Part shown: piece by piece, positions 1 to 64,000 of the stretch
Layout of the letters: each line of letters opens with the position of its first letter
Numbering within the stretch: the first letter of the stretch is position 1
NCBI GenBank assembly: GCA_963708185.1
Contig: OY970195.1
Coordinates: forward strand, 1,120,001 to 1,184,000
From: Candidatus Peregrinibacteria bacterium
GTDB taxonomy: Bacteria > Patescibacteriota > Gracilibacteria > UBA1369
Direction of reading: 5' to 3'
DNA length: 64,000 nucleotides
Made by a program: the position numbers and the translations under genes
Notes under the pieces: generated by a model
Databases searched by the model: none
What the model saw: only the letters and a program-made list of their open reading frames with translations
What the model was told of the DNA's origin: nothing

Positions 1-275
1 TAGATGAAAAACGAAATGATGATCGACCAGACGATAATATCGTACGTCAACTGTCCGTTGGTGCAGGTCATGTTGTTGGATATTACCGTCAGTCCGCTGT
101 AGGGATGCTGGGTATCCGAGTTGAGGTTGATGGTCCCGCCGATACAGGCAACATACCCTCCGGGCAGCATAATGGCAGGAATAAAAGCCGAGCCCGCGGT
201 CACGAGCATGAAGCAGATGAATCCCGTCAGCAGCATGTACGGGAAATCGTTGAGTTTCTGGGTCGAAAGGTCCAT
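1..275 (-). CDS. Membrane protein, partial (runs off window start)
   Basis: Hand translation from ATG at 275: MDLSTQKLNDFPYMLLTGFICFMLVTAGSAFIPAIMLPGG...YDIIVWSIIISFFI; hydrophobic segments, no stop before the window edge. Confidence 0.55.
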   Translation of the reverse strand, partial: MDLSTQKLNDFPYMLLTGFICFMLVTAGSAFIPAIMLPGGYVACIGGTINLNSDTQHPYSGLTVISNNMTCTNGQLTYDIIVWSIIISFFI

Positions 276-324
276 GTCTGGATTTTAGCCTATGCGGCCA
301 TGCGGTGACAACCGAAACCCTTCA

Positions 325-3300
325 TCAGTCGTAAAGGCCGAGCAATCGAAGGTTTTCCCCGAGTTTTTCGACGCGTTTCCCCACTTCCATCCCCGGGTCG
401 TCAAACGACTTGGTGAGGTGCTCGTTCACGACATCTTCCCTCACTTCTTCCATGGATTCCCATAAACCGATCAGATGCAGCGCCATGATGAAAGGTCGCA
501 CCTCTTCAACCGTGCGGGTTTCTTCGTAGACGGCGTCGATGGCGTCGGCCAACATGTCGGCGACGCATTTCTTGATTTCGTTCGCGAATCCGTACTGCTG
601 CATGTCTTCGACGACCATCTGCAGGAGGCCGGGATCTTCTCCTCCGCGTGCCTGTTCGAACATCATGCCGAGGCGGTCTTCAACCAGCTTCGAAAGAATG
701 TTGGGACTCAAGTCGGTGACGTTCTGATCCGCCGGGGACAATTGGTTCCGTGACTCAAGATATTTTTTGAGCTTGAGCAATGGATGAAGGTTATAGACAT
801 TCGACGTTTTCACGTCTTCGATCATCTGTCTCATTTCGGCCATTTCACGAGTTCTTTCTGCGGTTTCGTGGAGTTTTTCGAGCTCTTCCGGGGTTGCCGC
901 GACATCCGTCGGTTTGACGATTTTCAGCCTGACGGCAGTCTTGGCGAGGATGGCGATGTATGAGGTCATTGTTCCCGTTCGTGCTTCGTTCATAGCGGAA
1001 GCAAGGCCTTCCCTGCAATATTCTTTGAAATTTTCTTCATCTTCATCTTCGAGATCGAACTCTTCGTTCAACCAGCGTTTGCTGAATTCAAGGATGTCTT
1101 CAATATTGGTCTCGGAAGACGACATCAAGACCTTCAGTGCCTGTTTCCCTGCCTTGACCTGATTCAGGTAATCTTCATTGGTGCGAAGATCGGCAAAAAG
1201 TTCAGGTGACGATCCGATATCGGCATGATTCACCAGGCCGTGAGCGATAAACTCTTCAAGCTGGTCCAGGGTCGCGCTGATGTTTTCACCGTGACCGGCC
1301 TGTTCAAACATGGCTTTGGCGCGTTCTTTCATCTTGGCGAGGACATAATCGGCCATGGCAACTTTGGCAATCTGTTCTTCCGGATTACGGAAACTCAGGA
1401 ACTCAGCGCACGTTTTTTGCTGCGATGCATCAACAAGATTCCTGACTTCTGCCGCGTTGATACCGACGCCTTTTTCAATCGAAGCGACGATGTTCTGGGC
1501 GGCGGAAATTTCTTCGACCGCCGGATACTGTTCCGTGGTCAGTCTCGTGCCGAGCCATCCGGGATGGAAATCTTTTTCGGCAAGTTCCGGTTTGAGCAGA
1601 CTGACGATTTCAACGAGAACCTTGCGGAAACTTCGCTGCAGGGATTCCTGCTCGTTTTTGTATTCTTCTTCCGCCTGATTGCTGAAAACGGTCTTGAAGC
1701 GCTGGCTGTAGTTCGGTTGAAGCAGCTTCTGGCGCAGATCAAAAAGTTTTTTGTCGTAGGCGTGAACGCGTATGATCGCGCTGCGGGAAAGTTCCTGGAG
1801 ATAGGTATCCCTGGTCCAGCCGGTTTCTTCCCAGCGGACTTCGGGTTCGTTGGCAAGAGCCAAACCCGCGTTGAACAGTTCTGCGTCGTACGGGAAACCG
1901 GCGAGATGCTGGTCGCTGGTGGTGTAAATTACAAGCTCCTCATCCACTTCGCGGATCTGGTCGATAACCGCGCCCGTCATGGATGTGACTTCACGCGCAA
2001 GTTTCTCTTTTTCGAAAATAGCCTGAACCTCCTTGATCTGCTGTTCGGAGACCAGACGTTTATCTTTAAAATGGGCCAGTGATTCCTGGGCATGTTTTCT
2101 GTCTCCCTTATCGCCGTGGTCGGGATAGAGAACAAGAACTTCCATGATCTCTTTCAAGTAGGCCGCGACGTAAGGTTTGAGCGCTTCCTTGGTGAATTCG
2201 TGGTCGGGTTCAAAAGCGTAACGGTCAAGACCGATCTGGATGTCGTCGCCGTCCTTCAAAGGAGCGCGGAGCATATCGAGTTCATGAGTTTTTCCGTCTC
2301 GGGTGCCCGGGATCTGTTCGTTGATCTTGATGGCCGAGTTTTTGAGGACGCGTGGTTCAATGACAAGACGGACGTTGCTGGCGTCTTCCAATACGAAAGA
2401 ACATTCAAAGTCCTGCACTCCATATTTGGAAAGACGTTCGTTCTGGGGTGCGTGGGCTTCAAGCATGTTGACTTTGTCCTTGCCCATGGAAAGGCCCGGC
2501 GGGAAAATCAAATGCAAGATGCGTTTGCCGCTTTTATCTTTCTCGATCTTGTCGACGAGCGCAGGATATTTGTAAGGACGCGGAGTTTCCGCGGTTTCGC
2601 CGGCCCCTTCGTTAAAATGGCGTCTTTTGGCCATCTTCGCCTCGTATTCTTTGCGCTTTTCTTCGGCAACGGCTTCAGTGGCGGCCGTGACTTCCTCGAT
2701 CAGCTGGTTTGCGGCAAGCGCTGTCGCCGTCAGATCGATGCTGTCTTCGAAACCTTCGATGGTTTTATTCAATTCGATGATCTCGGATTCAAGTCTGGTG
2801 ATTGAAGGCAGATCGTATGATTTTTCCTTTAAACTTGCGGCGAATCTGGAAATTTTTCCCTGGAAAAATGCCCTGATGTCGGCATCGCTGAGGGGATGGT
2901 CGTTTCTGGCGACGAACAGTAACGTGTCACCGTTCATACCCATGGCGATGACGTCTTCGTTTTCGTCAAATTTCACCGCCTGGGAAGTCACGAAGCCGCT
3001 CGGGCGGTTCTGGAACTTCAGCGCAGCCTCTTTCCCGGCTCGTATGAAGATCTTTTTTCCTGGAAGGAACAAGAATTCCGCATTGAACTTCTGGTAAGAT
3101 TTTCCCTGCGGGAGGACGATGTCGTTCGAAGGGTCGGTTCCTATTTTTACGACGCGGTCTTTTTCTCCGAAACACGGATAGGCGCTGATAATCTGTCCGT
3201 CGGCGTCGACGCAGAGGACGGCGGGAAAAGTATGGATCATCGATTCCCTCGTTTCGATGGTGGGGTGGCTGTCGCGGGACTGAACGGTCTCACGTCCGAT

Positions 3301-4371
3301 GCCGACGACCTTGATCTCATAATCGGTATCGCCGATTTTGAGAGTGTTTTTCGCGCCTTCACGGATCTCGATCTTGAAGACCGGAAGTCCGTTTTTATAA
3401 TCAAAAATATCTTTATCTCCGGTACGGTAGAGAACGACCTTGCCGTCTTCAATCTGGATGGAAGCGACCGGGCTCGTCGGCTGGCCGTGTTCGGTCTGTT
3501 CATCGTAGATAAGGAGGGGTTTCCCGGGCGTGACGACGGGAGACTGTTGTCCGCCGTCCTTCATGGTCGTTATTTCATGCACCTGTTGATCCGGCCCTTG
3601 TCCGATAAAGGTTACCGCCAACTGTACCGACGTGATTCTTACTTTCTCCGGCTGCGCCGGTTTTTCTTTTGAAGGTTCATGTGAGGTTTCGGCCGGAGCT
3701 TCAGCGGTGGCGCTGCGTTCCGTCGCGGGGGGTACCGGGGTCGGTTTCTTTTTCCCTTCGTTCCAAAGTTCAGTAAATTCGCCTTTTGCTTCAGTTTCTT
3801 TGACGACGATTTCACGTTTCGTTTCCGGGTTCAGAAAATCTTTTCCCACGGTGATAACCAACCCGCGGGCTTCGCTGGAAATAGCGGTACTCATGAGCTT
3901 CTGTACGGCTTTATCCTTGTCTTCACCGAATACTTTTTCGTCGATGAGAGTACGGACGGCGGTTTTCGGTTCGAGATTTTTCTGAAATTTGTTGAATTGA
4001 AGACCGAAATAAAGCCATGATTGCAGTCCGGTCAGAAGGTGCTCTTCCGTCAATGAAATTTCATCTTCGCTGATTTTTCCGGCAAGAACCCTGTTGAGGA
4101 GGATTTCGGTCAATTGTGCAAATTTCTGACCCGCACCGGCACAGGATTTGATTTTTTCGACAATCTGGGCGGCATCAAGATCGCCGCCCGGGATGGAGGC
4201 ATTCGATCCGATGTTGCCGATGGCCTTTGTCCAAAGCAGCAGTTTCTTTACTATGGGCTGCTGGAACATTTCCGGAGTCATGTCCTTTAAAGGAAATCCT
4301 TCCTGGAGTGCCGCTCGTTGTTCGAGTTCTTTCAGGGTAAAGACCGACGTCACCTGTTCGGAAGAGTCCAT
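325..4371 (-). CDS. Large orphan protein with two degenerate FHA-like domains and an acidic helical C-terminal half; true start probably 4516 across a 1-nt frameshift
   Basis: 1348-aa ORF; VKIGTDPSNDIVLP and LKDGDDIQIG segments resemble FHA ends; upstream out-of-frame ORF at 4516 lies just behind a promoter. Confidence 0.7.
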   Translation of the reverse strand: MDSSEQVTSVFTLKELEQRAALQEGFPLKDMTPEMFQQPIVKKLLLWTKAIGNIGSNASIPGGDLDAAQIVEKIKSCAGAGQKFAQLTEILLNRVLAGKISEDEISLTEEHLLTGLQSWLYFGLQFNKFQKNLEPKTAVRTLIDEKVFGEDKDKAVQKLMSTAISSEARGLVITVGKDFLNPETKREIVVKETEAKGEFTELWNEGKKKPTPVPPATERSATAEAPAETSHEPSKEKPAQPEKVRITSVQLAVTFIGQGPDQQVHEITTMKDGGQQSPVVTPGKPLLIYDEQTEHGQPTSPVASIQIEDGKVVLYRTGDKDIFDYKNGLPVFKIEIREGAKNTLKIGDTDYEIKVVGIGRETVQSRDSHPTIETRESMIHTFPAVLCVDADGQIISAYPCFGEKDRVVKIGTDPSNDIVLPQGKSYQKFNAEFLFLPGKKIFIRAGKEAALKFQNRPSGFVTSQAVKFDENEDVIAMGMNGDTLLFVARNDHPLSDADIRAFFQGKISRFAASLKEKSYDLPSITRLESEIIELNKTIEGFEDSIDLTATALAANQLIEEVTAATEAVAEEKRKEYEAKMAKRRHFNEGAGETAETPRPYKYPALVDKIEKDKSGKRILHLIFPPGLSMGKDKVNMLEAHAPQNERLSKYGVQDFECSFVLEDASNVRLVIEPRVLKNSAIKINEQIPGTRDGKTHELDMLRAPLKDGDDIQIGLDRYAFEPDHEFTKEALKPYVAAYLKEIMEVLVLYPDHGDKGDRKHAQESLAHFKDKRLVSEQQIKEVQAIFEKEKLAREVTSMTGAVIDQIREVDEELVIYTTSDQHLAGFPYDAELFNAGLALANEPEVRWEETGWTRDTYLQELSRSAIIRVHAYDKKLFDLRQKLLQPNYSQRFKTVFSNQAEEEYKNEQESLQRSFRKVLVEIVSLLKPELAEKDFHPGWLGTRLTTEQYPAVEEISAAQNIVASIEKGVGINAAEVRNLVDASQQKTCAEFLSFRNPEEQIAKVAMADYVLAKMKERAKAMFEQAGHGENISATLDQLEEFIAHGLVNHADIGSSPELFADLRTNEDYLNQVKAGKQALKVLMSSSETNIEDILEFSKRWLNEEFDLEDEDEENFKEYCREGLASAMNEARTGTMTSYIAILAKTAVRLKIVKPTDVAATPEELEKLHETAERTREMAEMRQMIEDVKTSNVYNLHPLLKLKKYLESRNQLSPADQNVTDLSPNILSKLVEDRLGMMFEQARGGEDPGLLQMVVEDMQQYGFANEIKKCVADMLADAIDAVYEETRTVEEVRPFIMALHLIGLWESMEEVREDVVNEHLTKSFDDPGMEVGKRVEKLGENLRLLGLYD

Positions 4372-4546
4372 TCGGTCACGTGTTTGCTGGTCTTGCGGAG
4401 CCCCCTCCTATGCCTCGCTGCGTGGCGGGTTTCTTTTCATAGGTTTGACTTTGCTCGTCGGGAATATTTCCGTTGTCCGGTCCCTGATCCTTTTTATCGC
4501 CGTTTTCTGGAGCCATAATTCACCCAAGTTAAATCATTGGTTCGTT

Positions 4547-4574
4547 AGTTTACCATTAAACGTTTATTTGTCAA
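4547..4574 (-). promoter_or_regulatory. Sigma70-type promoter for the FHA-like gene
   Basis: Minus strand TTGACA-N16-TAAACT with TG extension, about 30 nt before ATG 4516. Confidence 0.6.
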
Positions 4575-4656
4575 TCTTTTTCTTGCACATTCACAAAACT
4601 GCCTTCCCGCTTGGGTAAAGGCAGCCTTCGTGAGATTATTACAGTTTGTGCAGCGG

Positions 4657-6666
4657 CTACTGCTCGATGATGATGGGCAGGACCAATGGATGGCGCTCGA
4701 TCTTCTGATGAACGAGCTTGTCCACGGTCTCTTTGATGTATTTCTTGATATCGCCGCGTTTGGTTTCCGGACCGCGTTTGTCGATGATTTTATTGTATGA
4801 AGTCCTGGCAAGTTCGCTGATTGATTTCACGAGTTCTTCCGATTCCTTCATGTAGATGAATCCGCGGGAAATAACGTCCACGTCCTTCCTGATCTTGCGT
4901 GTTTTTTCGTCAACGCTCACGACGAGGATGAGCACCCCGTTTTCAGCGAGGGTCTGGCGGTCCATCATGACCTGGGCGCCGATGTCTCCCACGCCGAGAC
5001 CGTCGACGAGGATGTATTTGGTTTCAACGGACTCGCCGGTTGCTTTGGCTTCGCCGTTTTCCACGAGAATTACTCCGCCGTTTTCCACGAGAATGGCGTT
5101 TTTTTCCGGGTAGCCGAGTGACATGGCGATCTCCTTGAGGCCGTGCCGCATGAAGTATTCACCGTGAATCGGCACGACGCTTTTGGGCCGTACCAGGTTG
5201 ATGGCGAGTTTGAGATCTTCCTGCTGGGCATGCCCGGAGGTATGCACGTCCATGATCTGGTTGTTGATGATGTGAGCTCCGAGTTTGCAGAGATTGTTCG
5301 TCACCGAGGTGATGGCACGTTCGTTTCCGGGAATCGGAGAAGAGGAGAGTACGATGGTATCTCCTTTTCTTACCTTGATGTTGGGGTGATCCTCAAGCGC
5401 GATGCGGGTAAGCGCCGATGTGGCTTCTCCCTGGCTTCCGGTCGTGAGAACGACCACTTTGTTTTCAGGCATTTTGCCCATTTTACGAATGTCCTGGAAG
5501 AGGCCGTTGGGGTATTTGAGGTAGCCGAGCTTGTTGGCGATAAAAATGTTATCGCTCAAACTGCGGCCGCTCGTGAAAACGGTGCGGCCGTATTTGTGGG
5601 CATAATTGGCGATCTGTTGGATGCGGCCGATCTGGCTTGAGAAGGATGCGATCACGACTCTTCCGTCGGTATTCTTGATGACGTTTTCCAATGAGGCGCC
5701 GACCTTTTTTTCCGAAACGGTGTAGCCCGGTTTAAGGGCGTTCGTCGAGTCCACGAAAAAAGCGGCGATGTCCTGATTGGCCAATCCGGCCAAACGGGCG
5801 AAGTCAGGCGGAGACTGGTCTCCCGAAGGCGTGAAGTCGAATTTGAAATCGCCGGTATGGGCGATATTGCCCGCCGGAGTCTTGACCACGATACCCACGG
5901 CGTCGGGGATGCTGTGATTGACGTGAAAGAAGCTCACGTTGAACTGTCCGACCTGGATAACGTCGTTCCTGGTGATGGTACGCAGGCTGGACTGCTTGAG
6001 CTGGCCGAACTCTTCGAGGCGTTTTTCGATGAGGCCGTTGGTGAGTTTCGTCCCATAAATGGGAGGAAACTTGAGTTTCGGCAGCACGTAGGGCAATCCG
6101 CCGATGTGGTCGAGATGGCCGTGCGTAATGAAGATTCCCTTCACGCGGTCGATCTTGTCATCGAGATAACTGAGATCGGGGATGACGTAATCCACTCCGA
6201 GCATGTCCTCTTCCGGGAACTGGAACCCGAGGTCGATAATAATGATGTCCCGGTCGTATTCGAGAATCATGCAGTTTTTACCCACTTCATCGAGGCCGCC
6301 CACCGGAATGATGCGCAGCTTTCCTCGATAGTTGCCGTGGCGCTGGGCAAAAGGAGCCGGGGAGGCGTGTTTCCCGGCGGCCGGCGTCCCACCGAAAAGT
6401 CCGAAGAATTTCTTCTTCGGCTGTATGGGATGCCCGCCCTTGTGCGGCGGCTTACGGCCGTGTGGCGGCCGATGTTTTGGATGTTTTTGACCCGGGTGCG
6501 CGGAATGCGCGGCGGCGGGTTTGTGATGATGCTCAGGTTTATGTTCTTTCTTGTGCTCTTGAGCGGGAGCGGGATGCGCTTTATGCGTATCCATATGGAG
6601 ATTCTGCTCGATCCATTGATCCAGCTTGTCCCCACCAGGGGTTTGCCCTTGTTGTTCGTCGTTCAT
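4657..6666 (-). CDS. rnj: Ribonuclease J with His/Pro/Lys-rich N-terminal extension
   Basis: GGLDEVGKN, THGHLDHIGG, HTGDFK, HTSGH and PIHGE metallo-beta-lactamase/beta-CASP motifs. Confidence 0.95.
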   Translation of the reverse strand: MNDEQQGQTPGGDKLDQWIEQNLHMDTHKAHPAPAQEHKKEHKPEHHHKPAAAHSAHPGQKHPKHRPPHGRKPPHKGGHPIQPKKKFFGLFGGTPAAGKHASPAPFAQRHGNYRGKLRIIPVGGLDEVGKNCMILEYDRDIIIIDLGFQFPEEDMLGVDYVIPDLSYLDDKIDRVKGIFITHGHLDHIGGLPYVLPKLKFPPIYGTKLTNGLIEKRLEEFGQLKQSSLRTITRNDVIQVGQFNVSFFHVNHSIPDAVGIVVKTPAGNIAHTGDFKFDFTPSGDQSPPDFARLAGLANQDIAAFFVDSTNALKPGYTVSEKKVGASLENVIKNTDGRVVIASFSSQIGRIQQIANYAHKYGRTVFTSGRSLSDNIFIANKLGYLKYPNGLFQDIRKMGKMPENKVVVLTTGSQGEATSALTRIALEDHPNIKVRKGDTIVLSSSPIPGNERAITSVTNNLCKLGAHIINNQIMDVHTSGHAQQEDLKLAINLVRPKSVVPIHGEYFMRHGLKEIAMSLGYPEKNAILVENGGVILVENGEAKATGESVETKYILVDGLGVGDIGAQVMMDRQTLAENGVLILVVSVDEKTRKIRKDVDVISRGFIYMKESEELVKSISELARTSYNKIIDKRGPETKRGDIKKYIKETVDKLVHQKIERHPLVLPIIIEQ

Positions 6667-6847
6667 TTAACGAAATTTTTTATGGAATATTGTTTATTAT
6701 TCACTCGCAGGACGCCACCTTGCGAATGTTTAATGATCAGATCAGTATAGCACACTTTCACTATCTTTAGAAGTCTGGCTCCTCTTTGACTCTTTGCAAT
6801 TCATTGGCCCGGAGTATATCATTTCCTGGCTTTCACAGCAAAAGATT

Positions 6848-8308
6848 ATGGATAAAAAAGCGAAAATCGGGGTTTTGGGAGCGGGAGTCGAAGGGCTTGA
6901 AACCGTGAAATACCTGGTCAGACACGGGTACGAAAACGTCACGCTGTTCGACCGCAATGAAAACCTGGACGTTGATCTGTCCGCGGATTTTTTCCGACCC
7001 CTGGCGGAACTTGAAAGTACGCCCGATCCTGGAAAGCCGCTTGTGCAAAAAGTTTTCGGAACGGACTATCTTCAACGTGCCGAAGGTTGCGAGATTGTTT
7101 TCCGCAGTCCGGGTATTCCATTGAAAAACCTTGACGGGTTGCGTGTGAAAGGTGTTGTTGTGACGAGCTCGACACGGTATTTTTTCGAACAGTGTCCGTG
7201 TCCGATCATCGGCGTGACCGGAACGAAAGGCAAAGGAACGACCTCCACGCTCATTCACCTGATGCTCAAAGAGACGGGGCGCGATGTGCACTTGGGAGGG
7301 AACATCGGCGAACCTCCGTTGAAATTTCTGGATAAACTGAAGGCCGATTCTCTGGTTGTGTTGGAACTTTCCAGTTTCCAACTCCAGGATATGGACCGCA
7401 GTCCGCACGTGGCCGTATTGCTCGGCGTGACGACCGACCATCTGGATTATCACAACGACATGGACGAATACTGGGAGGCCAAGGCCGCGATCGTGAAACA
7501 TCAGAAACCTGATGATATTGCGGTGCTGAACCACGACTACGAATCTTCCGAATACTATGAAAAGCAGACGCCGGCGAAGAAAATTTTTGTGAGCACGCAG
7601 ACGGGCGAAGGCAACGGTGTGCATCTTTCCGGGCCGATGATCGTGAACTGCGCGGGCGTGAAGTGCGAGCTGATTATGAACTCTTCCAAAGTCGCACTGA
7701 TCGGTAAACACAACTTCGAAAATATTTTACCGGCCGTGGCGGTGGCCAGGTACTACGATGTGAAGGTTCCTGAGATCCAAAAAGTTTTGACGACGTTCAA
7801 AGGGCTGCCGCACCGCCTTGAGGAGGTCGCCACGGTGAACGACGTCCGCTACTTTGACGATTCGATCTCCACGACGCCCGAAACGTCCATCGCGGCGGTG
7901 CGGGCTTTCGATCAGCCGGTGATCTTGATTGCCGGCGGAAGCGAGAAAGGAGCCGACTATACGGACTGGGGAATTGCCCTCCAGCAAGCTCCGAACTTAA
8001 AATGTGTGATTTTGTGCGGCAAAGGGCCGGGCGCGATCGCGGACCGCATGGAGAAAGCGTTGCGGAGTGCTGAAACGACCTTGAATTCGAGAGGAATCGG
8101 GGTCGGCGGCGAACATGGTGAACGCCACTACCCTCTGGAAATTGTCCATTGCGACACTTTTGAAAAAGCTGTGAAGAAGGCCCGCGAAAAGGCCGCGCCC
8201 GGGGACGTTGTCGTGCTCTCACCGGCGGCCGCGAGTTTTGACCAGTTTAAAAACTACAAAGAACGCGGTGACCGGTTCAAAGAACTCGTGAAAGGTTTTT
8301 CTGCTTAG
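6848..8308 (+). CDS. murD: UDP-N-acetylmuramoyl-L-alanine:D-glutamate ligase
   Basis: RSPGI, GVTGTKGKGTT, GGNIG, ELSSFQL, LPHRLE, LSPAAASFDQFKNYKERG; start moved to ATG 6848. Confidence 0.95.
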   Translation: MDKKAKIGVLGAGVEGLETVKYLVRHGYENVTLFDRNENLDVDLSADFFRPLAELESTPDPGKPLVQKVFGTDYLQRAEGCEIVFRSPGIPLKNLDGLRVKGVVVTSSTRYFFEQCPCPIIGVTGTKGKGTTSTLIHLMLKETGRDVHLGGNIGEPPLKFLDKLKADSLVVLELSSFQLQDMDRSPHVAVLLGVTTDHLDYHNDMDEYWEAKAAIVKHQKPDDIAVLNHDYESSEYYEKQTPAKKIFVSTQTGEGNGVHLSGPMIVNCAGVKCELIMNSSKVALIGKHNFENILPAVAVARYYDVKVPEIQKVLTTFKGLPHRLEEVATVNDVRYFDDSISTTPETSIAAVRAFDQPVILIAGGSEKGADYTDWGIALQQAPNLKCVILCGKGPGAIADRMEKALRSAETTLNSRGIGVGGEHGERHYPLEIVHCDTFEKAVKKAREKAAPGDVVVLSPAAASFDQFKNYKERGDRFKELVKGFSA

Positions 8309-8348
8309 GATAAGCGGAGTGTTGAGCTTTTTTCTTATGAAAGCCTGT

Positions 8349-8376
8349 TTGCTTGTGTGTAAAAATATGTTATAAT
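8349..8376 (+). promoter_or_regulatory. Sigma70-type promoter
   Basis: TTGCTT-N16-TATAAT with TG extension before ORF 8405. Confidence 0.55.
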
Positions 8377-8404
8377 AATCTTTCAACGTATTTTTACCTT
8401 TTTT

Positions 8405-9157
8405 ATGGCTCGAGAAAATCCCGATAACGATCTTCAGCTCTCAACGTATTTGAACTGCGATCCGAAACTGATCAAGGAACTAAAAAACGAACTTGAACCT
8501 TACGGGCTGACTCATGAACGTTTTGATTTGATCGATCTTTTGCACTCCGCGTTGGAATATAAAAAATCCGGAAAAGTTAAAAAACATCTGGAGGCGCTTG
8601 TGGATACGCTCATGAACATTCTCAAGCAAGGTGAAGTTCCAGAGGAAACACCCAAACAGCCGAACTCGATCGTCATTGAACAGCACGACGTTGCCGACCA
8701 GGTTCGCGCAGCCACCGTGGACGTGGTTGAGCTGAATTTTGAAGGGTCGGCCCTTGATACCGCCGACATGATTGAAACAATTGAAACGCTTTTGGGGAAA
8801 TACGGTCTTCAACGAGACGAGCTTTTGTTCGCCGTGTGTGGTGACAGCGAACTCGATGATCTTCTTCGTACGGGAATCGTTTCCTCAATGGAAGTGATGA
8901 AAAAAATCGCTCAAAAAGAAAAGGATATTCCTTCCGACGCAAGAAAGCTCATGGAGCTATCGCTCATCCTCAATGATTTCAACGATGAATTCAGCGAAAA
9001 AAATTTTTCCGATGCAACCTACAAATACGAAGAGCCTGTTTTGGCTTTTTTTCAGAAAGACCAGTTTGACAGTTACGGTACAAATTATTACATGAAGAAG
9101 AATCGTGCTGCCAACCCGCGCAAGACGTTGAGGCTCGTGGTGAAACTGAAATTCTAA
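8405..9157 (+). CDS. Hypothetical protein
   Basis: 250-aa ORF with its own promoter; no family recognised. Confidence 0.7.
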   Translation: MARENPDNDLQLSTYLNCDPKLIKELKNELEPYGLTHERFDLIDLLHSALEYKKSGKVKKHLEALVDTLMNILKQGEVPEETPKQPNSIVIEQHDVADQVRAATVDVVELNFEGSALDTADMIETIETLLGKYGLQRDELLFAVCGDSELDDLLRTGIVSSMEVMKKIAQKEKDIPSDARKLMELSLILNDFNDEFSEKNFSDATYKYEEPVLAFFQKDQFDSYGTNYYMKKNRAANPRKTLRLVVKLKF

Positions 9158-9173
9158 CCCCGTTCAGTGAAGA

Positions 9174-10745
9174 TTACTGCTCCAGGCCGTCGAGATCGGG
9201 CATTTTTTTCTGTTCCCCTGCGGGGAGCGGTTTCGGTTTGCGGATGAGGGCGAGCATGTCCGGCGTGATGGCTTTGGTGAGGAGCAGCAGTGCCCCGTAA
9301 ATGACCGCTCCCAAAGGAATCAGCACAAAGACGCTTTTGTTCTGGATGTATTGCTGAAAAAAAGGTTCCATCCAGCGGATGGCCAAAGCCATGACGACGG
9401 CTGCAAAAAGCGCCTTTAAACTGTTTTTGAGTTTGATGGTGAACTTGAGATAGTGGCGTGCAATCAGATACGAAGCGATTGCCACATAACATTCCGTGAT
9501 GACGTTATCAAATGCCGCGGCGCGGACACCGAAATGCGGGATGAGCGTGAAGTCGAGGATGACGGTGAGACACGCGCCGATGGCGTTGCGGGTCAGAATT
9601 TTCATCTGACGGTTGTCGGCGACAAGGATGAATCCGAAGAGGCTGTTGATGAAGGAAAAGGCCAACGCGAAAATGAGAATGGGCAGCACCGCGTCGGATC
9701 CGTAAAAGCCGGTGGCGGGGTTGCTCAAGAAGTCAGGGCTGCTGATGAGATAAATGATGGGGTAGGACAGCGCGAAGGTCCCGGCGACGATGGGCATGCT
9801 GCCCATCACGAGGAAATCGAAGGCGTACTGGATGATCTTCTGGTGACTGCCGTCTTTGCGGGCGATGGCACGGGTGAGCACCGGCAAAACGGCGTTCATG
9901 AAGTAGAGCGGAACCACGCCGACGGCTTCAAGCATGCGCATCGGTACCCCGTAAACGCCAACTTCCGCCTTGGTGCGAAGGATGGAAAGCGAGAAAGATC
10001 CGATGCGGAAATAGATGGTGTTCAAGATAAGCGCCACGCCGTATGGAAGCGCTTTGACGATGACGTCCTTCAAGAAAGCCTTGTCGAAACGGAAATGGAT
10101 CGGACTGAACTTTCTGGCATAAAAAAGCGTCACGAAGAACATGGCGGCGTTCCCCACGATGCCCGCGAAGACGATGTGGTAGAAACCCACGTCGATGTTC
10201 GCCGGATGCAAAAAGTAGATGACGAAAACGATGTAGCCCAGGTTGATGAACTTGCCGATGACCGAGGCGAGCGAGTTGTATTCCATCTTCAGATACACCT
10301 GCAAGACCGCCGATACGATACTTGTGAGAAGATTGAAAAATGCCGCGGCGCTGGCGAGCCAGACCGCCAGCGGGATGTGCGAGTTCTGATATTGAGGGAT
10401 GAACTGGGCGACCATGCCGGCCACGCAGATGATGAAAATGGAAAAAGCCGTACGAACCGTCAGGATGTTGCCCATGATCATGGGGATTTTTTCGTTGTCC
10501 TTGGCCATTTCGCGGATACCGATGGTGTAGAGGCCGAGGTCTGAGATGATGGTGAAAAGCGCAAGATAATCAAAAGCCGCCGTGTACTCTCCGTATCCGG
10601 TGGTGTTGAGATAGTTCGTGATGAGTTTGATGATGACCACCCCGAGGATGGCGATCACCGCTTTGCCGATGATCTGCGCGACGGTGTTCCAGAGAATTTT
10701 TCGGGCGGTCGATGAGCCTCCTGAAGCGGCGTTTGCTGCGGTCAT
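9174..10745 (-). CDS. Polysaccharide flippase (Wzx/MOP family)
   Basis: KILWNTVAQIIGK start, many TM helices, DLGL and EVGVYG motifs; start ATG 10745. Confidence 0.85.
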   Translation of the reverse strand: MTAANAASGGSSTARKILWNTVAQIIGKAVIAILGVVIIKLITNYLNTTGYGEYTAAFDYLALFTIISDLGLYTIGIREMAKDNEKIPMIMGNILTVRTAFSIFIICVAGMVAQFIPQYQNSHIPLAVWLASAAAFFNLLTSIVSAVLQVYLKMEYNSLASVIGKFINLGYIVFVIYFLHPANIDVGFYHIVFAGIVGNAAMFFVTLFYARKFSPIHFRFDKAFLKDVIVKALPYGVALILNTIYFRIGSFSLSILRTKAEVGVYGVPMRMLEAVGVVPLYFMNAVLPVLTRAIARKDGSHQKIIQYAFDFLVMGSMPIVAGTFALSYPIIYLISSPDFLSNPATGFYGSDAVLPILIFALAFSFINSLFGFILVADNRQMKILTRNAIGACLTVILDFTLIPHFGVRAAAFDNVITECYVAIASYLIARHYLKFTIKLKNSLKALFAAVVMALAIRWMEPFFQQYIQNKSVFVLIPLGAVIYGALLLLTKAITPDMLALIRKPKPLPAGEQKKMPDLDGLEQ

Positions 10746-10836
10746 AATTTGGTCAATAAAGCTTGAACAGAGTAGCCGAAATCCTTTCAAAATACCAGGC
10801 ATTATGGCTACAGGCCGCTCATGCTATAATCTCCTC

Positions 10837-11931
10837 ATGCACGAATACAAGCAAAAGCTGGAAACGATCAAAAGCGAGGTCGATCACGCCGTCAAAAAAG
10901 TAAATGTTCCGTCGCTCGAGGGAAAGATCAAGCTGCTGACCGAAGCCACGCAAAAGCCGGACTTCTGGCAGCACCAGGAAGAGGCGCAGCGCATCACCAA
11001 AGAGATCAACGGCCTGCAGAAAGAGGTCGATTCCTGGAAAAAAATCCAGGGCGACTGCAGTGAACTGAGCGGTCTTCTGCCTTCGATCAAGCCGGAAGAC
11101 GACCCGGAATCCGCGGAAGAGTTCAAGAAAATGGTGGACGATCTTGAAGCGCAATGGCACAAACTTGAAATCAAAACGTTTCTCAACGGCAAGTATGACA
11201 CCTGTAACGTCATCTTGAGCATCCATGCCGGCACCGGCGGGAAAGACGCCCAGGACTGGGCCGAAATGCTGCTGCGTATGTACGTCCGCTATGCAGAACG
11301 CGAGGGTTTCGACGTCCAGATGTTCGACAAATCTTTGGGAGAAGAAGTGGGCATCAAAAGCGCCACGGTTTTCATCAAAGGCCATCTCGCGTACGGTTAC
11401 TTGAAGCGGGAGCGCGGCGTGCACCGGCTGGTTCGCCAGTCTCCTTTCAACGCCAAGCACAGCCGTGAAACGTCGTTCGCTTTCGTGGACGTCCTGCCCG
11501 AAATTCCAGAAGAGGAAGCTCCGGAAATCCGCAAAGATGATTTACGAATCGATACGTTCCGCTCCGGCGGCGCGGGCGGTCAGAACGTCAACAAAACGTC
11601 TTCGGCGGTGCGCATCACCCATATTCCCACGGGGATCGTGGTGGTATGCCAGGACGAACGCAGTCAGTTGCAAAACAAGGAACGTGCCATGAAAATCCTT
11701 CACGCCAAACTCGTGGACTTAATGGAAAAACAGAAGGTCACGGAACTCAACGAACTGAAGGGGGAACGCGTGGAAATCGCCTGGGGAAACCAGATCCGGT
11801 CCTATGTTCTGCATCCCTACACCATGGTCAAAGATCACCGCAACGGCCATGAGGAACACAACGCAGAAGCCGTCCTGGACGGTGATCTCGACGGGTTTAT
11901 CGAGGCGGAACTTAAAGGCGTGCGGGAGTAA
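10837..11931 (+). CDS. prfB: Peptide chain release factor 2 (no programmed frameshift)
   Basis: SPF anticodon mimic (VRQSPFN), GGQ motif, WGNQIRSYV; continuous ORF from ATG 10837. Confidence 0.95.
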   Translation: MHEYKQKLETIKSEVDHAVKKVNVPSLEGKIKLLTEATQKPDFWQHQEEAQRITKEINGLQKEVDSWKKIQGDCSELSGLLPSIKPEDDPESAEEFKKMVDDLEAQWHKLEIKTFLNGKYDTCNVILSIHAGTGGKDAQDWAEMLLRMYVRYAEREGFDVQMFDKSLGEEVGIKSATVFIKGHLAYGYLKRERGVHRLVRQSPFNAKHSRETSFAFVDVLPEIPEEEAPEIRKDDLRIDTFRSGGAGGQNVNKTSSAVRITHIPTGIVVVCQDERSQLQNKERAMKILHAKLVDLMEKQKVTELNELKGERVEIAWGNQIRSYVLHPYTMVKDHRNGHEEHNAEAVLDGDLDGFIEAELKGVRE

Positions 11932-11934
11932 TAT

Positions 11935-12047
11935 GCAGCGATTGAGTACTTCGCGAAAAGACGCGGTTATTTCGTTTGCCGGCGAAATGCCGCTCTCGCT
12001 CGGCCTTGGCCTCCGCGGCGCTTTTCTTGCAAGTACTCAATCGTTGC
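11935..12047. repeat. Palindromic intergenic element with 17-bp terminal inverted repeats
   Basis: GCAGCGATTGAGTACTT (11935-11951) pairs with AAGTACTCAATCGTTGC (12031-12047), one G-T; inner GAAAAG/CTTTTC arm. Confidence 0.75.
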
Positions 12048-12080
12048 CTTTATACTTCCTTTGAATTTATTTTTGTTCTT

Positions 12081-12587
12081 ATGGGACTCTTAAGGATGGA
12101 ACACGGCAAGGATAATCTTATTTTGCGGACGGTTTCCAAGCCCGTCTCAAAGTTCGACCGGAAACTTTCAAAATTCATCGAAGACATGAAAGTGACGATG
12201 GACCATGAAAAGGGCGTGGGATTGGCGGCACCGCAGGTCGGCGTGAACGATCGTGTGGTTATCTGTAAATTCAACCATGACACGCCTCACGAGATGATCG
12301 TCGGCATGGTCAATCCCGTCATCACCAAAAAAGCGGAGGAGATGATTCTGGGCGAAGAAGGGTGCCTGAGCCTCCCGGGGAAATATGACTCCATCGCACG
12401 CCACGCAGCGCTGACGGTGAAATACCAGGACGCGAAAGGACGCGAGAACGTCTTGAAACTCAGCGGCTTCAACGCGCGCATCGTCCAGCACGAAGTCGAT
12501 CATATTGACGCGAAACTCTACATCGATCACCTTCTGGACGAAGCGACGATTGCCCTGAAAAAGGAGGAAGAAAAACGCCAAAAATAA
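12081..12587 (+). CDS. def: Peptide deformylase
   Basis: GVGLAAPQVG, EGCLSLP and QHEVDH motifs; start ATG 12081. Confidence 0.95.
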   Translation: MGLLRMEHGKDNLILRTVSKPVSKFDRKLSKFIEDMKVTMDHEKGVGLAAPQVGVNDRVVICKFNHDTPHEMIVGMVNPVITKKAEEMILGEEGCLSLPGKYDSIARHAALTVKYQDAKGRENVLKLSGFNARIVQHEVDHIDAKLYIDHLLDEATIALKKEEEKRQK

Positions 12588-12682
12588 TCGTCCGGGAGAG
12601 GCTCTGAATATGTCATTTCCCGTTATTTGTACGAATGCCGTATTTTTTTGGCCATCAATTCATTGCACATTGCCGATTTATG

Positions 12683-12719
12683 TTGTTTTATTGTGCTTTT
12701 TATGGTATTATTATGTGAT
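12683..12719 (+). promoter_or_regulatory. Promoter of orphan operon A (paralogous to 22248-22284)
   Basis: TTGTTT-N17-TATTAT; 12689-12719 matches 22254-22284 at 27/31 nt. Confidence 0.7.
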
Positions 12720-12745
12720 ATTTAAAAAACTAAAAAACAAACACT

Positions 12746-13108
12746 ATGGCTACAACTTCACCTTTGGACCAGCAAGCTTTTTCCATCAAAAAATTTAAAA
12801 GTTTATTTTATACCTCGCCGGCACGGCAGTTCATGTCTGACATGGACATCGAACAGGTGCGTAAAGCGATCGAGGATAAGGATATTCTGCTCCTTGGTCA
12901 GCTTTATGAAATTTTGCTTCACGAGCAGGTCACGAACGAAAACGTTATCCGCGATTTTGTGATGACCAAAAACAAAATCCTCGACGGGTTCACCGCTGAC
13001 GCCATGTCCATTGAAAAGAGATTCGTTGAAGCTCCGCGAAAAGAGAGGGCTGAAAAAGCAGAAAGAAAAGAGCAGAAGAAAGCGGAGGAAATTCTCAAAA
13101 AACTTTAA
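12746..13108 (+). CDS. Small helical protein, family S copy 1
   Basis: 120 aa, ends ERKEQKKAEEILKKL*; paralogous C-terminus with 20794, 22305, 24310. Confidence 0.8.
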   Translation: MATTSPLDQQAFSIKKFKSLFYTSPARQFMSDMDIEQVRKAIEDKDILLLGQLYEILLHEQVTNENVIRDFVMTKNKILDGFTADAMSIEKRFVEAPRKERAEKAERKEQKKAEEILKKL

Positions 13109-13137
13109 AATTTTTATTAAAACTAAAACAAAAAAAT

Positions 13138-16100
13138 ATGAAAAATTTTTTCCATTTAACGGGCAGGTCTCTTTACGGATTCCAGCAGCATAACCGTTTC
13201 GTTTTCCAGGATGGGGGCCAGACCGAATCCTTCGCGCTTGCAGGTATAGAGGCAGGCCAAGAAAAACAATTATCTCCGGAAAATGGGAAGGAGGCTCTTG
13301 TTGCCCAATACAAACAGGCCAAGGAAACGATCGACAGCCAGGCGGCTCAATACAAAAAAAAGTTTGAAGGGAAAGAGGATGGTGATAAAGCCCAGGCAGC
13401 AATTGAAAAAGCCCGCGGAGATGCTCAAGAAAAATTAGCGGCATCGTATAACCAGATGGTCGGACAGTTGGAAAAAAATTCCGAGACGACGGCAAACGAA
13501 CAGGTAAACGCCATCATTTCCTACCGCAAGGAAAAAGCAGAAGGTAAATACAACGACGCCCTCATCTATGAGACAGTCCCGGGAAAGGCCGGCTTTACAT
13601 GGAGCCCGAAGGGCAAAGTCGGTGCAGATAAAAGCAACGAATGGAACCATCTGGGTGAGGGTGATTTCAAAGTGGCGCTGACCGCAATGATTAAAGCCGT
13701 CTACGTTGCCGAGGGTCCAAAAGCGGCAGATGATCTTGTCAACAAGATGAAGCACCAAAAGCTGGGGTTTGATGAAATGCAGGCCGATCCAGAATATGCT
13801 TTCGGGCAGGGCACTTACCATGATCCTCCGTTGATCCAGTTCAACCCGGACATGGACAACGACGAAAATGGTAACACACGTAAATTGACCGGTCTTGTTT
13901 TCGGTTACGCTCATGCCGCAAGAAACCGTCTTGAAAATGAGGATGCTCGTGAAGCATATTTTTCCTACCTGGCCAGCTCGGGAAAAAAGGCCGGCGCCGC
14001 ACCGCGATCCATGGATCCGGACGACATATTGACTCCCGACCAGTGGCTTGCACAGTCCGGGAATGAAAAATACCTCGGTGCCGCCAAAAAACTCGATGAA
14101 GAAAAACTCAACGAGGAACGGACCGCTCAAGTGGACGATTACCTCGGCAAACTTTCGAACACTAAACAACGTGGAGAATTAAAAGGCCTTCTTCTTGGAC
14201 GTTTGCAGGGAGAAAGCGATCCCAAAAAATGGAACCAGATCATGCGCGAAACTTCCGCCAGTGCATTTGGGATGACCCTTGATGTATACAGCAAAACCGA
14301 ATGGTCTGATCTTGATAAATCCCATCGTTCCAGCATCGATGATTTTGTGAAAAAAGCGCAGGCCAATATGGGGAAATATGTCCTGGAAGAAGGCCAGAAC
14401 CATGACGGTAAATCCGCCGGATATGTTGCGGGCCTTTTGATGAGGGCGGAAGAAAAATTCAAGGACGATCCCGCGATGCTTGCCAAGTATAAAGAACAAC
14501 TCAAGGCTATCACCGACTCCGAAGATCTCAAGAAAAAAATGGGCGATAATCTTGCGAATTCAGAATATTTTTCAAAAAGAGTGGGCGAAGTTGAAGACAA
14601 CTATTCTGCCAAAAAAGATGCCACCGAGAAGCTGAGCAAAGCGAATGACGCACTTTTCGATATCGTCAAGCAGGAGCTGCCTTCGCCGGATAAATTTGTT
14701 GCCGCTGCCAAAGAAGAAAAGGACGAAAAATACAAAAAAATTGGTGAGAAATACCGCAATCAGGAACGCTATGCCGACGACATGATCGCCAAAATTCCTG
14801 CAGACAAGGTCAAGGAACGCAATTATATCCGCAGTATTTTGATCGCTGCCGTAGGCAGGGAAACCGATCCCGATAAAATCAAGGCCCTGGGCGAAGCGGC
14901 ATTAAAAGATAAAGCCGGATTGAACCTTGATCCGGACAAACTTGGAAGCGTTGATTATGAAAAAAACCTCAAGGCTTTTGTTGATGCTCATACCGACTTT
15001 ACCGAGAATGGCAAAAAAATGGACGACCAGTCCAAAAGTTTGGCGGCAGGCTTGCTTTATGCAGCGGAAGTCAAATACAAGGATGAGCCGAATAAGGATA
15101 AAATCCTTGCCGCATATAAAAAGTATCTCAAGGGGAAAATGGATACTCTCGGTAAGGATTCCGATAACCAGGAAGATATTGAAAAACTCAAGTTGAAGCA
15201 GTCTTTGCTTGAGGATACCATCGATAAGGGAACGAGGGATAAAATCCTTGCCGATATTGATAAACTTCAGACAAAACTCTACAACAAAAGCTGGAATGCT
15301 ATGGCTTGGCCGGATACTTTTAAAGAGGACTTTAGCGACAACGAACAACTCATCACCGATAATAAAAACTTTTTAGATAAACATGGAACCCGGGAAAAGG
15401 TAGGCACTTTTCAGCCCGCAAACCGTGAGATCGATGCAATCCTGGATGAGTTTAAAAAAGACCATGCCGATGCGTATAGCAAGAATGAGGAAACTATCAA
15501 AGGAAAAATTGTCGAGTTCCATAAACGCATGGCGAGCAGAAATACCGATCCGGAAAAAGGAGAGGTGATTAAAACCCCTGGAGAACGGCTCAAACTTCTG
15601 GCAGAACTCCAGGGATATCTCTCGAATATGGCTGATGATGGGGTCGAAGAAAACCAGTATATTGATGCCACAGAAAAATATACTTATACCACAAAGATTC
15701 TTGAGGCATCCACAAATATCAATGAAGCTAAAAAGTATGTTCAGGGAATGGCTGAAGGTCTGGGCTTTGACGTCAAAAAAGACCAAAAGGCGATAGATGC
15801 GCTGAAGGCTGTCAATGACGCGAAACCGGAAGACAGGGCTCATGTTATGGCCGAACAGATTGCCGCACTTTATAAAGATTCTCCAAAACATCCTGAAAAT
15901 CCTTTCACGAAAGAGGATTTCGACGATTACAGCCAGTACATCCTTGATAAAAAGACTGCTCCGAAAACTCCGGGCGGTGGAACGGGTGGAGGCAGAGTCC
16001 CGTCCGTCGGACCTTCGGTTGCGCCGGGCAATGGAACTCCGGGAGGAACAAAAGGCCCGGAAATTGTTTCCAGCGTGAGCATCGACATTAGTGCAGCCCC

Positions 16101-16398
16101 GGTTGAAATCAAAATAGATCATAAGAAAGACCGCATGGAAAAACCTCCCCAATGGCTCGCAGGAAAAAGGGATGACATTCTCAAAAAATACAATCAAGAT
16201 GCCAGAAAAAATGATCTCTACGTGGTTCGGAGAGGGAAAGATGAATATGTGGCAGAGGTTTCGCCACTGATAGATTGGGATGGGAATACTATCGTCAACT
16301 ATTACAACAAACCTCCCGAACAAGGGAAAAAACCTGATGCCGGCGTGAAAGTTGCCAGCGCTGATTCAACGGAAAAACCGGATCCGGATAAAAAGTAA
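13138..16398 (+). CDS. Large orphan protein with RxVF leader and internal helical repeats
   Basis: 1086 aa; starts MKNFFHLTGRSLYGFQQHNRFVFQDGG; three AG(L/Y)..A..Y..YL-type repeats. Confidence 0.85.
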   Translation: MKNFFHLTGRSLYGFQQHNRFVFQDGGQTESFALAGIEAGQEKQLSPENGKEALVAQYKQAKETIDSQAAQYKKKFEGKEDGDKAQAAIEKARGDAQEKLAASYNQMVGQLEKNSETTANEQVNAIISYRKEKAEGKYNDALIYETVPGKAGFTWSPKGKVGADKSNEWNHLGEGDFKVALTAMIKAVYVAEGPKAADDLVNKMKHQKLGFDEMQADPEYAFGQGTYHDPPLIQFNPDMDNDENGNTRKLTGLVFGYAHAARNRLENEDAREAYFSYLASSGKKAGAAPRSMDPDDILTPDQWLAQSGNEKYLGAAKKLDEEKLNEERTAQVDDYLGKLSNTKQRGELKGLLLGRLQGESDPKKWNQIMRETSASAFGMTLDVYSKTEWSDLDKSHRSSIDDFVKKAQANMGKYVLEEGQNHDGKSAGYVAGLLMRAEEKFKDDPAMLAKYKEQLKAITDSEDLKKKMGDNLANSEYFSKRVGEVEDNYSAKKDATEKLSKANDALFDIVKQELPSPDKFVAAAKEEKDEKYKKIGEKYRNQERYADDMIAKIPADKVKERNYIRSILIAAVGRETDPDKIKALGEAALKDKAGLNLDPDKLGSVDYEKNLKAFVDAHTDFTENGKKMDDQSKSLAAGLLYAAEVKYKDEPNKDKILAAYKKYLKGKMDTLGKDSDNQEDIEKLKLKQSLLEDTIDKGTRDKILADIDKLQTKLYNKSWNAMAWPDTFKEDFSDNEQLITDNKNFLDKHGTREKVGTFQPANREIDAILDEFKKDHADAYSKNEETIKGKIVEFHKRMASRNTDPEKGEVIKTPGERLKLLAELQGYLSNMADDGVEENQYIDATEKYTYTTKILEASTNINEAKKYVQGMAEGLGFDVKKDQKAIDALKAVNDAKPEDRAHVMAEQIAALYKDSPKHPENPFTKEDFDDYSQYILDKKTAPKTPGGGTGGGRVPSVGPSVAPGNGTPGGTKGPEIVSSVSIDISAAPVEIKIDHKKDRMEKPPQWLAGKRDDILKKYNQDARKNDLYVVRRGKDEYVAEVSPLIDWDGNTIVNYYNKPPEQGKKPDAGVKVASADSTEKPDPDKK

Positions 16399-16410
16399 CA
16401 TCTCTGCTGC

Positions 16411-19400
16411 ATGCCAGAAAATCTCCAGGAACAACTTGATCAGCGTATTGAAAACAAGGAGCAGGTTTCCGCCCTGGATGCTGCCGATGCCTACGCTCAA
16501 ACCATTGAAAGTCACCGCAGGGAGTACATCGCCAAAGGCGGCACTCCCGAAAATTTTGAAAAGGACGAAAAAGCTTTCGTGGAGAAAGCCCGGGAAATCC
16601 GTAATAAGCAGCTCGACAAGATCGGGCTTTTGAACCAGGACCTGGAACGAAAAAAAATTTCCGTCGTCGACAAGACGAGGACCGCTGAGCGAAAAGAACG
16701 TTATGAAAATGCCCAAAAATACGGCTGGGATACAACCGATCCGGACAAAGAGGGAAACATGGACGATTTTGAAGGCACGGGTGACGACAACAAATGGGGC
16801 TTTGGACGAACGGCTCTTGCCGGTTATGTTTCCGGTTTGCAAATGACCGATCCGGCGATGGCTTCCGAAGCTATGAGAAAAGTGCAAGAAGCCTATAAAA
16901 AAACTTCTTCCTGGGGTGATCATTACGTCAGCAACCAGGATATCCGTGACATTATCGGCAATGAGTATCTTTCACAACTGGAGGGGCACCATTTGACGGA
17001 CCGCGCGATGGCATTTCTGGCTTCCTATTTGCGGCAGGCTGATTCTTTTTTTAAAAATTCCGACGAAAACAATACCTATAAAGGTTATGTCGTCGACGCC
17101 ATCGATGACCGATTGAACTCCACGCAGCAACCCGCCGCCCAGGCGGAACATGAGAGTTCCACCGGATGGGGAATCGGCGGGGGCGTCATCGGAACAGCTC
17201 TTGCCATACCGCTCGGACCTATTGCCCCCATTGGCGGCGCTATTATCGGTTCACAGGCTGGCGGCAGTGAGGTCGAAACGTATGCCAGCAAAAACGCACG
17301 TGCTGAGGCACAGCTCAACGCACTTTCAACAATATTGACCCCCAAGGAGTGGAAGGAAGCCTGGACCCAGCGCCTCAAGAACACCCTGGAACCTTTCAAA
17401 AAACTTTGCGACACCATTGTGGCGGCAAATCCGGAATTTACATTCCAAAACCAGGACGTCAAGGACATGCTCGGCAAAAATGCCGACGACCTGATATATT
17501 CCGATGAAACCAAACTCATTGCGGCCAAGGAGAAAGCGCGCGAGGAGCTTCGCGATTTCATGCAAAAGAAAAAAGACGAGTATTCCGGACAGGTCGAAAG
17601 CAATAAAAAAAGCGCTGCCGACCTCAAGGCCAGATACAAGACTCTCCGCATCCCGACGGTCAGCGATGACGAATGGAGCGCTCTGGATACAAGCCTCAAC
17701 CAGCAGGCACAAGACATGGACTCGATCGCTTTTGTTTCCAACACTTCGATGGAAGACCTTGCCGCGATGTGGGGGAAACTGGTGATGGTCCGGGACGGCA
17801 ACGGCCTTTTGCGCAATCAGTTCGACGCTCTGTCGTCACGCATCAAGGATGCGGAAGAAAAAGAGCCGGCCATCGCAAAATTTACCGCCGACAAAGACCT
17901 TCTCGAGACGTACGATCCCAAGACCAAACAGTTCAGCTATACCGCCAACGGGATGCGCTTTGAAAGTGCAAAGGGGAAAGCGCAGGCGACGTTCGGCAAC
18001 CCGGAAATCAACAAAATTTTTGAAAGCAAAATTTCGCCGTTTTTCACCAATATCATCTCAAAGTACAAACTTTCTTCTGATGAGAAAAAGCATGCGGATG
18101 AGATCATGTCCAAGGCCGACAAGAACGATGAAAAGCAGATGGCCGCGGCGAACAAAGAGGTGATGGAATATGTCATGGAGCGTTTCCAGTCGAGAATGAA
18201 AGCAGACGATAAAGAAAAAATCGACAAGATCAGTGCCCTCATTGATCAGGCTGACAAGGATTCGACCTTCAGTTTTGACCATATGCCTTCGGCGGAAGAG
18301 CTGCAAAAGGCTTACGACGAAAAATTCGTTCCGGCGTGGGAAAAAGCCGCCAAAGATTTTGACGCTCAATACGGCAAGGCCACGGGCGAACAACCTTCGG
18401 GCACGGTGGGCGGCGGGTTTCTTGGCGGAGAAGAAACGCCGGAAACCGCTCCTTCAAGCCTTGATCCTTACAGCGACCATTGGTCCAAAGGAACGGACGT
18501 TCCGCTTGATCCGGACTACAAAGGTTTTACCGGCGGGCTGGAAGTCGCCCCGAACATCGAAGATTTGAAATTCCGCGACGTCAACACCCATAAAATTCTT
18601 CTGGCGGTTCCCGGAGGCACCGGAGCCACCGCCAATGAAATCACTCTTTCAGAGCCCGAAGGCACCATCCACAAGGTGGACAGCCTGAGTTTCGTCAAAG
18701 TCAATTACCAGGGCAAAATCTACTACGCGGCCATGGAGTATCTTCAAAAGAACGACCAGTCGCTTATTGCCGAACGGGAAGCCAAGAATGGATCTCCAAA
18801 GATGCCCGGAACTCCGGCAAATCCCGAGGTCCAGCAGGGGCTGCCGAAAGGTCTTGAATTCCTGGGCAAGGTCAACGGCGAATACCGCGACGCCCTGGAA
18901 AGGATTTTGCGCGACAGCGAAAAACCGGGCGGTGCTCTCTTTGACCTGTATTTCAACAAAAAAACGTTGCCGTGCCGTTTAACCAAAGCTCCCAAAGGAC
19001 AATACATCGTGAACTGGGAAGGCGGTTCGTTCACCTACCGTAACCTGAACGAGGTCATGATCGGCATTAACAACGGCTTTTTGCTTCAACAGATTACGTA
19101 CGGAGCGCTGTTGTCGCCGAAATATTACGAAGCTTACGAAGATAAAATCGACAGTTTCAAGGACGACGTCAAAGCGACGGGCAGACCCGGGGAGGTCTAT
19201 TTTGAACTCGACTGGTCCGGTGCCGGACGCGGCGAAGGAAACGCCCAGGTCTGGGCGACGGCACTGCCGAACGGGCTCGTCAACTATCACATCCACCGTG
19301 ATCACGTGGACATCAACGGGGGCAACGACCGCAATGGCATCGCGGGAAGTTTTGACGATTTCATGCAGCAGATCGCGCACATCAAGGAGTGGTCGGAGTA

Positions 19401-19830
19401 TTACGAAGATAACCGCGACGACAGAAAACTGTCCCAGGCCGTGATGAACCGTGAATGGTTCTACGCGCAACTGAATAATCCCCAGACTTTCTACGACGCC
19501 GAGAGCGCCATCGGCCGGCCGGTTTCTTTTAATCTCATCAGCAACGGCGTGATGCAGATGTTCCTGGACTGGGGCGGAGGAGCGGCGCGTGATACCGGCC
19601 ATAACGCGATGCTGAACGTGTGGGCCGACAACAGCGGCAGACTGAACTACATTCTGAATTATAAAGGCAAAGGTCCCAGGGGCGTCGCCAAAGACATCCC
19701 TGAACTTATCAACATTGTCGGGAATCAACGAGCTGCCGTTCTCCAAACCTCACCCGGCGAAACGCCCAAAGAACAGCCAAAAAATACGAGCGGCGTCCCG
19801 GTGGCATCTCCCAATGAAAAAGCGGCATAG
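16411..19830 (+). CDS. Large orphan protein with glycine zipper, SH3b-like segment and duplicated C-terminal module
   Basis: 1139 aa; GWGIGGGVIGTALAIPLGPIAPIGGAIIGSQAGG; FVKVNYQGKIYYAAMEYL; two LDW(S/G)G..NA..W..G..NY modules. Confidence 0.85.
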   Translation: MPENLQEQLDQRIENKEQVSALDAADAYAQTIESHRREYIAKGGTPENFEKDEKAFVEKAREIRNKQLDKIGLLNQDLERKKISVVDKTRTAERKERYENAQKYGWDTTDPDKEGNMDDFEGTGDDNKWGFGRTALAGYVSGLQMTDPAMASEAMRKVQEAYKKTSSWGDHYVSNQDIRDIIGNEYLSQLEGHHLTDRAMAFLASYLRQADSFFKNSDENNTYKGYVVDAIDDRLNSTQQPAAQAEHESSTGWGIGGGVIGTALAIPLGPIAPIGGAIIGSQAGGSEVETYASKNARAEAQLNALSTILTPKEWKEAWTQRLKNTLEPFKKLCDTIVAANPEFTFQNQDVKDMLGKNADDLIYSDETKLIAAKEKAREELRDFMQKKKDEYSGQVESNKKSAADLKARYKTLRIPTVSDDEWSALDTSLNQQAQDMDSIAFVSNTSMEDLAAMWGKLVMVRDGNGLLRNQFDALSSRIKDAEEKEPAIAKFTADKDLLETYDPKTKQFSYTANGMRFESAKGKAQATFGNPEINKIFESKISPFFTNIISKYKLSSDEKKHADEIMSKADKNDEKQMAAANKEVMEYVMERFQSRMKADDKEKIDKISALIDQADKDSTFSFDHMPSAEELQKAYDEKFVPAWEKAAKDFDAQYGKATGEQPSGTVGGGFLGGEETPETAPSSLDPYSDHWSKGTDVPLDPDYKGFTGGLEVAPNIEDLKFRDVNTHKILLAVPGGTGATANEITLSEPEGTIHKVDSLSFVKVNYQGKIYYAAMEYLQKNDQSLIAEREAKNGSPKMPGTPANPEVQQGLPKGLEFLGKVNGEYRDALERILRDSEKPGGALFDLYFNKKTLPCRLTKAPKGQYIVNWEGGSFTYRNLNEVMIGINNGFLLQQITYGALLSPKYYEAYEDKIDSFKDDVKATGRPGEVYFELDWSGAGRGEGNAQVWATALPNGLVNYHIHRDHVDINGGNDRNGIAGSFDDFMQQIAHIKEWSEYYEDNRDDRKLSQAVMNREWFYAQLNNPQTFYDAESAIGRPVSFNLISNGVMQMFLDWGGGAARDTGHNAMLNVWADNSGRLNYILNYKGKGPRGVAKDIPELINIVGNQRAAVLQTSPGETPKEQPKNTSGVPVASPNEKAA

Positions 19831-19887
19831 CAAAAGGATTCATTCGTTTTCCATCAATTTACCATCTATATTCTCACCAAAATTCAT

Positions 19888-20769
19888 ATGAAAAAATTTA
19901 TTTGTTTCAGAAATTTCGCAAACGTTAACCGCTTGGTTTACGCGGCCGGCGGGGAGAAACCATCACAGCCTGAAAATGCCGAGGTGATTCCAAAAGATGC
20001 GGATTTAACTCCGGCGAAACTTGATGAAATTTCCAAAGCCGTCGATAACAATATCAGCGCCGTCGAAGACTATTATAAGGGCGGTGAATCCAAGCTCATG
20101 CATCATCCCGATATGCCGAAGCAGGTCAAAACCCAGTTGGATCAGCTGAAGCAGTTAAAAATCCAGCTCGACCAGGTCAAGGCAAATCCGGCAGGCGCGC
20201 GTCAGGTCCTCGGAAAAATTTACCGTATTTTTACCCAACTTGAAGCACACAGTGAGGAACGGTACAAAGCCGATATCGCATCGCATGATCCTCTTGTCGG
20301 CCTGGGTTTCAGCATCGATACTCCGGAACTCGCACCGGCAGCTCCGAAAACGACCAAGGCTGAAAATGCTCCAGAGACAAAAGAAACACAGCAACAGCTG
20401 GTACGAAGCGCCGTCGAAAACATTGCGCGCGCCGGCGGAGAATTGACCCAGCCCATGCTCGACGCCCTGAAAACCCAATTCAAAGGAACAAATGTCCTTT
20501 CCTACACCCTGAATATTCAGGGAAATCCGGTACTGGTCTTCATTGAACGTTCTCCCGACGGGAAAGGTTTCCAGGCGAAGGGTGTCCGCTACAACGCCGA
20601 AGTCCCTCTGGAAAAACAGGCTTCCTCCTGGGATACCGCAAGTTTCACCTATACCCATTCCTTTGACGCCTTGGACAACTCACCTCCATCCGTTCCCGAC
20701 AAAAGCATTCAAGAGTACGTTTCCCAGGGCAAAAAAGGTAAAAAACTCAACCCGACGGCGCTTGGCTAA
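19888..20769 (+). CDS. Orphan protein with RxVY leader
   Basis: 293 aa; starts MKKFICFRNFANVNRLVYAAGGEKP. Confidence 0.8.
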   Translation: MKKFICFRNFANVNRLVYAAGGEKPSQPENAEVIPKDADLTPAKLDEISKAVDNNISAVEDYYKGGESKLMHHPDMPKQVKTQLDQLKQLKIQLDQVKANPAGARQVLGKIYRIFTQLEAHSEERYKADIASHDPLVGLGFSIDTPELAPAAPKTTKAENAPETKETQQQLVRSAVENIARAGGELTQPMLDALKTQFKGTNVLSYTLNIQGNPVLVFIERSPDGKGFQAKGVRYNAEVPLEKQASSWDTASFTYTHSFDALDNSPPSVPDKSIQEYVSQGKKGKKLNPTALG

Positions 20770-20793
20770 AAACCCTTATCTTCATCGAACATC

Positions 20794-21111
20794 ATGGATC
20801 AATCTCTCCAGGACGAGCTACAGGAACTCATCGAATCTTCTTTGAGTATCGCCACGCTCAGTGACGACAACCAGGCCGCGTTGAAAAAACGATTGCTCGC
20901 TCTTCCTGAGGACGAGATGAGAAGGGTCGTCGAGGTTTTGCGCGGTGAGCAGAAACAGCAGTATGAAGCCATGAAAGGGCTAGTGCAAAAAATCGAGAAC
21001 GCCAGCACCACCCTCAAAAAGACTTTTCTCAAGGAGCGCGAAAAAGAAGAAACCAAACAGTCCGACCAGAAAGCCGACCAGCTCATCAAAAAGCTGGATG
21101 ACATGGATTAA
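20794..21111 (+). CDS. Small helical protein, family S copy 2
   Basis: 105 aa; LIESSLSIATL..RLLALPEDE..VLRGEQ; ends DQKADQLIKKLDDMD*. Confidence 0.8.
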   Translation: MDQSLQDELQELIESSLSIATLSDDNQAALKKRLLALPEDEMRRVVEVLRGEQKQQYEAMKGLVQKIENASTTLKKTFLKEREKEETKQSDQKADQLIKKLDDMD

Positions 21112-21127
21112 GGCGCATGCAGCGGGT

Positions 21128-22186
21128 TCAAAACGGGACGATGTCCCTGATTTTTTTCACGGTCACCAAAAGAAAATACCAGAAAGGCTGGTAAACAATT
21201 TCACGCGCGGGCTGGTAATCCACTCGTTGCCCTCCGAATTTGAGCTTGAAATCGGTGACGCCGGCCCAGGGATGTGTCGGTTGATTTTGCGGAGCGATCC
21301 CGAGAAAATCATACCATTTGCAGCCTGCGGTTTTGGCGTCGAGGAGGGCGCGCCACTGCAGAAGATACGGCGCCATGACGTTGCGGTGTTCGTTGGAGGA
21401 CGCTCCGAAATAGTAGATCGCGGTATCGCGGTAGAACGTGACGATGATGCCCGCCACGATTTCATCTTTATACTCCGCTAGGTAAAGTTTGGCTTCTGGA
21501 TGCGATAAATCGTGACCATGGCCGTTGCGTCCGGGATGTAAGGTCGAAAGCATGTCTTCATAAAATTTTTTGTTGTGACCCGAAAATTTATCGCGCGAGG
21601 TGGTTTGTGAAAGAAGCCGGTAAAAGGCGTCGATATCTTTTACGTTGCCGTCACTGGCCCGGACCGAAACGTGATGTTTTTCAGCGACCCTGATGTTATA
21701 GCGGCCCTTGGGTTTCATCTGCGATAGAAGCCGCTCTTCGGAGAAAGAAAGATCCAGCAGAAGCGTGTTTTCCGGCTGGTAGTGCGCATGGGCTTTGCGT
21801 GAGGGAAGATCTTTCCAGTAGATTTTTTCTTCTTGGGGAAGCGGGGGGTCGAAGCGGAAAAATACCGCATTTTGTTGCCTGGCGAGATCGCGGATTTTTT
21901 TGAGGAGGTGTTTGAGCGCCCGGTGATCGTGGTAATCGGCCAAAGGGCCGCGAGGGCAATACAGCCAGCATTTTTTGAATGGAAGCTCCTGGCGAATAAT
22001 AAGGGCTGAAGCCATTATTATGCCGTTTTCGTCCTCAACGGCGTAACACCAGAATTTTTCACGACCTGCGAGGCTGGTCTGAAATTCTCCCCACTGGGGT
22101 GTCTGGTGGATGGAACCGAGTGGATGTTTCCCCACAAAAGACAGGTATTTCGGCCAGTCATTTTTGGTGATCTCAATGACTTTCAT
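21128..22186 (-). CDS. FemABX-family peptidoglycan bridge aminoacyltransferase
   Basis: HQTPQWGEF, YCPRGP, MKPKGRYNIRVAEK, YFGASS, YDFLGI, FKLKFGG motifs. Confidence 0.9.
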   Translation of the reverse strand: MKVIEITKNDWPKYLSFVGKHPLGSIHQTPQWGEFQTSLAGREKFWCYAVEDENGIIMASALIIRQELPFKKCWLYCPRGPLADYHDHRALKHLLKKIRDLARQQNAVFFRFDPPLPQEEKIYWKDLPSRKAHAHYQPENTLLLDLSFSEERLLSQMKPKGRYNIRVAEKHHVSVRASDGNVKDIDAFYRLLSQTTSRDKFSGHNKKFYEDMLSTLHPGRNGHGHDLSHPEAKLYLAEYKDEIVAGIIVTFYRDTAIYYFGASSNEHRNVMAPYLLQWRALLDAKTAGCKWYDFLGIAPQNQPTHPWAGVTDFKLKFGGQRVDYQPAREIVYQPFWYFLLVTVKKIRDIVPF

Positions 22187-22247
22187 AAGCTTAAAAATCA
22201 GGCAAAACCTACTTTACCATATCATTGTGTCGGTGAAACGAAGAGTG

Positions 22248-22284
22248 TTGCGATATTGGGCTTTTTATAGTATAATTATATGAT
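22248..22284 (+). promoter_or_regulatory. Promoter of orphan operon B
   Basis: TTGCGA-N17-TATAAT; near-identical to the operon A promoter. Confidence 0.75.
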
Positions 22285-22304
22285 CAAATAAACTCAAGAT
22301 ACAT

Positions 22305-22661
22305 ATGGCTGATTACGATCTTATCAAGAATACCGAACTGCGGCTTCTCGTTACAGCTTCGGAAAGTATCCGCAGCTTGAAGGAGCAGGAAATTCAACAG
22401 TGGGTTGAACGTATTGCCGCACTGCCTCCAGAGGGAGAACGGGCGATGCTCGTAGCCCTTCGTGATGAACAGGAACAAATACGCAAAGCAAAACTTGCGA
22501 AAGGCATTACCCCTGAAATGGAGCGCGCGGAGCGTGAAAAGAAAATGGAGAAAGTGTACGCCATCAAAAAAGATTTTGAAAAAGTCGTGCGAATAGAAAA
22601 CGAAAAAACTGCCAACAATGAATCAAGCGCAGAAGCAGAATCTTTACTTAAAAAACTTTAA
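22305..22661 (+). CDS. Small helical protein, family S copy 3
   Basis: 118 aa; LVTASESIRSL..RIAALPPEG..ALRDEQ; ends SAEAESLLKKL*. Confidence 0.8.
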   Translation: MADYDLIKNTELRLLVTASESIRSLKEQEIQQWVERIAALPPEGERAMLVALRDEQEQIRKAKLAKGITPEMERAEREKKMEKVYAIKKDFEKVVRIENEKTANNESSAEAESLLKKL

Positions 22662-22677
22662 ACATTTTTCCCGTTCT

Positions 22678-24291
22678 ATGAAAAACAAACACCTCAAAAT
22701 ATTTCTTCAAGATGAAAACGGCAGTTTTTTCAAACAGCCACGCGTTGTTTTTCAAAACGGAGCTGAAAAACCACAGGAGAACGAGAATAAAGCCCCCGAA
22801 CAGAAAAAAGAAGTTTCACAGCTTGGCTATGATTTTGCCCTCAGTGATGCAAGAAAAGCCATTGCTCCTTATCTGGAAACGAAAATAGAGAATGCAAACA
22901 TCAATGTCGCCGCCCTGAAAGCAAAGGCGGATCTTGATGCACTGGATGTTCGCGTCGACGTTCTTGATAAGGCGGCAAAAGAGGCCAACCTCCAGAAAAT
23001 GCGATCGATCATGGAACGATTTTCCGCTTTCCCCATCGTCAAAGAAAAACAGCAAAAGGCCGTCAAACTCCGAGAGGATCTGATAAAAGATTCCGAAGCA
23101 AAAGCGAAAAAAGCCATTGATGATGTAGTGACTCAATTCGCGAACGTCAAAGGATTCGAGATGAGCGGCGCCCTGAAAACCGACCTTGATGATTACGAAC
23201 AGTCGGTTGAAGGAGGCATGGACATACAGATTGAAGCAACGGCCGGAGAACTCAACACGAACCTGGCGAATCTTGACGGTGCGGGCTTAACCGCCGAAGG
23301 CGCAGCTCTCGACGGAGTCATCAAAAAACTCGACGGAACCGATGTCACACTGAACAAGTACATTGAAAACGCTCTTCGCGATGCCAAGCCGGTAGCGGAA
23401 GGAAAAATCCTTATGGAGATGAGCAAAGGCAAAGACCCTGAAGCCGCCAAACAGTTCATCTCCAAGCAGATCGATGCAAGAATCGCTGCACTTCCCCACA
23501 AAGATGAAATCGACAACGACCGTTCGCGCGGGCAAGAAGCAAAACTGACTCAATTGCGCGATCAGATTCTGGCATCGCTGGATGCTGCAAAAGGTCCGAA
23601 AGACGGCCCGAAAAGATTTACGATCCTGGCGTATTTCCAGGACCAGCTCAACGCCATGGACGTGAAACCAGGCACTCCGGATAATGAGAAACCTTCCCGC
23701 GTCCGGGACGCTTACGGCAAACAGGTTGACCTTGAACTTCAACAGCAAACCGACATTCTGGCCAGGAGAAGGCAGGAATCAGGAACACTGGCCCAGAGAC
23801 TCTTCAACGCCCAGGAACGAGCCAAGAAGGATCCCGACTACAAGGTTGACCCCAAATTGAAAGCTGATGCAGGGAAAGCCTACCTGGCGTTCCGTGAACA
23901 AGAGAAGGCGGTCAAAAAACTGCAGGGCGCGCAGAAAGAGGTCGGTGTTCTTCCACAAGAACCACCGCTGACCAAAGCGCCGGAAATCGGCCCAATCGCC
24001 ACCGCAAAAAGCGTCAAGGATACCATCGACACCTTAAAGTTCAATACCATCGACGGCACCGGAAAAGCCAAAGCCACCATCGACGGCGTTGACGTAACCA
24101 TAACCAAACTCGGACCTCCTTCCTTCAGTACTTCCGTGGATGTTGAAGATAATCCCGATCTCGGCATCACCACCAACATCTCCGGAGACCCTTTTTCCGT
24201 TTCCGAAAGTCTCGCCTGGGCCATCCGCCAGAAAAAAATCACTGACCGAGGCAAAGCCAAGCCCGACGCTTCAGTCGCGGAAAATAAGTAG
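22678..24291 (+). CDS. Orphan coiled-coil protein with RxVF leader
   Basis: From ATG 22678 (537 aa): MKNKHLKIFLQDENGSFFKQPRVVFQNGAEKP. Confidence 0.8.
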   Translation: MKNKHLKIFLQDENGSFFKQPRVVFQNGAEKPQENENKAPEQKKEVSQLGYDFALSDARKAIAPYLETKIENANINVAALKAKADLDALDVRVDVLDKAAKEANLQKMRSIMERFSAFPIVKEKQQKAVKLREDLIKDSEAKAKKAIDDVVTQFANVKGFEMSGALKTDLDDYEQSVEGGMDIQIEATAGELNTNLANLDGAGLTAEGAALDGVIKKLDGTDVTLNKYIENALRDAKPVAEGKILMEMSKGKDPEAAKQFISKQIDARIAALPHKDEIDNDRSRGQEAKLTQLRDQILASLDAAKGPKDGPKRFTILAYFQDQLNAMDVKPGTPDNEKPSRVRDAYGKQVDLELQQQTDILARRRQESGTLAQRLFNAQERAKKDPDYKVDPKLKADAGKAYLAFREQEKAVKKLQGAQKEVGVLPQEPPLTKAPEIGPIATAKSVKDTIDTLKFNTIDGTGKAKATIDGVDVTITKLGPPSFSTSVDVEDNPDLGITTNISGDPFSVSESLAWAIRQKKITDRGKAKPDASVAENK

Positions 24292-24309
24292 TCATTAACT
24301 TTATACGTC

Positions 24310-24615
24310 ATGACCAAAGAACAGTACCTTGCCAACATCCGGAAATTCGACGTCATCAACAGTCTGAGCAGCGAACTCCGCCAGTCGTATATGAATGCAG
24401 ATCAGGTTACCTTTGAAACCAATTTGCGTATGCTTGAACTTGCGCAGGGCGACGTGAAATCCGCAAAAAAGACCTACCTGACGGCGGTGCATGAGGCCGC
24501 GGCCGTGTATGAGAAAGATGCCCAGACGGCCAGACACGACCTGACGAAGAAAGCGGAAAGCAGGGTCCAGACCTCGGATGAGGCCGCGGCCGAAAAACTT
24601 ATTCAAAATCTTTAA
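24310..24615 (+). CDS. Small helical protein, family S copy 4
   Basis: 101 aa; ends TSDEAAAEKLIQNL*. Confidence 0.8.
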   Translation: MTKEQYLANIRKFDVINSLSSELRQSYMNADQVTFETNLRMLELAQGDVKSAKKTYLTAVHEAAAVYEKDAQTARHDLTKKAESRVQTSDEAAAEKLIQNL

Positions 24616-24634
24616 AAAACTTATTTTTAAATCT

Positions 24635-25756
24635 ATGAAAAAATTTCTTCATTGTCTGCCGTCGTTCCGTTCTTCATTCTTCCCGAAGCGAGCGGTTTTT
24701 ATGGGCGAAGTTCCTTCCCAGGCAGACCAGCAGGTCGCAAAAGAAGCCATCAAGGCCAAAGCTCCGGAACTTGAAAAAAAAGGCGAAGCTTTCCAGCAGC
24801 AGCTGGATGCCATGAGCGACGAACAGCTGCAGAAACTGAATGTCGACACGGAAGCAAAAAGCGCCAAAGACGATGTGGACAAAACATTCCAGGACATCAT
24901 GAACGATCCCGTCGTGAACCCGAAGCTCGGAGAAGGAAAGTTCTACACTCCCGGTTCTTATGAGACGCATGCTGATATCCAGCCTTTGCGCGAAGCACGC
25001 GACAACGCGAAAAAGGCCATTGAAAAAGCCCAGGAGGACTGCAAGGAAAAACAGAAGGAAATTACCGACGTCCTCGATCTTCAGCGCAACTCCAGGGTCA
25101 ATGTTGAAGAAGGTTTTAAGACCATGGCCTCCAACAAAGCAGAGATGATGAAAATCCTGGACTCCGATCCGGCAAAATTGAAGATGGAAGACATCCAGCA
25201 ACTCGATCAGAAGTTGAAAAGCGTTACCGGCACCAATGAGTTTCTCACCAATACCATTTACGCCAATCTTGACCAGAATCTTCAGAAGGTCGATGAAATG
25301 AAATTCAAGGACTCTCTTGCGAGCGTGAAGTTTGCGCATGATCTCATGCAGACTGACCTGAAATCTTTCGGCGATACTTTCGCCCAAGTGGATAACGCTT
25401 CTCAGATTTACAAATCTGCTTCAGGTTTTGTGGAAGGCATGAAGCTTCGTTCGCAAGCCAATGCCAGCAACGACGCAACGAAGTTCGACCAGTCTAAGGC
25501 CATGCTTGATGCCGCCAAAAAAAGCGCAGACGGATTCCGTACTATCCGCATCGGCGTTCCGGGAGCCGCTCCCGCCGAAGCCGTGGCACGCGTTGGAACG
25601 ACCAGTGTTGAACATTATGAAGGTGGAGGGAAAGTTGTTGTTGAAAGCGAACCTATCCCGGGTGTAAGAACGGGCGTAACGACCGTTGAACAACCAACTC
25701 CGGGCGTACAACCTGTTGCAGTGGAAGAAAAACCCAAAGAAAAACCGGGCGCGTAA
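24635..25756 (+). CDS. Orphan coiled-coil protein with RxVF leader
   Basis: From ATG 24635 (373 aa): MKKFLHCLPSFRSSFFPKRAVFMGEVP. Confidence 0.8.
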   Translation: MKKFLHCLPSFRSSFFPKRAVFMGEVPSQADQQVAKEAIKAKAPELEKKGEAFQQQLDAMSDEQLQKLNVDTEAKSAKDDVDKTFQDIMNDPVVNPKLGEGKFYTPGSYETHADIQPLREARDNAKKAIEKAQEDCKEKQKEITDVLDLQRNSRVNVEEGFKTMASNKAEMMKILDSDPAKLKMEDIQQLDQKLKSVTGTNEFLTNTIYANLDQNLQKVDEMKFKDSLASVKFAHDLMQTDLKSFGDTFAQVDNASQIYKSASGFVEGMKLRSQANASNDATKFDQSKAMLDAAKKSADGFRTIRIGVPGAAPAEAVARVGTTSVEHYEGGGKVVVESEPIPGVRTGVTTVEQPTPGVQPVAVEEKPKEKPGA

Positions 25757-25782
25757 TCCAAAACATACTCGCAAAAACCTAC

Positions 25783-25810
25783 AAAAAAGAGACCCTTCCG
25801 GGTCTCTTTT
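25783..25810. terminator. Bidirectional intrinsic terminator
   Basis: AAAAAAGAGACCC-TTCC-GGGTCTCTTTT between convergent operon B and ftsZ. Confidence 0.8.
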
Positions 25811-25853
25811 GGAATTCTTGTCATGAACGCTTCTCTGCGGCCGGCTCAAGAGC

Positions 25854-27041
25854 CTAGTTCATCTTCTTGCGAATGAAGGCCGGGATGTCGAGTTCGTTTT
25901 CGGTGGATTTGATCGGCTGGCCGGTGCTGTTCGGAGTAGCCGTCACGCTTCCGTTGCCCATGTTCTGCTGGTTGAGCGACATGTGCTGGCGAAGAACGTT
26001 GGGACGTTCACGAGGAGTGTCGTCGAAGCCCGTGGCAACCACGGTGATTTTGACTTCGCCGGTATAGGAATCGTTGATAACTGCACCGAAAATGATGTTT
26101 GCTTCAGGATCAGCGGCCTCGGTAATGATGCGTGCAGCTTCGTCGACCTCGAACATGGAAAGGTCGTTGCCTCCGGTGACGTTGAAGAGTACGCCCTTGG
26201 CGCCGTCGATGGACAGCTCAAGAAGCGGAGATTCAATGGCGGCCTTTGCAGCTTCGATGGCGCGGTTTTCACCGGTGCCGTAGCCGATGCCCATGAGGGC
26301 GGAGCCGGCATTCTCCATGACGGTCTTGACGTCGGCGAAGTCCACGTTGATCATACCGTGAACGGTAATGAGGTCAGCGATGCCCTGGACACCCTGGCGG
26401 AGCACGTCGTCCACAACGGTGAAGGCTTCGGTGATCGGAGTTTTTTTGTCGATAATGGAAAGGATCTTGTCGTTCGGGATGGTAATGAGGGTATCAACCT
26501 TGCTCTTGAGGTTCTCCAATCCGTCGTCAGCCTGCTGGCGGCGGCGGTGACCTTCAAACGAGAACGGTCTGGTGACGACACCGACCGTCAAGATACCCAT
26601 TTCCTTGGCAATTTCCGCTACGACGGGAGCGCCGCCGGTACCGGTTCCTCCACCCATACCGCAGGTAATGAACACCATATCGGCGCCTTCAATAGCCTGG
26701 CGAATCTCCTCAGCATTCTCCTCGGCTGCCTGGCGGCCAACATCCGGATTGCTTCCGGCACCCAATCCGCGGGTGGTTGCTTTTCCTACGTTGATCTTTA
26801 CCGGTGCTTCAGAATGATACAGCGCCTGGGCATCGGTGTTGATGGCAATGAATTCGATACCGCGAAGGTTGGCCTTGATCATCCGATTGATGGCGTTTCC
26901 GCCGCCTCCACCGATACCAATGACTTTAATGGACGCGACCGGATTCATTTCCGGAATGACCTCAAGGGTCTTCTTGCCCATCTGATTTCCTCCTGAAAAC
27001 AGATTGCGCAGGTTATCTTTTTGCTGATGAGGAGTTGCCAT
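25854..27041 (-). CDS. ftsZ: Cell division protein FtsZ
   Basis: [16 protein letters not shown] tubulin signature, C-terminal LDIPAFIR. Confidence 0.98.
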
Positions 27042-27133
27042 ATATTGAGGAGTAAAGGGTATTTTTTAAAAGCGGACTATAATTGTTAAACGAATTTTGA
27101 TTTATTGTCAATAAAATATTGTGATTTCGCCTC

Positions 27134-28372
27134 TTAGGGAAAAAGTCCTTTAAACCAGTCTTTCATTCCGCCCATCGTCTTGCGGAAATTCAACCCTTTC
27201 AACGAGAACCCGTAGGTCCTGTTTTCCAGCCTGCTTCCCCAAAGAATAAGGCCAATAGCTGTAGCGTAGGCCGGATCGTCAATCTTGTCCACCACGCCGT
27301 CGAAATTCTGGGGGAAACCGATTTGAACGGGCAGGTTCAACGTTTCACGGGCAAGGTCTATGGTACCTGGCATTTTCACGCTTGCGCCCGTAAGCACGAC
27401 CCCCGCAGGCAACATACCATCACGGTGGATTTTGGCGAGTTCGTCTTTGACCAGAATGAAAATTTCGTGATAGCGGGCTTCGATGATTTCCGCCATCATT
27501 TTCTTGGAAACTTTCTGGGTGTCGATTTTGCTCATCAAAGAGAGGTCGATGACTTCACGTTCGCTCACGTCCGTGGGCAGGCAGGTTCCGTATTCGATCT
27601 TGATCTTTTCGGCGGTATCGATGGAGGTCCGCAACCCGATGGCGATATCGTTCGTGACGTTTTCTCCTCCGACCGGCAATACGGCCGTGTGAAGCGTCGT
27701 TCCTTCTTCAAATACGCACAGCGAGGTTCCTCCCGATCCGATGTCCACCACGACGACGCCGAGCTCTTTCTGGCGCTTGCTCAAGACCGCTTCCGCACTG
27801 GCAAGACAGGAGGGGATGATGTCGTCAATATCCACGCCGGCCTGCAGCACGCATTTTTCGATGTTTTTGACCGCGGGAACCAGGCCGGTAATGATGTGAG
27901 CGTCCACTTCCAGTCGGATACCGGTCATGCCGACCGGATATTTGATGCCTTTCTGTTCATCAACGGTAAAAGACTTCGGAATGATGCGCAGGATGCGGCG
28001 GTTGCCGGGAATGGAAACTGCCTGGGCCGCTTCCAGCACGCGGTCGACGTCATCTTCGGTGATTTCGTTGCCGGCATGGGAAACAGCGATAACGCCTTTG
28101 GAATTGATGGATTCGATGTGGGTTCCACCGATACCAAGGAAAACATGATTGATGGGTTCTCCGGCCATTCTTTCGGCATCTTCGAGCGAAGCTGAGATGC
28201 TGTTGATGGTCTCTTCCACGTCAATAATAGCCCCCTTGCGCATACCCGTGGATGGAGCGATGCCTACACCGATGATGTTTGGGACCTGGGACTTTTCTTC
28301 GAGGGTACCGACGACCGTTCTGATCTTGGAGCTGCCAATGTCGAGACTTGCTATGACTCGTGCTTTTGCCAT
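27134..28372 (-). CDS. ftsA: Cell division protein FtsA
   Basis: LDIGSSKI, VDIGSGGT, TAEKIKIEYG; directly upstream of ftsZ. Confidence 0.97.
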   Translation of the reverse strand: MAKARVIASLDIGSSKIRTVVGTLEEKSQVPNIIGVGIAPSTGMRKGAIIDVEETINSISASLEDAERMAGEPINHVFLGIGGTHIESINSKGVIAVSHAGNEITEDDVDRVLEAAQAVSIPGNRRILRIIPKSFTVDEQKGIKYPVGMTGIRLEVDAHIITGLVPAVKNIEKCVLQAGVDIDDIIPSCLASAEAVLSKRQKELGVVVVDIGSGGTSLCVFEEGTTLHTAVLPVGGENVTNDIAIGLRTSIDTAEKIKIEYGTCLPTDVSEREVIDLSLMSKIDTQKVSKKMMAEIIEARYHEIFILVKDELAKIHRDGMLPAGVVLTGASVKMPGTIDLARETLNLPVQIGFPQNFDGVVDKIDDPAYATAIGLILWGSRLENRTYGFSLKGLNFRKTMGGMKDWFKGLFP

Positions 28373-28507
28373 TCGTTCAAATTAAAAATTGAGTTGAAAA
28401 TCGCCTTCGGTAAGGCGCCATTGCAAAGAGGAGTTTAGATCAAAATTGATCATTTGACAACAGAATTTATGAGCTAAAAATGGCTTCAGCAAGGGTTACG
28501 GACTCAT

Positions 28508-29416
28508 TTAGAACATACTTTGTTGTGCCTTTTCTTCAGGTTCCACCAGTTCTTTCAGGGTGTCAATCTGCTTGACCAGTGTTTTGAATTCGAGGTCTTC
28601 AAAGAGTTTTTTCACCTTTTCATACGGCGCTTTTGTGAGGTGGCATTCCTCAAGGTGGAGGTCGATCGGGACGTCGGTAACAATGGTGGCAAGCCTCTTG
28701 CTGAGTTCAGCATCGTCTTCTCCTTCCTCAAGTTTTTTGTGTTGTCCGGGCGTCAGCTCATCAAGGTGTTTATAGATATTTTCAAGGTGGTGGTATTTCT
28801 GGAGGAGTTCCACCGCGGTCTTATCGCCGATGCCTCCAACCCCCTTGATGTTGTCGGAGGGATCGCCTTTCAGCGCCTTGTAGTCGACGATCTGATCGGG
28901 GTTCAGCCCGGTTTTTTCTTTCACCTTTGCCGGAGTGTATTCGATCACTTCGGATACTCCTTTGAGCGGCGCAACGACATGCGTTTTGCCCGTCACCAGC
29001 TGGAAGGCGTCGCGGTCTCCGGTCAAAATAAGGGTATGCATTTCAGGGTCGCTTTCCGCCCTGTGGGCGATGGTTCCGATAATATCGTCAGCCTCGTAGC
29101 CGTCGAGCTCGAACATGGGGACGTTGAAGGTTTTCAGCGCTTCTTTGAGCCGCGGAAGCTGAGGATACAGCTCCTCCGGCGGCGCGGCGCGGGTCGCTTT
29201 GTATTCTTTGTACTCTTTGTGGCGGAAGGTCGGGGCGGCACGGTCCCAGGCCACGGCCACGTACTCCGGCTTTTCACGGCGTATAATCTCAATAAACATC
29301 TTCAGAAAGCCATAAATGGCGTTCGTATACTCGCCGGAACCGGTCTTGAAGAGGGGGAGAGCATGGAATGCGCGATGGAAAATGGCGTTTCCGTCAATAA
29401 GAAGCAGTTTTTTCAT
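28508..29416 (-). CDS. Stand-alone 5'-3' exonuclease (PolA N-terminal domain/FEN)
   Basis: LLIDGN..RAFHALP, YKATR, EADDIIGT, GDPSDNIKGVGGIG; ends after about 300 aa with no polymerase domain. Confidence 0.9.
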   Translation of the reverse strand: MKKLLLIDGNAIFHRAFHALPLFKTGSGEYTNAIYGFLKMFIEIIRREKPEYVAVAWDRAAPTFRHKEYKEYKATRAAPPEELYPQLPRLKEALKTFNVPMFELDGYEADDIIGTIAHRAESDPEMHTLILTGDRDAFQLVTGKTHVVAPLKGVSEVIEYTPAKVKEKTGLNPDQIVDYKALKGDPSDNIKGVGGIGDKTAVELLQKYHHLENIYKHLDELTPGQHKKLEEGEDDAELSKRLATIVTDVPIDLHLEECHLTKAPYEKVKKLFEDLEFKTLVKQIDTLKELVEPEEKAQQSMF

Positions 29417-29498
29417 ACGGGCGGACAATAGCATTTTCTGCGATTTTTTGCTATAATATTAAGATTTATTTTGTGCACAGCTCTCATAATATTTGCCC

Positions 29499-30203
29499 AT
29501 GGGACGCAGCGATCTGCAAAAACTGTTAGACCTGAAGAAGACCGCCAAGAAGCATTTCTTTGACGAGTGCTGGCCCGACCTCGCTGCGCGCGGTGCCCGG
29601 CAAGCAACCGCCTCGCGGTCGCCCGACCTCGCTGCGCGCGGTGCCCGGCAAGCAACCGCCTCGCGGTCGCCCGACCTCGCTGCGCGCGGTGCCCGGCAAG
29701 CAACCGCCTCGCGGTCGCCCGACCCCAGCGGCAAAGAGCCTCTTTTGATCATTTTCACGACAAAAGAGAAGTCCAACCGCGACCTCGTTTTCAAACTGCT
29801 CGAAGGTGTACTGGTTCTTCCAACGCAAGTCGTGGTGGTGAGCGAGGACCAGCCGGGCGAACTCATGAAACATCACACCGGGAAGATTTTCTGGTTTAAT
29901 CCCGAATCCGGACGCAACGCGCCGAAGCTGGACCAATGGATGCTGGCCGCAGACATGGCCGTCATTTTTGACGAGAAGCAGTCAACGATCAATACGCTCT
30001 TCGATAAAGGCGTCGTGCCGATCGCACACGAAAAATCTCCCCTCCTTGAAAACTATCACCCCAATGAAGAGACCGGAAACAGTTTCACCTACAATGAAAA
30101 AAACCCGTGGGGTGTTTTCGCCGCGCTGGTACGCGCATGCGAAACGTATCACTTTCCATACGACTGGCAGCATATCATCCGGGGCATTCTGAAAGTACGC
30201 TGA
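29499..30203 (+). CDS. Protein resembling the glycogen synthase C-terminal region, carrying an in-frame 3x16-aa repeat
   Basis: C-terminal ETGNSFTY..FAALVRACETYHFPYDW resembles the GlgA end; start ATG 29499. Confidence 0.6.
   Translation: MGRSDLQKLLDLKKTAKKHFFDECWPDLAARGARQATASRSPDLAARGARQATASRSPDLAARGARQATASRSPDPSGKEPLLIIFTTKEKSNRDLVFKLLEGVLVLPTQVVVVSEDQPGELMKHHTGKIFWFNPESGRNAPKLDQWMLAADMAVIFDEKQSTINTLFDKGVVPIAHEKSPLLENYHPNEETGNSFTYNEKNPWGVFAALVRACETYHFPYDWQHIIRGILKVR
29574..29724. repeat. Perfect tandem repeat, 3x48 bp plus partial copy
   Basis: Unit CCCGACCTCGCTGCGCGCGGTGCCCGGCAAGCAACCGCCTCGCGGTCG at 29574, 29622, 29670; CCCGACC at 29718. Confidence 0.97.
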
Positions 30204-30204
30204 T

Positions 30205-30570
30205 TTAATCCAACGACTGACTTCCTCCGCTCACGCTGCTTCCGAGGCTGGTGATGTTTTGGACGATGTCGTTGAAGTTGATGTACTTGATGATGTCGAG
30301 ACCGATGATCCTGCCGACGGTTCCGACGATGACCACGGACAGAATGGTAATGATCAAACCGATGATGGCGTAGCGGATAGTGCTGACGGCCTGTTTGATC
30401 TTGTCTTCCTGGCCTCCGGAAAGGATGAAGGAGATACCTCCGATGAAGATGAAGATAACGGAAAGAAGACCGGCAATGATGATGGCGTATGCCAAGCCTT
30501 TGTTTATGATTTCAACAATGTCATAGCGCTGTGCTGCGCCGAGAATGGAGTTTGCGGGAATGGCTGCCAT
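30205..30570 (-). CDS. TrbC/VirB2-like (T4SS_pilin) pilin of the CPR type
   Basis: TM-GGISFILSGGQEDKIKQAVSTIRYAIIGL-TM signature. Confidence 0.8.
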   Translation of the reverse strand: MAAIPANSILGAAQRYDIVEIINKGLAYAIIIAGLLSVIFIFIGGISFILSGGQEDKIKQAVSTIRYAIIGLIITILSVVIVGTVGRIIGLDIIKYINFNDIVQNITSLGSSVSGGSQSLD

Positions 30571-30603
30571 GCTGTTTTGTTTGATTAGGGAATGAGGAAA
30601 TAC

Positions 30604-30894
30604 TTATTCTGTTTTTACTTCTGTTCCATCCGGTTCGACGATTTTCAAGTTTACGCGCGCATTGTTTTTTGAACCGATGACGCGGAGGAGGATACGAAGG
30701 GATTTCGCGGTTTGTCCGTTTTTGCCGATGATCTTCCCCATGTCATCCTTGTTGACCTTGAGAGTAATGAGCACCCCCATTTCGTCTACGTTGCGGGATA
30801 CTTCAACGTCATCAGGATACTGAACGATCTGTTTGACGATATATTCCACAAAATCGCGGTCTGAACCTTGAGAAAAGTCTTTCGTTTCATCCAT
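30604..30894 (-). CDS. khpA: KH-domain RNA-binding protein
   Basis: DMGKIIGKNGQTAKSLR; downstream of rpsP as in the conserved operon. Confidence 0.9.
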   Translation of the reverse strand: MDETKDFSQGSDRDFVEYIVKQIVQYPDDVEVSRNVDEMGVLITLKVNKDDMGKIIGKNGQTAKSLRILLRVIGSKNNARVNLKIVEPDGTEVKTE

Positions 30895-30936
30895 AGTGGT
30901 GGTGGTTTAATTATATTATGAAGAGTAAGACTTTTC

Positions 30937-31344
30937 CTAAGCGGCTGGAGCGCTTTCCGGCGCCGGAGCATCAGCTTTTTCAGCTGGAGCTGCCTTTTCC
31001 GCCGGCGCAGGCGCTGCGGCTTTTTCACCGGCCGGAGCGGCTTCTTTGCCTTCTTCGCCTTTCTTCTTCATGTCCGACTGGCGTTTAGCCACGAATTTGT
31101 CCATGTCGACAAAACCTTTTTTCTTGAGCAATGAAGCCACGCTGCTGGAAGGCTGCGCGCCTTTGCTCATCCAATATTCGATGCGTTCTTTTTTGATTTC
31201 CAACGGCTTTTCAGCTTTTGCCGGCTGATAATGGCCAACGACTTCAATAAATTTCCCTTTCACGGGACGAGCATGTTCTGCAACCACGAGACGGAAAGAT
31301 TCCTGTTTTGCGCGGCCGGTACGGGTGAGTCTGATTCTTAACAC
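30937..31344 (-). CDS. rpsP: 30S ribosomal protein S16 with Ala/Pro-rich tail
   Basis: GTG start at 31344: (M)LRIRLTRTGR..FRLVVAE..GKFIEVVGHY..YWMSKGAQPS. Confidence 0.93.
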   Translation of the reverse strand: MLRIRLTRTGRAKQESFRLVVAEHARPVKGKFIEVVGHYQPAKAEKPLEIKKERIEYWMSKGAQPSSSVASLLKKKGFVDMDKFVAKRQSDMKKKGEEGKEAAPAGEKAAAPAPAEKAAPAEKADAPAPESAPAA

Positions 31345-31487
31345 GTTTGTAACGAAGTTATGAAATAATGCGTTTTTTTCGAATGAGGGAGGACTCCGCT
31401 GTCGAAGGTTTTTCTGCAGAACGGAGGGATCGGTTTCAGGCCGATCTTCGTAAAAACGCTTCAAGTTTAGCGCAGGAAAGCGGAATG

Positions 31488-31802
31488 TCAAGCTTCAGGA
31501 AGGCCCTGGCTCATTTCGACCTTGATATTCTGAAGCGTCTTGGAACCGTATTTGTGGTTGATGGCCTCGAGAATCTGATGTTTGCGCATGGCTATTTGTT
31601 GAGCGCAAGCCGAATTCGTCACTCCGACGGTCAGGGTTTTCCCGTCGTAGGATTTGGGAAAGGACTGTTCAGAAGCTTCGGGAGAAAGAAGTGTTTTGGA
31701 AAGACTCCGGAACTCCTGACAGATCTGCACCGCCTTGAATTGACGGGTGAAATTGTATTCCGACGCGGCTTTGTTCAAATATTTCTGAAAAGAATCAAAC
31801 AT
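31488..31802 (-). CDS. DUF721/DciA-like protein
   Basis: 104 aa, LTVGVTNSACAQQIAMRKHQILEAIN pattern. Confidence 0.7.
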   Translation of the reverse strand: MFDSFQKYLNKAASEYNFTRQFKAVQICQEFRSLSKTLLSPEASEQSFPKSYDGKTLTVGVTNSACAQQIAMRKHQILEAINHKYGSKTLQNIKVEMSQGLPEA

Positions 31803-32931
31803 GCATGGCTTCGCTATAAACTTTGAGGGTTTCCTGCGTCATTTTCTTCCAGGAGAATTGTTTCACTCTTTGCAGGCCGTTTGCAACCAGTTTTTCGCGC
31901 AGGGACTTTTGACTGACGACGTTGAAAATTTTTTCCGCCATATCGCCCGGGTCTTCGGGATTGAAAAACACTGCGTTCTCCTCTCCGCATATTTCAGGGA
32001 TGGAAGAGATGTCCGAAGCGACGACGGGGATCCCGCATTGCATGGCTTCAAGCGGCGGTAATCCGAACCCTTCGTAAAGCGAAGGAAAAACATAGGCTTC
32101 CGCGCCGTTATATAATGGTACGAGATCTTTTTCTTCGACCAGGCCGGTGAAGATGACGTCGTTTTCTAGTTTGAGCGAAAGCGTATTTTCCTCAAGTTCC
32201 GGGGCGTACACAGGATCTTTTCTTCCCGTGATGACGAGATAGCCGTCGAACCCGTAGTCGTTCTTGAGAATGTGGAAAGCCTTTAAAAGATTGGGGAGGT
32301 TTTTGTGGCTGCGCCAGACGCCGGTATATAAAAGGTACGGTTTGTTGATTTCATATTTCGTTTTGACTGTCTCGATTTTTTTGATGTCTTCCGTTGAACG
32401 CGGCGGCTGGAATTTTTCATGAACGCCTTCGTAGATAACCCTGACTTTGTCGTCGGCAGATTCAAAAAGATTTTGGAGGTCTTTCTTGGTGTTCTGAGAA
32501 ACGGCGATGATTCTTTTGGCTTTCTTTACTGCCGACCGGATGGTGACCTGGTAGCCGAAACGGTATACCGGCGAGGACATTTTCTTGCCGGGATAAAACG
32601 AAAGCGTGAGATCGTGGATGGTGACGACGGAAGGTTTGCTATAAAAAATCGGCGCGTTGAAGTGTGTAAAATGCATGAGGTCGAGGTGCTCTTTGTTGAG
32701 TGCGCGGAGAAACCTCGTCTGCTCGGCCAGGGAATAATGCGGCGCGTTGACGAGGATTTTTTTGACGTTGGTTCCCGGCGGCGTGAAGTGCGAGAACTCC
32801 GGTTCGTTGAAAAAGAGCACGTAGTCGTTTTTGGGCTCCATGCGGAAAAGGTTTTCCGTGAGTTCGTAAACGTAGCGGCCGATGCCGGTGAAACGGGAGG
32901 AGTACATTCTGCAGTCGATGCCGATCTTCAT
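31795..32931 (-). CDS. Glycosyltransferase family 4 (GT-B)
   Basis: MKIGIDCR start at 32931, VTIHDL, FPSLYEGFGLPPLEAM. Confidence 0.92.
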   Translation of the reverse strand: MKIGIDCRMYSSRFTGIGRYVYELTENLFRMEPKNDYVLFFNEPEFSHFTPPGTNVKKILVNAPHYSLAEQTRFLRALNKEHLDLMHFTHFNAPIFYSKPSVVTIHDLTLSFYPGKKMSSPVYRFGYQVTIRSAVKKAKRIIAVSQNTKKDLQNLFESADDKVRVIYEGVHEKFQPPRSTEDIKKIETVKTKYEINKPYLLYTGVWRSHKNLPNLLKAFHILKNDYGFDGYLVITGRKDPVYAPELEENTLSLKLENDVIFTGLVEEKDLVPLYNGAEAYVFPSLYEGFGLPPLEAMQCGIPVVASDISSIPEICGEENAVFFNPEDPGDMAEKIFNVVSQKSLREKLVANGLQRVKQFSWKKMTQETLKVYSEAMHV

Positions 32932-32937
32932 GGGAAC

Positions 32938-33074
32938 GTTAGAGTTTGTGCCGCTTTCGGGCCGCTTGTTCGCCCCTGCGAGGCGACCTGCGCTGATACA
33001 CAAGTGCTCGCTCGTCCTGCGGACTCCATGCCCGCTCGCACTTGTGAATCCCCTCGAGCAGTACAAACTATAAC
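32938..33074. repeat. Multi-branched palindromic element
   Basis: Outer IR GTTAGAGTTTGT/ACAAACTATAAC; inner IR CACAAGTGC/GCACTTGTG; two CCTGCG-containing hairpins. Confidence 0.7.
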
Positions 33075-33279
33075 ATAATCATCTGAAGATTGGCTTGCCA
33101 AAAAGCGGGCTCTTCATTATTATTGGCAGGCAATTTTGTGACATTTTCATTTCGGAGCCCGGCAAAAGCGTGACATCGGTTTTGTCAACGGGCAGGCGGG
33201 ACAGGTGTAAAAGGTACAACCGAGGCCATGGGCCGAGGGCGAGCGAGTGGGTTTCCCACGAAGCGAGCGTACCAGGCAA

Positions 33280-33356
33280 GGAGCGGTAGTTCAGCTGGTT
33301 AGAACGCCACACTGTCACTGTGGAGGTCGGGGGTTCGAGTCCCCTCCGTTCCGCCA
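33280..33356 (+). tRNA. tRNA-Asp (GTC)
   Basis: GGAGCGG/CCGTTCC acceptor stem, D-loop AGCTGGTTAGA, CCACA-CTGTCAC-TGTGG anticodon arm, GGTTCGAGTCC T-loop, encoded CCA. Confidence 0.97.
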
Positions 33357-33365
33357 TGTCTGTTT

Positions 33366-35144
33366 TCAATCATCAGCTGAAATTTCTTGAAATTCTTCTT
33401 CAACAAGTTCCCTGTCTTGAAAAATTTGCGGGGTTAACATCACCTCAGCGTGGCTTAAATAGTTAATAAACCACTCCGCCTCTTGCCTAAGCTGTCTTAC
33501 GTTTATCTTTGAAATTTTACGCCCATCTTTGCGTTGCAACACATAGTTCGAATGTTTTTCGATCCACCTATTTAGTTTTGAAATATTTAGTCTACCGCAA
33601 CGCCAAACATCCATGATTGTTTTTCTATCGGGCAAGGCCATTTTTGCATCAACGGATTCTGATATGGAACCCAAAAATGTAAACATCAAATTACCCGGAT
33701 CAACATTCCCTAATCCCTCCGGCATCATTTCAATGATTGTTTCAACGGCTTCTTGAAAAAATCTTATAATGGTCGGACAATTTTTATCAATCAGCCTCAT
33801 TGATTTGCAGCTAACAAATTCGGAGAGAAATTTTGTCCTGGTCTTTCCTGTACTCGTATAAACATAACGCTTGTAATCGCCGAATATCGGGCGGCCAGAG
33901 ACTGCAATGATAAATGGCTGGATGACTGCTGTCATCAACCCATTGGTAGCATTTCCGTTTTGTAATGCCCCCGCTGGATTTTCTTTTTCCAAACTTTCCA
34001 GCAATTTATTTTCAGCTTCTTCAAGTAATGCAGAAACCAGGAAAGCCAACATCAATATCATTCTGTTTCTTATCATATCGATATCTTCATCCTTAAGGCT
34101 ATCAACCGGTAAAGACAGTTTTCTAAATAATGCATTCCCCACTTTAACTGACCACGCTGCAACTGAAGGGTCGCGGGGCATCTGGAGCGCATTGACGGCT
34201 TTTGTGGTCACCCCTTTGTCGCGAATATTTTGATCTATTTTCATTCCCTTTTTTTCTTGTTCTTTTACTTTTGCAATAAAAGCTTTTCTTACGCTTTCAA
34301 GCCGACCGTCAAATGCTTCCGGGGATTCCAGCCACGCCATATCAAAGCCGATTTTTTTCATTGATGTCTCAAGATCGTCCCATGCCCCTAACTCTTTCAA
34401 AAAAAGGTATTCCGTCTTCGTGGTTATATTTTCTCTCCGTGCCCGCGTGTTCAAAAGGATAATTGCATCATCGGATAAAGGAAGCATTTTCATGACGGTG
34501 TCATACCCCCGGCACATCGCTCCTAAAAAATCTAAACTTACAACATCAAAAGGTTTCTTTTCTTTCTCAAGAACCTTTTCCAGTCGTCCAATTTGGTATT
34601 GGATCCCCATTCTTTTCGCATTCTCTTCAAATTCGTCTCGGGCCTCCTTGTCGCCGCCTTCAACCCCTAAGATGTTTTGGGAACGGAAACCTAGGTCAAG
34701 ATATGTTTGTATTTCGAGACACTTTTTCCCGGGCAAACAGAGGACTCTCATTTTTCTTCTTTTTTTGGGATCCGTATTTTTATCAACGAATTCATAAATT
34801 TTTCTTCTCCACGCTCTTTTTATTTCGTTATCATAATCAAAATGTTCACCTCCTTCATGAGGATCCTCGTCCGTAGATCCGTACTTACCATCTTCTTCTA
34901 TGTCCTCTTTCATTTCAACGGAAACTTCTTCTTCCTTCAAAGGAACTTGCGTTGCATCCGTTTCCATTAGTCTTTTTGCTCTTATCTTGGTCCATGCGGT
35001 AATCGCCGCTATTGTCTGTATGCTTACGTTAAATGTATCAGCGCACTCTCTGCGGAATTGTCTTTTTTCTTCATCAGTACTTCCAGAAGATACGTAGTCT
35101 CTGATGAATTTCCTATCTTCATTATTGAGAGCGGGTATTGTCAT
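33366..35144 (-). CDS. AT-rich orphan with SAM-methyltransferase-like central domain
   Basis: VLCLPG..ILGVEG..FDVVSLDFLG pattern matches class I MTase motif spacing; convergent on the tRNA 3' end. Confidence 0.6.
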   Translation of the reverse strand: MTIPALNNEDRKFIRDYVSSGSTDEEKRQFRRECADTFNVSIQTIAAITAWTKIRAKRLMETDATQVPLKEEEVSVEMKEDIEEDGKYGSTDEDPHEGGEHFDYDNEIKRAWRRKIYEFVDKNTDPKKRRKMRVLCLPGKKCLEIQTYLDLGFRSQNILGVEGGDKEARDEFEENAKRMGIQYQIGRLEKVLEKEKKPFDVVSLDFLGAMCRGYDTVMKMLPLSDDAIILLNTRARRENITTKTEYLFLKELGAWDDLETSMKKIGFDMAWLESPEAFDGRLESVRKAFIAKVKEQEKKGMKIDQNIRDKGVTTKAVNALQMPRDPSVAAWSVKVGNALFRKLSLPVDSLKDEDIDMIRNRMILMLAFLVSALLEEAENKLLESLEKENPAGALQNGNATNGLMTAVIQPFIIAVSGRPIFGDYKRYVYTSTGKTRTKFLSEFVSCKSMRLIDKNCPTIIRFFQEAVETIIEMMPEGLGNVDPGNLMFTFLGSISESVDAKMALPDRKTIMDVWRCGRLNISKLNRWIEKHSNYVLQRKDGRKISKINVRQLRQEAEWFINYLSHAEVMLTPQIFQDRELVEEEFQEISADD

Positions 35145-35261
35145 GAGCGATAACAAAAATTGGTTTCGTGGAATAATATATTTTTACGGCGCTGTCAAAT
35201 TACGCCCCGGCTTCTTCCTTCTTAGAGTGAGTGATATATTCTTGGTGATTTTGCTATTGCT

Positions 35262-35972
35262 ATGTTCCTTCCCGTCCAAACCGCACTGCGAAAAATCGGC
35301 AACCCCGAAAAGGCGAAGTTTTTAAAGCGATTTTTCAAAACCGGAAAAGGGCAGTACGCCGAAGGTGACCGCATGCTGGGGATTACCGTTCCGGAACAGC
35401 GCAAAGTCGCCAAAAAGTTTTCCTCCATGGACTTGGACGACGTGCTTACGCTCCTGCATAGCGGGTACCACGAGGAGCGGCTGACTGCGCTTCTTATCCT
35501 GGTTCATCAGTTCGAACATGGCGATGTTCAAACAAGGAAAAAAATTTTCTACGCTTATCTGAAGAACACGACGTACGTGAATAACTGGGACCTTGTGGAC
35601 CTTTCGGCGCCGAGAATCGTTGGGGCTTTTTTGAGCGGCAAGAAGGGAACGGGGAACAGACAACTTCTAAAAAAACTGGCCCTTTCGAAACATTTATGGG
35701 AGCGGCGCATCGCGATCGTGGCGACGTTGTTTTTTATTGTCCGCGACGGCGAGTTCGATGATACGCTGAACATCTGCGAGATGCTTTTGAAGGACCGCCA
35801 TGACCTCATCCATAAGGCCTGCGGATGGATGCTGCGGGAGGTTGGCAAACGCGACGAAAAGGTTCTGGAAAAATTTCTAGATACGTATCTGGCGGCGATG
35901 CCGCGCACGATGTTGAGGTATTCGATCGAACGGATGGATCGTGCAAAAAAAGACTTCTATATGGGGCGATAA
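35262..35972 (+). CDS. DNA alkylation repair protein (AlkD family)
   Basis: FFKTGKGQYAEGD, VNNWDLVD, HKACGWMLREVGK, MPRTMLRYSIE. Confidence 0.92.
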   Translation: MFLPVQTALRKIGNPEKAKFLKRFFKTGKGQYAEGDRMLGITVPEQRKVAKKFSSMDLDDVLTLLHSGYHEERLTALLILVHQFEHGDVQTRKKIFYAYLKNTTYVNNWDLVDLSAPRIVGAFLSGKKGTGNRQLLKKLALSKHLWERRIAIVATLFFIVRDGEFDDTLNICEMLLKDRHDLIHKACGWMLREVGKRDEKVLEKFLDTYLAAMPRTMLRYSIERMDRAKKDFYMGR

Positions 35973-36078
35973 GGAGAAGCCGGCGGTGAAAATCGCGTGG
36001 AATTTATCGGCCTCTTCCGGGCTTTTTTTTGACAAATCGTTTGTAGTTGGGTTTAATTGCTTCTTACTTTCTCTCTTT

Positions 36079-37041
36079 ATGGAAAAGCATTACCCCGTTC
36101 CCGAAGAGTACATCCAGTCGGTCCGTCAGGCCGAAGACCTGTTCGCATTGATGGACGGACCGAGGTTCAAGGGCTACCTCACGATAACCGCGAGACCGGC
36201 CGGAAGCAGGGCCATTATCTCGGAGGATACTTACTGCATGGACCGGGACGCGTATTCGCAGCAGAAACTTTTTGATCTTTTTTGCGTCGTGCTCGCGAAA
36301 GCAAAAAATCTTTTCGGCGAGAAAAATTTTATTATCGAAATCCAAAACAAGAAAGGAGATTCTCTGGAACAAGTGAGGGTGAATGTTTCCAAAAAAGTTG
36401 AATCCGTGATCAGGCTCATTGCTCAGGCTCCCGTCGAAACTCCAGTTCGCGAACAAAAACCTCTGCCGCCGTCTGTCACGGAACCTTCTCCGGCGGAAGA
36501 GGAAATACCCGCGACGGAGAAATCACCCGTTTCGGCGCAACAAGAAAAACCCGCGGAACCGCGACCTGCTGTTATCCCTGAACCCGCAGCCGATCCTGGG
36601 CTGAAAACTCAACCAAAACCTGAACGTCCCATGGAATACAGAGCTCCGCAGCAACCCGAAAAGCCGGCAATTTCTTATCGCACGTGGGGCGATAGACCGG
36701 CGAAACCAAAAAAAATGAACGGCGTGGATGTCAGGGCGTGTCCGAATCCCGATGCACTTATCGACTATGATTCGATGAAATACTTTCCTACTGAACGTGC
36801 TCCCAGCAACCTCAGGAAAGTTTTTCTTGTCTGCGGAATCCGGACCAACCGCGATATCCTTGAGGCACTCGGGACGACTGAACCGACCAGGCTGGAATGG
36901 GACGGGTTTATTAAAAGACTCCGATGGAAGGCCTCAAGAGAAAACGCAAAATTATGGGACAGCTCCGACGGCACGCTCTACTGGTGGCTTACGAAAAAGA
37001 TGCAATGGATCAAACCTTTTCCTCCCAATAACGCGAAATAG
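36079..37041 (+). CDS. Hypothetical protein with Pro/Glu-rich linker
   Basis: ATG 36079 downstream of TTGACA-N17-TTTAAT. Confidence 0.65.
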   Translation: MEKHYPVPEEYIQSVRQAEDLFALMDGPRFKGYLTITARPAGSRAIISEDTYCMDRDAYSQQKLFDLFCVVLAKAKNLFGEKNFIIEIQNKKGDSLEQVRVNVSKKVESVIRLIAQAPVETPVREQKPLPPSVTEPSPAEEEIPATEKSPVSAQQEKPAEPRPAVIPEPAADPGLKTQPKPERPMEYRAPQQPEKPAISYRTWGDRPAKPKKMNGVDVRACPNPDALIDYDSMKYFPTERAPSNLRKVFLVCGIRTNRDILEALGTTEPTRLEWDGFIKRLRWKASRENAKLWDSSDGTLYWWLTKKMQWIKPFPPNNAK

Positions 37042-37110
37042 TTTCGGACTTGCCCGGAAACTCCTTGTGCTATAATGGCGACTACGCGCGCCATTTTTTT
37101 ATTTTCACCT

Positions 37111-37668
37111 ATGACAAAAAATGAAAAATCTCCGGGCAAACTTGAAACTGCGGTTTTGGGAGGCGGTTGTTTCTGGTGCCTGGAAGCCGCTTTTTCACGG
37201 ACGAAAGGGGTCCACGACGTCATCTCCGGCTATGCCGGGGGGACGGCGCCCGATCCAAGTTATGAAGAGGTTTGCAGCGGGAACACCGGGCACGCGGAGG
37301 TCGTGGAGATTCATTATGATCCTTCCGCGATCAGCTACGACGACATCCTTCACATTTTCTTCACACTCCATGATCCGACCACGCTGAACCGTCAGGGACA
37401 TGATGTGGGCACTCAATACCGTTCGGTCATTTTTTACCTCAACAAAGAGCAGGAAAAGACTGCGCACAACATCATCAAAGAACTAGAGGACGAAAAAATT
37501 TACAACGATCCTTTCGTCACGCAGGTTCTTCCCCTGGAAAAATTCTACACCGCCGAAGAGTACCACCAGCATTATTTCGACAAGAATCCCGACCAGGCAT
37601 ACTGCCAGATCGTCATCCAGCCGAAGATTCTCAAGTTCCGCCAGAAGTACAAACAGTTCATCAAATAG
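37111..37668 (+). CDS. msrA: Peptide methionine sulfoxide reductase A
   Basis: GGGCFWC, SGYAGG, TGHAEVV, GTQYRS, AEEYHQ. Confidence 0.97.
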   Translation: MTKNEKSPGKLETAVLGGGCFWCLEAAFSRTKGVHDVISGYAGGTAPDPSYEEVCSGNTGHAEVVEIHYDPSAISYDDILHIFFTLHDPTTLNRQGHDVGTQYRSVIFYLNKEQEKTAHNIIKELEDEKIYNDPFVTQVLPLEKFYTAEEYHQHYFDKNPDQAYCQIVIQPKILKFRQKYKQFIK

Positions 37669-37759
37669 TTCGATTGGGCGGCCGCACCTGGATTGAAATA
37701 AAAAGCGTAAACCGATTGTAGTAGTTTGTGTTTGAAGGATTTCGTCTCAACACTTATCC

Positions 37760-38311
37760 ATGAATGACCAAGAGCTCATTCGCCTCTATCTCAACGGCGA
37801 TGAAGGCGCTTTTCAGCAGCTTGTCCAGCGTTACCTGCACCCGATTTACAACTTCGTCCATCAGTCGGTCCGCGACGACCAGCAAGCCGAAGACATCGCG
37901 CAGGAGGTTTTCATCAGGGCCTGGGCGCACATGAAAAAATTCGACATCACGAAAAGCTTCAAGGTATGGATCTACACCATCGCCAAAAATCTGGTGTTTG
38001 ACTTCCTGAGGAAAAAGAAAAGCATACCTTTTTCATTTCTCGAAAAAGAGGACCGGGTTTTCGATATCGTCGACACCGATCCTTTACCCGACACATTGCT
38101 CCGTCAGGCCGACGTTTCAAAAAAGGTCAACGCCGCGCTGGGAAAAATCCCCGTCGCTTCCCGGGAAGTTCTTATTTTATACTACCGGGACGGATTCAAC
38201 TTCCGTGAAATAGCGGAGATCTTCAAAACCTCTGTGAATACGATAAAAAGCCGCCATTTGAGAGCGCTCGCCATGCTCAAAAAACACTTCAAGAAAAAAA
38301 GTGGCTTCTGA
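37760..38311 (+). CDS. ECF RNA polymerase sigma factor
   Basis: AEDIAQEVFIRAW, WIYTIAKN, EIAEIFKTSVNTIKSRHLRA. Confidence 0.92.
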   Translation: MNDQELIRLYLNGDEGAFQQLVQRYLHPIYNFVHQSVRDDQQAEDIAQEVFIRAWAHMKKFDITKSFKVWIYTIAKNLVFDFLRKKKSIPFSFLEKEDRVFDIVDTDPLPDTLLRQADVSKKVNAALGKIPVASREVLILYYRDGFNFREIAEIFKTSVNTIKSRHLRALAMLKKHFKKKSGF

Positions 38312-38334
38312 ATTTGGCTTTTTTCCTTCCAACA

Positions 38335-38361
38335 TGCACCTAAACTGCAATGGGTTACGTA
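38335..38361 (+). promoter_or_regulatory. Putative ECF-type promoter
   Basis: TGCACC-N17-CGTA between the sigma gene and the next gene; resembles ECF (AAC..CGT) architecture. Confidence 0.4.
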
Positions 38362-38388
38362 TGTAGTGGTGCAAGTTTTTTTTGAATT

Positions 38389-38799
38389 ATGGATTTTAAC
38401 GCTCACAAACTTTTTTCCAAACTTCAAACCAGAAAGGTTCCCGAGGGCCTTCTGGAGAAGATCATGATGAAGGTTTCCCTGAAACAGCGCAGGCGCGCTA
38501 TCTGGGAATTCGTTTGTTCGAGCCTGGTTTTCGTCGCGACGCTCGGACTTCTTGTCCCGGCGGTCAGCGCGGCGCATAACGCGATGGTTTCGTCGGGATT
38601 CTACCAGTACATCGCCCTGATTTTTTCGAACTTTTCCGAGGTCATGAGTTCATGGCAGGATTTTATGTTTTCGCTTCTGGAATCCCTTCCCGTTTTCAGC
38701 ATCATCGTTTTTTTGGCTATCCTGTTTTTCCTGCTGGCGTCGCTGCGCTACATCAGCCGTGACGCGAAAATTCTTTTTCATCGTCATCATTCTTTTTAA
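38389..38799 (+). CDS. Membrane protein, putative anti-sigma factor
   Basis: VPEGLLEKIM N-terminus plus TM helices, directly after the ECF sigma. Confidence 0.6.
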   Translation: MDFNAHKLFSKLQTRKVPEGLLEKIMMKVSLKQRRRAIWEFVCSSLVFVATLGLLVPAVSAAHNAMVSSGFYQYIALIFSNFSEVMSSWQDFMFSLLESLPVFSIIVFLAILFFLLASLRYISRDAKILFHRHHSF

Positions 38800-38808
38800 A
38801 CTTTCTCC

Positions 38809-39345
38809 ATGGAAGAACATTCCCCAAAAAACACTTCTTTTTTCCAATCAAAAACCTTCAAGGGCATTCTTTACGGCATCGGCGGAGTTATCGTCCTGTT
38901 GCTGGTTTTTGAGAGCGGAATTTACGTCGGTTACCAGAAAGCCGTTTTTTCGACCCGTTGGGCGCAGAACTATCCGTCAAATTTTTTCCCGAAGCCTGAT
39001 CCGCGTTTCCCGCCCCAGGGCAATGACATGGTTTTCATCAGCCCTCACGGCGCGTTCGGAGACATCATCAAGATCGATAACCAGAGTCTTGTCGTCAAAG
39101 GCAACGACGAAGCCGAGAAAAATATTCTCGTCCAGCCGGACACGGTGATCGAAAAAGACTTCGACAAGATCAACGTCATGGCGCTCAAAGTCGGAGATCA
39201 TGTCATCGTTTTTGGTGCGCCGAACGATTCCGGTCAGATCGCCGCGAAAGTCATACGGGTTCTTCCCCAGTTCATGGAAACTTTTCGCGCGGGATCGCCG
39301 AGTCAGCAGATTTTCACGCAACAATTTACTTTTACTCAACAGTAA
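38809..39345 (+). CDS. Membrane-anchored OB-fold/DUF5666-like protein
   Basis: N-terminal TM; LKVGDHVIVFG..GQIAAKVIRV. Confidence 0.6.
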   Translation: MEEHSPKNTSFFQSKTFKGILYGIGGVIVLLLVFESGIYVGYQKAVFSTRWAQNYPSNFFPKPDPRFPPQGNDMVFISPHGAFGDIIKIDNQSLVVKGNDEAEKNILVQPDTVIEKDFDKINVMALKVGDHVIVFGAPNDSGQIAAKVIRVLPQFMETFRAGSPSQQIFTQQFTFTQQ

Positions 39346-39372
39346 TTTATTTCCACCTTTCTTCCCGACCTT

Positions 39373-41421
39373 ATGAACGACGCTCACGCCCACGGTTTCA
39401 AGCAGAAATTTCTTAACTTTATTCAGGACCATAAAATCATTTCCATCCTCATCGCCCTGGTTGTCCTGGGAGCTTTGTATGAAACTGTGAACGCCTTCAA
39501 GTCGAGTACCGTGCTGCATCAGTACATCGTTTCGCAGGCACAGAAGGGAACGCTCATCGCATCGGTTTCGGGGAGCGGGCAGGTCCTTGCCGAAAGTCAG
39601 ATCGATATCAAACCGAAAACTTCAGGCGCGGTGACGTCGATCAAAGTGAAGGAAGGCGATACCGTAAAAGAGGGTGATACTGTGATGCTCCTTGATTCGA
39701 CGACCGCCGATAAAAGCGTGCGCGACGCCCAGTTGAATCTGCAGTCAGCGCAGATCGCTTTGCAAAAACTCGAACAGCCGGCCGACCAGCTTTCACTGAT
39801 TCAAGCACAAAATAGCTATGCCCAGGCACAACGGGATCTTCAGGCATTGACCGATCCACCCGATCCTTACGCCGTGACCCAGGCGCAGAACGCCGTGGAC
39901 CAGGCGAAACGGAGCCTTGAACAGGCCCAGATCGACAGCACCCAGCAGACGCTCAACGACAGCCAGAGTCTTCAGAGCACTTTGGACAGCGCATACAACA
40001 GCGTTTCAAACGCTTTCGTCGATGCCCCGAATTATATCACGGACCTTCAGAACGTTCAAGTCAGAGACACCGCTCCCACGGACAACATCTACGGGTACAA
40101 ACTGATTCTGGGTGATAACTCTCCGTTCATCACGACGTTTCTCGACGACTATAGCGCCGCTTTCAAACTGTATAATTCAACTTTTGATTCTTACAAATCG
40201 GTCCCCAGGACCGCCGACCAGGCCACACTCATCCAGCTCATCAACGACAGCGTGACGATGGAAAAAGAGATTTCCATCGATCTTGAGGACGCGCGAAACA
40301 TGCTCGAAGCCGCCATGGCCAACTCCTACAAGTCTTTTTATATCGCTTCGACGATTGACTCACTTAAACCCAAAATCGATTCGGACATCACTTCTTTGAA
40401 CAAGGACCTCGACGCCCTCCAGTCGGCGAAAGACCAGATCGACAACCTCACGACGAACAGCCCGATCAACGCTCAGAAATCCCAAGACAGCATATCTTCG
40501 GCCCAGGAAACGCTCAAAGAAAAACAGGAATATCTCGACAATCTTCTTGCAGGTGCCAAACCCGCGGACATCGCCGCCGCAAAGGAAAAAGTCAACCAGA
40601 CCAAGGCCGCCCTGGACAGCGTTAAATCGGGCGCGGATCCGCTGGACATCCAAAACGAACAGCTCACGATCCAGCAGAGAAAAAATGCGCTCGCGGACGC
40701 ACAGGCGGCGCTCGCGGATTACGTGGTTAAGGCTCCTTTCGACGGAGTCATCGCCACCGTCGATGCCGTGAAAGGCGATACTGTTTCTTCCGGAAGCGCG
40801 GTGGGAACGCTTATCACCAAGCAGCTGCTGGTCCAGGTTTCGCTGAATGAAGTCGACGCCGCCAAGGTGGTGGTCGGGGACAAGGCCACGCTTACGTTTG
40901 ACGCCGTTCCCGACGTGAAGATCACCGGTGAAGTCGTCCAGCTCGACATCATCGGGACATCGACCCAGGGCGTCGTAAGCTACAACGCAAAAATCGCTTT
41001 CGACACGCAAGATGCAACCATCAAACCGGGCATGAGCGTCAGCGCCGACATCATCACCAATGTCGACCAGGATGTCCTGGTCATTCCGAACGCAGCGCTC
41101 AAGTCCCAGGGCGACGTTTCCTATGTGGAGACGTTCGATAAATCACAGGTCACTCCCGATGCCAACGACAGCACGAGCGGCACCGTCGTCACCACCTCGT
41201 CTCCGCAAAGAGCTTTCGTGGAAGTAGGGCTGACGAACGATACGCAGAGTGAAATTACCGGCGGCCTGAACGAAGGCGATTACATCGTGACGCAAACCCT
41301 CAGTGACGGCTCCACGGCAACGACGACCTCAACTGCTTCCGCCGGAGGACTCCGCATTCCCGGAATCGGAGGGGGAGGAGCAGGAGGTGGAAACGCCACA
41401 TTTGTCCGAAGAGGAGGATGA
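39373..41421 (+). CDS. Efflux membrane fusion protein (MacA/HlyD-like) with long coiled coil
   Basis: VSGSGQV, VKEGDTVKEG, VKAPFDGVI, IKPGMSVSADI, GLNEGD. Confidence 0.9.
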   Translation: MNDAHAHGFKQKFLNFIQDHKIISILIALVVLGALYETVNAFKSSTVLHQYIVSQAQKGTLIASVSGSGQVLAESQIDIKPKTSGAVTSIKVKEGDTVKEGDTVMLLDSTTADKSVRDAQLNLQSAQIALQKLEQPADQLSLIQAQNSYAQAQRDLQALTDPPDPYAVTQAQNAVDQAKRSLEQAQIDSTQQTLNDSQSLQSTLDSAYNSVSNAFVDAPNYITDLQNVQVRDTAPTDNIYGYKLILGDNSPFITTFLDDYSAAFKLYNSTFDSYKSVPRTADQATLIQLINDSVTMEKEISIDLEDARNMLEAAMANSYKSFYIASTIDSLKPKIDSDITSLNKDLDALQSAKDQIDNLTTNSPINAQKSQDSISSAQETLKEKQEYLDNLLAGAKPADIAAAKEKVNQTKAALDSVKSGADPLDIQNEQLTIQQRKNALADAQAALADYVVKAPFDGVIATVDAVKGDTVSSGSAVGTLITKQLLVQVSLNEVDAAKVVVGDKATLTFDAVPDVKITGEVVQLDIIGTSTQGVVSYNAKIAFDTQDATIKPGMSVSADIITNVDQDVLVIPNAALKSQGDVSYVETFDKSQVTPDANDSTSGTVVTTSSPQRAFVEVGLTNDTQSEITGGLNEGDYIVTQTLSDGSTATTTSTASAGGLRIPGIGGGGAGGGNATFVRRGG

Positions 41422-41443
41422 TATTCATGAACACTCTCTTTCA

Positions 41444-42160
41444 ATGATCGAAGTTAAGAACATTACCAAAACCTACGTGACCGGAGAGGTTGAAACGCCC
41501 GTTTTACGAGGCGTTTCCTTCACCATCCATGATGGCGAATTCGTCGCCATCATGGGCCCATCGGGTTCCGGAAAGTCAACGCTCATGCATATTCTGGGGG
41601 CGCTGGACACGGCGACAAGCGGAGAGTATCTGCTCGACAACAAGGACATCTCCGATCTTTCCCAAAATGAACTTGCTACGATCAGAAGGAAACAGATCGG
41701 GTTCGTATTCCAGGCTTTCAACCTTCTGCCGCGCGCCACGGTTTTCAGGAACGTCATGCTCCCGCTCATCTACGCTGAAACTCCCGTCCATCTTCGTGAC
41801 GGGCTGGTAGAAAAAGCACTTAAAGCCGCCAACCTGCCGGAGGACCGCTGGTACCATCACTCCAACCAGATTTCGGGCGGTCAGATGCAGCGCGTCGCCA
41901 TCGCGCGTGCGCTCGTCAACAATCCCTCGCTCATCCTCGCGGACGAACCCACGGGAAATCTCGACACCAAAACCGGAGAATTCGTGATGGGCACTTTCCA
42001 GGAACTGAACGAACAGCACGGGCACACCATCATTCTCATCACCCATGAAAGGCATGTCGCCGAACACGCCGACCGCATTATCCACATCCGTGACGGACTG
42101 ATTCTGGAAGACGGCAAAGATCACGTAAAAAGAGTCATTAAACACCCCAAAAAATCATGA
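41444..42160 (+). CDS. ABC transporter ATP-binding protein (MacB/LolD-like)
   Basis: GPSGSGKST, ISGGQMQRVAIARAL, LADEPTGNLD; start ATG 41444. Confidence 0.95.
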   Translation: MIEVKNITKTYVTGEVETPVLRGVSFTIHDGEFVAIMGPSGSGKSTLMHILGALDTATSGEYLLDNKDISDLSQNELATIRRKQIGFVFQAFNLLPRATVFRNVMLPLIYAETPVHLRDGLVEKALKAANLPEDRWYHHSNQISGGQMQRVAIARALVNNPSLILADEPTGNLDTKTGEFVMGTFQELNEQHGHTIILITHERHVAEHADRIIHIRDGLILEDGKDHVKRVIKHPKKS

Positions 42161-43374
42161 TGATTTCCGACCTTCTCTACGAAACGTATTCGGCGGTGAC
42201 CGTGAACAAGGCCCGCTCCGGTCTGACGATCCTCGGTATCGTCATCGGTATCGCTTCGGTGATCGCGATGGTCGCCATCGGACAGGGTGCCCAGGACTCC
42301 ATCCAGTCGAGTATTCAATCCATCGGATCCAATCTGATCATGGTGATGCCCGGCGCTCAAAGGGGAGGACTTGTAAGTGCGGGAAGAGGTTCGTCGGAGA
42401 GCCTGACCAAAGATGACGCCGACGCCATTTCCACGCAAATCGTCAATATTGAAGCCGTCGCTCCGGAAACTTCCAGAAGATTCCAAATTACGGCTCCGGG
42501 TAAAAATACGAACACGCAGGTTACCGGCACCACGCCTTCCTACACTTCCGCGCGCAGCGTTGAAATAGATACCGGGTCTTTCTTTACGGACCAGCAGGTT
42601 CGCAGCCAGGACAAAGTCACGGTTCTCGGGCCGACAACCGTGACGGATCTTTTTGGTGAAGGCGCCGCGCCGATCGGCCAAACTATCCGCATCAACAAAG
42701 TGAACTTCAGGGTCATCGGCGTGACGAAATCGAAAGGCGGCACCGGGTTCAACAACGCTGATGACGTGATTTACGTTCCGCTCACGACAGCCATGCATTA
42801 CCTGACGGGCAGTGAATCGCTGAGTGAGATAGACATTCAGGCCACCAGTCCGGGTGTGCTCGCCGCGGTCCAGGAAAACGTCACCAATTTGCTTTTACAA
42901 AGGCACAAGATTTCCAACCCGCAACAGGCCGACTTCAGTACGCTCAACCAGGCCGACATCATCGCCACCGCGACTTCCGTGACCGGAACCTTTACGGTTC
43001 TTCTCGCGGCGATCGCGAGCATTTCACTCCTAGTGGGAGGCATCGGCATCATGAACATGATGCTTACCATCGTGACGGAACGCACCCGTGAGATCGGTTT
43101 GAGAAAAGCCATCGGTGCCACCGAACGCGACATCAATCTGCAATTTTTGAGCGAATCGATCCTGTTAACTTTCCTCGGAGGCTTTATCGGAATTTTACTG
43201 GGCTGGCTCATCGCGTTCGGTGTGAGCAAAGTCATCGGGACCCCGGCGGCGGTTTCACTTTTTTCGGTGGGCCTGGCGTTCGGTGTTTCCTCCGGGATAG
43301 GCATCGTTTTCGGTTATTATCCCGCACAACGCGCTGCCAAAATGAATCCGATTGAAGCTTTGCGTTATGAATAA
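42157..43374 (+). CDS. MacB/FtsX-family ABC permease
   Basis: RSGLTILGIVIGIASV, GGIGIMNMML..ERTREIGLRKAIGA, PIEALRYE. Confidence 0.95.
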   Translation: MMISDLLYETYSAVTVNKARSGLTILGIVIGIASVIAMVAIGQGAQDSIQSSIQSIGSNLIMVMPGAQRGGLVSAGRGSSESLTKDDADAISTQIVNIEAVAPETSRRFQITAPGKNTNTQVTGTTPSYTSARSVEIDTGSFFTDQQVRSQDKVTVLGPTTVTDLFGEGAAPIGQTIRINKVNFRVIGVTKSKGGTGFNNADDVIYVPLTTAMHYLTGSESLSEIDIQATSPGVLAAVQENVTNLLLQRHKISNPQQADFSTLNQADIIATATSVTGTFTVLLAAIASISLLVGGIGIMNMMLTIVTERTREIGLRKAIGATERDINLQFLSESILLTFLGGFIGILLGWLIAFGVSKVIGTPAAVSLFSVGLAFGVSSGIGIVFGYYPAQRAAKMNPIEALRYE

Positions 43375-43404
43375 TTTTATCTTTTATTTTTTATTTTTTT
43401 CTTT

Positions 43405-43884
43405 ATGAAAAAGCACATCGTTTACTACATCGTCATCGCCGTGGTCGTGGGAGCGGCGGCTTTTTACGGCGGCATGGTTTATGCCCAAAGCAACCGTTCG
43501 TTGCAGGCCAATCTTTTCCAGCAGGGAGGGGCGGCCGGAGCGGGAGCGAGGTTCCAGCGCGGAGGTGGAACAGGAACCGGCGGAACACGAGCGGGGGGCG
43601 GACTGGTCAACGGCCAGATCATCAACAAGGATGACAAGAGCATTACGATCAAACTGAACAACGGAAGCACGCAGTTTATTTTCTTCTCTCCTTCGACCCA
43701 AATCCTCAAATCCGACACCGGGACGGCAGATGATCTCCAGACCGGCACGAACGTGATGGCAAGCGGGACCACCAACACCGACGGAAGCGTCACCGCCCAG
43801 ATGATCCAGATCAGACCGGCAGGTGAAACCTTCCCGGGGGCACGCGGTGATTCGACCCAACAGGTTACGGCGAATCCTTCCTAG
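43405..43884 (+). CDS. DUF5666-like membrane-anchored protein
   Basis: AFYGGMVY, Gly-rich linker, DGSVTAQMIQI. Confidence 0.65.
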   Translation: MKKHIVYYIVIAVVVGAAAFYGGMVYAQSNRSLQANLFQQGGAAGAGARFQRGGGTGTGGTRAGGGLVNGQIINKDDKSITIKLNNGSTQFIFFSPSTQILKSDTGTADDLQTGTNVMASGTTNTDGSVTAQMIQIRPAGETFPGARGDSTQQVTANPS

Positions 43885-43930
43885 TTTTCAGGTATAATGT
43901 CTGCGTCGAATACTTGGCGCAGACATCCTT

Positions 43931-45133
43931 ATGAAAAAATTTTACTTTGGCGCAGCCACCTCCGCCCATCAGGTCGAAGGAAACAACATTCACAGCGACT
44001 GGTGGAAGTTTGAAAAGGAGGTGCAGGCCAAAGAGGGTTTCATGTCCGGAGAGGCGATCCGTCACTACGAACTTTTTGATGACGATTTCAAACTTGCTTC
44101 GGACCTGGGACATGACGCTCACCGTTTTTCCATCGAATGGGCGAAGGTCGAACCTCGAGAAGGGAAGTTCGACGAAGCCGTTCTGGATCATTACCGCGAA
44201 GTTTTCAAGAGTCTCAGAAAGCACGGACTGAAGCCGTTCGTAACCCTGTGGCATTTTACGTTTCCGTTGTGGTTCGCCAAACGGGGGGCTTTCGAAAAAC
44301 GCGACAACATTTTTTATTTCGTCAGATTCTGTAAAAAGATCGCGGAAGTTTTTCGTGACGACGTCGAGTTTTTCATCACCATCAATGAACCGGAGGTTTA
44401 TCTGTATTATGCTTATCTCGGCGGGAAATGGCCCCCGCAAAAGAAGAGCTTCCGGGCGCTCGTCAAAGTTTACCGGAATTTATACAGGGCTCATCGCGAG
44501 GTTTACAAATCTTTGAAACAGGTAAATCCAGATTTTCAAATCGGCGTGGCAAAAAATAATCCGTCATTTTCTCCCGACCGGCATAAAAATATTTTCGACT
44601 GGACGCTCGTCTACCTCTTAAGATATTTGTGGAATCATCTTTTTCTCGATTGCATAAAAACGAGCTATGATTTCATCGGGCTGAATTACTACTTCCACCG
44701 CAGTATGCGTTTTGACCTTCGTCTTGCCGGCCAGTTTTTCATCCATCCCTGCAACTCGTGCGACAAAACCGATATGGGATGGGAGATTTACCCCCGTGGC
44801 GTCGCGGGCGTGCTTCGAGATCTGTGGAAACGTTACCGCAAACCGATTATTATTACCGAGAACGGGGTAGCTGACAAAGCGGATCGTCTCCGAGGCGACT
44901 ACATCGAAAACGTCCTCGAGCATGTTTTCAATGCAAAAAAATACGGCGTGGACGTGTTCGGCTATCTCCACTGGTCACTTCTTGATAATTTTGAGTGGGC
45001 CGACGGGTTTGAACCCAGGTTCGGTCTTGTTGAGGTCAATTACGCGAATTATGAAAGAAAAGTCCGTCCTTCGGCTTACAAGTATGAGAAATTGATAAAA
45101 AATTACCGCAAAACTTTGACAGAAAAAGGCTAA
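43931..45133 (+). CDS. Glycoside hydrolase family 1
   Basis: GAATSAHQVEG, TINEP and ITENG catalytic motifs, WSLLDNFEW. Confidence 0.95.
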   Translation: MKKFYFGAATSAHQVEGNNIHSDWWKFEKEVQAKEGFMSGEAIRHYELFDDDFKLASDLGHDAHRFSIEWAKVEPREGKFDEAVLDHYREVFKSLRKHGLKPFVTLWHFTFPLWFAKRGAFEKRDNIFYFVRFCKKIAEVFRDDVEFFITINEPEVYLYYAYLGGKWPPQKKSFRALVKVYRNLYRAHREVYKSLKQVNPDFQIGVAKNNPSFSPDRHKNIFDWTLVYLLRYLWNHLFLDCIKTSYDFIGLNYYFHRSMRFDLRLAGQFFIHPCNSCDKTDMGWEIYPRGVAGVLRDLWKRYRKPIIITENGVADKADRLRGDYIENVLEHVFNAKKYGVDVFGYLHWSLLDNFEWADGFEPRFGLVEVNYANYERKVRPSAYKYEKLIKNYRKTLTEKG

Positions 45134-45175
45134 TGTGTTACTAATTTCTCTCAACTATACCTTAAACATCCCGTT

Positions 45176-48100
45176 ATGGTAGGTTCTGTCGACAAAAACC
45201 GCGATCAATTACAACTCCTCGAAGAGGAGCGTGCCGTCAAGTTCGACCAAATCGTTGACGACATTTTTTGTGATGAGCGGGCGGGCCTCCATGTCTTTTT
45301 TCAGCGCTCGGAAAATAACGCCCACTTTATTGCCACGCTGATTCAGCTTCATAAGCTCATGGATTCGCAAAGAGTCTTCAACATGTCCCGCGATGAAGAT
45401 GGTTTTGCCGATCCCGAGCAGGTTATCGACGAACTGCTGAAAATTTTCAATGTAGCCAGCGAAGCCGTCAAAAGTGAGAATGACATCGTATTCGTTGAAG
45501 CCAATCTTTCCAAAGAACAGTTCATGGCTTCAATCCAGAGGGGATGTATTGCGATTGCCAGGATGTTTGAAGATTCTTCTTTTAACGCCGAGAGTTATTT
45601 TTTGGATAACGCACGTTCCGATTTTCTCGTGGGATATGCCGGCGAGAGGCCCAGCAACAAGACCCTTCCTCCTCCGGTGCTGGACATCCGCAGTCCTTCA
45701 TCTTCCAAGAGAAATCCCGTCAACATGCCTTCCATCTACGAAAGATCTTCGGACGGAAGAATCATTACCGTAAGTTTTGAACGAGAAAACGCCATCAGGG
45801 AAATGCTCAAAGAAATGGGCGTGAAGATGACCGTCGAAACGTTTCGGGAAGAGGATTCGACCGCCGTGATGATCAAAGAGGTTTGCCGTATCGTCGACAA
45901 CACCCTGCGTACCACGAGCAGACAACTTATCCGCAAGATTCCTTCCAGCGGGCTCGACAGGCTTATTGAACGATCGTTCGATTTCGTCGTCCAGCAGCTT
46001 CAGGATCTTTCGGTGGACCCGAGGAATAAAGACAAAGCCATTCCTCACATCATTCAGTTTTTCTTTAAGCCCGGAAACGAAAGGCTACGTGCCCGACTTG
46101 AGAAAAAGATTAAATTTGAGGTTGAAAAATACATCAGGGAAGTCCACGCCACTCCGAATACCGTCATACCTTCAAAGACTCCGACCAAACGGCCGAGTCA
46201 CGGGTTGGGCATTCCTGTCGCGGCTCCTCTGCAAAGGGTATCTGTCTCAAAATACGAAAAAACGCAGCGTCCTCCCGACTTTGTCCCCGACCCGAGCCTT
46301 GATGGCGAACGAAGTATCGAGGAGATCGTTGATGATTCCCGTGCTTCGCTTGTGTCACCTCCTGTTCCGAACATTGACGCCCCTATCGTTTCAGACGACA
46401 GCGATATCGCAGACGAACCCACCCTGGTTTCACCAGCCCCGGCCCAGCAGCCCGCAGCTTCATCTCCGCGTCAGATGGTCGTCGTACCGCCGCTTGGGGA
46501 GCCGGCACCGGACAACATCGTCCAGCCGAAAGAAGCAACAAGGGTCTTGCCGCCTCTTCACACTGAAGATGAGGACGAAACTCAGACTGCTCCTGTAAAA
46601 GTCGCCTCAAAAGTACCGACTCAAAGGCCTCCGTCTCCGGCTGAAAAAACCCCTTTGCCGCAGTCGACGTTAAGGATGTTCCAGGATCAGCCGGTCATCA
46701 ATTATCGTCCGCAAACCCCTCCGGAACCGACGCCCGCGCCCGTTCCGGCACCGACCGCCGGAGACTCCGCTCAATCCCAAAGAGAATGCCATCCATCACT
46801 CACCCGAAAGGCCCGTTCCAAAAAAACCGGGATTTTTTCCAAAAGCCAGAAAATGGGTTGCCGGGGCCACTCTTGCTGCAGCCGCGGCACTCGGGATTTA
46901 CTCGGTAACACAGACGCAAAGTACCGACAGCCACGACCAATACTCCAACGTTCAGCCGGGGACAACGGCGACGGATAAAAATGTTTCTTCTTCTCCTGCT
47001 TCCACAGCGGCCTCTACAAGTTCCAGTCCCGAATTGGATCAACAAAAGGACCCGAACCAGAACGTTCAATCGACACCCGCTCCTCAAATAACGCATCAAT
47101 CCGACGTTCATGAAAAAGCGACCGAGGTTGCAAAAGTTCTGGGATCACAATCGTACGACCTCGGTGTTTCGTCAGGAGCGAAACCTTTTACCGGAAAAGC
47201 GTCCTTGGTTGAAGGTGGGGTCGATGCAACGGCATTTATCGCTTCAGGTAAAACAAGACCTTCCGACTGGTACGAATCGCAGCAAAAGTCAGCCGAACTC
47301 TTGTTGAAAATTTATGATGCCCATCAGAGCAGGCTCGATAAAGATACAGCGAATTACGTCAAAACCCATGAGTCAATGCTTCGCGATCTCGCTTCACAAT
47401 CGGGTTTTTCGCAGAGCTCCTTTAAATCGGGTTTTGAAAGCCGTTATTCGACCGCCTCTCTTTTTGGGAGCAAAGGCGTTTACAACACTCTCCTCGCCCT
47501 TGAACGCATCGTCGATCTTTACGGAGGCGATGGGGATAAACTGCTCAAAGATTCCGCCGAAGTAAAACTGACGATCGGCAATAAGGTCATGGATTCCGAT
47601 CAAAGATTCGCCAAGGCTGTGGTATTTGCTGCTTCAGCCGCGCCAGCCGCCAATCCTGTTCCGAACAATGCGACTCCGAACAATACCGTTCCCAACAACC
47701 AGGGCGGCACGAACGGCGGGCTACAGCAGAACAGCCCCCAGCAGAATGGAGGCAAAACCGGATTCAACATATTCCAGCCATCGTTTGACCATATTGTCCC
47801 AGGCGTCGTTCCGGCAAATCTCGTACCGGGTTCCGTCCTTGGCTTCTCGGAACCTGAAGGCCAGGTGAAAGACTTCGGAGGCAGCAATAAAGAAAGGTTA
47901 CGCACGGAACTGTACTCGAAAGTCGATAAGCTCTTCGCGAAAGCCAGAACCGACAAGATCCGCCGCGACGCAGAAGCGGCTGAAAAGGCCGCCTTCATAC
48001 AGAAGATGGACCGCCTGAGAGAACAGATTGAAACTTCGGCGGAACTCGATGAGATCGATGCGGGATGGGGAGATACGGACGTTCATGCTTCCAGTGCCGA

Positions 48101-48326
48101 CCACCGCAATGCGACTCCGGATATCGACGTTTCCTATGTCGAGCTTTCTCCGGAAGATCTCGTGGAAGTCGATGATGACACTCCTGAAATCGAAGTGACC
48201 TATGAAGATTTCGATACTGTTTCTCTAGAAGATGAAGGTCCGGAAATTGCCGTTTCCTACTGTGATATCGACCCTGTTGAACTTGCTGAATTCGAAACAT
48301 ATTCCACCAGGATCGAGACGGTTTAG
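45176..48326 (+). pseudogene. Membrane-anchored giant protein split by a +1 frameshift near 46750 (ORFs 45176-46978 and 47034-48326); paralog of 49177-52458
   Basis: Frame of the 47034 ORF is open back to 46674 and encodes KKPGFFPKARKWVAGATLAAAAALGIYSV, matching the TM segment of the paralog; may be a sequencing indel. Confidence 0.7.
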
Positions 48327-48428
48327 GAAGTCTCACACTTGACTTTGTGAAAAATTCATGACAAAATTGGCGACCATTGATTTCGTGGTCACCACGTTTT
48401 CAATGCATGAATTTTTCACTTCAAAGGT

Positions 48429-49061
48429 ATGGTTAATGAAAGAAAAATATGGGAAGTAGCCGAGGAGCAAGTCGAACACAAGGAAAATCCCGAACCTCAA
48501 ACCGTCGTGGATATGGCCGTCCAGCATGTTCGAAAACTCATTGAGGCTTTTCAGCGGGAAGTCGATCCGGCGAACCCGTACGCAGGAAAACTTGTCGATA
48601 ACGTTCCGGGCGCTGAGTCTGCAGAAGTTCCTCTCCTGGAGGCTCGACTCTACGTTGTCGACGATGAAATTTTAAACCAAACCGCTGTCCGAAGGATCCT
48701 GAGCAGGAAAAAATTTTCCCGTATTCAAACTTTCGCGAACGGACGTGAAGTTCTTGAAGCAATGTACAAAGACGGAGAACTGGCGGAAGTCCCGCATCTT
48801 ATTTTCAGCGACACCAACATGCCGGGCATGGGAGGCACGGAACTTGCTGAAAAAATTCAGCAGATCGACCCGGCCGTCAGGCCAAGGTTCATCGCCATGA
48901 CCGGGAACGTCCATGCCGAAAACATTAAAAAGTATGTGGAATTGGGAATTCCCGTCCTGGAAAAGCCCTTCAATTTTACCGATGTTTTAGCTCTGGTCGT
49001 GCAGGAACTGCGCAACCATCAGGGTTTTAAGGCTGAATCAAGTACGGTTGAAAAAGAGTAA
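48429..49061 (+). CDS. Single-domain response regulator (receiver) with N-terminal extension
   Basis: VVDDE, IFSDTNMPGMGG (phospho-Asp), AMTG, LEKPF. Confidence 0.88.
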   Translation: MVNERKIWEVAEEQVEHKENPEPQTVVDMAVQHVRKLIEAFQREVDPANPYAGKLVDNVPGAESAEVPLLEARLYVVDDEILNQTAVRRILSRKKFSRIQTFANGREVLEAMYKDGELAEVPHLIFSDTNMPGMGGTELAEKIQQIDPAVRPRFIAMTGNVHAENIKKYVELGIPVLEKPFNFTDVLALVVQELRNHQGFKAESSTVEKE

Positions 49062-49116
49062 TGTTTCCGTACTTTTTTCGTTATACTTTGTGCTTGGAAT
49101 TTTGCAGAAAGCACTA

Positions 49117-49144
49117 TTGACAAAATCGTAAATTTTGTTATTAT
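49117..49144 (+). promoter_or_regulatory. Sigma70-type promoter
   Basis: TTGACA-N16-TATTAT with TG extension. Confidence 0.55.
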
Positions 49145-49176
49145 AACTTACCTATCAAATTTAATTATTTTCTCCC

Positions 49177-52100
49177 ATGATGACTGGTCCAACATTAGGA
49201 AACAACTCAGCCGAACAAGAAAAACCGAAAAACGAGCAATTGTTCGATGCTCTTCAGATCAATATCGTGGAACTCGGCGAGGAAGCTCGCTTGAGAGGCC
49301 TGTTCTTTTCTTTCTCTGACTTGAGAGAACTTGCCTCGGTTCCGGGAGATCTCCATGAGTTTTCCCTTGACGTCAGGAACGGCAACCTGTCCAACGACGA
49401 GGTTGTTGAAAAGCTTGAAAATATCTGCGTGAAGGCCCTGAAATCGCTCGGAAGAGTGAGCGATGTCATGCTCCAGCAAAAGGGGACAACCTACACTTCC
49501 GCCCGCAGCGCCATCATCAAACATTTTTACAAGATGTCGCGCAATTTCGGCGTTCAGCTTGAACTGAGTTCACGTCTGGATAAATGGAGCAAAGAGTTTC
49601 CTCACTCAGAGGACCCGAAAGAACAAACTTTCCAGGAACAGAAGGAAGAAGCCTTCAAATCAGTTGATTCAAGGTTCGGGACCATGTACGCCACTGTTAC
49701 CAAAGAACAAGGCTACGATTCCAAAAAAGTCGTCGATGGATGTTTGAAACATATCGACGAGATCATGGTCGGACACAGCGGTGCTCTGGCTAACTTTTTC
49801 GGAGTGGCACATAACTTTACGCTCGCTCCTTACGAGAAAGAGAAAAGAGTAACTCTCATGAAGGAGAAACTGAAAACGATGGTTGAAGATGCACTTGTGC
49901 GGGATGCCAGAAAAGCCACCGGCGTTGTTTTTGAAAAACTCGCCAACGAGTTCCTTCTTTCCGATCAAACCGTACAAGGTTCAACCGCCGCGAGCATTGC
50001 CGAGATGATGATTACCCGCGCCATCAACAAGAGAGCGAAATCTTCGAACGGTAAATATGAAGAATACAAACCTCTCGCGTACTATTGGCCTTCGGACGTT
50101 TCGGAACATCGCGATGTCATCGAACTTTACCAGGACCTTATTTACCTGACTCAAAGGAAATGGGGAGCTGCTCTCCACAATGAAAAAAATTCCGCGGAGC
50201 GTTTTGAAAAAGCACGCGTGAGAATCGATAACGACCCCGAGTATTTTGAAGGGTACAAAGCTCCGAAACCGCACCTTGTGCGTGACGAACAGACCCCTGA
50301 AACGGTACGCGAAGGAACTAAAAATGCTGCCCAGCAAAACGGCGGCGCACATACGGCTCCTACCCCGCAGGAACTCGTTGTGAGTGGAGAGGGTACCGGC
50401 TTGATAGACATCGCCGCTTTGCGTGCTCAACAAAAACAGCAAGCTGTTGCCGCCAAGGTTGGATCCGGCAATCCTGAAAATTACAGCCACAGTGTCGTTG
50501 CCACTCCCGCACCGACAAGAACTCCCTCCGCTCCTCAACCTGATAAAAAAGTTATTGTCGCCGATCCTTCCGTCGTTATTGAAAACCGTGGTGAACGCAG
50601 AACCATTCCCGAAATCCGTTCTGCGCGCACTGCCGTGGAACAGGCTCAAACGGAACCTCAGCCACTGCCGGTGCCTGACCAGCGTCCTCAACGTCCGGAC
50701 ATCCAGTTCCCGAAACAGGACCAGGAAATTACCCAAACCAGCCAGCACAACAAGGCGCGCAAAGGACGCTTTTCAACCTGGGTCAGACGCGGCATGTTTG
50801 CCGTAGCCGCAGCCCTGGGCATCAGCGTAGCCGGCGCCGCCGCTTACAAAGCTTACAACGCCCACGAAGGAAAAACCGCTTCTTCCGAAGTGGCAAAGAA
50901 TCCTGCCGCGGCGAAGACTTCGGTCGCACCTTCGACGAAAGCCACCACCGCACCGGTTTCTCCTCAGGATACTTCAGCTGTCAGTTCCAAACCGACCGCT
51001 GCTCCTTCCGCCGTAGCCGTCAATCCTGTCCCGGCTCCGAACGTGAGCTCAACATCCGGCGTCCAGGAAACCGCGCCAAAGGTCACTTCCGTTCTCGGCT
51101 CGTACTCCTACGACCTTGGCACGTCGAACGGAGCCAAGGCTTTCACCGGCATCGCTTCCATGGTTGAAGGCGGCGTCGATGCGACACCTTTTGCCACAAA
51201 CGAGAAAACTCCGACCTGGTACCAGAGCCAACAGAAAGCCGCCCAGGTTTTGATGGAGATTTACGATAAAGACCAGTCCAGACTCGACAAAAATACCGTC
51301 GACTTCGTAAAGACCCACGAAAAGATGGTTCGTGAACTTTCTTCACAAACACTGTTTTCCGCCAGCCAGTTCAAAGCCAATTTTGAAAATCATTATGGAC
51401 CTCAGGCTTTATACGGAAGCAAAGGCGTCTACAACAGACTGCTCGCTCTTGAACGCATCATGGATCTTTACGGCAACGATACCGTAAGGATGCAAAAAGA
51501 TTCGGCTAAAATCCAACTTTCACTCGGTGGAAGAATGGCCGCTCCCGATGAAAGATTTGCAAAAGCCGTCGTTCTTGAAGCTCCTCCATCCAACGATCCT
51601 GCCCCGCAAAACGTCGCTCCGAACAACGGAGGACAACAACAAAACGCCCCTCAGCAGAACGGCAAGAGCGGATTCAATATGTATCAGCAGGCTCCTCACA
51701 ACGTTGTTCCGGGAACCATGCCTGTGAACGTCGCTCCGGGACTTGCTCCGGTTGATTCCAAATACGCTGACGCCATACCTTCCAAGTTTCGTCCAAATTC
51801 AAGTTCGAACGTACGGACCAAGTTCCTCGACGACTGGAAAGCTCGCGAAGCCAAGAAAGTTGAAGACGCAAAAGTCGCCGCCAATCTTCTCAGGATGCGT
51901 GAAGACATTCTGGCTTCCAACGCCGCGGACATGGCTCAAAAAGCTGCCGGAGAGCGCAAAGCCATCGCTGCTATCAACGAACTGAGAGATCAGATCAACG
52001 CTGCCGAGAAGGCTGAAAAAGAGGCGAAAGTCGCCGCCAAGAAAGCGGCCCTCCGCTCCGAACTCGACACGAAGATGGAAAAACTTTTTGCAAGAACCAA

Positions 52101-52458
52101 GCAGCGCGAACTTGAACGCGCCAACGGTCCGGCACTCGATATCCAGAAAACCTATCATGTGACTCCTTCACAGAAGAGCATTAAATTCGTGCTCGCACAC
52201 CAGATCGAGGCCAGCAGGCTGAGTCCTGAAGCGAAGGAAGCGGCGAAGGTCGCCGTCCAGGAAATGATCAGAAGCAATGGCGCGTTCATCGAAAGCTACA
52301 AAATGAACCGTGACGGTAGCCGCGACCTGACGTTGAAAGACGAATGGATCGCCCAGTTGAACAAAGCTGCCGGCATCCAGGCCGCAGTAACCACAGAAGT
52401 TGAACTTACCGACTCCGATATTATCGGGGTTATTGAACCTGGAGCAAAAGCTGCATAA
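49177..52458 (+). CDS. Membrane-anchored giant orphan protein
   Basis: 1093 aa; central TM (GMFAVAAALGISVAGAAAY), Ser/Thr/Pro/Ala linker, domain shared with the 47034 ORF. Confidence 0.85.
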   Translation: MMTGPTLGNNSAEQEKPKNEQLFDALQINIVELGEEARLRGLFFSFSDLRELASVPGDLHEFSLDVRNGNLSNDEVVEKLENICVKALKSLGRVSDVMLQQKGTTYTSARSAIIKHFYKMSRNFGVQLELSSRLDKWSKEFPHSEDPKEQTFQEQKEEAFKSVDSRFGTMYATVTKEQGYDSKKVVDGCLKHIDEIMVGHSGALANFFGVAHNFTLAPYEKEKRVTLMKEKLKTMVEDALVRDARKATGVVFEKLANEFLLSDQTVQGSTAASIAEMMITRAINKRAKSSNGKYEEYKPLAYYWPSDVSEHRDVIELYQDLIYLTQRKWGAALHNEKNSAERFEKARVRIDNDPEYFEGYKAPKPHLVRDEQTPETVREGTKNAAQQNGGAHTAPTPQELVVSGEGTGLIDIAALRAQQKQQAVAAKVGSGNPENYSHSVVATPAPTRTPSAPQPDKKVIVADPSVVIENRGERRTIPEIRSARTAVEQAQTEPQPLPVPDQRPQRPDIQFPKQDQEITQTSQHNKARKGRFSTWVRRGMFAVAAALGISVAGAAAYKAYNAHEGKTASSEVAKNPAAAKTSVAPSTKATTAPVSPQDTSAVSSKPTAAPSAVAVNPVPAPNVSSTSGVQETAPKVTSVLGSYSYDLGTSNGAKAFTGIASMVEGGVDATPFATNEKTPTWYQSQQKAAQVLMEIYDKDQSRLDKNTVDFVKTHEKMVRELSSQTLFSASQFKANFENHYGPQALYGSKGVYNRLLALERIMDLYGNDTVRMQKDSAKIQLSLGGRMAAPDERFAKAVVLEAPPSNDPAPQNVAPNNGGQQQNAPQQNGKSGFNMYQQAPHNVVPGTMPVNVAPGLAPVDSKYADAIPSKFRPNSSSNVRTKFLDDWKAREAKKVEDAKVAANLLRMREDILASNAADMAQKAAGERKAIAAINELRDQINAAEKAEKEAKVAAKKAALRSELDTKMEKLFARTKQRELERANGPALDIQKTYHVTPSQKSIKFVLAHQIEASRLSPEAKEAAKVAVQEMIRSNGAFIESYKMNRDGSRDLTLKDEWIAQLNKAAGIQAAVTTEVELTDSDIIGVIEPGAKAA

Positions 52459-52476
52459 AACAATAATGAGATTCTC

Positions 52477-52506
52477 GAAAAGGTGTCCGAACGGGCACCT
52501 TTTTTC
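52477..52506. terminator. Bidirectional intrinsic terminator
   Basis: GAAAAGGTGTCC-GAAC-GGGCACCTTTTTTC between convergent genes. Confidence 0.7.
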
Positions 52507-52549
52507 GTTCGTTCGTGTTCACCATGATGCATCCGGCCAGTACGTAAAT

Positions 52550-53326
52550 TTAGACCGGGAATCGCGGATTATGGAGGTGTTTCTGGAGTTTGCGATAATC
52601 AGGACAATGGGCCTCCACAAGCCCGTAAAAAGCCCCGGAATGGTTCATGTGAACCGTATGCGCCAATTCATGGATGATGACCGACTCGGTGACGGCAAGC
52701 GGGAGTAAAACAAGTCGCCAGTTGAAGTTGAGATTCTTCTCGATCGTACAGCTCCCCCAGCGTGTCTTTTGGGCCCTTATGGTGATTTTGCTGAAAGATA
52801 CCCCCATCTGACCGGCCAACGTTGCCGTGCGCCTCAGGAAGTATTTCTCTGCCACCCTGCGGAGATACTTTTCGAGAGTTTTTTTTACTTCCTTCATGGT
52901 GCCGGCGCAATACACGTGAAGTTCGGCATTGCCCGGTACTGCGACGTCCTGTTCAAAGGTAAGATTCTGAACCCTTTTGACGAACGGCTTCTTTTTTGAA
53001 TTTTCGATAATTTTTATCCGGTGAGGAATGCCAAGAAGCATGATGGTCGAACCATCGCGGAGTTCCTGCGTTTTCTGAAGTTTTTTCCTGGATTCGAGCC
53101 TGGTGAACTGCCTGATGATCCATTGTTCGTGTTCAGCGATAATTTCTTCAAGGTGACTCACGCTGAAACGGCGAGGCACGACAACCTCCAGGCCATTTTT
53201 GAGGCTTACTTTAAAGCGTACCGTCCGGGCCATTGAGCTCTGAATGAGCGTGTAGTCGAAATTTTTCCCGTTCAGCCTCGTGGTCCGCCCCGTCCTGATT
53301 CTTTCCAAAGTCTTGCGTCGAAACAT
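52550..53326 (-). CDS. YgjP/DUF45 (M48-like) zinc-dependent hydrolase
   Basis: QKTRWGSC, LNFNWRL, HELAH..HMNHS. Confidence 0.88.
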   Translation of the reverse strand: MFRRKTLERIRTGRTTRLNGKNFDYTLIQSSMARTVRFKVSLKNGLEVVVPRRFSVSHLEEIIAEHEQWIIRQFTRLESRKKLQKTQELRDGSTIMLLGIPHRIKIIENSKKKPFVKRVQNLTFEQDVAVPGNAELHVYCAGTMKEVKKTLEKYLRRVAEKYFLRRTATLAGQMGVSFSKITIRAQKTRWGSCTIEKNLNFNWRLVLLPLAVTESVIIHELAHTVHMNHSGAFYGLVEAHCPDYRKLQKHLHNPRFPV

Positions 53327-53383
53327 AGTTGTGGTAAATCTCGGGAACTGCTAAAGTTTCTGGTGGCATTTTGCCCGCATTTT

Positions 53384-53620
53384 ATGAAACATCCAACTCG
53401 AAATTTCCAGGAATTCCTGAAAAGTCCGCTCGGAACCATCATTATTTTCGTGATATTGTTTTACGTGATAACCTTCGCCGTTTATTATTTTTACAGCCCG
53501 GGACCTGAAGAACGACAACAGGCATCCCTGGAGCTGCAAAACCGCACGTCAAGCCAGCAGATTCAAGATGTTGTCAGCCCGGCCCAACAAAGCGGCGTGA
53601 CCCAGCAAGCACCCGGGTGA
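53384..53620 (+). CDS. Small membrane protein
   Basis: Single TM helix (IIIFVILFYVITFAVYYFY) and Gln-rich tail. Confidence 0.55.
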   Translation: MKHPTRNFQEFLKSPLGTIIIFVILFYVITFAVYYFYSPGPEERQQASLELQNRTSSQQIQDVVSPAQQSGVTQQAPG

Positions 53621-53663
53621 CACTCTTTTCCAGTTTATTCTTAATATTTTCTCATTCTTATCT

Positions 53664-54110
53664 ATGGCACTGAAACACCAGATCCAAAAAGACATGCTTG
53701 ACGCCATGAAGGCTCACGATGAAGTGAAAGTTTCGACGCTCCGCATGCTGAAAGCCGCCATCCTCAAATACGAGGTTTCAGGAGAACGCAAAGAAGCTAC
53801 CGACGAAACCGTACTCAATCTTATCGGCAAAGAGGTAAAATCCCGCAGAGATTCGGTCGAACAGTTCAGAGCTGGGAATCGTCCGGAAATGGCCGAAAAA
53901 GAAGAACAGGAGATTGCCGTACTGCTGGAGTACATGCCTCCGCAAATGAGCGAGGATGAGTTGAAAAAAATTGCCCAAGAGGTCATCGCTTCGATGGGAG
54001 CAAAATCCAAAGCGGAACTCGGGAAAGTTATGGGGGTTATGATGGGAAAAGTGAAAGGCATGGCCGACGGCGACCTCGTGAGCAAAGTCGTTAAAGAACT
54101 TTTGCCTTAA
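53664..54110 (+). CDS. yqeY: GatB/YqeY domain protein
   Basis: DMLDAMKA..TLRMLKAAI..RRDSVEQF..YMPPQMSE. Confidence 0.92.
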   Translation: MALKHQIQKDMLDAMKAHDEVKVSTLRMLKAAILKYEVSGERKEATDETVLNLIGKEVKSRRDSVEQFRAGNRPEMAEKEEQEIAVLLEYMPPQMSEDELKKIAQEVIASMGAKSKAELGKVMGVMMGKVKGMADGDLVSKVVKELLP

Positions 54111-54137
54111 GGGAAGCGGTCTTTACGGTTTTCCTCC

Positions 54138-54680
54138 ATGAAAATTTATACCAAAACGGGCGACGCAGGAGAGACCAGCCTTGTTGGAGGGGTTCGTTTG
54201 AAGAAAAATTCCGCGCGCATCAAAGCGTACGGAGACATAGATGAGCTGAGCGCCGTTTTGGGGCTTTGCCGCGCTCAAAACAACCATGAGAAAATAGAGG
54301 AAATCCTTCACCGGCTGCAGGTAGATCTTTTTGATCTCGGAGCCGACCTGGCCACCCCGCTGGATTCGAAAGTGCCGGTTCCCAGGGTTCAGGAAGCTCA
54401 GGTCTCACAACTCGAACAATGGATAGATTTTTTTGATGCAAAAGTCGATCCTCTCAAGAATTTTATCCTGCCGGGAGGAAATCTGCCCGCTGCGCAGCTC
54501 CATGTCGCCCGGGCGGTTTGCCGAAGAGCGGAACGTTCACTTGTGACCCTGGACGGAAGTGAACGTATCAACAAGACAACGGTGAAGTACATCAACCGTC
54601 TCAGCGATCTTTTGTTCATGATGGCGAGGTTTTCCAACAAGCTGTCTGGAACTGAAGAGGAGATTTGGAAAAGGCTTTGA
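54138..54680 (+). CDS. pduO: PduO-type corrinoid adenosyltransferase
   Basis: KIYTKTGDAGET, LFDLGADLATP, FILPGG, RAVCRRAER, NRLSDLLF. Confidence 0.92.
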   Translation: MKIYTKTGDAGETSLVGGVRLKKNSARIKAYGDIDELSAVLGLCRAQNNHEKIEEILHRLQVDLFDLGADLATPLDSKVPVPRVQEAQVSQLEQWIDFFDAKVDPLKNFILPGGNLPAAQLHVARAVCRRAERSLVTLDGSERINKTTVKYINRLSDLLFMMARFSNKLSGTEEEIWKRL

Positions 54681-54793
54681 GTCACAGGTGTTTAAGCTAT
54701 TGACATTTAGTTGCGAGTGTGTTTTAATATACTCTCGTGTAATGGTTCTTTCTTTTTTACCTTTTCATTTACAACAATATATCTTTCCTCAAT

Positions 54794-55486
54794 ATGATGA
54801 AAAAACCTGAACAATTTGGCCAAGAGCAGGCTCAAAAGAGCCCTTCATTGAAAGCTGATTCAAGAGCGAACATTAACGCTCGACGCTTTTTTATCGCCCA
54901 GGCCGTCCTTTCCGCGGCACTCGCCGTCCAGGGATGCGCAGCCGATCAATTTACCGTCGGCCCTTCTGATGACGGAGGAGATGAAACAACCATGATTGAC
55001 GATGGAGGCATCGACAGCAATGTCGACGCACTGCCTGATACCGACGCGAACTTTGACGGTGAAAGCGGTGACGTGAAGGACGCCGCTCCGGTTTACGGTC
55101 TTTCCAATGATCCCAACAAGAACGGATGCGTGAAGTGGATGACCGCCAAGCTGGGAGTGGTCCAGGACGCTTCTCCTGATGATAACAACTGTGACCCCAA
55201 GCCTTACGGAGTTTTGCCTTTAAATAAATCCTACGATCTTTACATCTGGGACAAAGACGGTAAAAGCAACGAGGTCGCTTTTACGACCTCCCTCGGCACT
55301 ACGACGTTATCGACGAAATGCAGCAGCTTCAACATTCCTCCAAAAAACAGTGAAATGCTGGCTGAAATGTACGCTGCCGGATACTCTTCCACACCAAACA
55401 AGAGCACGCCTCCAGCTGTTGACCTCAGCAACGGAGGATGCCCCGACGCAGGCGCTGCCGCTTACGTCATTCACATTGCCCCTTAA
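54794..55486 (+). CDS. Putative lipoprotein with twin-arginine-like signal and Asp/Gly-rich stalk
   Basis: ARRFF, hydrophobic stretch, lipobox VQG-C48; DDGG/DA repeats; four further Cys. Confidence 0.65.
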   Translation: MMKKPEQFGQEQAQKSPSLKADSRANINARRFFIAQAVLSAALAVQGCAADQFTVGPSDDGGDETTMIDDGGIDSNVDALPDTDANFDGESGDVKDAAPVYGLSNDPNKNGCVKWMTAKLGVVQDASPDDNNCDPKPYGVLPLNKSYDLYIWDKDGKSNEVAFTTSLGTTTLSTKCSSFNIPPKNSEMLAEMYAAGYSSTPNKSTPPAVDLSNGGCPDAGAAAYVIHIAP

Positions 55487-56442
55487 GTACTTTTAGATTC
55501 CTTCCCCAAAATAAAGCGGGCGTTGCGTTGCAGCCCCGCTTTTTTCGTACGCATGACCGGCGAGCCGGCAAAACGTTCCAGGAACTCTTCGTCCGTTTGC
55601 ATGGCAAGGATCTCTTCGAGCGGCATGGAATGCCCGGCGATCTTTACTTCACGGAACTCTTTGAGATGGAGCGGTTTGGCAAAAGCTTTGTTATAGGGGC
55701 AAACCTCCTGGCAGATGTCGCAGCCGAAAACCCAATTGCCCATTTTTCCGCGGAACTCTTCGGGAATGGGGCCTTTGTTCTCAATCGTGAGGTAGGAAAT
55801 GCATTTTCTGGAGTCCATGCGACGGGGTCCTGTGATGGCATCCGTGGGGCAGGCTTCCATACAGCGGGTACAGGTTCCGCAGGTACCGTCCGCGGGTTTG
55901 TCCGGAGCGAGTTTGAGGGTCGTGAGGATCTCTCCCAGAAGAACGTACGAGCCGTATTCGCGGGTGATCAACGTCGTATTTTTGCCGATGAAGCCGAGCC
56001 CGGCGCGGACAGCAAAGGATTTTTCCATGATCGGGCTTGAGTCGACGCATGGCTTGCAGACGGCATCGGGGTAAGTTTGAACGATATAGTTCTCGATCTG
56101 TCGGAGCAGTTTCTTGATGACTTTGTGATAGTCCCGGCCGTACGCGTAACGGGCGAAACGGCCGCTGCCGGAAGGGGCCGGTGGAACATCGCGGTAATAG
56201 TTCACCGCGATGACGACGACGCTTTGTGCTCCTGGTAAAAGCTGTTTAGGGCGCGTTCGTTTCACTGGATCTTCCAGGTAGTGCATGGATCCCTGGCGGT
56301 TCTCGGCAATAAAGTCCTCAAGGTGTTTTTGCCCTTCCTCGTCGGGTTCAGCCGAAGCGATCCCGACCAGGTCGGCCCCGACGGACCTGGCAAAATCCTT
56401 GATTTTTTGGCTTGTTTGAGCAATATCTACCGTTTTTCCCAT
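55483..56442 (-). CDS. queG: Epoxyqueuosine reductase
   Basis: ARYAYGRDYH, GFIGKN, CGTCTRCMEACPT, CISYLTIE, GCDICQEVCPYN. Confidence 0.95.
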   Translation of the reverse strand: MGKTVDIAQTSQKIKDFARSVGADLVGIASAEPDEEGQKHLEDFIAENRQGSMHYLEDPVKRTRPKQLLPGAQSVVVIAVNYYRDVPPAPSGSGRFARYAYGRDYHKVIKKLLRQIENYIVQTYPDAVCKPCVDSSPIMEKSFAVRAGLGFIGKNTTLITREYGSYVLLGEILTTLKLAPDKPADGTCGTCTRCMEACPTDAITGPRRMDSRKCISYLTIENKGPIPEEFRGKMGNWVFGCDICQEVCPYNKAFAKPLHLKEFREVKIAGHSMPLEEILAMQTDEEFLERFAGSPVMRTKKAGLQRNARFILGKESKST

Positions 56443-56621
56443 AAAAGATGACTATGGTGAAAGTTCAATGATTACGCAATCTCATATAGAGTTATACACT
56501 GTAAGATTGTTCTGTTCAGTGGTATTTCATTGTAAGGAAAGAAACGATGATTTTGCTGACAATATGAGTTGACTTTGTTTTAAAATGTGTTATATTTTTA
56601 CCTTAATTTTTTCTTCTTTTT

Positions 56622-57941
56622 ATGCAAGACCAGTACCCATTGTCCGAGAACGAGATCGAAGAATCACCCGAGAACGATCAAGCTGAAGGAACAGAAAGTA
56701 GAGAGCCAAAAACATTAGCTTTTTCACTGGAAGACGAAAAAGCGGCGATGAGTTTCGAACTCAAAAGCAAATACTCTCTCCCCGACGTTACGGTCAAGCA
56801 TTTATTGAACCAGTTTGCTTCTTTCGCCAAAAAAGATCGCGAAGACAAAACGCTTCAGGCCGTCCTTCGCGACGTTGCCATGGAAATCGGCAGAAAACGG
56901 GGGGAGTTGAGTCCGATGTATCTTGCGATCAAAGACTACGCCGAAAAAAAGGGAGCGACCATGGACATCAGTGTTGTTCAGAAAAAAATTTCGGATGCTG
57001 CCGGACGTTTTGCCACTGAGACGTCCAATGAGGTTGAAAGTGTTTTTTCCACCGAAGAGGTTCCCTCTGCCGTGCGAACAAAACTTTCCTCTATTTTCGA
57101 CAAGAATCTGGAATTGCCGGATATCATCAAACTTGTGTTCCCCAGCATGAAACCCATGCTCGTGAACACCCTCAACCTTAAACTTCTCCAGGGACCTACC
57201 CAGGAAGAAGAGGGGAATCCGCTGTGGCACATTCATTATTTTTTTGATCTCGTCCAGCGTTTCGATTCACTCAGGGAAGATCTCCGGGAACAGCAGTTCC
57301 CTTTGGAGACCGTTGCCAGAATGCTTGTTGCTTTGGGCCAACGCGAAGCGAACAGGGCGGCTAATTCCCGTGCTTCCCGACGTGACCGTTTCGATACGGT
57401 CGTCGGCATGAAGGTTGACCAGCTTGCGCTGGAAAAAGCCATCGCTTCGGTAAAGGAATCGCGCTCTACGCCCGCAGGCGTCGAGGAAGACGGGCAAAAA
57501 GTTGCCGACGATAAACCGACGGAAAGCCAATATCCCGAGGTTGAGATCCACGAAGACAGCATTTCTCCCGATGCCGAACAGGGCGATGATATTCACAAAC
57601 GCGTGACCTACGCACCGGGTATGCTCAACGGAAATACGGCAGAAGATATTTACACCCGTGAAACCATCACCACTGAAGTTGACGATGCCCCGGCGGAAGA
57701 CCCAAAAGATCTCCAGAATTCCATTCCCACGGTTCCCGTCAATGTTGCTGAAGTTCGTGACCAACTCCTAAAAGCAGGCATTGATCCCGATTTCAGCAAG
57801 GACCCCGCGATTGCCGTACATTCACAAGATACCGACGAACCCGTTGCTCCTCCCAAGAAAAACAAAGGGCGCAAAAAGGGCTCGGGGGTGATGGGTGCCA
57901 TTCGCGGACTCGTCGGGAAAAAGGACAAAGAAAACGAGTAA
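56622..57941 (+). CDS. Acidic hypothetical protein with disordered C-terminus
   Basis: 439-aa ORF behind TTGACT-N16-TATATT. Confidence 0.75.
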   Translation: MQDQYPLSENEIEESPENDQAEGTESREPKTLAFSLEDEKAAMSFELKSKYSLPDVTVKHLLNQFASFAKKDREDKTLQAVLRDVAMEIGRKRGELSPMYLAIKDYAEKKGATMDISVVQKKISDAAGRFATETSNEVESVFSTEEVPSAVRTKLSSIFDKNLELPDIIKLVFPSMKPMLVNTLNLKLLQGPTQEEEGNPLWHIHYFFDLVQRFDSLREDLREQQFPLETVARMLVALGQREANRAANSRASRRDRFDTVVGMKVDQLALEKAIASVKESRSTPAGVEEDGQKVADDKPTESQYPEVEIHEDSISPDAEQGDDIHKRVTYAPGMLNGNTAEDIYTRETITTEVDDAPAEDPKDLQNSIPTVPVNVAEVRDQLLKAGIDPDFSKDPAIAVHSQDTDEPVAPPKKNKGRKKGSGVMGAIRGLVGKKDKENE

Positions 57942-57950
57942 ATTTTTCTT

Positions 57951-57979
57951 TTGCGTCGTGTTGAACGTTGCGCTATACT
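57951..57979 (+). promoter_or_regulatory. Promoter of carB
   Basis: TTGCGT-N17-TATACT. Confidence 0.55.
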
Positions 57980-58061
57980 CGCTACGATCCAGGCTTGAAA
58001 GCTTCAGCGTGCTCACTTGAGCGCGCCTCCATAACGCCATCCGGAACACTTATCATCGCCC

Positions 58062-61000
58062 ATGATTTTTTCCCGAAAACACGCTAAGGAACTCAAGAAA
58101 ATGAAAAAGGTCGTCATCCTTGGTTCCGGGGCGTTGAAGATCGGGGAAGCGGGTGAGTTTGATTATTCCGGTTCACAAGCCATAAAAGCCCTCAAAGAAG
58201 AGGGTATTTTTACAGTACTCGTCAATCCCAACATCGCCACGAACCAGACGAGCAAAGGTCTCGCCGACAAGATTTATTTTCTTCCGGTGAATCCCTATTT
58301 TGTGGAAAAAATTATCGAGAAAGAAAAACCGGACGGCATTTTGCTGAGCTTCGGAGGACAGACGGCATTGAATTGCGGAGTGGACCTTAACAAGGGCGGC
58401 GTATTGAAAAAACACAACGTTGCGGTTCTGGGGACTCCCGTCAGCGCCATTGAAAAAACCGAAGACCGCGAACTTTTCAACAAAGAGATCCTTTCGATCG
58501 GGATGAAGGTTCCGCGGAGCATCGCCTGCAACAATAAAGCGGCCGCCATGGCGGCCGCGGACAAGGTGGGATATCCGGTCATCGTTCGAGCCGCCTTCGC
58601 GCTCGGAGGCAAAGGTTCTGGCTTCGCTTACAGCACAAACGAGCTGAGTGAACTTCTGGATACCGCTTTCGCTTACAGCAACCAGGTGCTCGTCGAAGAA
58701 AATCTGAAAGGGTGGAAAGAGCTTGAGTATGAAGTGGTCCGCGACAGTTACGATAACTGCATCGTGGTTTGTAACATGGAAAATTTCGATCCGCTGGGTA
58801 TCCACACCGGTGAAAGCATCGTGGTCGCTCCTTCCCAGACGCTTAATAACGAGGAGTATCATCGTTTGCGCGAACGGGCCATCAAGGCGATCCGTCACCT
58901 CGGGGTGATCGGTGAATGCAACATCCAGTTCGCGCTCGATCCGAAATCCGACGACTACCGCATTATTGAAGTGAACGCGCGTCTCAGCCGCAGTTCGGCG
59001 CTGGCGAGCAAAGCCACGGGCTATCCCCTGGCTCACGTGGCGGCAAAACTGGCCTTGGGCTATTCTCTTCCCGAACTTCGCAACGCCGTTACCAAAGTGA
59101 CGACGGCGTGTTTTGAGCCGGCGCTGGACTACATCGCCATGAAAATTCCACGATGGGATCTCGATAAATTCCGCATGGTTTCCCAGGAAATCAGTTCGGA
59201 AATGAAGTCCGTCGGGGAGATCATGTCGCTGGGAAGAAGTTTCGAAGAGGTCGTCCAGAAGGGCCTGCGCATGCTGCAGGTCGGATTTTACGGTTTTGTG
59301 GCCAACAGCAACGTGAACTTCAAACCGGAAAATCTTGAACGGGAAATCCAGGTTCCCACGCCGCGACGCATTCTTGCCGTCGCCGAAGCGCTTCGCCAGG
59401 GCATGAAGGTTGAAAAAATCAGCAGGCTTTCCGGCATCGACGCATGGTTCCTTGATAAACTGAAAAATATCGTCGAAACGGAAAAAGAGATCCGTAAGCA
59501 CAAGGATCTCCCGAAAGATCTTCTGAAACAAGCCAAAAAACACGGATTTTCCGACAAGCAGCTCGCCGAACTCACCGGGAAAAGCGAGGACAGCATCAGG
59601 GCTTTGCGTAAAAAAGTCGGCGTCGTTCCCGTGGTGAAACAGATCGATACGATGGCGGCCGAGTTCCCGGCGAAAACCAACTATCTTTACCTTACTTATC
59701 ACGGTGAAAAAGACGACATCGATTACAAAAAGAAATCGACGAAGAAGAAAATGGTGGTGCTCGGTTCCGGACCTTACGCCATCGGAACTTCTGTAGAGTT
59801 CGACTGGTGCAGCGTGAATTCGCTTCAGACCGTGGGCCGGTACGGCTACGAAACAATCATGATCAACTACAATCCCGAAACGGTTTCCACCGACTATGAC
59901 ATGTCGGACAAACTGTATTTTGATGAACTCTCGCTGGAACGCGTCCTGGATATTTACGAGAAGGAAAAGCCCGACGGCATGATCGTGTCGACCGGGGGGC
60001 AGGTGTCGAATAACCTCGCGCTGAAACTTTACAACGCTGGCGTGAAAATCCTGGGAACGGCTGCGGAGAACATTGACCGGGCGGAAGACCGCCACAAGTT
60101 TTCGCAGATGCTCGACAAGCTGGCGATCGACCAGCCGAAGTGGAAGGAACTCAGCAATATCGAACAGATTAAAAAATTCACCCGTGACGTGGAATTCCCG
60201 GTTCTGGTGAGGCCTTCGTACGTGCTTTCCGGCGCGGCCATGAGCGTGGCCCATAACGAAGACGCCCTTATGCAGTTTTTAAACAAGGCGACGAGAATTT
60301 CTTCCGACGCTCCGGTGGTCGTGAGCAAGTTTGAAATGGGGGCGAAGGAGATCGAGGTCGATGCCGTGGCCATGGGAGGAAACGTCCTCATCTATGCCAT
60401 CGCAGAGCACGTTGAAAACGCGGGCGTACATTCCGGTGACGCAACGATCGTCCTGCCGCCGCAAAAACTTTACATTGAAACGATCAGGAGAATTAAGGAG
60501 ATCACCAAAAAAATCGCAGCCGAACTTAAAATCACCGGGCCTTTCAACATCCAGTTCCTGGCGAAAAACAACCAGGTAAAGGTTATTGAATGCAACCTTC
60601 GCGCCAGCCGTTCTTTTCCGTTTTCGTCCAAGGTCACCGGTTACAACTTCATCGAAATCGCGACCCTGGCCATGCTCAAAAAGAAACCCCTTGAATACTT
60701 CAAAAAGAAGAGCTACAAGACCTTGGACCTGGATCATGTGGGGGTCAAAGCGTCTCAATTTTCTTTCTCCCGCCTCAAAGGCGCCGATCCGGTACTGGGC
60801 GTTGAAATGGCATCGACCGGAGAGGTGGCCTGTTTCGGCGACGATATGTACGAGGCCCTCTTGAAAGCCATGATTTCCACGGGATTTACCATCCCCAAAA
60901 AACGCATCCTGTTGAGCATCGGAAAGATCGAAGACAAAGCGGCGTTCCTGAAGTCCACACAGAGTCTTGTCGCCATGAATTATGAACTGTACGCCACCGA

Positions 61001-61307
61001 AAATACGTCGAAATTTCTGAGCGACAACGGGATCAAGAATACGCTGCTCTACAAGATCCGCAGCGGAAAGAAGCCGAACATTCTTGACGTTCTCGGTGAA
61101 AAAATCATCGATCTGGTCATCAATATTCCCAAGAACTACAGCCGTGAAGAGGTCACCGACGGGTACTTGATCAGACGAAAAGTCATTGATTTCAATATTC
61201 CCCTCGTTACCAACCTCCAGCTTGCCCAGAGCCTGGTTGAGGCTTTGCAGCGCTATAACATCGACGGCCTCAAGATCAAAGAATGGGCCGATTACGTCGA
61301 AATGTAA
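58062..61307 (+). CDS. carB: Carbamoyl-phosphate synthase large subunit
   Basis: LGSGALKIGEAGEFDYSG, two ATP-grasp halves, RSSALASKATG, C-terminal MGS domain. Confidence 0.97.
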   Translation: MIFSRKHAKELKKMKKVVILGSGALKIGEAGEFDYSGSQAIKALKEEGIFTVLVNPNIATNQTSKGLADKIYFLPVNPYFVEKIIEKEKPDGILLSFGGQTALNCGVDLNKGGVLKKHNVAVLGTPVSAIEKTEDRELFNKEILSIGMKVPRSIACNNKAAAMAAADKVGYPVIVRAAFALGGKGSGFAYSTNELSELLDTAFAYSNQVLVEENLKGWKELEYEVVRDSYDNCIVVCNMENFDPLGIHTGESIVVAPSQTLNNEEYHRLRERAIKAIRHLGVIGECNIQFALDPKSDDYRIIEVNARLSRSSALASKATGYPLAHVAAKLALGYSLPELRNAVTKVTTACFEPALDYIAMKIPRWDLDKFRMVSQEISSEMKSVGEIMSLGRSFEEVVQKGLRMLQVGFYGFVANSNVNFKPENLEREIQVPTPRRILAVAEALRQGMKVEKISRLSGIDAWFLDKLKNIVETEKEIRKHKDLPKDLLKQAKKHGFSDKQLAELTGKSEDSIRALRKKVGVVPVVKQIDTMAAEFPAKTNYLYLTYHGEKDDIDYKKKSTKKKMVVLGSGPYAIGTSVEFDWCSVNSLQTVGRYGYETIMINYNPETVSTDYDMSDKLYFDELSLERVLDIYEKEKPDGMIVSTGGQVSNNLALKLYNAGVKILGTAAENIDRAEDRHKFSQMLDKLAIDQPKWKELSNIEQIKKFTRDVEFPVLVRPSYVLSGAAMSVAHNEDALMQFLNKATRISSDAPVVVSKFEMGAKEIEVDAVAMGGNVLIYAIAEHVENAGVHSGDATIVLPPQKLYIETIRRIKEITKKIAAELKITGPFNIQFLAKNNQVKVIECNLRASRSFPFSSKVTGYNFIEIATLAMLKKKPLEYFKKKSYKTLDLDHVGVKASQFSFSRLKGADPVLGVEMASTGEVACFGDDMYEALLKAMISTGFTIPKKRILLSIGKIEDKAAFLKSTQSLVAMNYELYATENTSKFLSDNGIKNTLLYKIRSGKKPNILDVLGEKIIDLVINIPKNYSREEVTDGYLIRRKVIDFNIPLVTNLQLAQSLVEALQRYNIDGLKIKEWADYVEM

Positions 61308-61411
61308 TATTTCATTCCTGAGTTCGTCTTAAGATTATCAGGCGTTTTTTTGGCATGATTTTATCATCAAAAGGTGTAATAAAATGACTTCTGCAAGGTT
61401 ATAATTTCACC

Positions 61412-62002
61412 ATGAACAAGAAACCCTCACATCCCGGCGCATTGCCGTCCAATGACACCGCCGCCAGCGGTACTCACGAGACTCCCTGTTCCGCCATCAA
61501 ACCGAGGAGAAGAGTATCTGCGGCCCTTGCTTTCAGTGAACAAGCCCAGGAGATCCGTGCCGTCCGAGGGAATACGGGCGCGATTGCCGTCCGTAAGATT
61601 CTGGGTATTCAGTTGAGCGACGATTCCGTTATCAAATCTTTCCCTGAAGAGACCCGTGAATCCTGGATGGAGATCATCGCAAGCCTCATGATTACCGCCA
61701 AGAGCGCGCTTGAAGACGACATGCCCGTAGATTTTTACGTAAAATTCCGTGAGTTGAAGGATGAAGAAGAAAAGAAACCCCTGACCGAAAAGCTGCTGTT
61801 CATTCCGCGGCTGTCTTCGTGGCTTTCAGGAAAACATTTTTCGTTAAAGGAAGGGGCCACGACTTCATCGTGGAAAGTGTCCGTCTGCAACAGTGAAGAC
61901 CTTATGGCTGCCGCTCCTATACTCGTTGCCAGGAATGAGACCACGGGGCAATTCCAGCAGGTCCAGCTCGTCCACATCATGGCCGGCCTGAAAATTTTTT
62001 AA
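61412..62002 (+). CDS. Hypothetical protein
   Basis: 196-aa ORF; TATAAT lies 6 nt upstream of the ATG. Confidence 0.6.
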   Translation: MNKKPSHPGALPSNDTAASGTHETPCSAIKPRRRVSAALAFSEQAQEIRAVRGNTGAIAVRKILGIQLSDDSVIKSFPEETRESWMEIIASLMITAKSALEDDMPVDFYVKFRELKDEEEKKPLTEKLLFIPRLSSWLSGKHFSLKEGATTSSWKVSVCNSEDLMAAAPILVARNETTGQFQQVQLVHIMAGLKIF

Positions 62003-62086
62003 CTTTTTGCTGACTTCTATTTTTCCCTTCACACCATCTTGCGAAAAATGCTATAAATGGTGCGGTTTCTTTTGGTTTTTGCATTT

Positions 62087-62716
62087 ATGAAACTTTTTGA
62101 AAAACTTTTCGGGAAAAAGGACGATGCTCCTTCTGAAGACCGCCGCCCCATAGATCCCCGCGAGAAAATAAAAGAGAAGGCCGTCGCTGAAGTTGTTGCC
62201 GGGGCGAGACGTTCGGTGCGAGAAAGTCTTTCTCCTGAAGTTTTCAGCGCAAAGGCCATGGAAAGGAAAAACCATCGCAGTACCAACGACCGGCTGCATG
62301 CCAGGATGGTGACCGATACCATGCTCGATCGCGACGAGAAGTTTCAGCAAACCCCGAATGTCGTCAAAGAGAAGCTTAAAGAGGCTATCTTCGAGCTTCT
62401 TTCCAGCGCGAGAAAAAACCCTGCGGTTTTTTATGACCGTCTCGATGCCGTAAAAAATTCATTTGGAGGAAATGAAACGCTGCGTGATATCTTTTTGACG
62501 TCCTTTTCCACCTGGCTCATGCAAAAAACGTTTGAGTACGATCCGTCGGACCGTCTCAATAAAAAATTCGACAAACCGTATCCGCGCTGGATCGTTTTGG
62601 GATGCAACCATACCGAACTCCTTGGGGTAAAGCCGCGTGTCAGGGCCTGCCACGATCGCAACCCCGCCGAGTTTGTGGAACTTATCGATGTTTTTTACGG
62701 TTTGAAACTTTTATAA
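62087..62716 (+). CDS. Hypothetical protein
   Basis: From ATG 62087 (MKLFEKLFGKK); apparently co-transcribed with folE. Confidence 0.65.
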   Translation: MKLFEKLFGKKDDAPSEDRRPIDPREKIKEKAVAEVVAGARRSVRESLSPEVFSAKAMERKNHRSTNDRLHARMVTDTMLDRDEKFQQTPNVVKEKLKEAIFELLSSARKNPAVFYDRLDAVKNSFGGNETLRDIFLTSFSTWLMQKTFEYDPSDRLNKKFDKPYPRWIVLGCNHTELLGVKPRVRACHDRNPAEFVELIDVFYGLKLL

Positions 62717-62722
62717 TTTTTT

Positions 62723-63277
62723 ATGCAAGAACAAGATTTGCAGAAACTTCTCCGGGATTTTTTCGTCCACATCGGTGAAGATCCCGAGCGGGAAGGGCTG
62801 AAAGACACTCCCAAACGAGTGCTCGCCGCCTGGGAAAAACTTTTTGGCGGATATAAACAGAAGCCGGAAGACGTCCTCACCGTGTTCGGCGATGAACTGT
62901 ATGACGAAATGATCGTCGTCAAAGACATTGAGTTTTACAGCATGTGCGAGCACCACTGTTTGCCTTTTTTCGGTCGCGCCCATGTGGGGTACATCCCCGA
63001 CGGGAAAATTATCGGGCTTTCCAAGCTGCCCAGGCTGGTGGAGATTTTTTCGCGCAGACTGCAGAACCAGGAACGTTTAACAAGCCAGATCGCGCGCGGA
63101 CTTCAGGACATTTTAAAGCCGAAAGGAGTGGGGGTGATCCTTGAAGCCAAGCATTTCTGCATGATGGCGCGCGGCGTGGAAAAACAGAACAGTGAAGTGA
63201 CCACTTCGGCGCTGCTCGGTTTGTTTAAACGCGAGCTGAATACCCGCAACGAATTTTTACGGCACGTCGGGAAATAA
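62723..63277 (+). CDS. folE: GTP cyclohydrolase I
   Basis: REGLKDTPKRV, SMCEHH, GLSKLPR, QERLT, HFCMMARGV. Confidence 0.97.
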   Translation: MQEQDLQKLLRDFFVHIGEDPEREGLKDTPKRVLAAWEKLFGGYKQKPEDVLTVFGDELYDEMIVVKDIEFYSMCEHHCLPFFGRAHVGYIPDGKIIGLSKLPRLVEIFSRRLQNQERLTSQIARGLQDILKPKGVGVILEAKHFCMMARGVEKQNSEVTTSALLGLFKRELNTRNEFLRHVGK

Positions 63278-63336
63278 GGTTTATCAAGCCAAACCTCGTT
63301 GTATTGTGTGTGAGCAGGGGTTACTATTGTGGTGTT

Positions 63337-63960
63337 ATGACCGCATTTTTACCAAAATCCATCCAGCTCCTGATCGAGGAGTTCAGCAGGCTTCCCGGCG
63401 TAGGGCCCAAATCTGCACAGCGGCTTGCCATGCACCTTTTAAGAACTCCCGGTTCCAGGGTTCAGGCTCTGGCAGGAGCGATCGGCAAACTGCAGGAAGG
63501 CTTGAGATTCTGCAGCATCTGCTGGAACATCGCCGAAAGCGATGTCTGCCGCATTTGTTCCGATCCTATGAGGAACAAGCATCTGATCTGCGTGGTTGAG
63601 GACATTCTTGACGTGGTTGCCCTTGAGAAAACTTCGGAATACCACGGGACCTACCACGTACTGCACGGGGTGCTTTCCCCGGTGGACGGCATCGGGCCGG
63701 AACAACTGAAAATCGATGCGTTGATACAAAGGATCAAGGGTGCGTCCGCCGATACTAAAACTTCCGATTTTGAGATTATTCTGGCCACGAATCCCAGCCT
63801 GGAAGGCGAAACCACTGCCATGTATTTGTCACGATTATTGAAACCTTTGGGCGTGAGAATTACCCGTATTGCCCGGGGACTTCCTGCCGGCGGTGATCTT
63901 GATTACGCCGACGAACTGACGCTTTCCCGCGCTTTGCAGGGCCGAGCCGAATACGCCTGA
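63337..63960 (+). CDS. recR: Recombination mediator RecR
   Basis: LPGVGPKSAQR HhH, C4 zinc finger, YHVLHG, ATNPSLEGETTA Toprim. Confidence 0.97.
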   Translation: MTAFLPKSIQLLIEEFSRLPGVGPKSAQRLAMHLLRTPGSRVQALAGAIGKLQEGLRFCSICWNIAESDVCRICSDPMRNKHLICVVEDILDVVALEKTSEYHGTYHVLHGVLSPVDGIGPEQLKIDALIQRIKGASADTKTSDFEIILATNPSLEGETTAMYLSRLLKPLGVRITRIARGLPAGGDLDYADELTLSRALQGRAEYA

Positions 63961-64000
63961 AACCGACCGCCAAATAAAGGCGAACGGTAGTGAGCGCGAA

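Follow-up and report, generated by a model that had tools for sequence, protein, structure and literature searches.

Small helical proteins paired with leader-tagged, fast-evolving proteins in one CPR class may mark a non-classical export route

Next to ftsZ in a Candidatus Peregrinibacteria genome, two runs of genes combine small helical proteins (S) with large proteins (L), most of which carry a common N-terminal leader, raising the question of whether this pairing may mark a non-classical export route, as an earlier note on the sequence had proposed. The window, the whole stretch of 64,000 nt from contig OY970195.1 that was analysed, holds these genes at 12683-25810 in the order S1-L1-L2-L3-S2, femX on the opposite strand, then S3-L4-S4-L5; the ORF list reproduces exactly the arrangement originally described, with four S proteins of 101-120 aa and four leader-bearing L proteins. 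On the forward strand, S1 (12746-13108, 120 aa) precedes L1 (13138-16398, 1086 aa, leader MKNFFHLTGRSLYGFQQHNRFVFQDGG), which is followed by L2 (16411-19830, 1139 aa), a conserved partner gene 3' of L1 that has no leader, and by L3 (19888-20769, 293 aa, leader MKKFICFRNFANVNRLVYAAGG), which has no S gene before it and S2 (20794-21111, 105 aa) after it. Beyond femX, and again on the forward strand, S3 (22305-22661, 118 aa) is paired with L4 (true start 22678, end 24291, 537 aa, leader MKNKHLKIFLQDENGSFFKQPRVVFQNG) and S4 (24310-24615, 101 aa) with L5 (true start 24635, end 25756, 373 aa, leader MKKFLHCLPSFRSSFFPKRAVFMG). The gaps within the three S-then-L pairs are 29, 16 and 19 nt, as first reported, and that in the single L-then-S pair, L3-S2, is 24 nt.

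The claim that both operons start from near-identical promoters finds its counterpart in an alignment of the regions upstream of S1 and S3, which have in common a promoter-like block of approximately 40 nt on the forward strand (12680-12719 and 22245-22284) that includes TTGCGA-17-TATAAT, at 22248-22276 before S3. A sigma-70 consensus scan called no promoter in the S1 block. The second operon does end at a terminator-like element (25783-25810), which lies between the convergent L5 and ftsZ genes and consists of an A-run, a 7-bp GC-rich hairpin and a T-run, terminator-like in both directions; the hairpin GAGACCC-TTCC-GGGTCTC followed by TTTT was read at 25789-25810, and was missed by the consensus terminator scan because that scan requires at least five T. 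The gene embedded between the operons (21128-22186, reverse strand) encodes a femX-like aminoacyl-tRNA-dependent peptidyltransferase that belongs to the FemAB family (Pfam PF02388, 155.1 bits against a cut-off of 24) and scores 70 bits, below the cut-off of 500, with the NCBIfam FemX equivalog. It is kept inside the cluster in every relative examined, and in the Peribacteraceae the position of the cluster is fixed: def, S-L arrays, femX, S-L arrays, then ftsZ-ftsA.

The S family is real and undescribed. The C-terminal motif noticed initially is common to all four S proteins of the window as A-[ED]-x-[LI]-[LI]-[KQ]-[KN]-L; S2, S3 and S4 are only 16-21% identical to S1, and the sole pair among the four to find one another in direct comparison is S2-S3 (E ~3e-3). 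It is with profiles that include sequences from relatives that the four are recognised as kin, the S profile matching S1 at E 8e-26 (150-sequence profile), S2 at 3.6e-19, S3 at 3e-30 and S4 at 1.5e-13. A profile made from the four proteins matches just those four in this genome (next best E 0.14), and the family as a whole comprises 671 cluster representatives at E<=1e-3, or 158 at E<=1e-10. S1 matches no Pfam or NCBIfam family, and a Pfam scan of 150 members assigned the S proteins to no family, the best one matching 3 of the 150. Comparison with the PDB yielded no match by sequence (best E 0.014) and none by fold at E<=1e-3 (Foldseek). The predicted model is all-helical, that of S3 consisting of a small N-terminal helical bundle and a long C-terminal helix (pLDDT 77.5). 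Members of the family are approximately 110 aa long; a conserved bundle at the N-terminus (S-x-S-[MIL]...E-E-[RK]-x-[YQ]-W...L-P-x-M) leads into a long charged helix, and the C-terminus ends in A-E-x-L-L-x-x-L.

The idea that S is a lineage-specific accessory has to be abandoned, as the family profile is present in 148 of the 151 genomes of the same class, where a core copy, S0 (695164-695793 in this genome), is near-universal and has S1-S4 as its paralogues. Of 143 genomes from elsewhere in the phylum, 8 give matches, which are weak and partial. S0 often stands alone, and its near-universality suggests that S may have a more general role; as leaders are picked up by a short profile in just 33 of the 151 class genomes (E<=0.01), S0 may even act in ways unrelated to leaders. 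One sub-type of S paralogue in relatives ends in K-K-K-F-G-I-F, K-K-F-F-G-L-F or K-K-K-F-L-G-I-F, resembling the FtsA C-terminus of the same genomes, K-D-W-F-K-G-L-F-P. FtsA is known to be targeted to the membrane by its tail, and the likeness places those paralogues at the cytoplasmic face of the membrane, without implying export.

The leader is 20-40 aa long, with a basic, aromatic-rich start, a core of F-x-[EP]-[KN]-R-[LF]-[VI]-[FY] and a flexible linker rich in Pro, Glu, Gly and Ala, after which the hypervariable body begins. Its position is always N-terminal, all 34 further profile matches beginning within the first 22 residues of their ORFs, and its Arg is present without exception in alignments of 23, 28, 39 and 34 proteins. 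A loose form of the pattern matches 4 of 10,784 ORFs in the genome, all four at this locus; the leader profile matches L1 at E 6e-10, L3 at 6e-8 and L5 at 6e-11, while L4 is found by both pattern and profile. The L bodies, rich in Lys, Glu and Ala, are mutually unrelated, which upholds their reported divergence. Within the genus, L1 is 32-40% identical where FtsA is 98-99% identical. Arrays of S-L modules vary between relatives, with very fast turnover and divergence of L. None of L1-L5 matches a Pfam family above cut-off, nor do the leader-bearing L proteins match any NCBIfam family, so that L1, L3, L4 and L5 have no recognisable domain. L2 has 11 homologues only, none with a Pfam domain, and its C-terminal 500 aa are confidently modelled as beta-rich and helical modules (AlphaFold2, pLDDT 78.6) that have no fold match.

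Known export signals were considered and rejected. A Sec signal peptide was judged from hydropathy means, as an uninterrupted hydrophobic core of approximately 7-15 residues after a basic N-terminus, and no 12-residue stretch near the N-terminus of L1, L3, L4 or L5 averages above 0.60; classical Sec and lipoprotein signals are present on other proteins of the same genome. A Tat signal was set aside because the leader has one invariant Arg instead of a twin-Arg motif, and behind it a polar Pro/Glu/Gly linker instead of a hydrophobic region, and because TatC is absent from the genome. A double-glycine leader with PCAT export was likewise discarded, as the Gly-Gly after the core is unconserved in relatives and the genome has no Peptidase_C39. 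Neither a membrane-spanning stretch nor a hydrophobic core was found in any of 39 leader proteins examined (19-residue Kyte-Doolittle mean always <1.6), and the window's proteins, L1 included, contain no membrane-spanning stretch.

Most of 73 leader-bearing proteins match no family, and the few recognisable domains are LytR-CpsA-Psr (LCP), GDSL/SGNH hydrolase and phage-tail lysozyme. The matches are LytR_cpsA_psr in L036 (47 bits), GDSL/SGNH in L028 and L031 (43-45 bits) and more weakly in L066, L092, L096 and L097, and Phage_lysozyme2 in L066 and L092 (31.6 and 28.7 bits), several of the scores being at or below the Pfam cut-offs. LCP proteins and peptidoglycan hydrolases are extracytoplasmic enzymes, and the presence of envelope-acting domains on proteins without a Sec-type core fits proteins working outside the cytoplasm. 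Among the seven enzyme-bearing leader proteins, only L036 has an S-like neighbour, a weak match (E 6.5e-3).

The pairing of S and leader genes elsewhere, which the earlier note had made the touchstone of its reading, was observed. Among leader matches outside the profile-building set, 10 of 17 in relatives have a directly adjacent S gene, with gaps of <=27 nt, as do 8 of 34 in a wider set, and the adjacency extends outside the order to families f20, f24, f27, f29, f33 and f40; in f33, it is the S0 orthologue itself that precedes a 1046-aa leader protein, at a distance of 9 nt. We propose that S-leader pairing is a two-part system restricted to one CPR class and locally expanded in the window. 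Related loci are labelled Candidatus Peribacteria or Gracilibacteria, as the suspected CPR affiliation would lead one to expect, and the class contains MAGs carrying either label as well as TGA-recoded lineages.

The reading that we tentatively favour, as one with a real if uncertain chance of being right, is that the leader proteins leave the cytoplasm by a non-Sec, non-Tat route, with S proteins as escorts or adaptors on the cytoplasmic side of the membrane. The leader would mark proteins for exit, and S proteins would act in the cytoplasm, at the membrane; S0 might serve cargo in general, and the S paralogues might each serve the large helical L encoded alongside. We infer physical binding of S to L and export, through a translocon whose identity would likewise have to be deduced. 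Machinery was sought in a genome that is 99% complete, in which no EssC/EccC-type multi-FtsK/SpoIIIE ATPase, SctV/FlhA export gate (FHIPEP) or CagE/TrbE/VirB-type VirB4 was found, TatC and the C39 peptidase being absent as well. The S-L locus itself has no translocon or ATPase linked to it, in agreement with the earlier remark that neither a WxG motif nor a secretion ATPase could be recognised in the window. The proposed lineage-specific export route is supported in part, by the co-occurrence of S and leader genes elsewhere, the fast turnover of L and the envelope-acting payloads without a Sec core, and falls short for want of linked export machinery.

The same genes could instead be cytoplasmic. 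The def-femX-ftsZ-ftsA synteny, conserved in the family and extending to one order-level relative (G039), would be equally compatible with a scaffold role in division or in the envelope. On this view S and L would be coiled-coil-rich proteins at the membrane periphery, cytoskeletal or associated with the divisome; the leader would serve as a docking peptide or as an in-plane membrane anchor, and the small S as an adaptor tethering L to the membrane or to FtsA/FtsZ. The composition of the L bodies and their want of membrane-spanning stretches, the FtsA-like tails and the housekeeping-like distribution of S0 agree with this, but LCP, SGNH and lysozyme domains have no obvious cytoplasmic role, divergence is extreme and copy number variable, S0 and S-L pairs are not near ftsZ/ftsA outside the Peribacteraceae, and this genome has further leader proteins at 199 kb, 329 kb and 876 kb, far from division genes. 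We consider such a scaffold unlikely. Rather more doubtful is that the general secretory pathway suffices, with the leader as a degenerate Sec/YidC-dependent signal or signal-anchor and S as a SecB-like holdase for long helical precursors. Leaders do begin like signal peptides, with M-K-K plus aromatic or aliphatic residues, runs of 14-15 uncharged residues occur in a few orthologues (such as MKKLFHIAFPQVFGLQAIKR in G002 and G003), the payload domains are usually Sec-exported, and no other dedicated machine was found. However, Arg, Lys, Glu or His interrupt most leaders, the hydropathy means given above are low in all 39 proteins and in the window's leaders, nothing in Sec signals corresponds to the conserved R-[LF]-[VI]-[FY] and the polar linker after it, and ordinary signals exist in the same genome. 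The NCBIfam library includes sorting-signal models, and returned nothing above cut-offs for the leader-bearing L proteins.

It is also improbable, though conceivable, that the leader proteins are the missing cargo of the relaxase-less type IV secretion systems (T4SS) of Patescibacteria, with S resembling the small adaptors that known T4SSs use, such as IcmS/IcmW and VirE1. Antibacterial T4SS effectors, such as the Xanthomonas X-Tfe, are known to include peptidoglycan hydrolases and lipases. According to PMC12102498, T4SSs are widespread in the phylum, mostly without a relaxase and of unknown function. The genome encodes two VirD4-like coupling proteins, one AAA_10 (VirB4-like) ATPase and 15 VirB2-like pilin matches, one of them within the window (30205-30570); a fifth leader protein of the genome (199395-201527) adjoins a pilin array with a T2SSE-family ATPase, and an S-L pair in G026 lies one gene from a small signal-bearing ORF, pilin-like by eye, that is followed by murB. 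Against this, no T4SS gene adjoins the window's cluster, known T4SS signals are C-terminal, there is no family match, and the phyletic patterns differ, T4SS being phylum-wide and S confined to one class. Profiling of secretion ATPases, as the earlier note had advised, gave a mixed answer: VirD4-like proteins occur in 130 of 151 class genomes, but are missing at E<=1e-5 from 4 of 33 leader-positive ones (G040, G098, G092 and G113), two of which encode the leader proteins that combine lysozyme with SGNH. A polymorphic toxin (L, with a variable C-terminus) and its immunity protein (S) would account for tightly coupled small and large genes, hypervariable bodies and hydrolase payloads, yet seems highly improbable. 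Immunity proteins normally vary along with their toxin, whereas S is one conserved family beside mutually unrelated L bodies; furthermore, S is usually 5' of L, S0 is near-universal and often solitary, and there is no PADLOC or toxin-family match.

Non-Sec export with S as escort can be compared with systems of similar logic. Like the T7SSb LXG/Lap/WXG100 proteins of Firmicutes, the modules form arrays in which helical proteins of approximately 100 aa have as immediate neighbours large proteins that combine a conserved targeting part at the N-terminus with a variable body, without a Sec signal and in some cases with envelope-acting payloads. By contrast, S has no sequence or fold relation to WXG100/Lap and no WxG motif, no WXG100 or Lap-type family being among the 25 of 45 families listed for the 150 S members (none matches more than 3). 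What is conserved in L is a 20-40-aa peptide whose core resembles a beta-strand, rather than the helical domain of approximately 200 aa that is LXG, a domain found neither on L1-L5 (Pfam) nor among the families on the 73 leader proteins. In place of an EssC-type multi-domain ATPase, the genome has one FtsK of 758 aa with a single strong FtsK_SpoIIIE match, a second match (18.7 bits) being below cut-off. As in T3SS chaperone-effector pairs, a small acidic or charged partner adjoins a cargo gene, T3SS cargo being recognised via its N-terminal region, and the proposed general and dedicated escorts would parallel multi-cargo and single-cargo chaperones; unlike them, S is all-helical rather than of the alpha/beta CesT-type fold, the leader has an invariant Arg core where T3SS N-terminal signals have no fixed motif, and the SctV/FlhA gate is missing. 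Although there is no homology to mycobacterial PE/PPE proteins, no ESX system and a leader far shorter than the PPE domain, the likeness in organisation extends to a small helical protein upstream of a larger one whose N-terminus is conserved and whose C-terminus varies greatly, in a family expanded into many paralogous pairs.

The arrangement of small helical (S) and large leader-bearing (L) genes described in an earlier note, which interpreted the S-L pairs as an export or effector system from sequence inspection, is reproduced by the ORF list of the window. Downstream of prfB and def lie S1, L1, L2, L3 and S2, in that order on the plus strand (120, 1086, 1139, 293 and 105 aa), followed by a minus-strand FemAB-family gene (Pfam FemAB, 155 bits) and then by S3, L4, S4 and L5 (118, 537, 101 and 373 aa, the lengths of L4 and L5 being counted from the Met codons at 22678 and 24635); ftsZ and ftsA are convergent to the cluster's end, after L5. 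The S-then-L gaps are 29, 16 and 19 nt, and that from L3 to S2 is 24 nt. A block of approximately 40 nt, with a good sigma-70-like site (TTGCGA-17-TATAAT at 22248-22276), is common to the upstream regions of S1 and S3, and between L5 and ftsZ is a hairpin with a GC-rich stem of 7 bp, which has an A-run on one side and a T-run on the other. Scans against Pfam, NCBIfam, PHROGs and PADLOC gave no match at curated cut-offs for any of the nine S and L proteins, and no membrane-spanning stretch was found in them. The L proteins contain no sortase-type LPXTG motif, and BLASTP comparisons within the window found no likeness between their bodies outside the leader. A search for sequencing runs that might reveal expression returned no RNA run and a single DNA run (0.06 share of words). 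Orphan proteins of 1348, 250 and 596 aa are also encoded at 325-4371 (minus), 8405-9157 (plus) and 33366-35156 (minus) of the window, and match no Pfam family at E≤1e-3.

The S set is very divergent, with S2-S4 sharing 16-21% identity with S1 and only S2 and S3 finding each other in pairwise searches; hence relatives were needed to test their kinship. A profile of the four recovered only those four from the 1.44-Mb genome (99% complete), and a profile search of 40 related genomes and this one found S-like genes in 30 of the 41. A single architecture is evident in all members of a 23-sequence alignment, consisting of a conserved S-x-S...L stretch close to the N-terminus, L-x-x-E-Q, a long charged region and the ending A-E-x-L-L-x-x-L. 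Against 1.84 billion cluster representatives, the S profile gave 671 matches at E≤1e-3, of which 158 reach E≤1e-10, and the representatives found are almost all 100-135 aa in length. The family is absent from Pfam, the commonest family matching just 3 of the 150 members scanned, and a PDB search with the S profile identified no relative of solved structure (best E 0.014). The AlphaFold2 model of S3 predicts a small helical bundle (residues 10-65) and a long helix (70-117; pLDDT 77.5), for which Foldseek found no PDB match at E≤1e-3.

When a 150-sequence profile was applied more widely, S-family genes were detected in 148 of the 151 same-class genomes sampled, most having one to three copies; outside the class, weak partial matches occurred in 8 of the 143 phylum genomes sampled. 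The best-conserved copy, S0, bears the motif S-E-S-M-x-x-E-E-R-x-Y-W...L-P-x-M...E-Q and the family's usual C-terminal end, and is encoded in this genome at 695164-695793, far outside the window. The four S genes of the window are thus paralogues of a core protein that is near-universal in the class and restricted to it, and S constitutes a class-wide, previously undescribed protein family. The attribution to a CPR organism was correct, the related loci being labelled Candidatus Peribacteria and Candidatus Gracilibacteria; in the ESM Atlas, the clusters retrieved by an S0 orthologue are all from Candidatus Peregrinibacteriota and all annotated 'hypothetical protein'. Different orders have different genes next to S0, namely greA and holA, a PrsW-like protease or a PilT-like ATPase, and these neighbours therefore point to no partner. 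The PilT-like ATPase was found beside S0 at all three loci examined in one TGA-recoded family (L052, L053 and L054, in genomes G102, G141 and G112), where S0 lies directly 3' of the 360-391 aa ATPase gene; in two other families it follows the PrsW-like protease, and in one GC-rich family greA. In relatives, one S sub-type has an additional tail at its C-terminus (L014:15726-16109, L019:4640-5029, L015:6686-7078 and L043:15076-15459). These tails, KKLFGIF, KKKKFGIF, RKKFFGLF and KKKKFLGIF, resemble KDWFKGLFP, with which FtsA ends in the same genomes, and may serve for membrane targeting.

Within this genome a loose leader pattern selects only four L proteins (L1, L3, L4 and L5) among 10,784 ORFs, and genes adjoining S in relatives have an N-terminus of the same kind. 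Over 73 leader proteins the core is [FL]-F-x-[EP]-[KN]-R-[LF]-[VI]-[FY]; in counts that are conditioned on the Arg, 45 of the 73 have F at -4, and positions +1, +2 and +3 are occupied by L or F in 62, by V or I in 66 and by F or Y in 68, respectively. The median position of the Arg itself is 18 (range 6-40), and the Arg is, together with Met1, the only invariant column in four separate alignments. Glu, Ala, Lys, Pro, Gly and Asp abound in the 30 residues following the core, a composition befitting a flexible linker. The motif is positional, because all 34 further profile hits fetched begin their match within the first 22 residues of the ORF. As an N-terminal tag of simple form, the leader singles out dozens of orphan proteins per clade, cell-wall and lipid hydrolases among them.

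The earlier note had made its proposal depend on S and leader co-occurring elsewhere. As the leader profile was built from genes chosen beside S, only hits outside the training set count, and the pairing is found there: in relatives, 10 of 17 such hits at E≤1e-3 lie directly beside an S-family gene on the same strand, separated by 27 nt or less, with S upstream in eight and downstream in two. Adjacency by chance would be expected near 1%, given at most about nine S genes per ~1,300 genes. In the wider set, S is directly upstream of 8 of 34 leader hits. Pairs are also apparent by coordinates in G117 (family f20) and in G111 and G179 (f27), and in G082 (f33) the S0 orthologue lies 9 nt upstream of a 1046-aa leader protein. 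Deeper profiles identify three more S-like genes and two or three more leader proteins in this genome outside the window. Judged from sequence, the pairing is real and old, but not obligatory, as many leader proteins stand alone. A complex prediction for S3 with residues 1-50 of L4, run without controls, scored 0.00 against a mark of 0.32, and argues neither for nor against binding.

A Pfam scan covered the 73 leader proteins (39 + 34), a set that leaves out those of this genome at 199395-201527 and 875775-879443, and most of them have no recognisable domain. LytR_cpsA_psr was found in L036 (1431 aa, 47 bits), and GDSL/SGNH hydrolase above the cut-off in L028 and L031 (43-45 bits), with weaker matches in L066, L092, L096 and L097, the last of which is related to L028 (phmmer E 5e-32). 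The orthologous pair L066/L092 matches phage tail lysozyme at 31.6 and 28.7 bits (cut-off 28.2). The other families among the 73 are TPR and, weakly, BigA beta-sandwich, with a single match each. The families found perhaps represent, by descent, three or four independent architectures. In the LCP-bearing protein (L036:4017-8309, genome G036), E-R-S...G-L-F-Q-I near residue 765 recalls, by eye, a lytic transglycosylase motif, a stretch for which Pfam reports nothing at E≤1e-3.

Leader proteins also turn over quickly. Protein identity within the genus is 98-99% for FtsA, 92-95% for FtsZ, 82-84% for PrfB, 77-82% for Def and 65-69% for FemX, with S1 at 57-64%, S3 at 42-44%, L2 at 41-47% and L1 at 32-40%; no counterparts of L3 and L4 are detectable in the same genus loci. 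Among relatives, anything from two to about seven S-L modules lie between def and ftsZ. Turnover of this kind suits surface or conflict proteins, although coiled coils under low constraint drift fast too. L2, which lacks the leader and always follows L1, belongs to a family of only 11 members, none with a Pfam domain. Its last 500 residues have a confidently predicted fold of beta-rich and helical modules (pLDDT 78.6), for which Foldseek found no match in PDB; nothing was found for L2 in the ESM Atlas, and a BFVD match of the C-terminus (E 9.1e-4) was judged meaningless (TM 0.10, rmsd 20 A). Residues 262-290 of this L2 (window 16411-19830) form a Gly-rich hydrophobic stretch, GIGGGVIGTALAIPLGPIAPIGGAIIG, which its homologues do not conserve; only 2 of the 11 homologues have any segment reaching KD 1.6, so L2 does not in general qualify as a membrane protein. 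All relatives examined, the order-level relative G039 included, have the femX-like gene within the cluster, and a Mur ligase gene and a polysaccharide flippase-like gene lie upstream. This position may be plain synteny of a cell-wall and division neighbourhood or, alternatively, may hint at L proteins acting on peptidoglycan.

The machinery had gone unrecognised in the earlier note, and genome-wide searches likewise tied no translocon to the cluster. No multi-domain FtsK/EssC, FHIPEP export gate, TatC, C39 exporter or CagE/TrbE-type VirB4 was found in the genome, which encodes three T2SSE-family ATPases, one AAA_10 VirB4-like ATPase, two VirD4-like coupling proteins and 15 matches to VirB2-like pilin (Pfam T4SS_pilin). 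The pilin matches are arrayed near 201-204 kb, 617-619 kb, 480 kb and 1116 kb, and one of the 15, a 121-aa protein, is encoded in the window at 30205-30570 (minus; 36 bits, cut-off 26.6). A fifth leader protein, MQKFIRHLRFSASFFERRLVFMAGPESPG (710 aa, G000:C1:199395-201527, plus strand), has no adjacent S and sits between a type IV pilus/pseudopilin operon (~191-197.5 kb) and the VirB2-like pilin array at 201.6-205.3 kb, which includes a T2SSE-family ATPase. A published account describes T4SS as widespread in the phylum, mostly relaxase-less and of a role reported as unknown (PMC12102498). Any link between leader proteins and T4SS is weak: no T4SS genes adjoin the window's cluster, T4SS is phylum-wide whereas S is class-restricted, and VirD4 had no match in 4 of 33 leader-positive genomes. 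As VirD4 is present in 130 of the 151 genomes, comparing its phyletic pattern is uninformative.

The reading tentatively preferred, with a little less than even confidence, is that the leader is an address for Sec- and Tat-independent export and the S proteins are cytoplasmic escorts or adaptors. The N-terminal address would be class-specific, S0 would act as a general escort, with the window's paralogues as escorts dedicated to the proteins encoded beside them. In working logic this may be similar to chaperone-effector and Lap-LXG pairs; by every membership test, the S-L system belongs to none of T7SS, T3SS, Tat, Sec or PCAT. It is distinctly unlikely that the leader is an odd Sec-dependent signal accompanied by a holdase, and the leader is unlike the ordinary Sec and lipoprotein signals on other proteins of this genome. 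A membrane-spanning hydrophobic stretch was found in none of the 39 leader proteins of the first set, whose ORFs cannot extend upstream because each already begins at the first possible start codon downstream of a stop. LCP enzymes and peptidoglycan hydrolases act outside the cytoplasmic membrane. Envelope-type payloads on proteins without such a stretch are the strongest indication of the leader as a putative mark for non-classical exit from the cytoplasm; one-step effectors of other secretion systems also exit non-classically. The ftsZ/ftsA/femX synteny, and the S variants with K-K-K-F-G-I-F C-terminal tails like that of FtsA, would suit a scaffold at the cytoplasmic membrane or divisome, which is considered unlikely; were the proteins cytoplasmic, they would form a new divisome- or membrane-associated scaffold in cells without many known division factors.

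It is rather doubtful that the class possesses a Sec/Tat-independent pathway of its own, with F-x-E-K-R-L-V-F as signal, served by S0 and its paralogues and ending at a class-specific membrane translocon. Such a pathway would extend over Peribacteria, Gracilibacteria and the TGA-recoded predatory or epibiotic lineages, and would carry peptidoglycan hydrolases, SGNH esterases or lipases and large variable fibrous proteins to the cell's own envelope or to a host cell. Members of the class are CPR bacteria that live on other cells or prey on them. Nothing on the S family or the leader was found in literature searches covering Gracilibacteria, Peregrinibacteria and Absconditabacteria/Vampirococcus. 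With the leader as a putative export address, the gain is a concrete set of proteins, candidates for a surface or effector role, that share an address label; were the tag an export signal, a new secretion route would be defined, and in-silico secretome prediction would become available for a large uncultured lineage.

Two further arrangements were observed in this genome outside the window. At G000:C1:336276-340217 (plus), a weak S-like ORF (E 4.7e-4) is followed 3 nt on by a 1179-aa leaderless protein, recalling an S gene paired with an L2-type protein. At G000:C1:328649-329732 (minus), helical ORFs of 167 and 109 aa with borderline similarity to S2/S3 precede an 82-aa ORF bearing the short leader MMNIFKENRLIFQQ; a similar small ORF and leader match is present in genome G017 (L039).

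What the first reader, a model, noticed from the sequence alone, without database searches (positions are those of the whole stretch)
13138..24715. Shared non-Sec N-terminal leader MK(K/N)...R-x-V-(F/Y)...G on four otherwise divergent proteins
13138 MKNFFHLTGRSLYGFQQHN-RFVF-QDGG; 19888 MKKFICFRNFANVN-RLVY-AAGGEKP; 22678 MKNKHLKIFLQDENGSFFKQP-RVVF-QNGAEKP; 24635 MKKFLHCLPSFRSSFFPK-RAVF-MGEVP. Each is basic and Phe-rich for 15-25 aa, then switches abruptly to an acidic disordered stretch. There is no hydrophobic h-region, twin-Arg, lipobox or prepilin G|FxxxE. Two of the four leaders are hidden in the ORF track by over-extended starts. Inference: a targeting signal, partner-binding beta-strand or protease cleavage site.
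Basis: partly seen in the sequence, partly recalled or inferred. Interest (0 to 1): 0.8.

Follow-up and report, generated by a model that had tools for sequence, protein, structure and literature searches.

The report
Shared N-terminal tag on unrelated proteins
A short, conserved stretch at the very start of several otherwise unrelated, fast-changing proteins of an uncultured ultra-small bacterium looks like an address tag of a kind not described before, but where it sends the proteins is still unknown.

Summary
All four N-termini read as quoted. They belong to a conserved motif: a basic, Phe-rich start, then F-x-x-x-R-[L/F]-V-[F/Y]-(M/Q)-x-G-(P)-E-x-P, then an acidic, Pro-rich linker.

- A model built only from 30 leaders of other genomes finds three of the four (L2, L3, L4; not L1) at E <= 9e-6, always at the N-terminus. 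The best hit on reversed sequences is E 1.9.
- The genome (Peregrinibacteria, 1.44 Mb) holds 7 to 9 such proteins, alike only in the leader.
- The motif occurs in 21 of 151 genomes of the class and in 0 of 190 sampled genomes of the phylum outside it.
- Leader genes alternate with paralogous helical proteins of about 100 aa ending AExLLxxL. The locus sits between def and ftsZ and keeps this layout in three relatives (G002, G004, G019), while the cargo itself turns over quickly.
- Sec, Tat, lipoprotein, prepilin, double-glycine, Prp, T7SS and compartment-targeting signals are each excluded.
- A few cargoes carry lysozyme or SGNH-hydrolase domains; one carries GGDEF.

Best reading: a lineage-specific recognition tag, most likely for non-Sec export or surface delivery (about 0.4). 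Intracellular docking is the main rival (about 0.3). No receptor or machinery was found.

The parts
12746..13108 (+). A1, small helical protein (120 aa) ending AEEILKKL, directly upstream of L1
   Evidence: ORF; member of the small-protein family (A5 HMM E 1.3e-20). Orthologs in G002 and G004 are 64% and 57% identical and share the same N-terminus.
13138..16398 (+). L1, 1086-aa leader protein. Leader = 13138-13206 (MKNFFHLTGRSLYGFQQHNRFVF).
   Evidence: E 6.8e-9 with A6. Not recovered by the leave-own-out model. Orthologs in G002 and G004 keep K-R-L-A-F and K-R-L-V-Y. No Pfam family.
16411..19830 (+). P2, 1139-aa leaderless protein that always follows L1. It has a glycine-rich hydrophobic segment near residues 250-285.
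   Evidence: maximum KD 1.59 at residue 262. Conserved after the L1 ortholog in G002 and G004 (47% and 41% identity) and partly in G019.
19888..20769 (+). L2, 293-aa leader protein. Leader = 19888-19941 (MKKFICFRNFANVNRLVY).
   Evidence: E 2e-6 with the leave-own-out model. Only 9 relatives among 1.84 billion representatives. M1 and R15 invariant in 7 orthologs. AF2: residues 1-35 below pLDDT 50, then a helical bundle plus a 4-stranded sheet.
20794..21111 (+). A2, small helical protein (105 aa) ending ADQLIKKLDDMD, directly downstream of L2
   Evidence: E 4.7e-26. The L2-A2 pair is conserved in G019 (42% and 47% identity).
21128..22186 (-). FemAB-family gene that splits the cluster (context)
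   Evidence: Pfam FemAB E 3.2e-45. Same position in G002, G004, G019 and G011.
22305..22661 (+). A3, small helical protein (118 aa) ending AESLLKKL, directly upstream of L3
   Evidence: E 2.2e-29. 13 orthologs at 46-66% identity. AF2 mean pLDDT 77.6: small N-terminal helical bundle plus a long helix 70-117. No PDB fold match.
22678..24291 (+). L3, 537-aa leader protein. Leader = 22678-22752 (MKNKHLKIFLQDENGSFFKQPRVVF). The ORF listing over-extends the start to 22618.
   Evidence: E 4.5e-8 with the leave-own-out model. No homolog at the syntenic slot in G002, G004 or G019.
24310..24615 (+). A4, small helical protein (101 aa) ending AEKLIQNL, between L3 and L4
   Evidence: E 6.4e-25.
24635..25756 (+). 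L4, 373-aa leader protein. Leader = 24635-24700 (MKKFLHCLPSFRSSFFPKRAVF). The ORF listing over-extends the start to 24578. The gene converges on ftsZ.
   Evidence: E 8.9e-6 with the leave-own-out model. No homolog at the syntenic slot in relatives.
25854..28372 (-). ftsZ (25854-27041) and ftsA (27134-28372), the conserved right-hand border of the cluster (context)
   Evidence: translations. FtsZ is 95% identical in G002. The names rest on reading the translations and on the synteny search, not on a family scan.

Best explanation
The leader is a lineage-specific N-terminal short linear recognition motif: a basic, aromatic start, then F-x-x-x-R-[L/F]-V-[F/Y], followed by an acidic, Pro-rich flexible linker. 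It tags a set of otherwise unrelated, rapidly evolving proteins for one common receptor.

I commit to this mechanism as the most likely. The tag is a non-Sec export or surface-delivery signal. The small helical proteins encoded next to the cargo genes (family ending AExLLxxL) act as adaptors or chaperones.

Shown: the motif exists, it is N-terminal, it is under selection, it is restricted to one class of Patescibacteria, it sits on non-homologous cargo, and it is genetically linked to the small helical family.

Inferred: that it is read by a receptor, that the destination is outside the cytoplasmic membrane, and that the small proteins assist.

The confidence of 0.4 is for the export reading. 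That the motif is a real, selected recognition tag of some kind I hold at about 0.85.
For: Conservation and position
- F(-4) 32/53, R 51/53, V/I(+2) 47/53, F/Y(+3) 50/53.
- The distance from Met to R is 5-30 residues.
- Net positive charge before the motif in 52/53; net negative over the 40 residues after it in 44/53.
- A model without any own-genome sequence recovers 3 of the 4 window leaders, plus 3 more in this genome, all at N-termini.

Cargo is unrelated: BLASTP finds similarity only within the leaders.

Range: 21/151 class genomes and 0/190 sampled genomes of other classes of the phylum.

Leader kept while cargo turns over. Identity of G000 to same-genus G002 is FtsZ 95%, prfB 83%, def 79%, fem 65%, but L1 36%. 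L3 and L4 have no homolog at their slots, which hold other leader proteins instead.

Link to the small helical family
- All 4 stand-alone small genes of this genome abut leader genes, with 16-29 nt between a small gene's stop and the next leader ATG.
- The same alternation, with overlapping stop and start codons, occurs in relatives.
- A small gene lies within 0.6 kb upstream, on the same strand, in 5 of 24 class-level loci.
- In G040:C5 a small gene is followed 11 nt later by a leader gene.

Unstructured alone: L2 residues 1-35 are below pLDDT 50.

Pointers to export
- An 849-aa leader protein of G040 has Phage_lysozyme2 plus GDSL/SGNH domains.
- L7 of this genome has a GDSL match below the curated cut-off.
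- 34/37 leader proteins have no hydrophobic segment and none has a Sec signal.
- Several are giant, at 1843 to 2169 aa.
Against: - No translocon, receptor or protease was identified. The cluster holds no membrane-protein or ATPase gene, whereas dedicated secretion substrates usually lie near their machinery.
- One good leader (E 1.5e-5) sits on a 1653-aa protein of G004 with a GGDEF domain (E 5.6e-15). That domain normally works in the cytoplasm.
- Only 3 of 37 leader proteins have any Pfam domain, so the 'extracellular enzyme' argument rests on very few cases.
- The cluster's fixed place beside ftsZ/ftsA, femAB and mur genes fits a cytoplasmic, division-related role as well.
- Co-occurrence with the small family is modest: 13/21 leader-positive against 46/130 leader-negative genomes. 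The genomes are kin and not independent, and the small-family model also hits a conserved 209-aa housekeeping-like protein.
- L1 was missed by the leave-own-out model.
- Cysteine content is unremarkable.
Confidence: 0.4

Rival explanations
1. Intracellular docking or membrane-tether motif. The basic, Phe-rich N-terminus binds the inner face of the membrane or a cytoplasmic hub (for example a divisome or cell-wall-synthesis component). This holds coiled-coil, K/E-rich scaffold proteins at the envelope, and the acidic linker acts as a spacer.
For: - Architecture: a positively charged aromatic N-terminus followed by an acidic flexible linker. This resembles the N-terminal membrane-targeting sequences of SepF or MreB (recalled, not tested).
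- The locus is fixed between def and ftsZ-ftsA, next to FemAB, a Mur ligase and a flippase-like gene.
- One cargo has GGDEF.
- 34/37 lack any transmembrane segment, and no export machinery was found.
Against: - A near-invariant R followed by [L/F]-V-[F/Y]-x-x-G-x-E-x-P is more specific than generic amphipathic lipid binding.
- Pro residues break the putative helix in L4 (by reading).
- Lysozyme- and SGNH-type cargo has no obvious substrate inside the cell.
- Turnover is extreme compared with FtsZ and other neighbours, which is unusual for core division proteins.
- Other members lie far from the division locus (C1:199395, 554719, 294974).
Confidence: 0.3
2. Protease-removed pro-peptide. The conserved R-[L/F]-V-[F/Y] marks a cleavage site, and the mature protein starts at the following M/Q-A-G-P-E. 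This could hold together with either targeting model.
For: - The module boundary is sharp. Conservation stops within about 10 residues after the motif.
- Four leaderless K/E-rich proteins of the same genome begin MAGEQP, MAGEQP, MAGDKQKP and MAENQKNP, with in-frame stops just upstream. That is like the sequence right after the motif (MAGPEKP).
Against: - No candidate protease. Prp and C39 peptidases were not found in the genome.
- G-G is not conserved: position +6/+7 is G/P/E.
- Met at +4 in 16/53 leaders could instead be an alternative start codon or simply a hydrophobic position.
Confidence: 0.1
3. A common inherited N-terminal segment of one old, now unrecognisably diverged paralog family. 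On this view it has a structural role inside the protein (for example capping or oligomerisation) and no addressing role.
For: - The window's genes form tandem cassettes, consistent with duplication.
- All are K/E/D-rich (19-37% in 37 proteins) with similar overall architecture.
Against: - The bodies share no detectable similarity, while the 25-residue leader stays recognisable across the class.
- The leader sits on enzymes of different folds: SGNH, lysozyme-like, GGDEF.
- The leader does not pack on the folded part in the L2 model.
Confidence: 0.1
4. Chance resemblance or wrong start codons: the leaders are not translated, or the similarity is noise.
For: - The bare four-residue core is not enriched at N-termini.
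- There is no Shine-Dalgarno sequence before any of the ATGs.
- No RNA or proteome data could be consulted.
Against: - Leave-own-out HMM hits at E 4.5e-8 to 8.9e-6, against a reversed-sequence best of E 1.9.
- The R is encoded by CGT, CGC, CGC and CGA, and F/Y by TTC, TAC, TTT and TTT, in the four genes. Conservation is therefore at the protein level.
- The next in-frame Met in L1 and L2 lies about 70-105 codons downstream (by reading the translations).
- The neighbouring genes (ftsZ, ftsA, fem) lack Shine-Dalgarno sequences too and share the same A/T-rich YNT-ATG context.
Confidence: 0.03

Closest known systems
T7SSb LXG effectors with upstream small helical Lap partners / WXG100 proteins (recalled from the literature; not read here)
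   Same: - Variable, fast-evolving cargo with a conserved N-terminal trafficking part and no Sec signal.
- All-helical proteins of about 100 aa encoded immediately next to the cargo genes.
- The best (weak) PDB sequence match of the small-protein profile is a WXG100-like protein, 3gvm, E 0.067.
   Different: - The leader is a disordered motif of about 25 residues, not a helical LXG domain of about 200 residues.
- No EssC: there is a single ordinary FtsK, plus an orphan T4CP-like ATPase.
- No WXG100 match above the cut-off.
- The small proteins have a small helical bundle plus one long helix, not a plain hairpin.
N-terminal membrane-targeting sequences of division and cytoskeletal proteins (SepF, MreB; recalled)
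   Same: A short basic, Phe-rich N-terminus followed by an acidic flexible linker, and genes located beside ftsZ-ftsA.
   Different: - A specific conserved R-[L/F]-V-[F/Y]-x-x-G-x-E-x-P core.
- Cargo is non-homologous and includes hydrolases and giant proteins.
- No SepF- or MreB-like domain was found.
Tat signal peptides
   Same: An Arg followed by two hydrophobic residues near the N-terminus. K-R in 17/53 leaders; R-R in L5.
   Different: No uncharged h-region follows the motif. No TatC above the cut-off in a genome that is 99% complete.
Double-glycine leaders cleaved by C39 peptidase ABC transporters, and the Prp-cleaved N-terminal extension of ribosomal protein L27 (recalled)
   Same: A short N-terminal leader without an h-region. 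G-G follows the motif in L1 and L2.
   Different: G-G is not conserved across leaders. C39 and Prp families were not found in the genome.

Membership tests
Sec (type I) signal peptide | Hydrophobic h-region of about 7-15 residues after a basic n-region | tested here: not met
   The maximum Kyte-Doolittle 19-mer is 0.67-1.03 in L1-L4, and never in the leader. 34/37 leader proteins have no segment above 1.6. Ordinary Sec signals do exist elsewhere in this genome (by reading).
Tat signal peptide | Twin-arginine motif followed by an h-region, with TatC present | tested here: not met
   There is no h-region. The TatC search gives only a 16.7-bit fragment with two stops, below the cut-off.
Lipoprotein signal / prepilin (class III) signal | Lipobox L-[AS]-[GA]-C after an h-region; or G|F-x-x-x-E followed by a hydrophobic helix | tested here: not met
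   By reading the 53 leaders: no lipobox and no G-F-T-L-I-E. True prepilins with that motif are encoded elsewhere (C1:194-196 kb).
Double-glycine leader / PCAT substrate | Conserved G-G (or G-A/G-S) cleavage site, and a C39 peptidase ABC transporter in the genome | tested here: not met
   Position +6/+7 is G22/P13/E9 and P14/E10/G8 of 53. PF03412: 0 matches.
Prp-processed N-terminal extension | Prp cysteine protease present | tested here: not met
   PF04327: 0 matches in the own genome.
T7SS substrates (WXG100 / LXG + Lap) | EssC/EccC multi-FtsK ATPase, and WXG100-fold partners | tested here: not met
   PF01580 finds one ordinary FtsK (758-aa frame) and one weak hit that is T4CP-like. PF06013: best E 0.103. 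The small-protein profile against PDB gives 3gvm at E 0.067 only.
Encapsulin / microcompartment targeting peptide | Shell protein genes present | tested here: not met
   PF04454 and PF00936: 0 matches.
Membrane-targeting amphipathic helix (MTS) | Amphipathic helix that binds lipid without a protein receptor | tested here: inconclusive
   The charge and aromatic pattern fits. AF2 gives no helix and pLDDT below 50 for L2 residues 1-35. Lipid binding is not testable with these tools.
Type IV secretion substrate (Patescibacterial T4SS) | Recognition by a coupling protein (T4CP), with VirB4 present | not testable with these tools
   A T4CP-like 908-aa ATPase and VirB4-like ORFs exist in the genome. 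Both lie far from any leader gene. T4CP homologues are reported in 2,918 Patescibacteria genomes (PMC12102498, passages read), whereas the leader is restricted to one class.

The most novel reading that the evidence does not exclude
The motif is the signal of a so far undescribed, Sec- and Tat-independent protein export or host-delivery route. The route would be confined to the Gracilibacteria/Peregrinibacteria class of ultra-small (CPR) bacteria. Its substrates would be fast-evolving effectors and surface proteins (peptidoglycan hydrolases, esterases, a diguanylate cyclase, giant proteins). The small helical AExLLxxL proteins would be their dedicated adaptors. An internal Met right after the motif would allow leaderless, cytosolic isoforms of some of them.
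Probability: 0.3. Interest if true: 0.85.

Novelty: new variant of a known kind. Interest (0 to 1): 0.66.

Why it matters
CPR/Patescibacteria make up a large share of bacterial diversity and live on other cells, yet how they deliver proteins to their surface or to hosts is largely unknown.

A class-specific N-terminal tag would give a sequence handle for listing a whole functional set of 'hypothetical' proteins in these genomes. Here it marks 7 to 9 otherwise unrelated proteins per genome, among them cell-wall hydrolases and giant proteins, and it is paired with a dedicated small-protein family.

The tag also offers concrete reagents for finding the unknown receptor or route: a leader peptide, the R and V-F mutants, and the small partner protein. 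If it proves instead to be a divisome or membrane tether, it would define a new set of envelope-associated scaffold proteins in bacteria that lack most known division factors.

Tried and rejected
Family scans and homology searches
- Pfam, NCBIfam and PADLOC scans of the window proteins gave nothing above the curated cut-offs.
- PHROGs on 37 leader proteins gave 5 unnamed families with one member each.
- NCBIfam on the same 37 gave only diguanylate-cyclase models on one member.
- Foldseek of the A3 and L2 models against PDB gave no match at E <= 0.001.
- phmmer of L6 and of the G040 849-aa protein against PDB gave nothing useful.
- ESM Atlas returned only unnamed Peregrinibacteria, Altimarinota and Absconditibacteriota clusters.

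Prediction and expression data
- Complex prediction of small protein A3 (alignment A7) with the L3 leader (alignment A6) gave no verdict: score 0.00 against a mark of 0.32, and controls were not run. It is not used as evidence either way.
- The look-up of sequencing runs (kind rna) for window:19800-25800 listed no RNA holder.

Other checks
- Cysteine depletion as a secretion hint was rejected. Leader proteins have 0-0.5% Cys, which falls between the 18th and 42nd percentile of 1020 ORFs.
- BLAST clustering for a recurrent neighbour gene in the 3-kb loci found none shared by 3 or more loci.
- The regex hit at C1:603569(-) was set aside as unrelated: it continues into a hydrophobic segment and was not found by any HMM.
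- L7 (K-H-V-F) and L9 (A-R-F-V-F-A-T-G) were recognised by eye or regex only, not by the HMMs. They are counted as 'possible', hence '7 to 9'.

Literature
- Four searches found no description of this motif.
- Of PMC4736985, PMC12102498 and PMC8080830 I read only the passages returned by 'find'.
- Their supplementary tables were not seen and might list these genes.

Full report
WHAT IS THERE

The window lies in a single-contig genome of 1,437,033 bp. Database names of the closest proteins place the organism in Peregrinibacteria/'Altimarinota', that is, the Gracilibacteria class of Patescibacteria. Between prfB-def and ftsZ-ftsA the + strand carries a run of genes without any Pfam, NCBIfam or PADLOC family:
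- A1 (12746-13108)
- L1 (13138-16398)
- P2 (16411-19830)
- L2 (19888-20769)
- A2 (20794-21111)
- a FemAB gene on the minus strand (21128-22186)
- A3 (22305-22661)
- L3 (22678-24291)
- A4 (24310-24615)
- L4 (24635-25756)

Two of them are indeed masked in a mechanical ORF list by longer frames that start at 22618 and 24578.

IS IT MORE THAN CHANCE?

An HMM of the four leaders was run over all 18,801 six-frame ORFs of the genome. It found one more N-terminal hit, C1:199395 (710 aa, E 5.4e-5), and then nothing better than E 0.69.

Searching relatives' genomes with that model, and then with enlarged models, gave N-terminal hits in 11 of 41 close relatives and in 21 of 151 genomes of the class. In a phylum-wide sample only 3 of 201 genomes matched, all three inside the class, so 0 of 190 outside it.

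The least circular test used a model built from 30 leaders of other genomes only.
- It recovered L3, L2 and L4 (E 4.5e-8, 2e-6, 8.9e-6), plus L5, L6 (C1:554719, minus strand, 573 aa) and L8 (C1:294974, minus strand, 2064 aa).
- Every hit lay at the N-terminus of a long frame.
- The best hit on reversed sequences was E 1.9.
- L1 was not recovered. Its orthologs in two same-genus genomes do keep K-R-L-A-F and K-R-L-V-Y.

Plain regular expressions give only modest or no enrichment, and I report that as a weakness.

Fifty-three leaders, anchored on the Arg, give these counts:
- F at -4: 32/53
- R: 51/53
- L/F at +1: 40/53
- V/I at +2: 47/53
- F/Y at +3: 50/53
- M or Q at +4: 30/53
- then G/P, E and P.
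The Met-to-Arg distance is 5-30 residues. Net charge is positive before the motif in 52/53 and negative over the 40 residues after it in 44/53.

The Arg and the aromatic residue are encoded by different codons in the four window genes, so selection acts on the protein. The ATG contexts are A/T-rich with no Shine-Dalgarno sequence. They look like those of ftsZ, ftsA and fem.

THE CARGO

Outside the leader the proteins are unrelated. Among 8 proteins, BLASTP finds two hits, both within the first 76 residues or fewer. L2 has only 9 relatives among 1.84 billion cluster representatives. Within that small family the leader (M1, R15) is as conserved as the folded part.

Of 37 full-length leader proteins from 18 genomes:
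- 34 have no hydrophobic 19-mer above 1.6;
- only 3 carry any Pfam domain.
Those three are:
- L7, with a GDSL/SGNH match below the cut-off;
- an 849-aa protein of G040, with Phage_lysozyme2 plus GDSL_2;
- a 1653-aa protein of G004, with GGDEF.

AlphaFold2 on L2 with 7 sequences leaves residues 1-35 below pLDDT 50. It then builds a helical bundle and a four-stranded sheet (mean pLDDT 63). There is no PDB fold match.

THE SMALL PARTNERS AND THE LOCUS

A1-A4 are paralogs that end in A-E-x-L-[L/I]-x-x-L. A profile of them finds exactly these four in the genome, plus the C-terminal halves of two longer proteins. One of those two, C1:695164-695793, is a very conserved protein with 253 clusters, the 120 listed being 64-90% identical.

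AF2 models A3 as a small N-terminal helical bundle plus a long helix 70-117 (mean pLDDT 77.6), again without a PDB match.

All four stand-alone small genes abut leader genes. The same alternation, sometimes with overlapping stop and start codons, is seen in relatives, in 5 of 24 class-level loci and in G040:C5.

The order prfB-def-A1-L1-P2 ... fem ... [small/leader] ... ftsZ is kept in G002 and G004. G019 keeps the same def-to-ftsZ layout, with extra genes after def. The cargo, however, evolves fast:
- FtsZ 95%, prfB 83%, def 79% and fem 65% identity to G002;
- L1 36%, P2 47%, A3 42%;
- L3, L4 and A4 have no homolog at their slots, which are filled by other leader-bearing proteins.

WHAT IT IS NOT

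There is no h-region, so the leader is not a Sec, Tat or lipoprotein signal, and there is no prepilin motif (by reading). The following are also absent from the genome:
- TatC above the cut-off
- a C39 peptidase
- Prp
- EssC or WXG100
- encapsulin or BMC shell proteins.

The genome does hold an orphan T4CP-like ATPase and VirB4-like ORFs. A paper I read in passages (PMC12102498) reports such T4SS parts widely in Patescibacteria and notes that they lack conjugation components. They are not near any leader gene and are far more widespread than the leader, so I do not link them.

HOW IT MOST LIKELY WORKS

These features point to a recognition tag read by one common partner:
- a disordered, conserved peptide of about 25 residues;
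- a flexible linker after it;
- cargo that is unrelated and quickly replaced;
- a co-encoded small helical protein family.

I rank the readings as follows.
- Export or surface delivery is first (about 0.4). Some cargo is of cell-wall-hydrolase type yet lacks a Sec signal. The turnover and the giant sizes are typical of surface or host-interaction proteins. The small neighbours look like secretion adaptors.
- Intracellular docking at the membrane or divisome is a serious rival (about 0.3). The grounds are the GGDEF cargo, the ftsZ-side locus, the SepF-like charge pattern (recalled) and the missing machinery.
- A cleavage site (about 0.1) may coexist with either. Four leaderless proteins of the genome start MAGEQP, MAGEQP, MAGDKQKP and MAENQKNP, that is, like the residues right after the motif. 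Met occupies +4 in 16/53 leaders. That Met could equally mark an alternative start codon.

NOVELTY

Four full-text searches and passages of three papers gave no description of this motif or of the small family. Supplements were not available.

The feature belongs to the known kind 'N-terminal addressing motif with adjacent adaptor'. In sequence class, taxonomic range and missing machinery, however, it matches none of the families tested.

Noticed in passing
G000:C1:420609-423335 (outside the window): Orphan 908-aa ATPase with an N-terminal transmembrane segment and T4CP/VirD4-type domains (DUF87, TraG-D_C, T4SS-DNA_transf, TrwB_AAD_bind). It lies between a YqgF-like gene and pgk-like genes, with no T4SS neighbours.
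   Followed up: partly
G000:C1:343521-346455 (outside the window): VirB4-like ORFs (AAA_10 at 42.6 bits summed; CagE_TrbE_VirB weak) next to gyrA, possibly split into 370-aa and 566-aa frames.
   Followed up: partly
G000:C1:695164-695793 (L017:3164-3793): A 209-aa protein with a low-complexity N-terminus. Its C-terminal 115 residues belong to the small-protein family. It is highly conserved (253 database clusters; the 120 listed are 64-90% identical) and has no annotation. It may be the ancestral, housekeeping member of the A1-A4 family.
   Followed up: partly
G000:C1:693397, 114595(-), 885666(-), 451658(-): Leaderless K/E-rich proteins of 532-1097 aa that begin MAGEQP, MAGEQP, MAENQKNP and MAGDKQKP, with in-frame stops just upstream. 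They start like the sequence that follows the R-L-V-F motif in leader proteins.
   Followed up: partly
window 16411-19830 (P2), residues about 250-285: A glycine-rich hydrophobic stretch (GWGIGGGVIGTALAIPLGPIAPIGGAIIGSQAGG) that resembles a glycine zipper. It is the only near-membrane-like segment in the cluster.
   Followed up: no
window 12746-12835 (A1 N-terminus): A1 and its orthologs begin F-S-I-x-x-F-x-K-x-F-...-A-R-Q-[F/Y]-M. This loosely resembles a degenerate leader. It was not detected by any leader HMM.
   Followed up: no
G004:C5:172641-173730: ftsZ of this same-genus genome is read in two overlapping frames (residues 4-241 and 266-395 of the query). This is a frameshift or an assembly error.
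   Followed up: no
window 325-4371 (-), 8405-9157 (+), 29493-30203 (+), 33366-35156 (-): Further sizeable ORFs of the window have no Pfam family at the thresholds used. The 1348-aa one is among the largest in the window.
   Followed up: no
G000:C1:336420-340217: An 84-aa small protein followed by an 1177-aa K/E-rich protein that starts MPPNQEQ. The arrangement is reminiscent of the small/large cassettes, but there is no leader.
   Followed up: no
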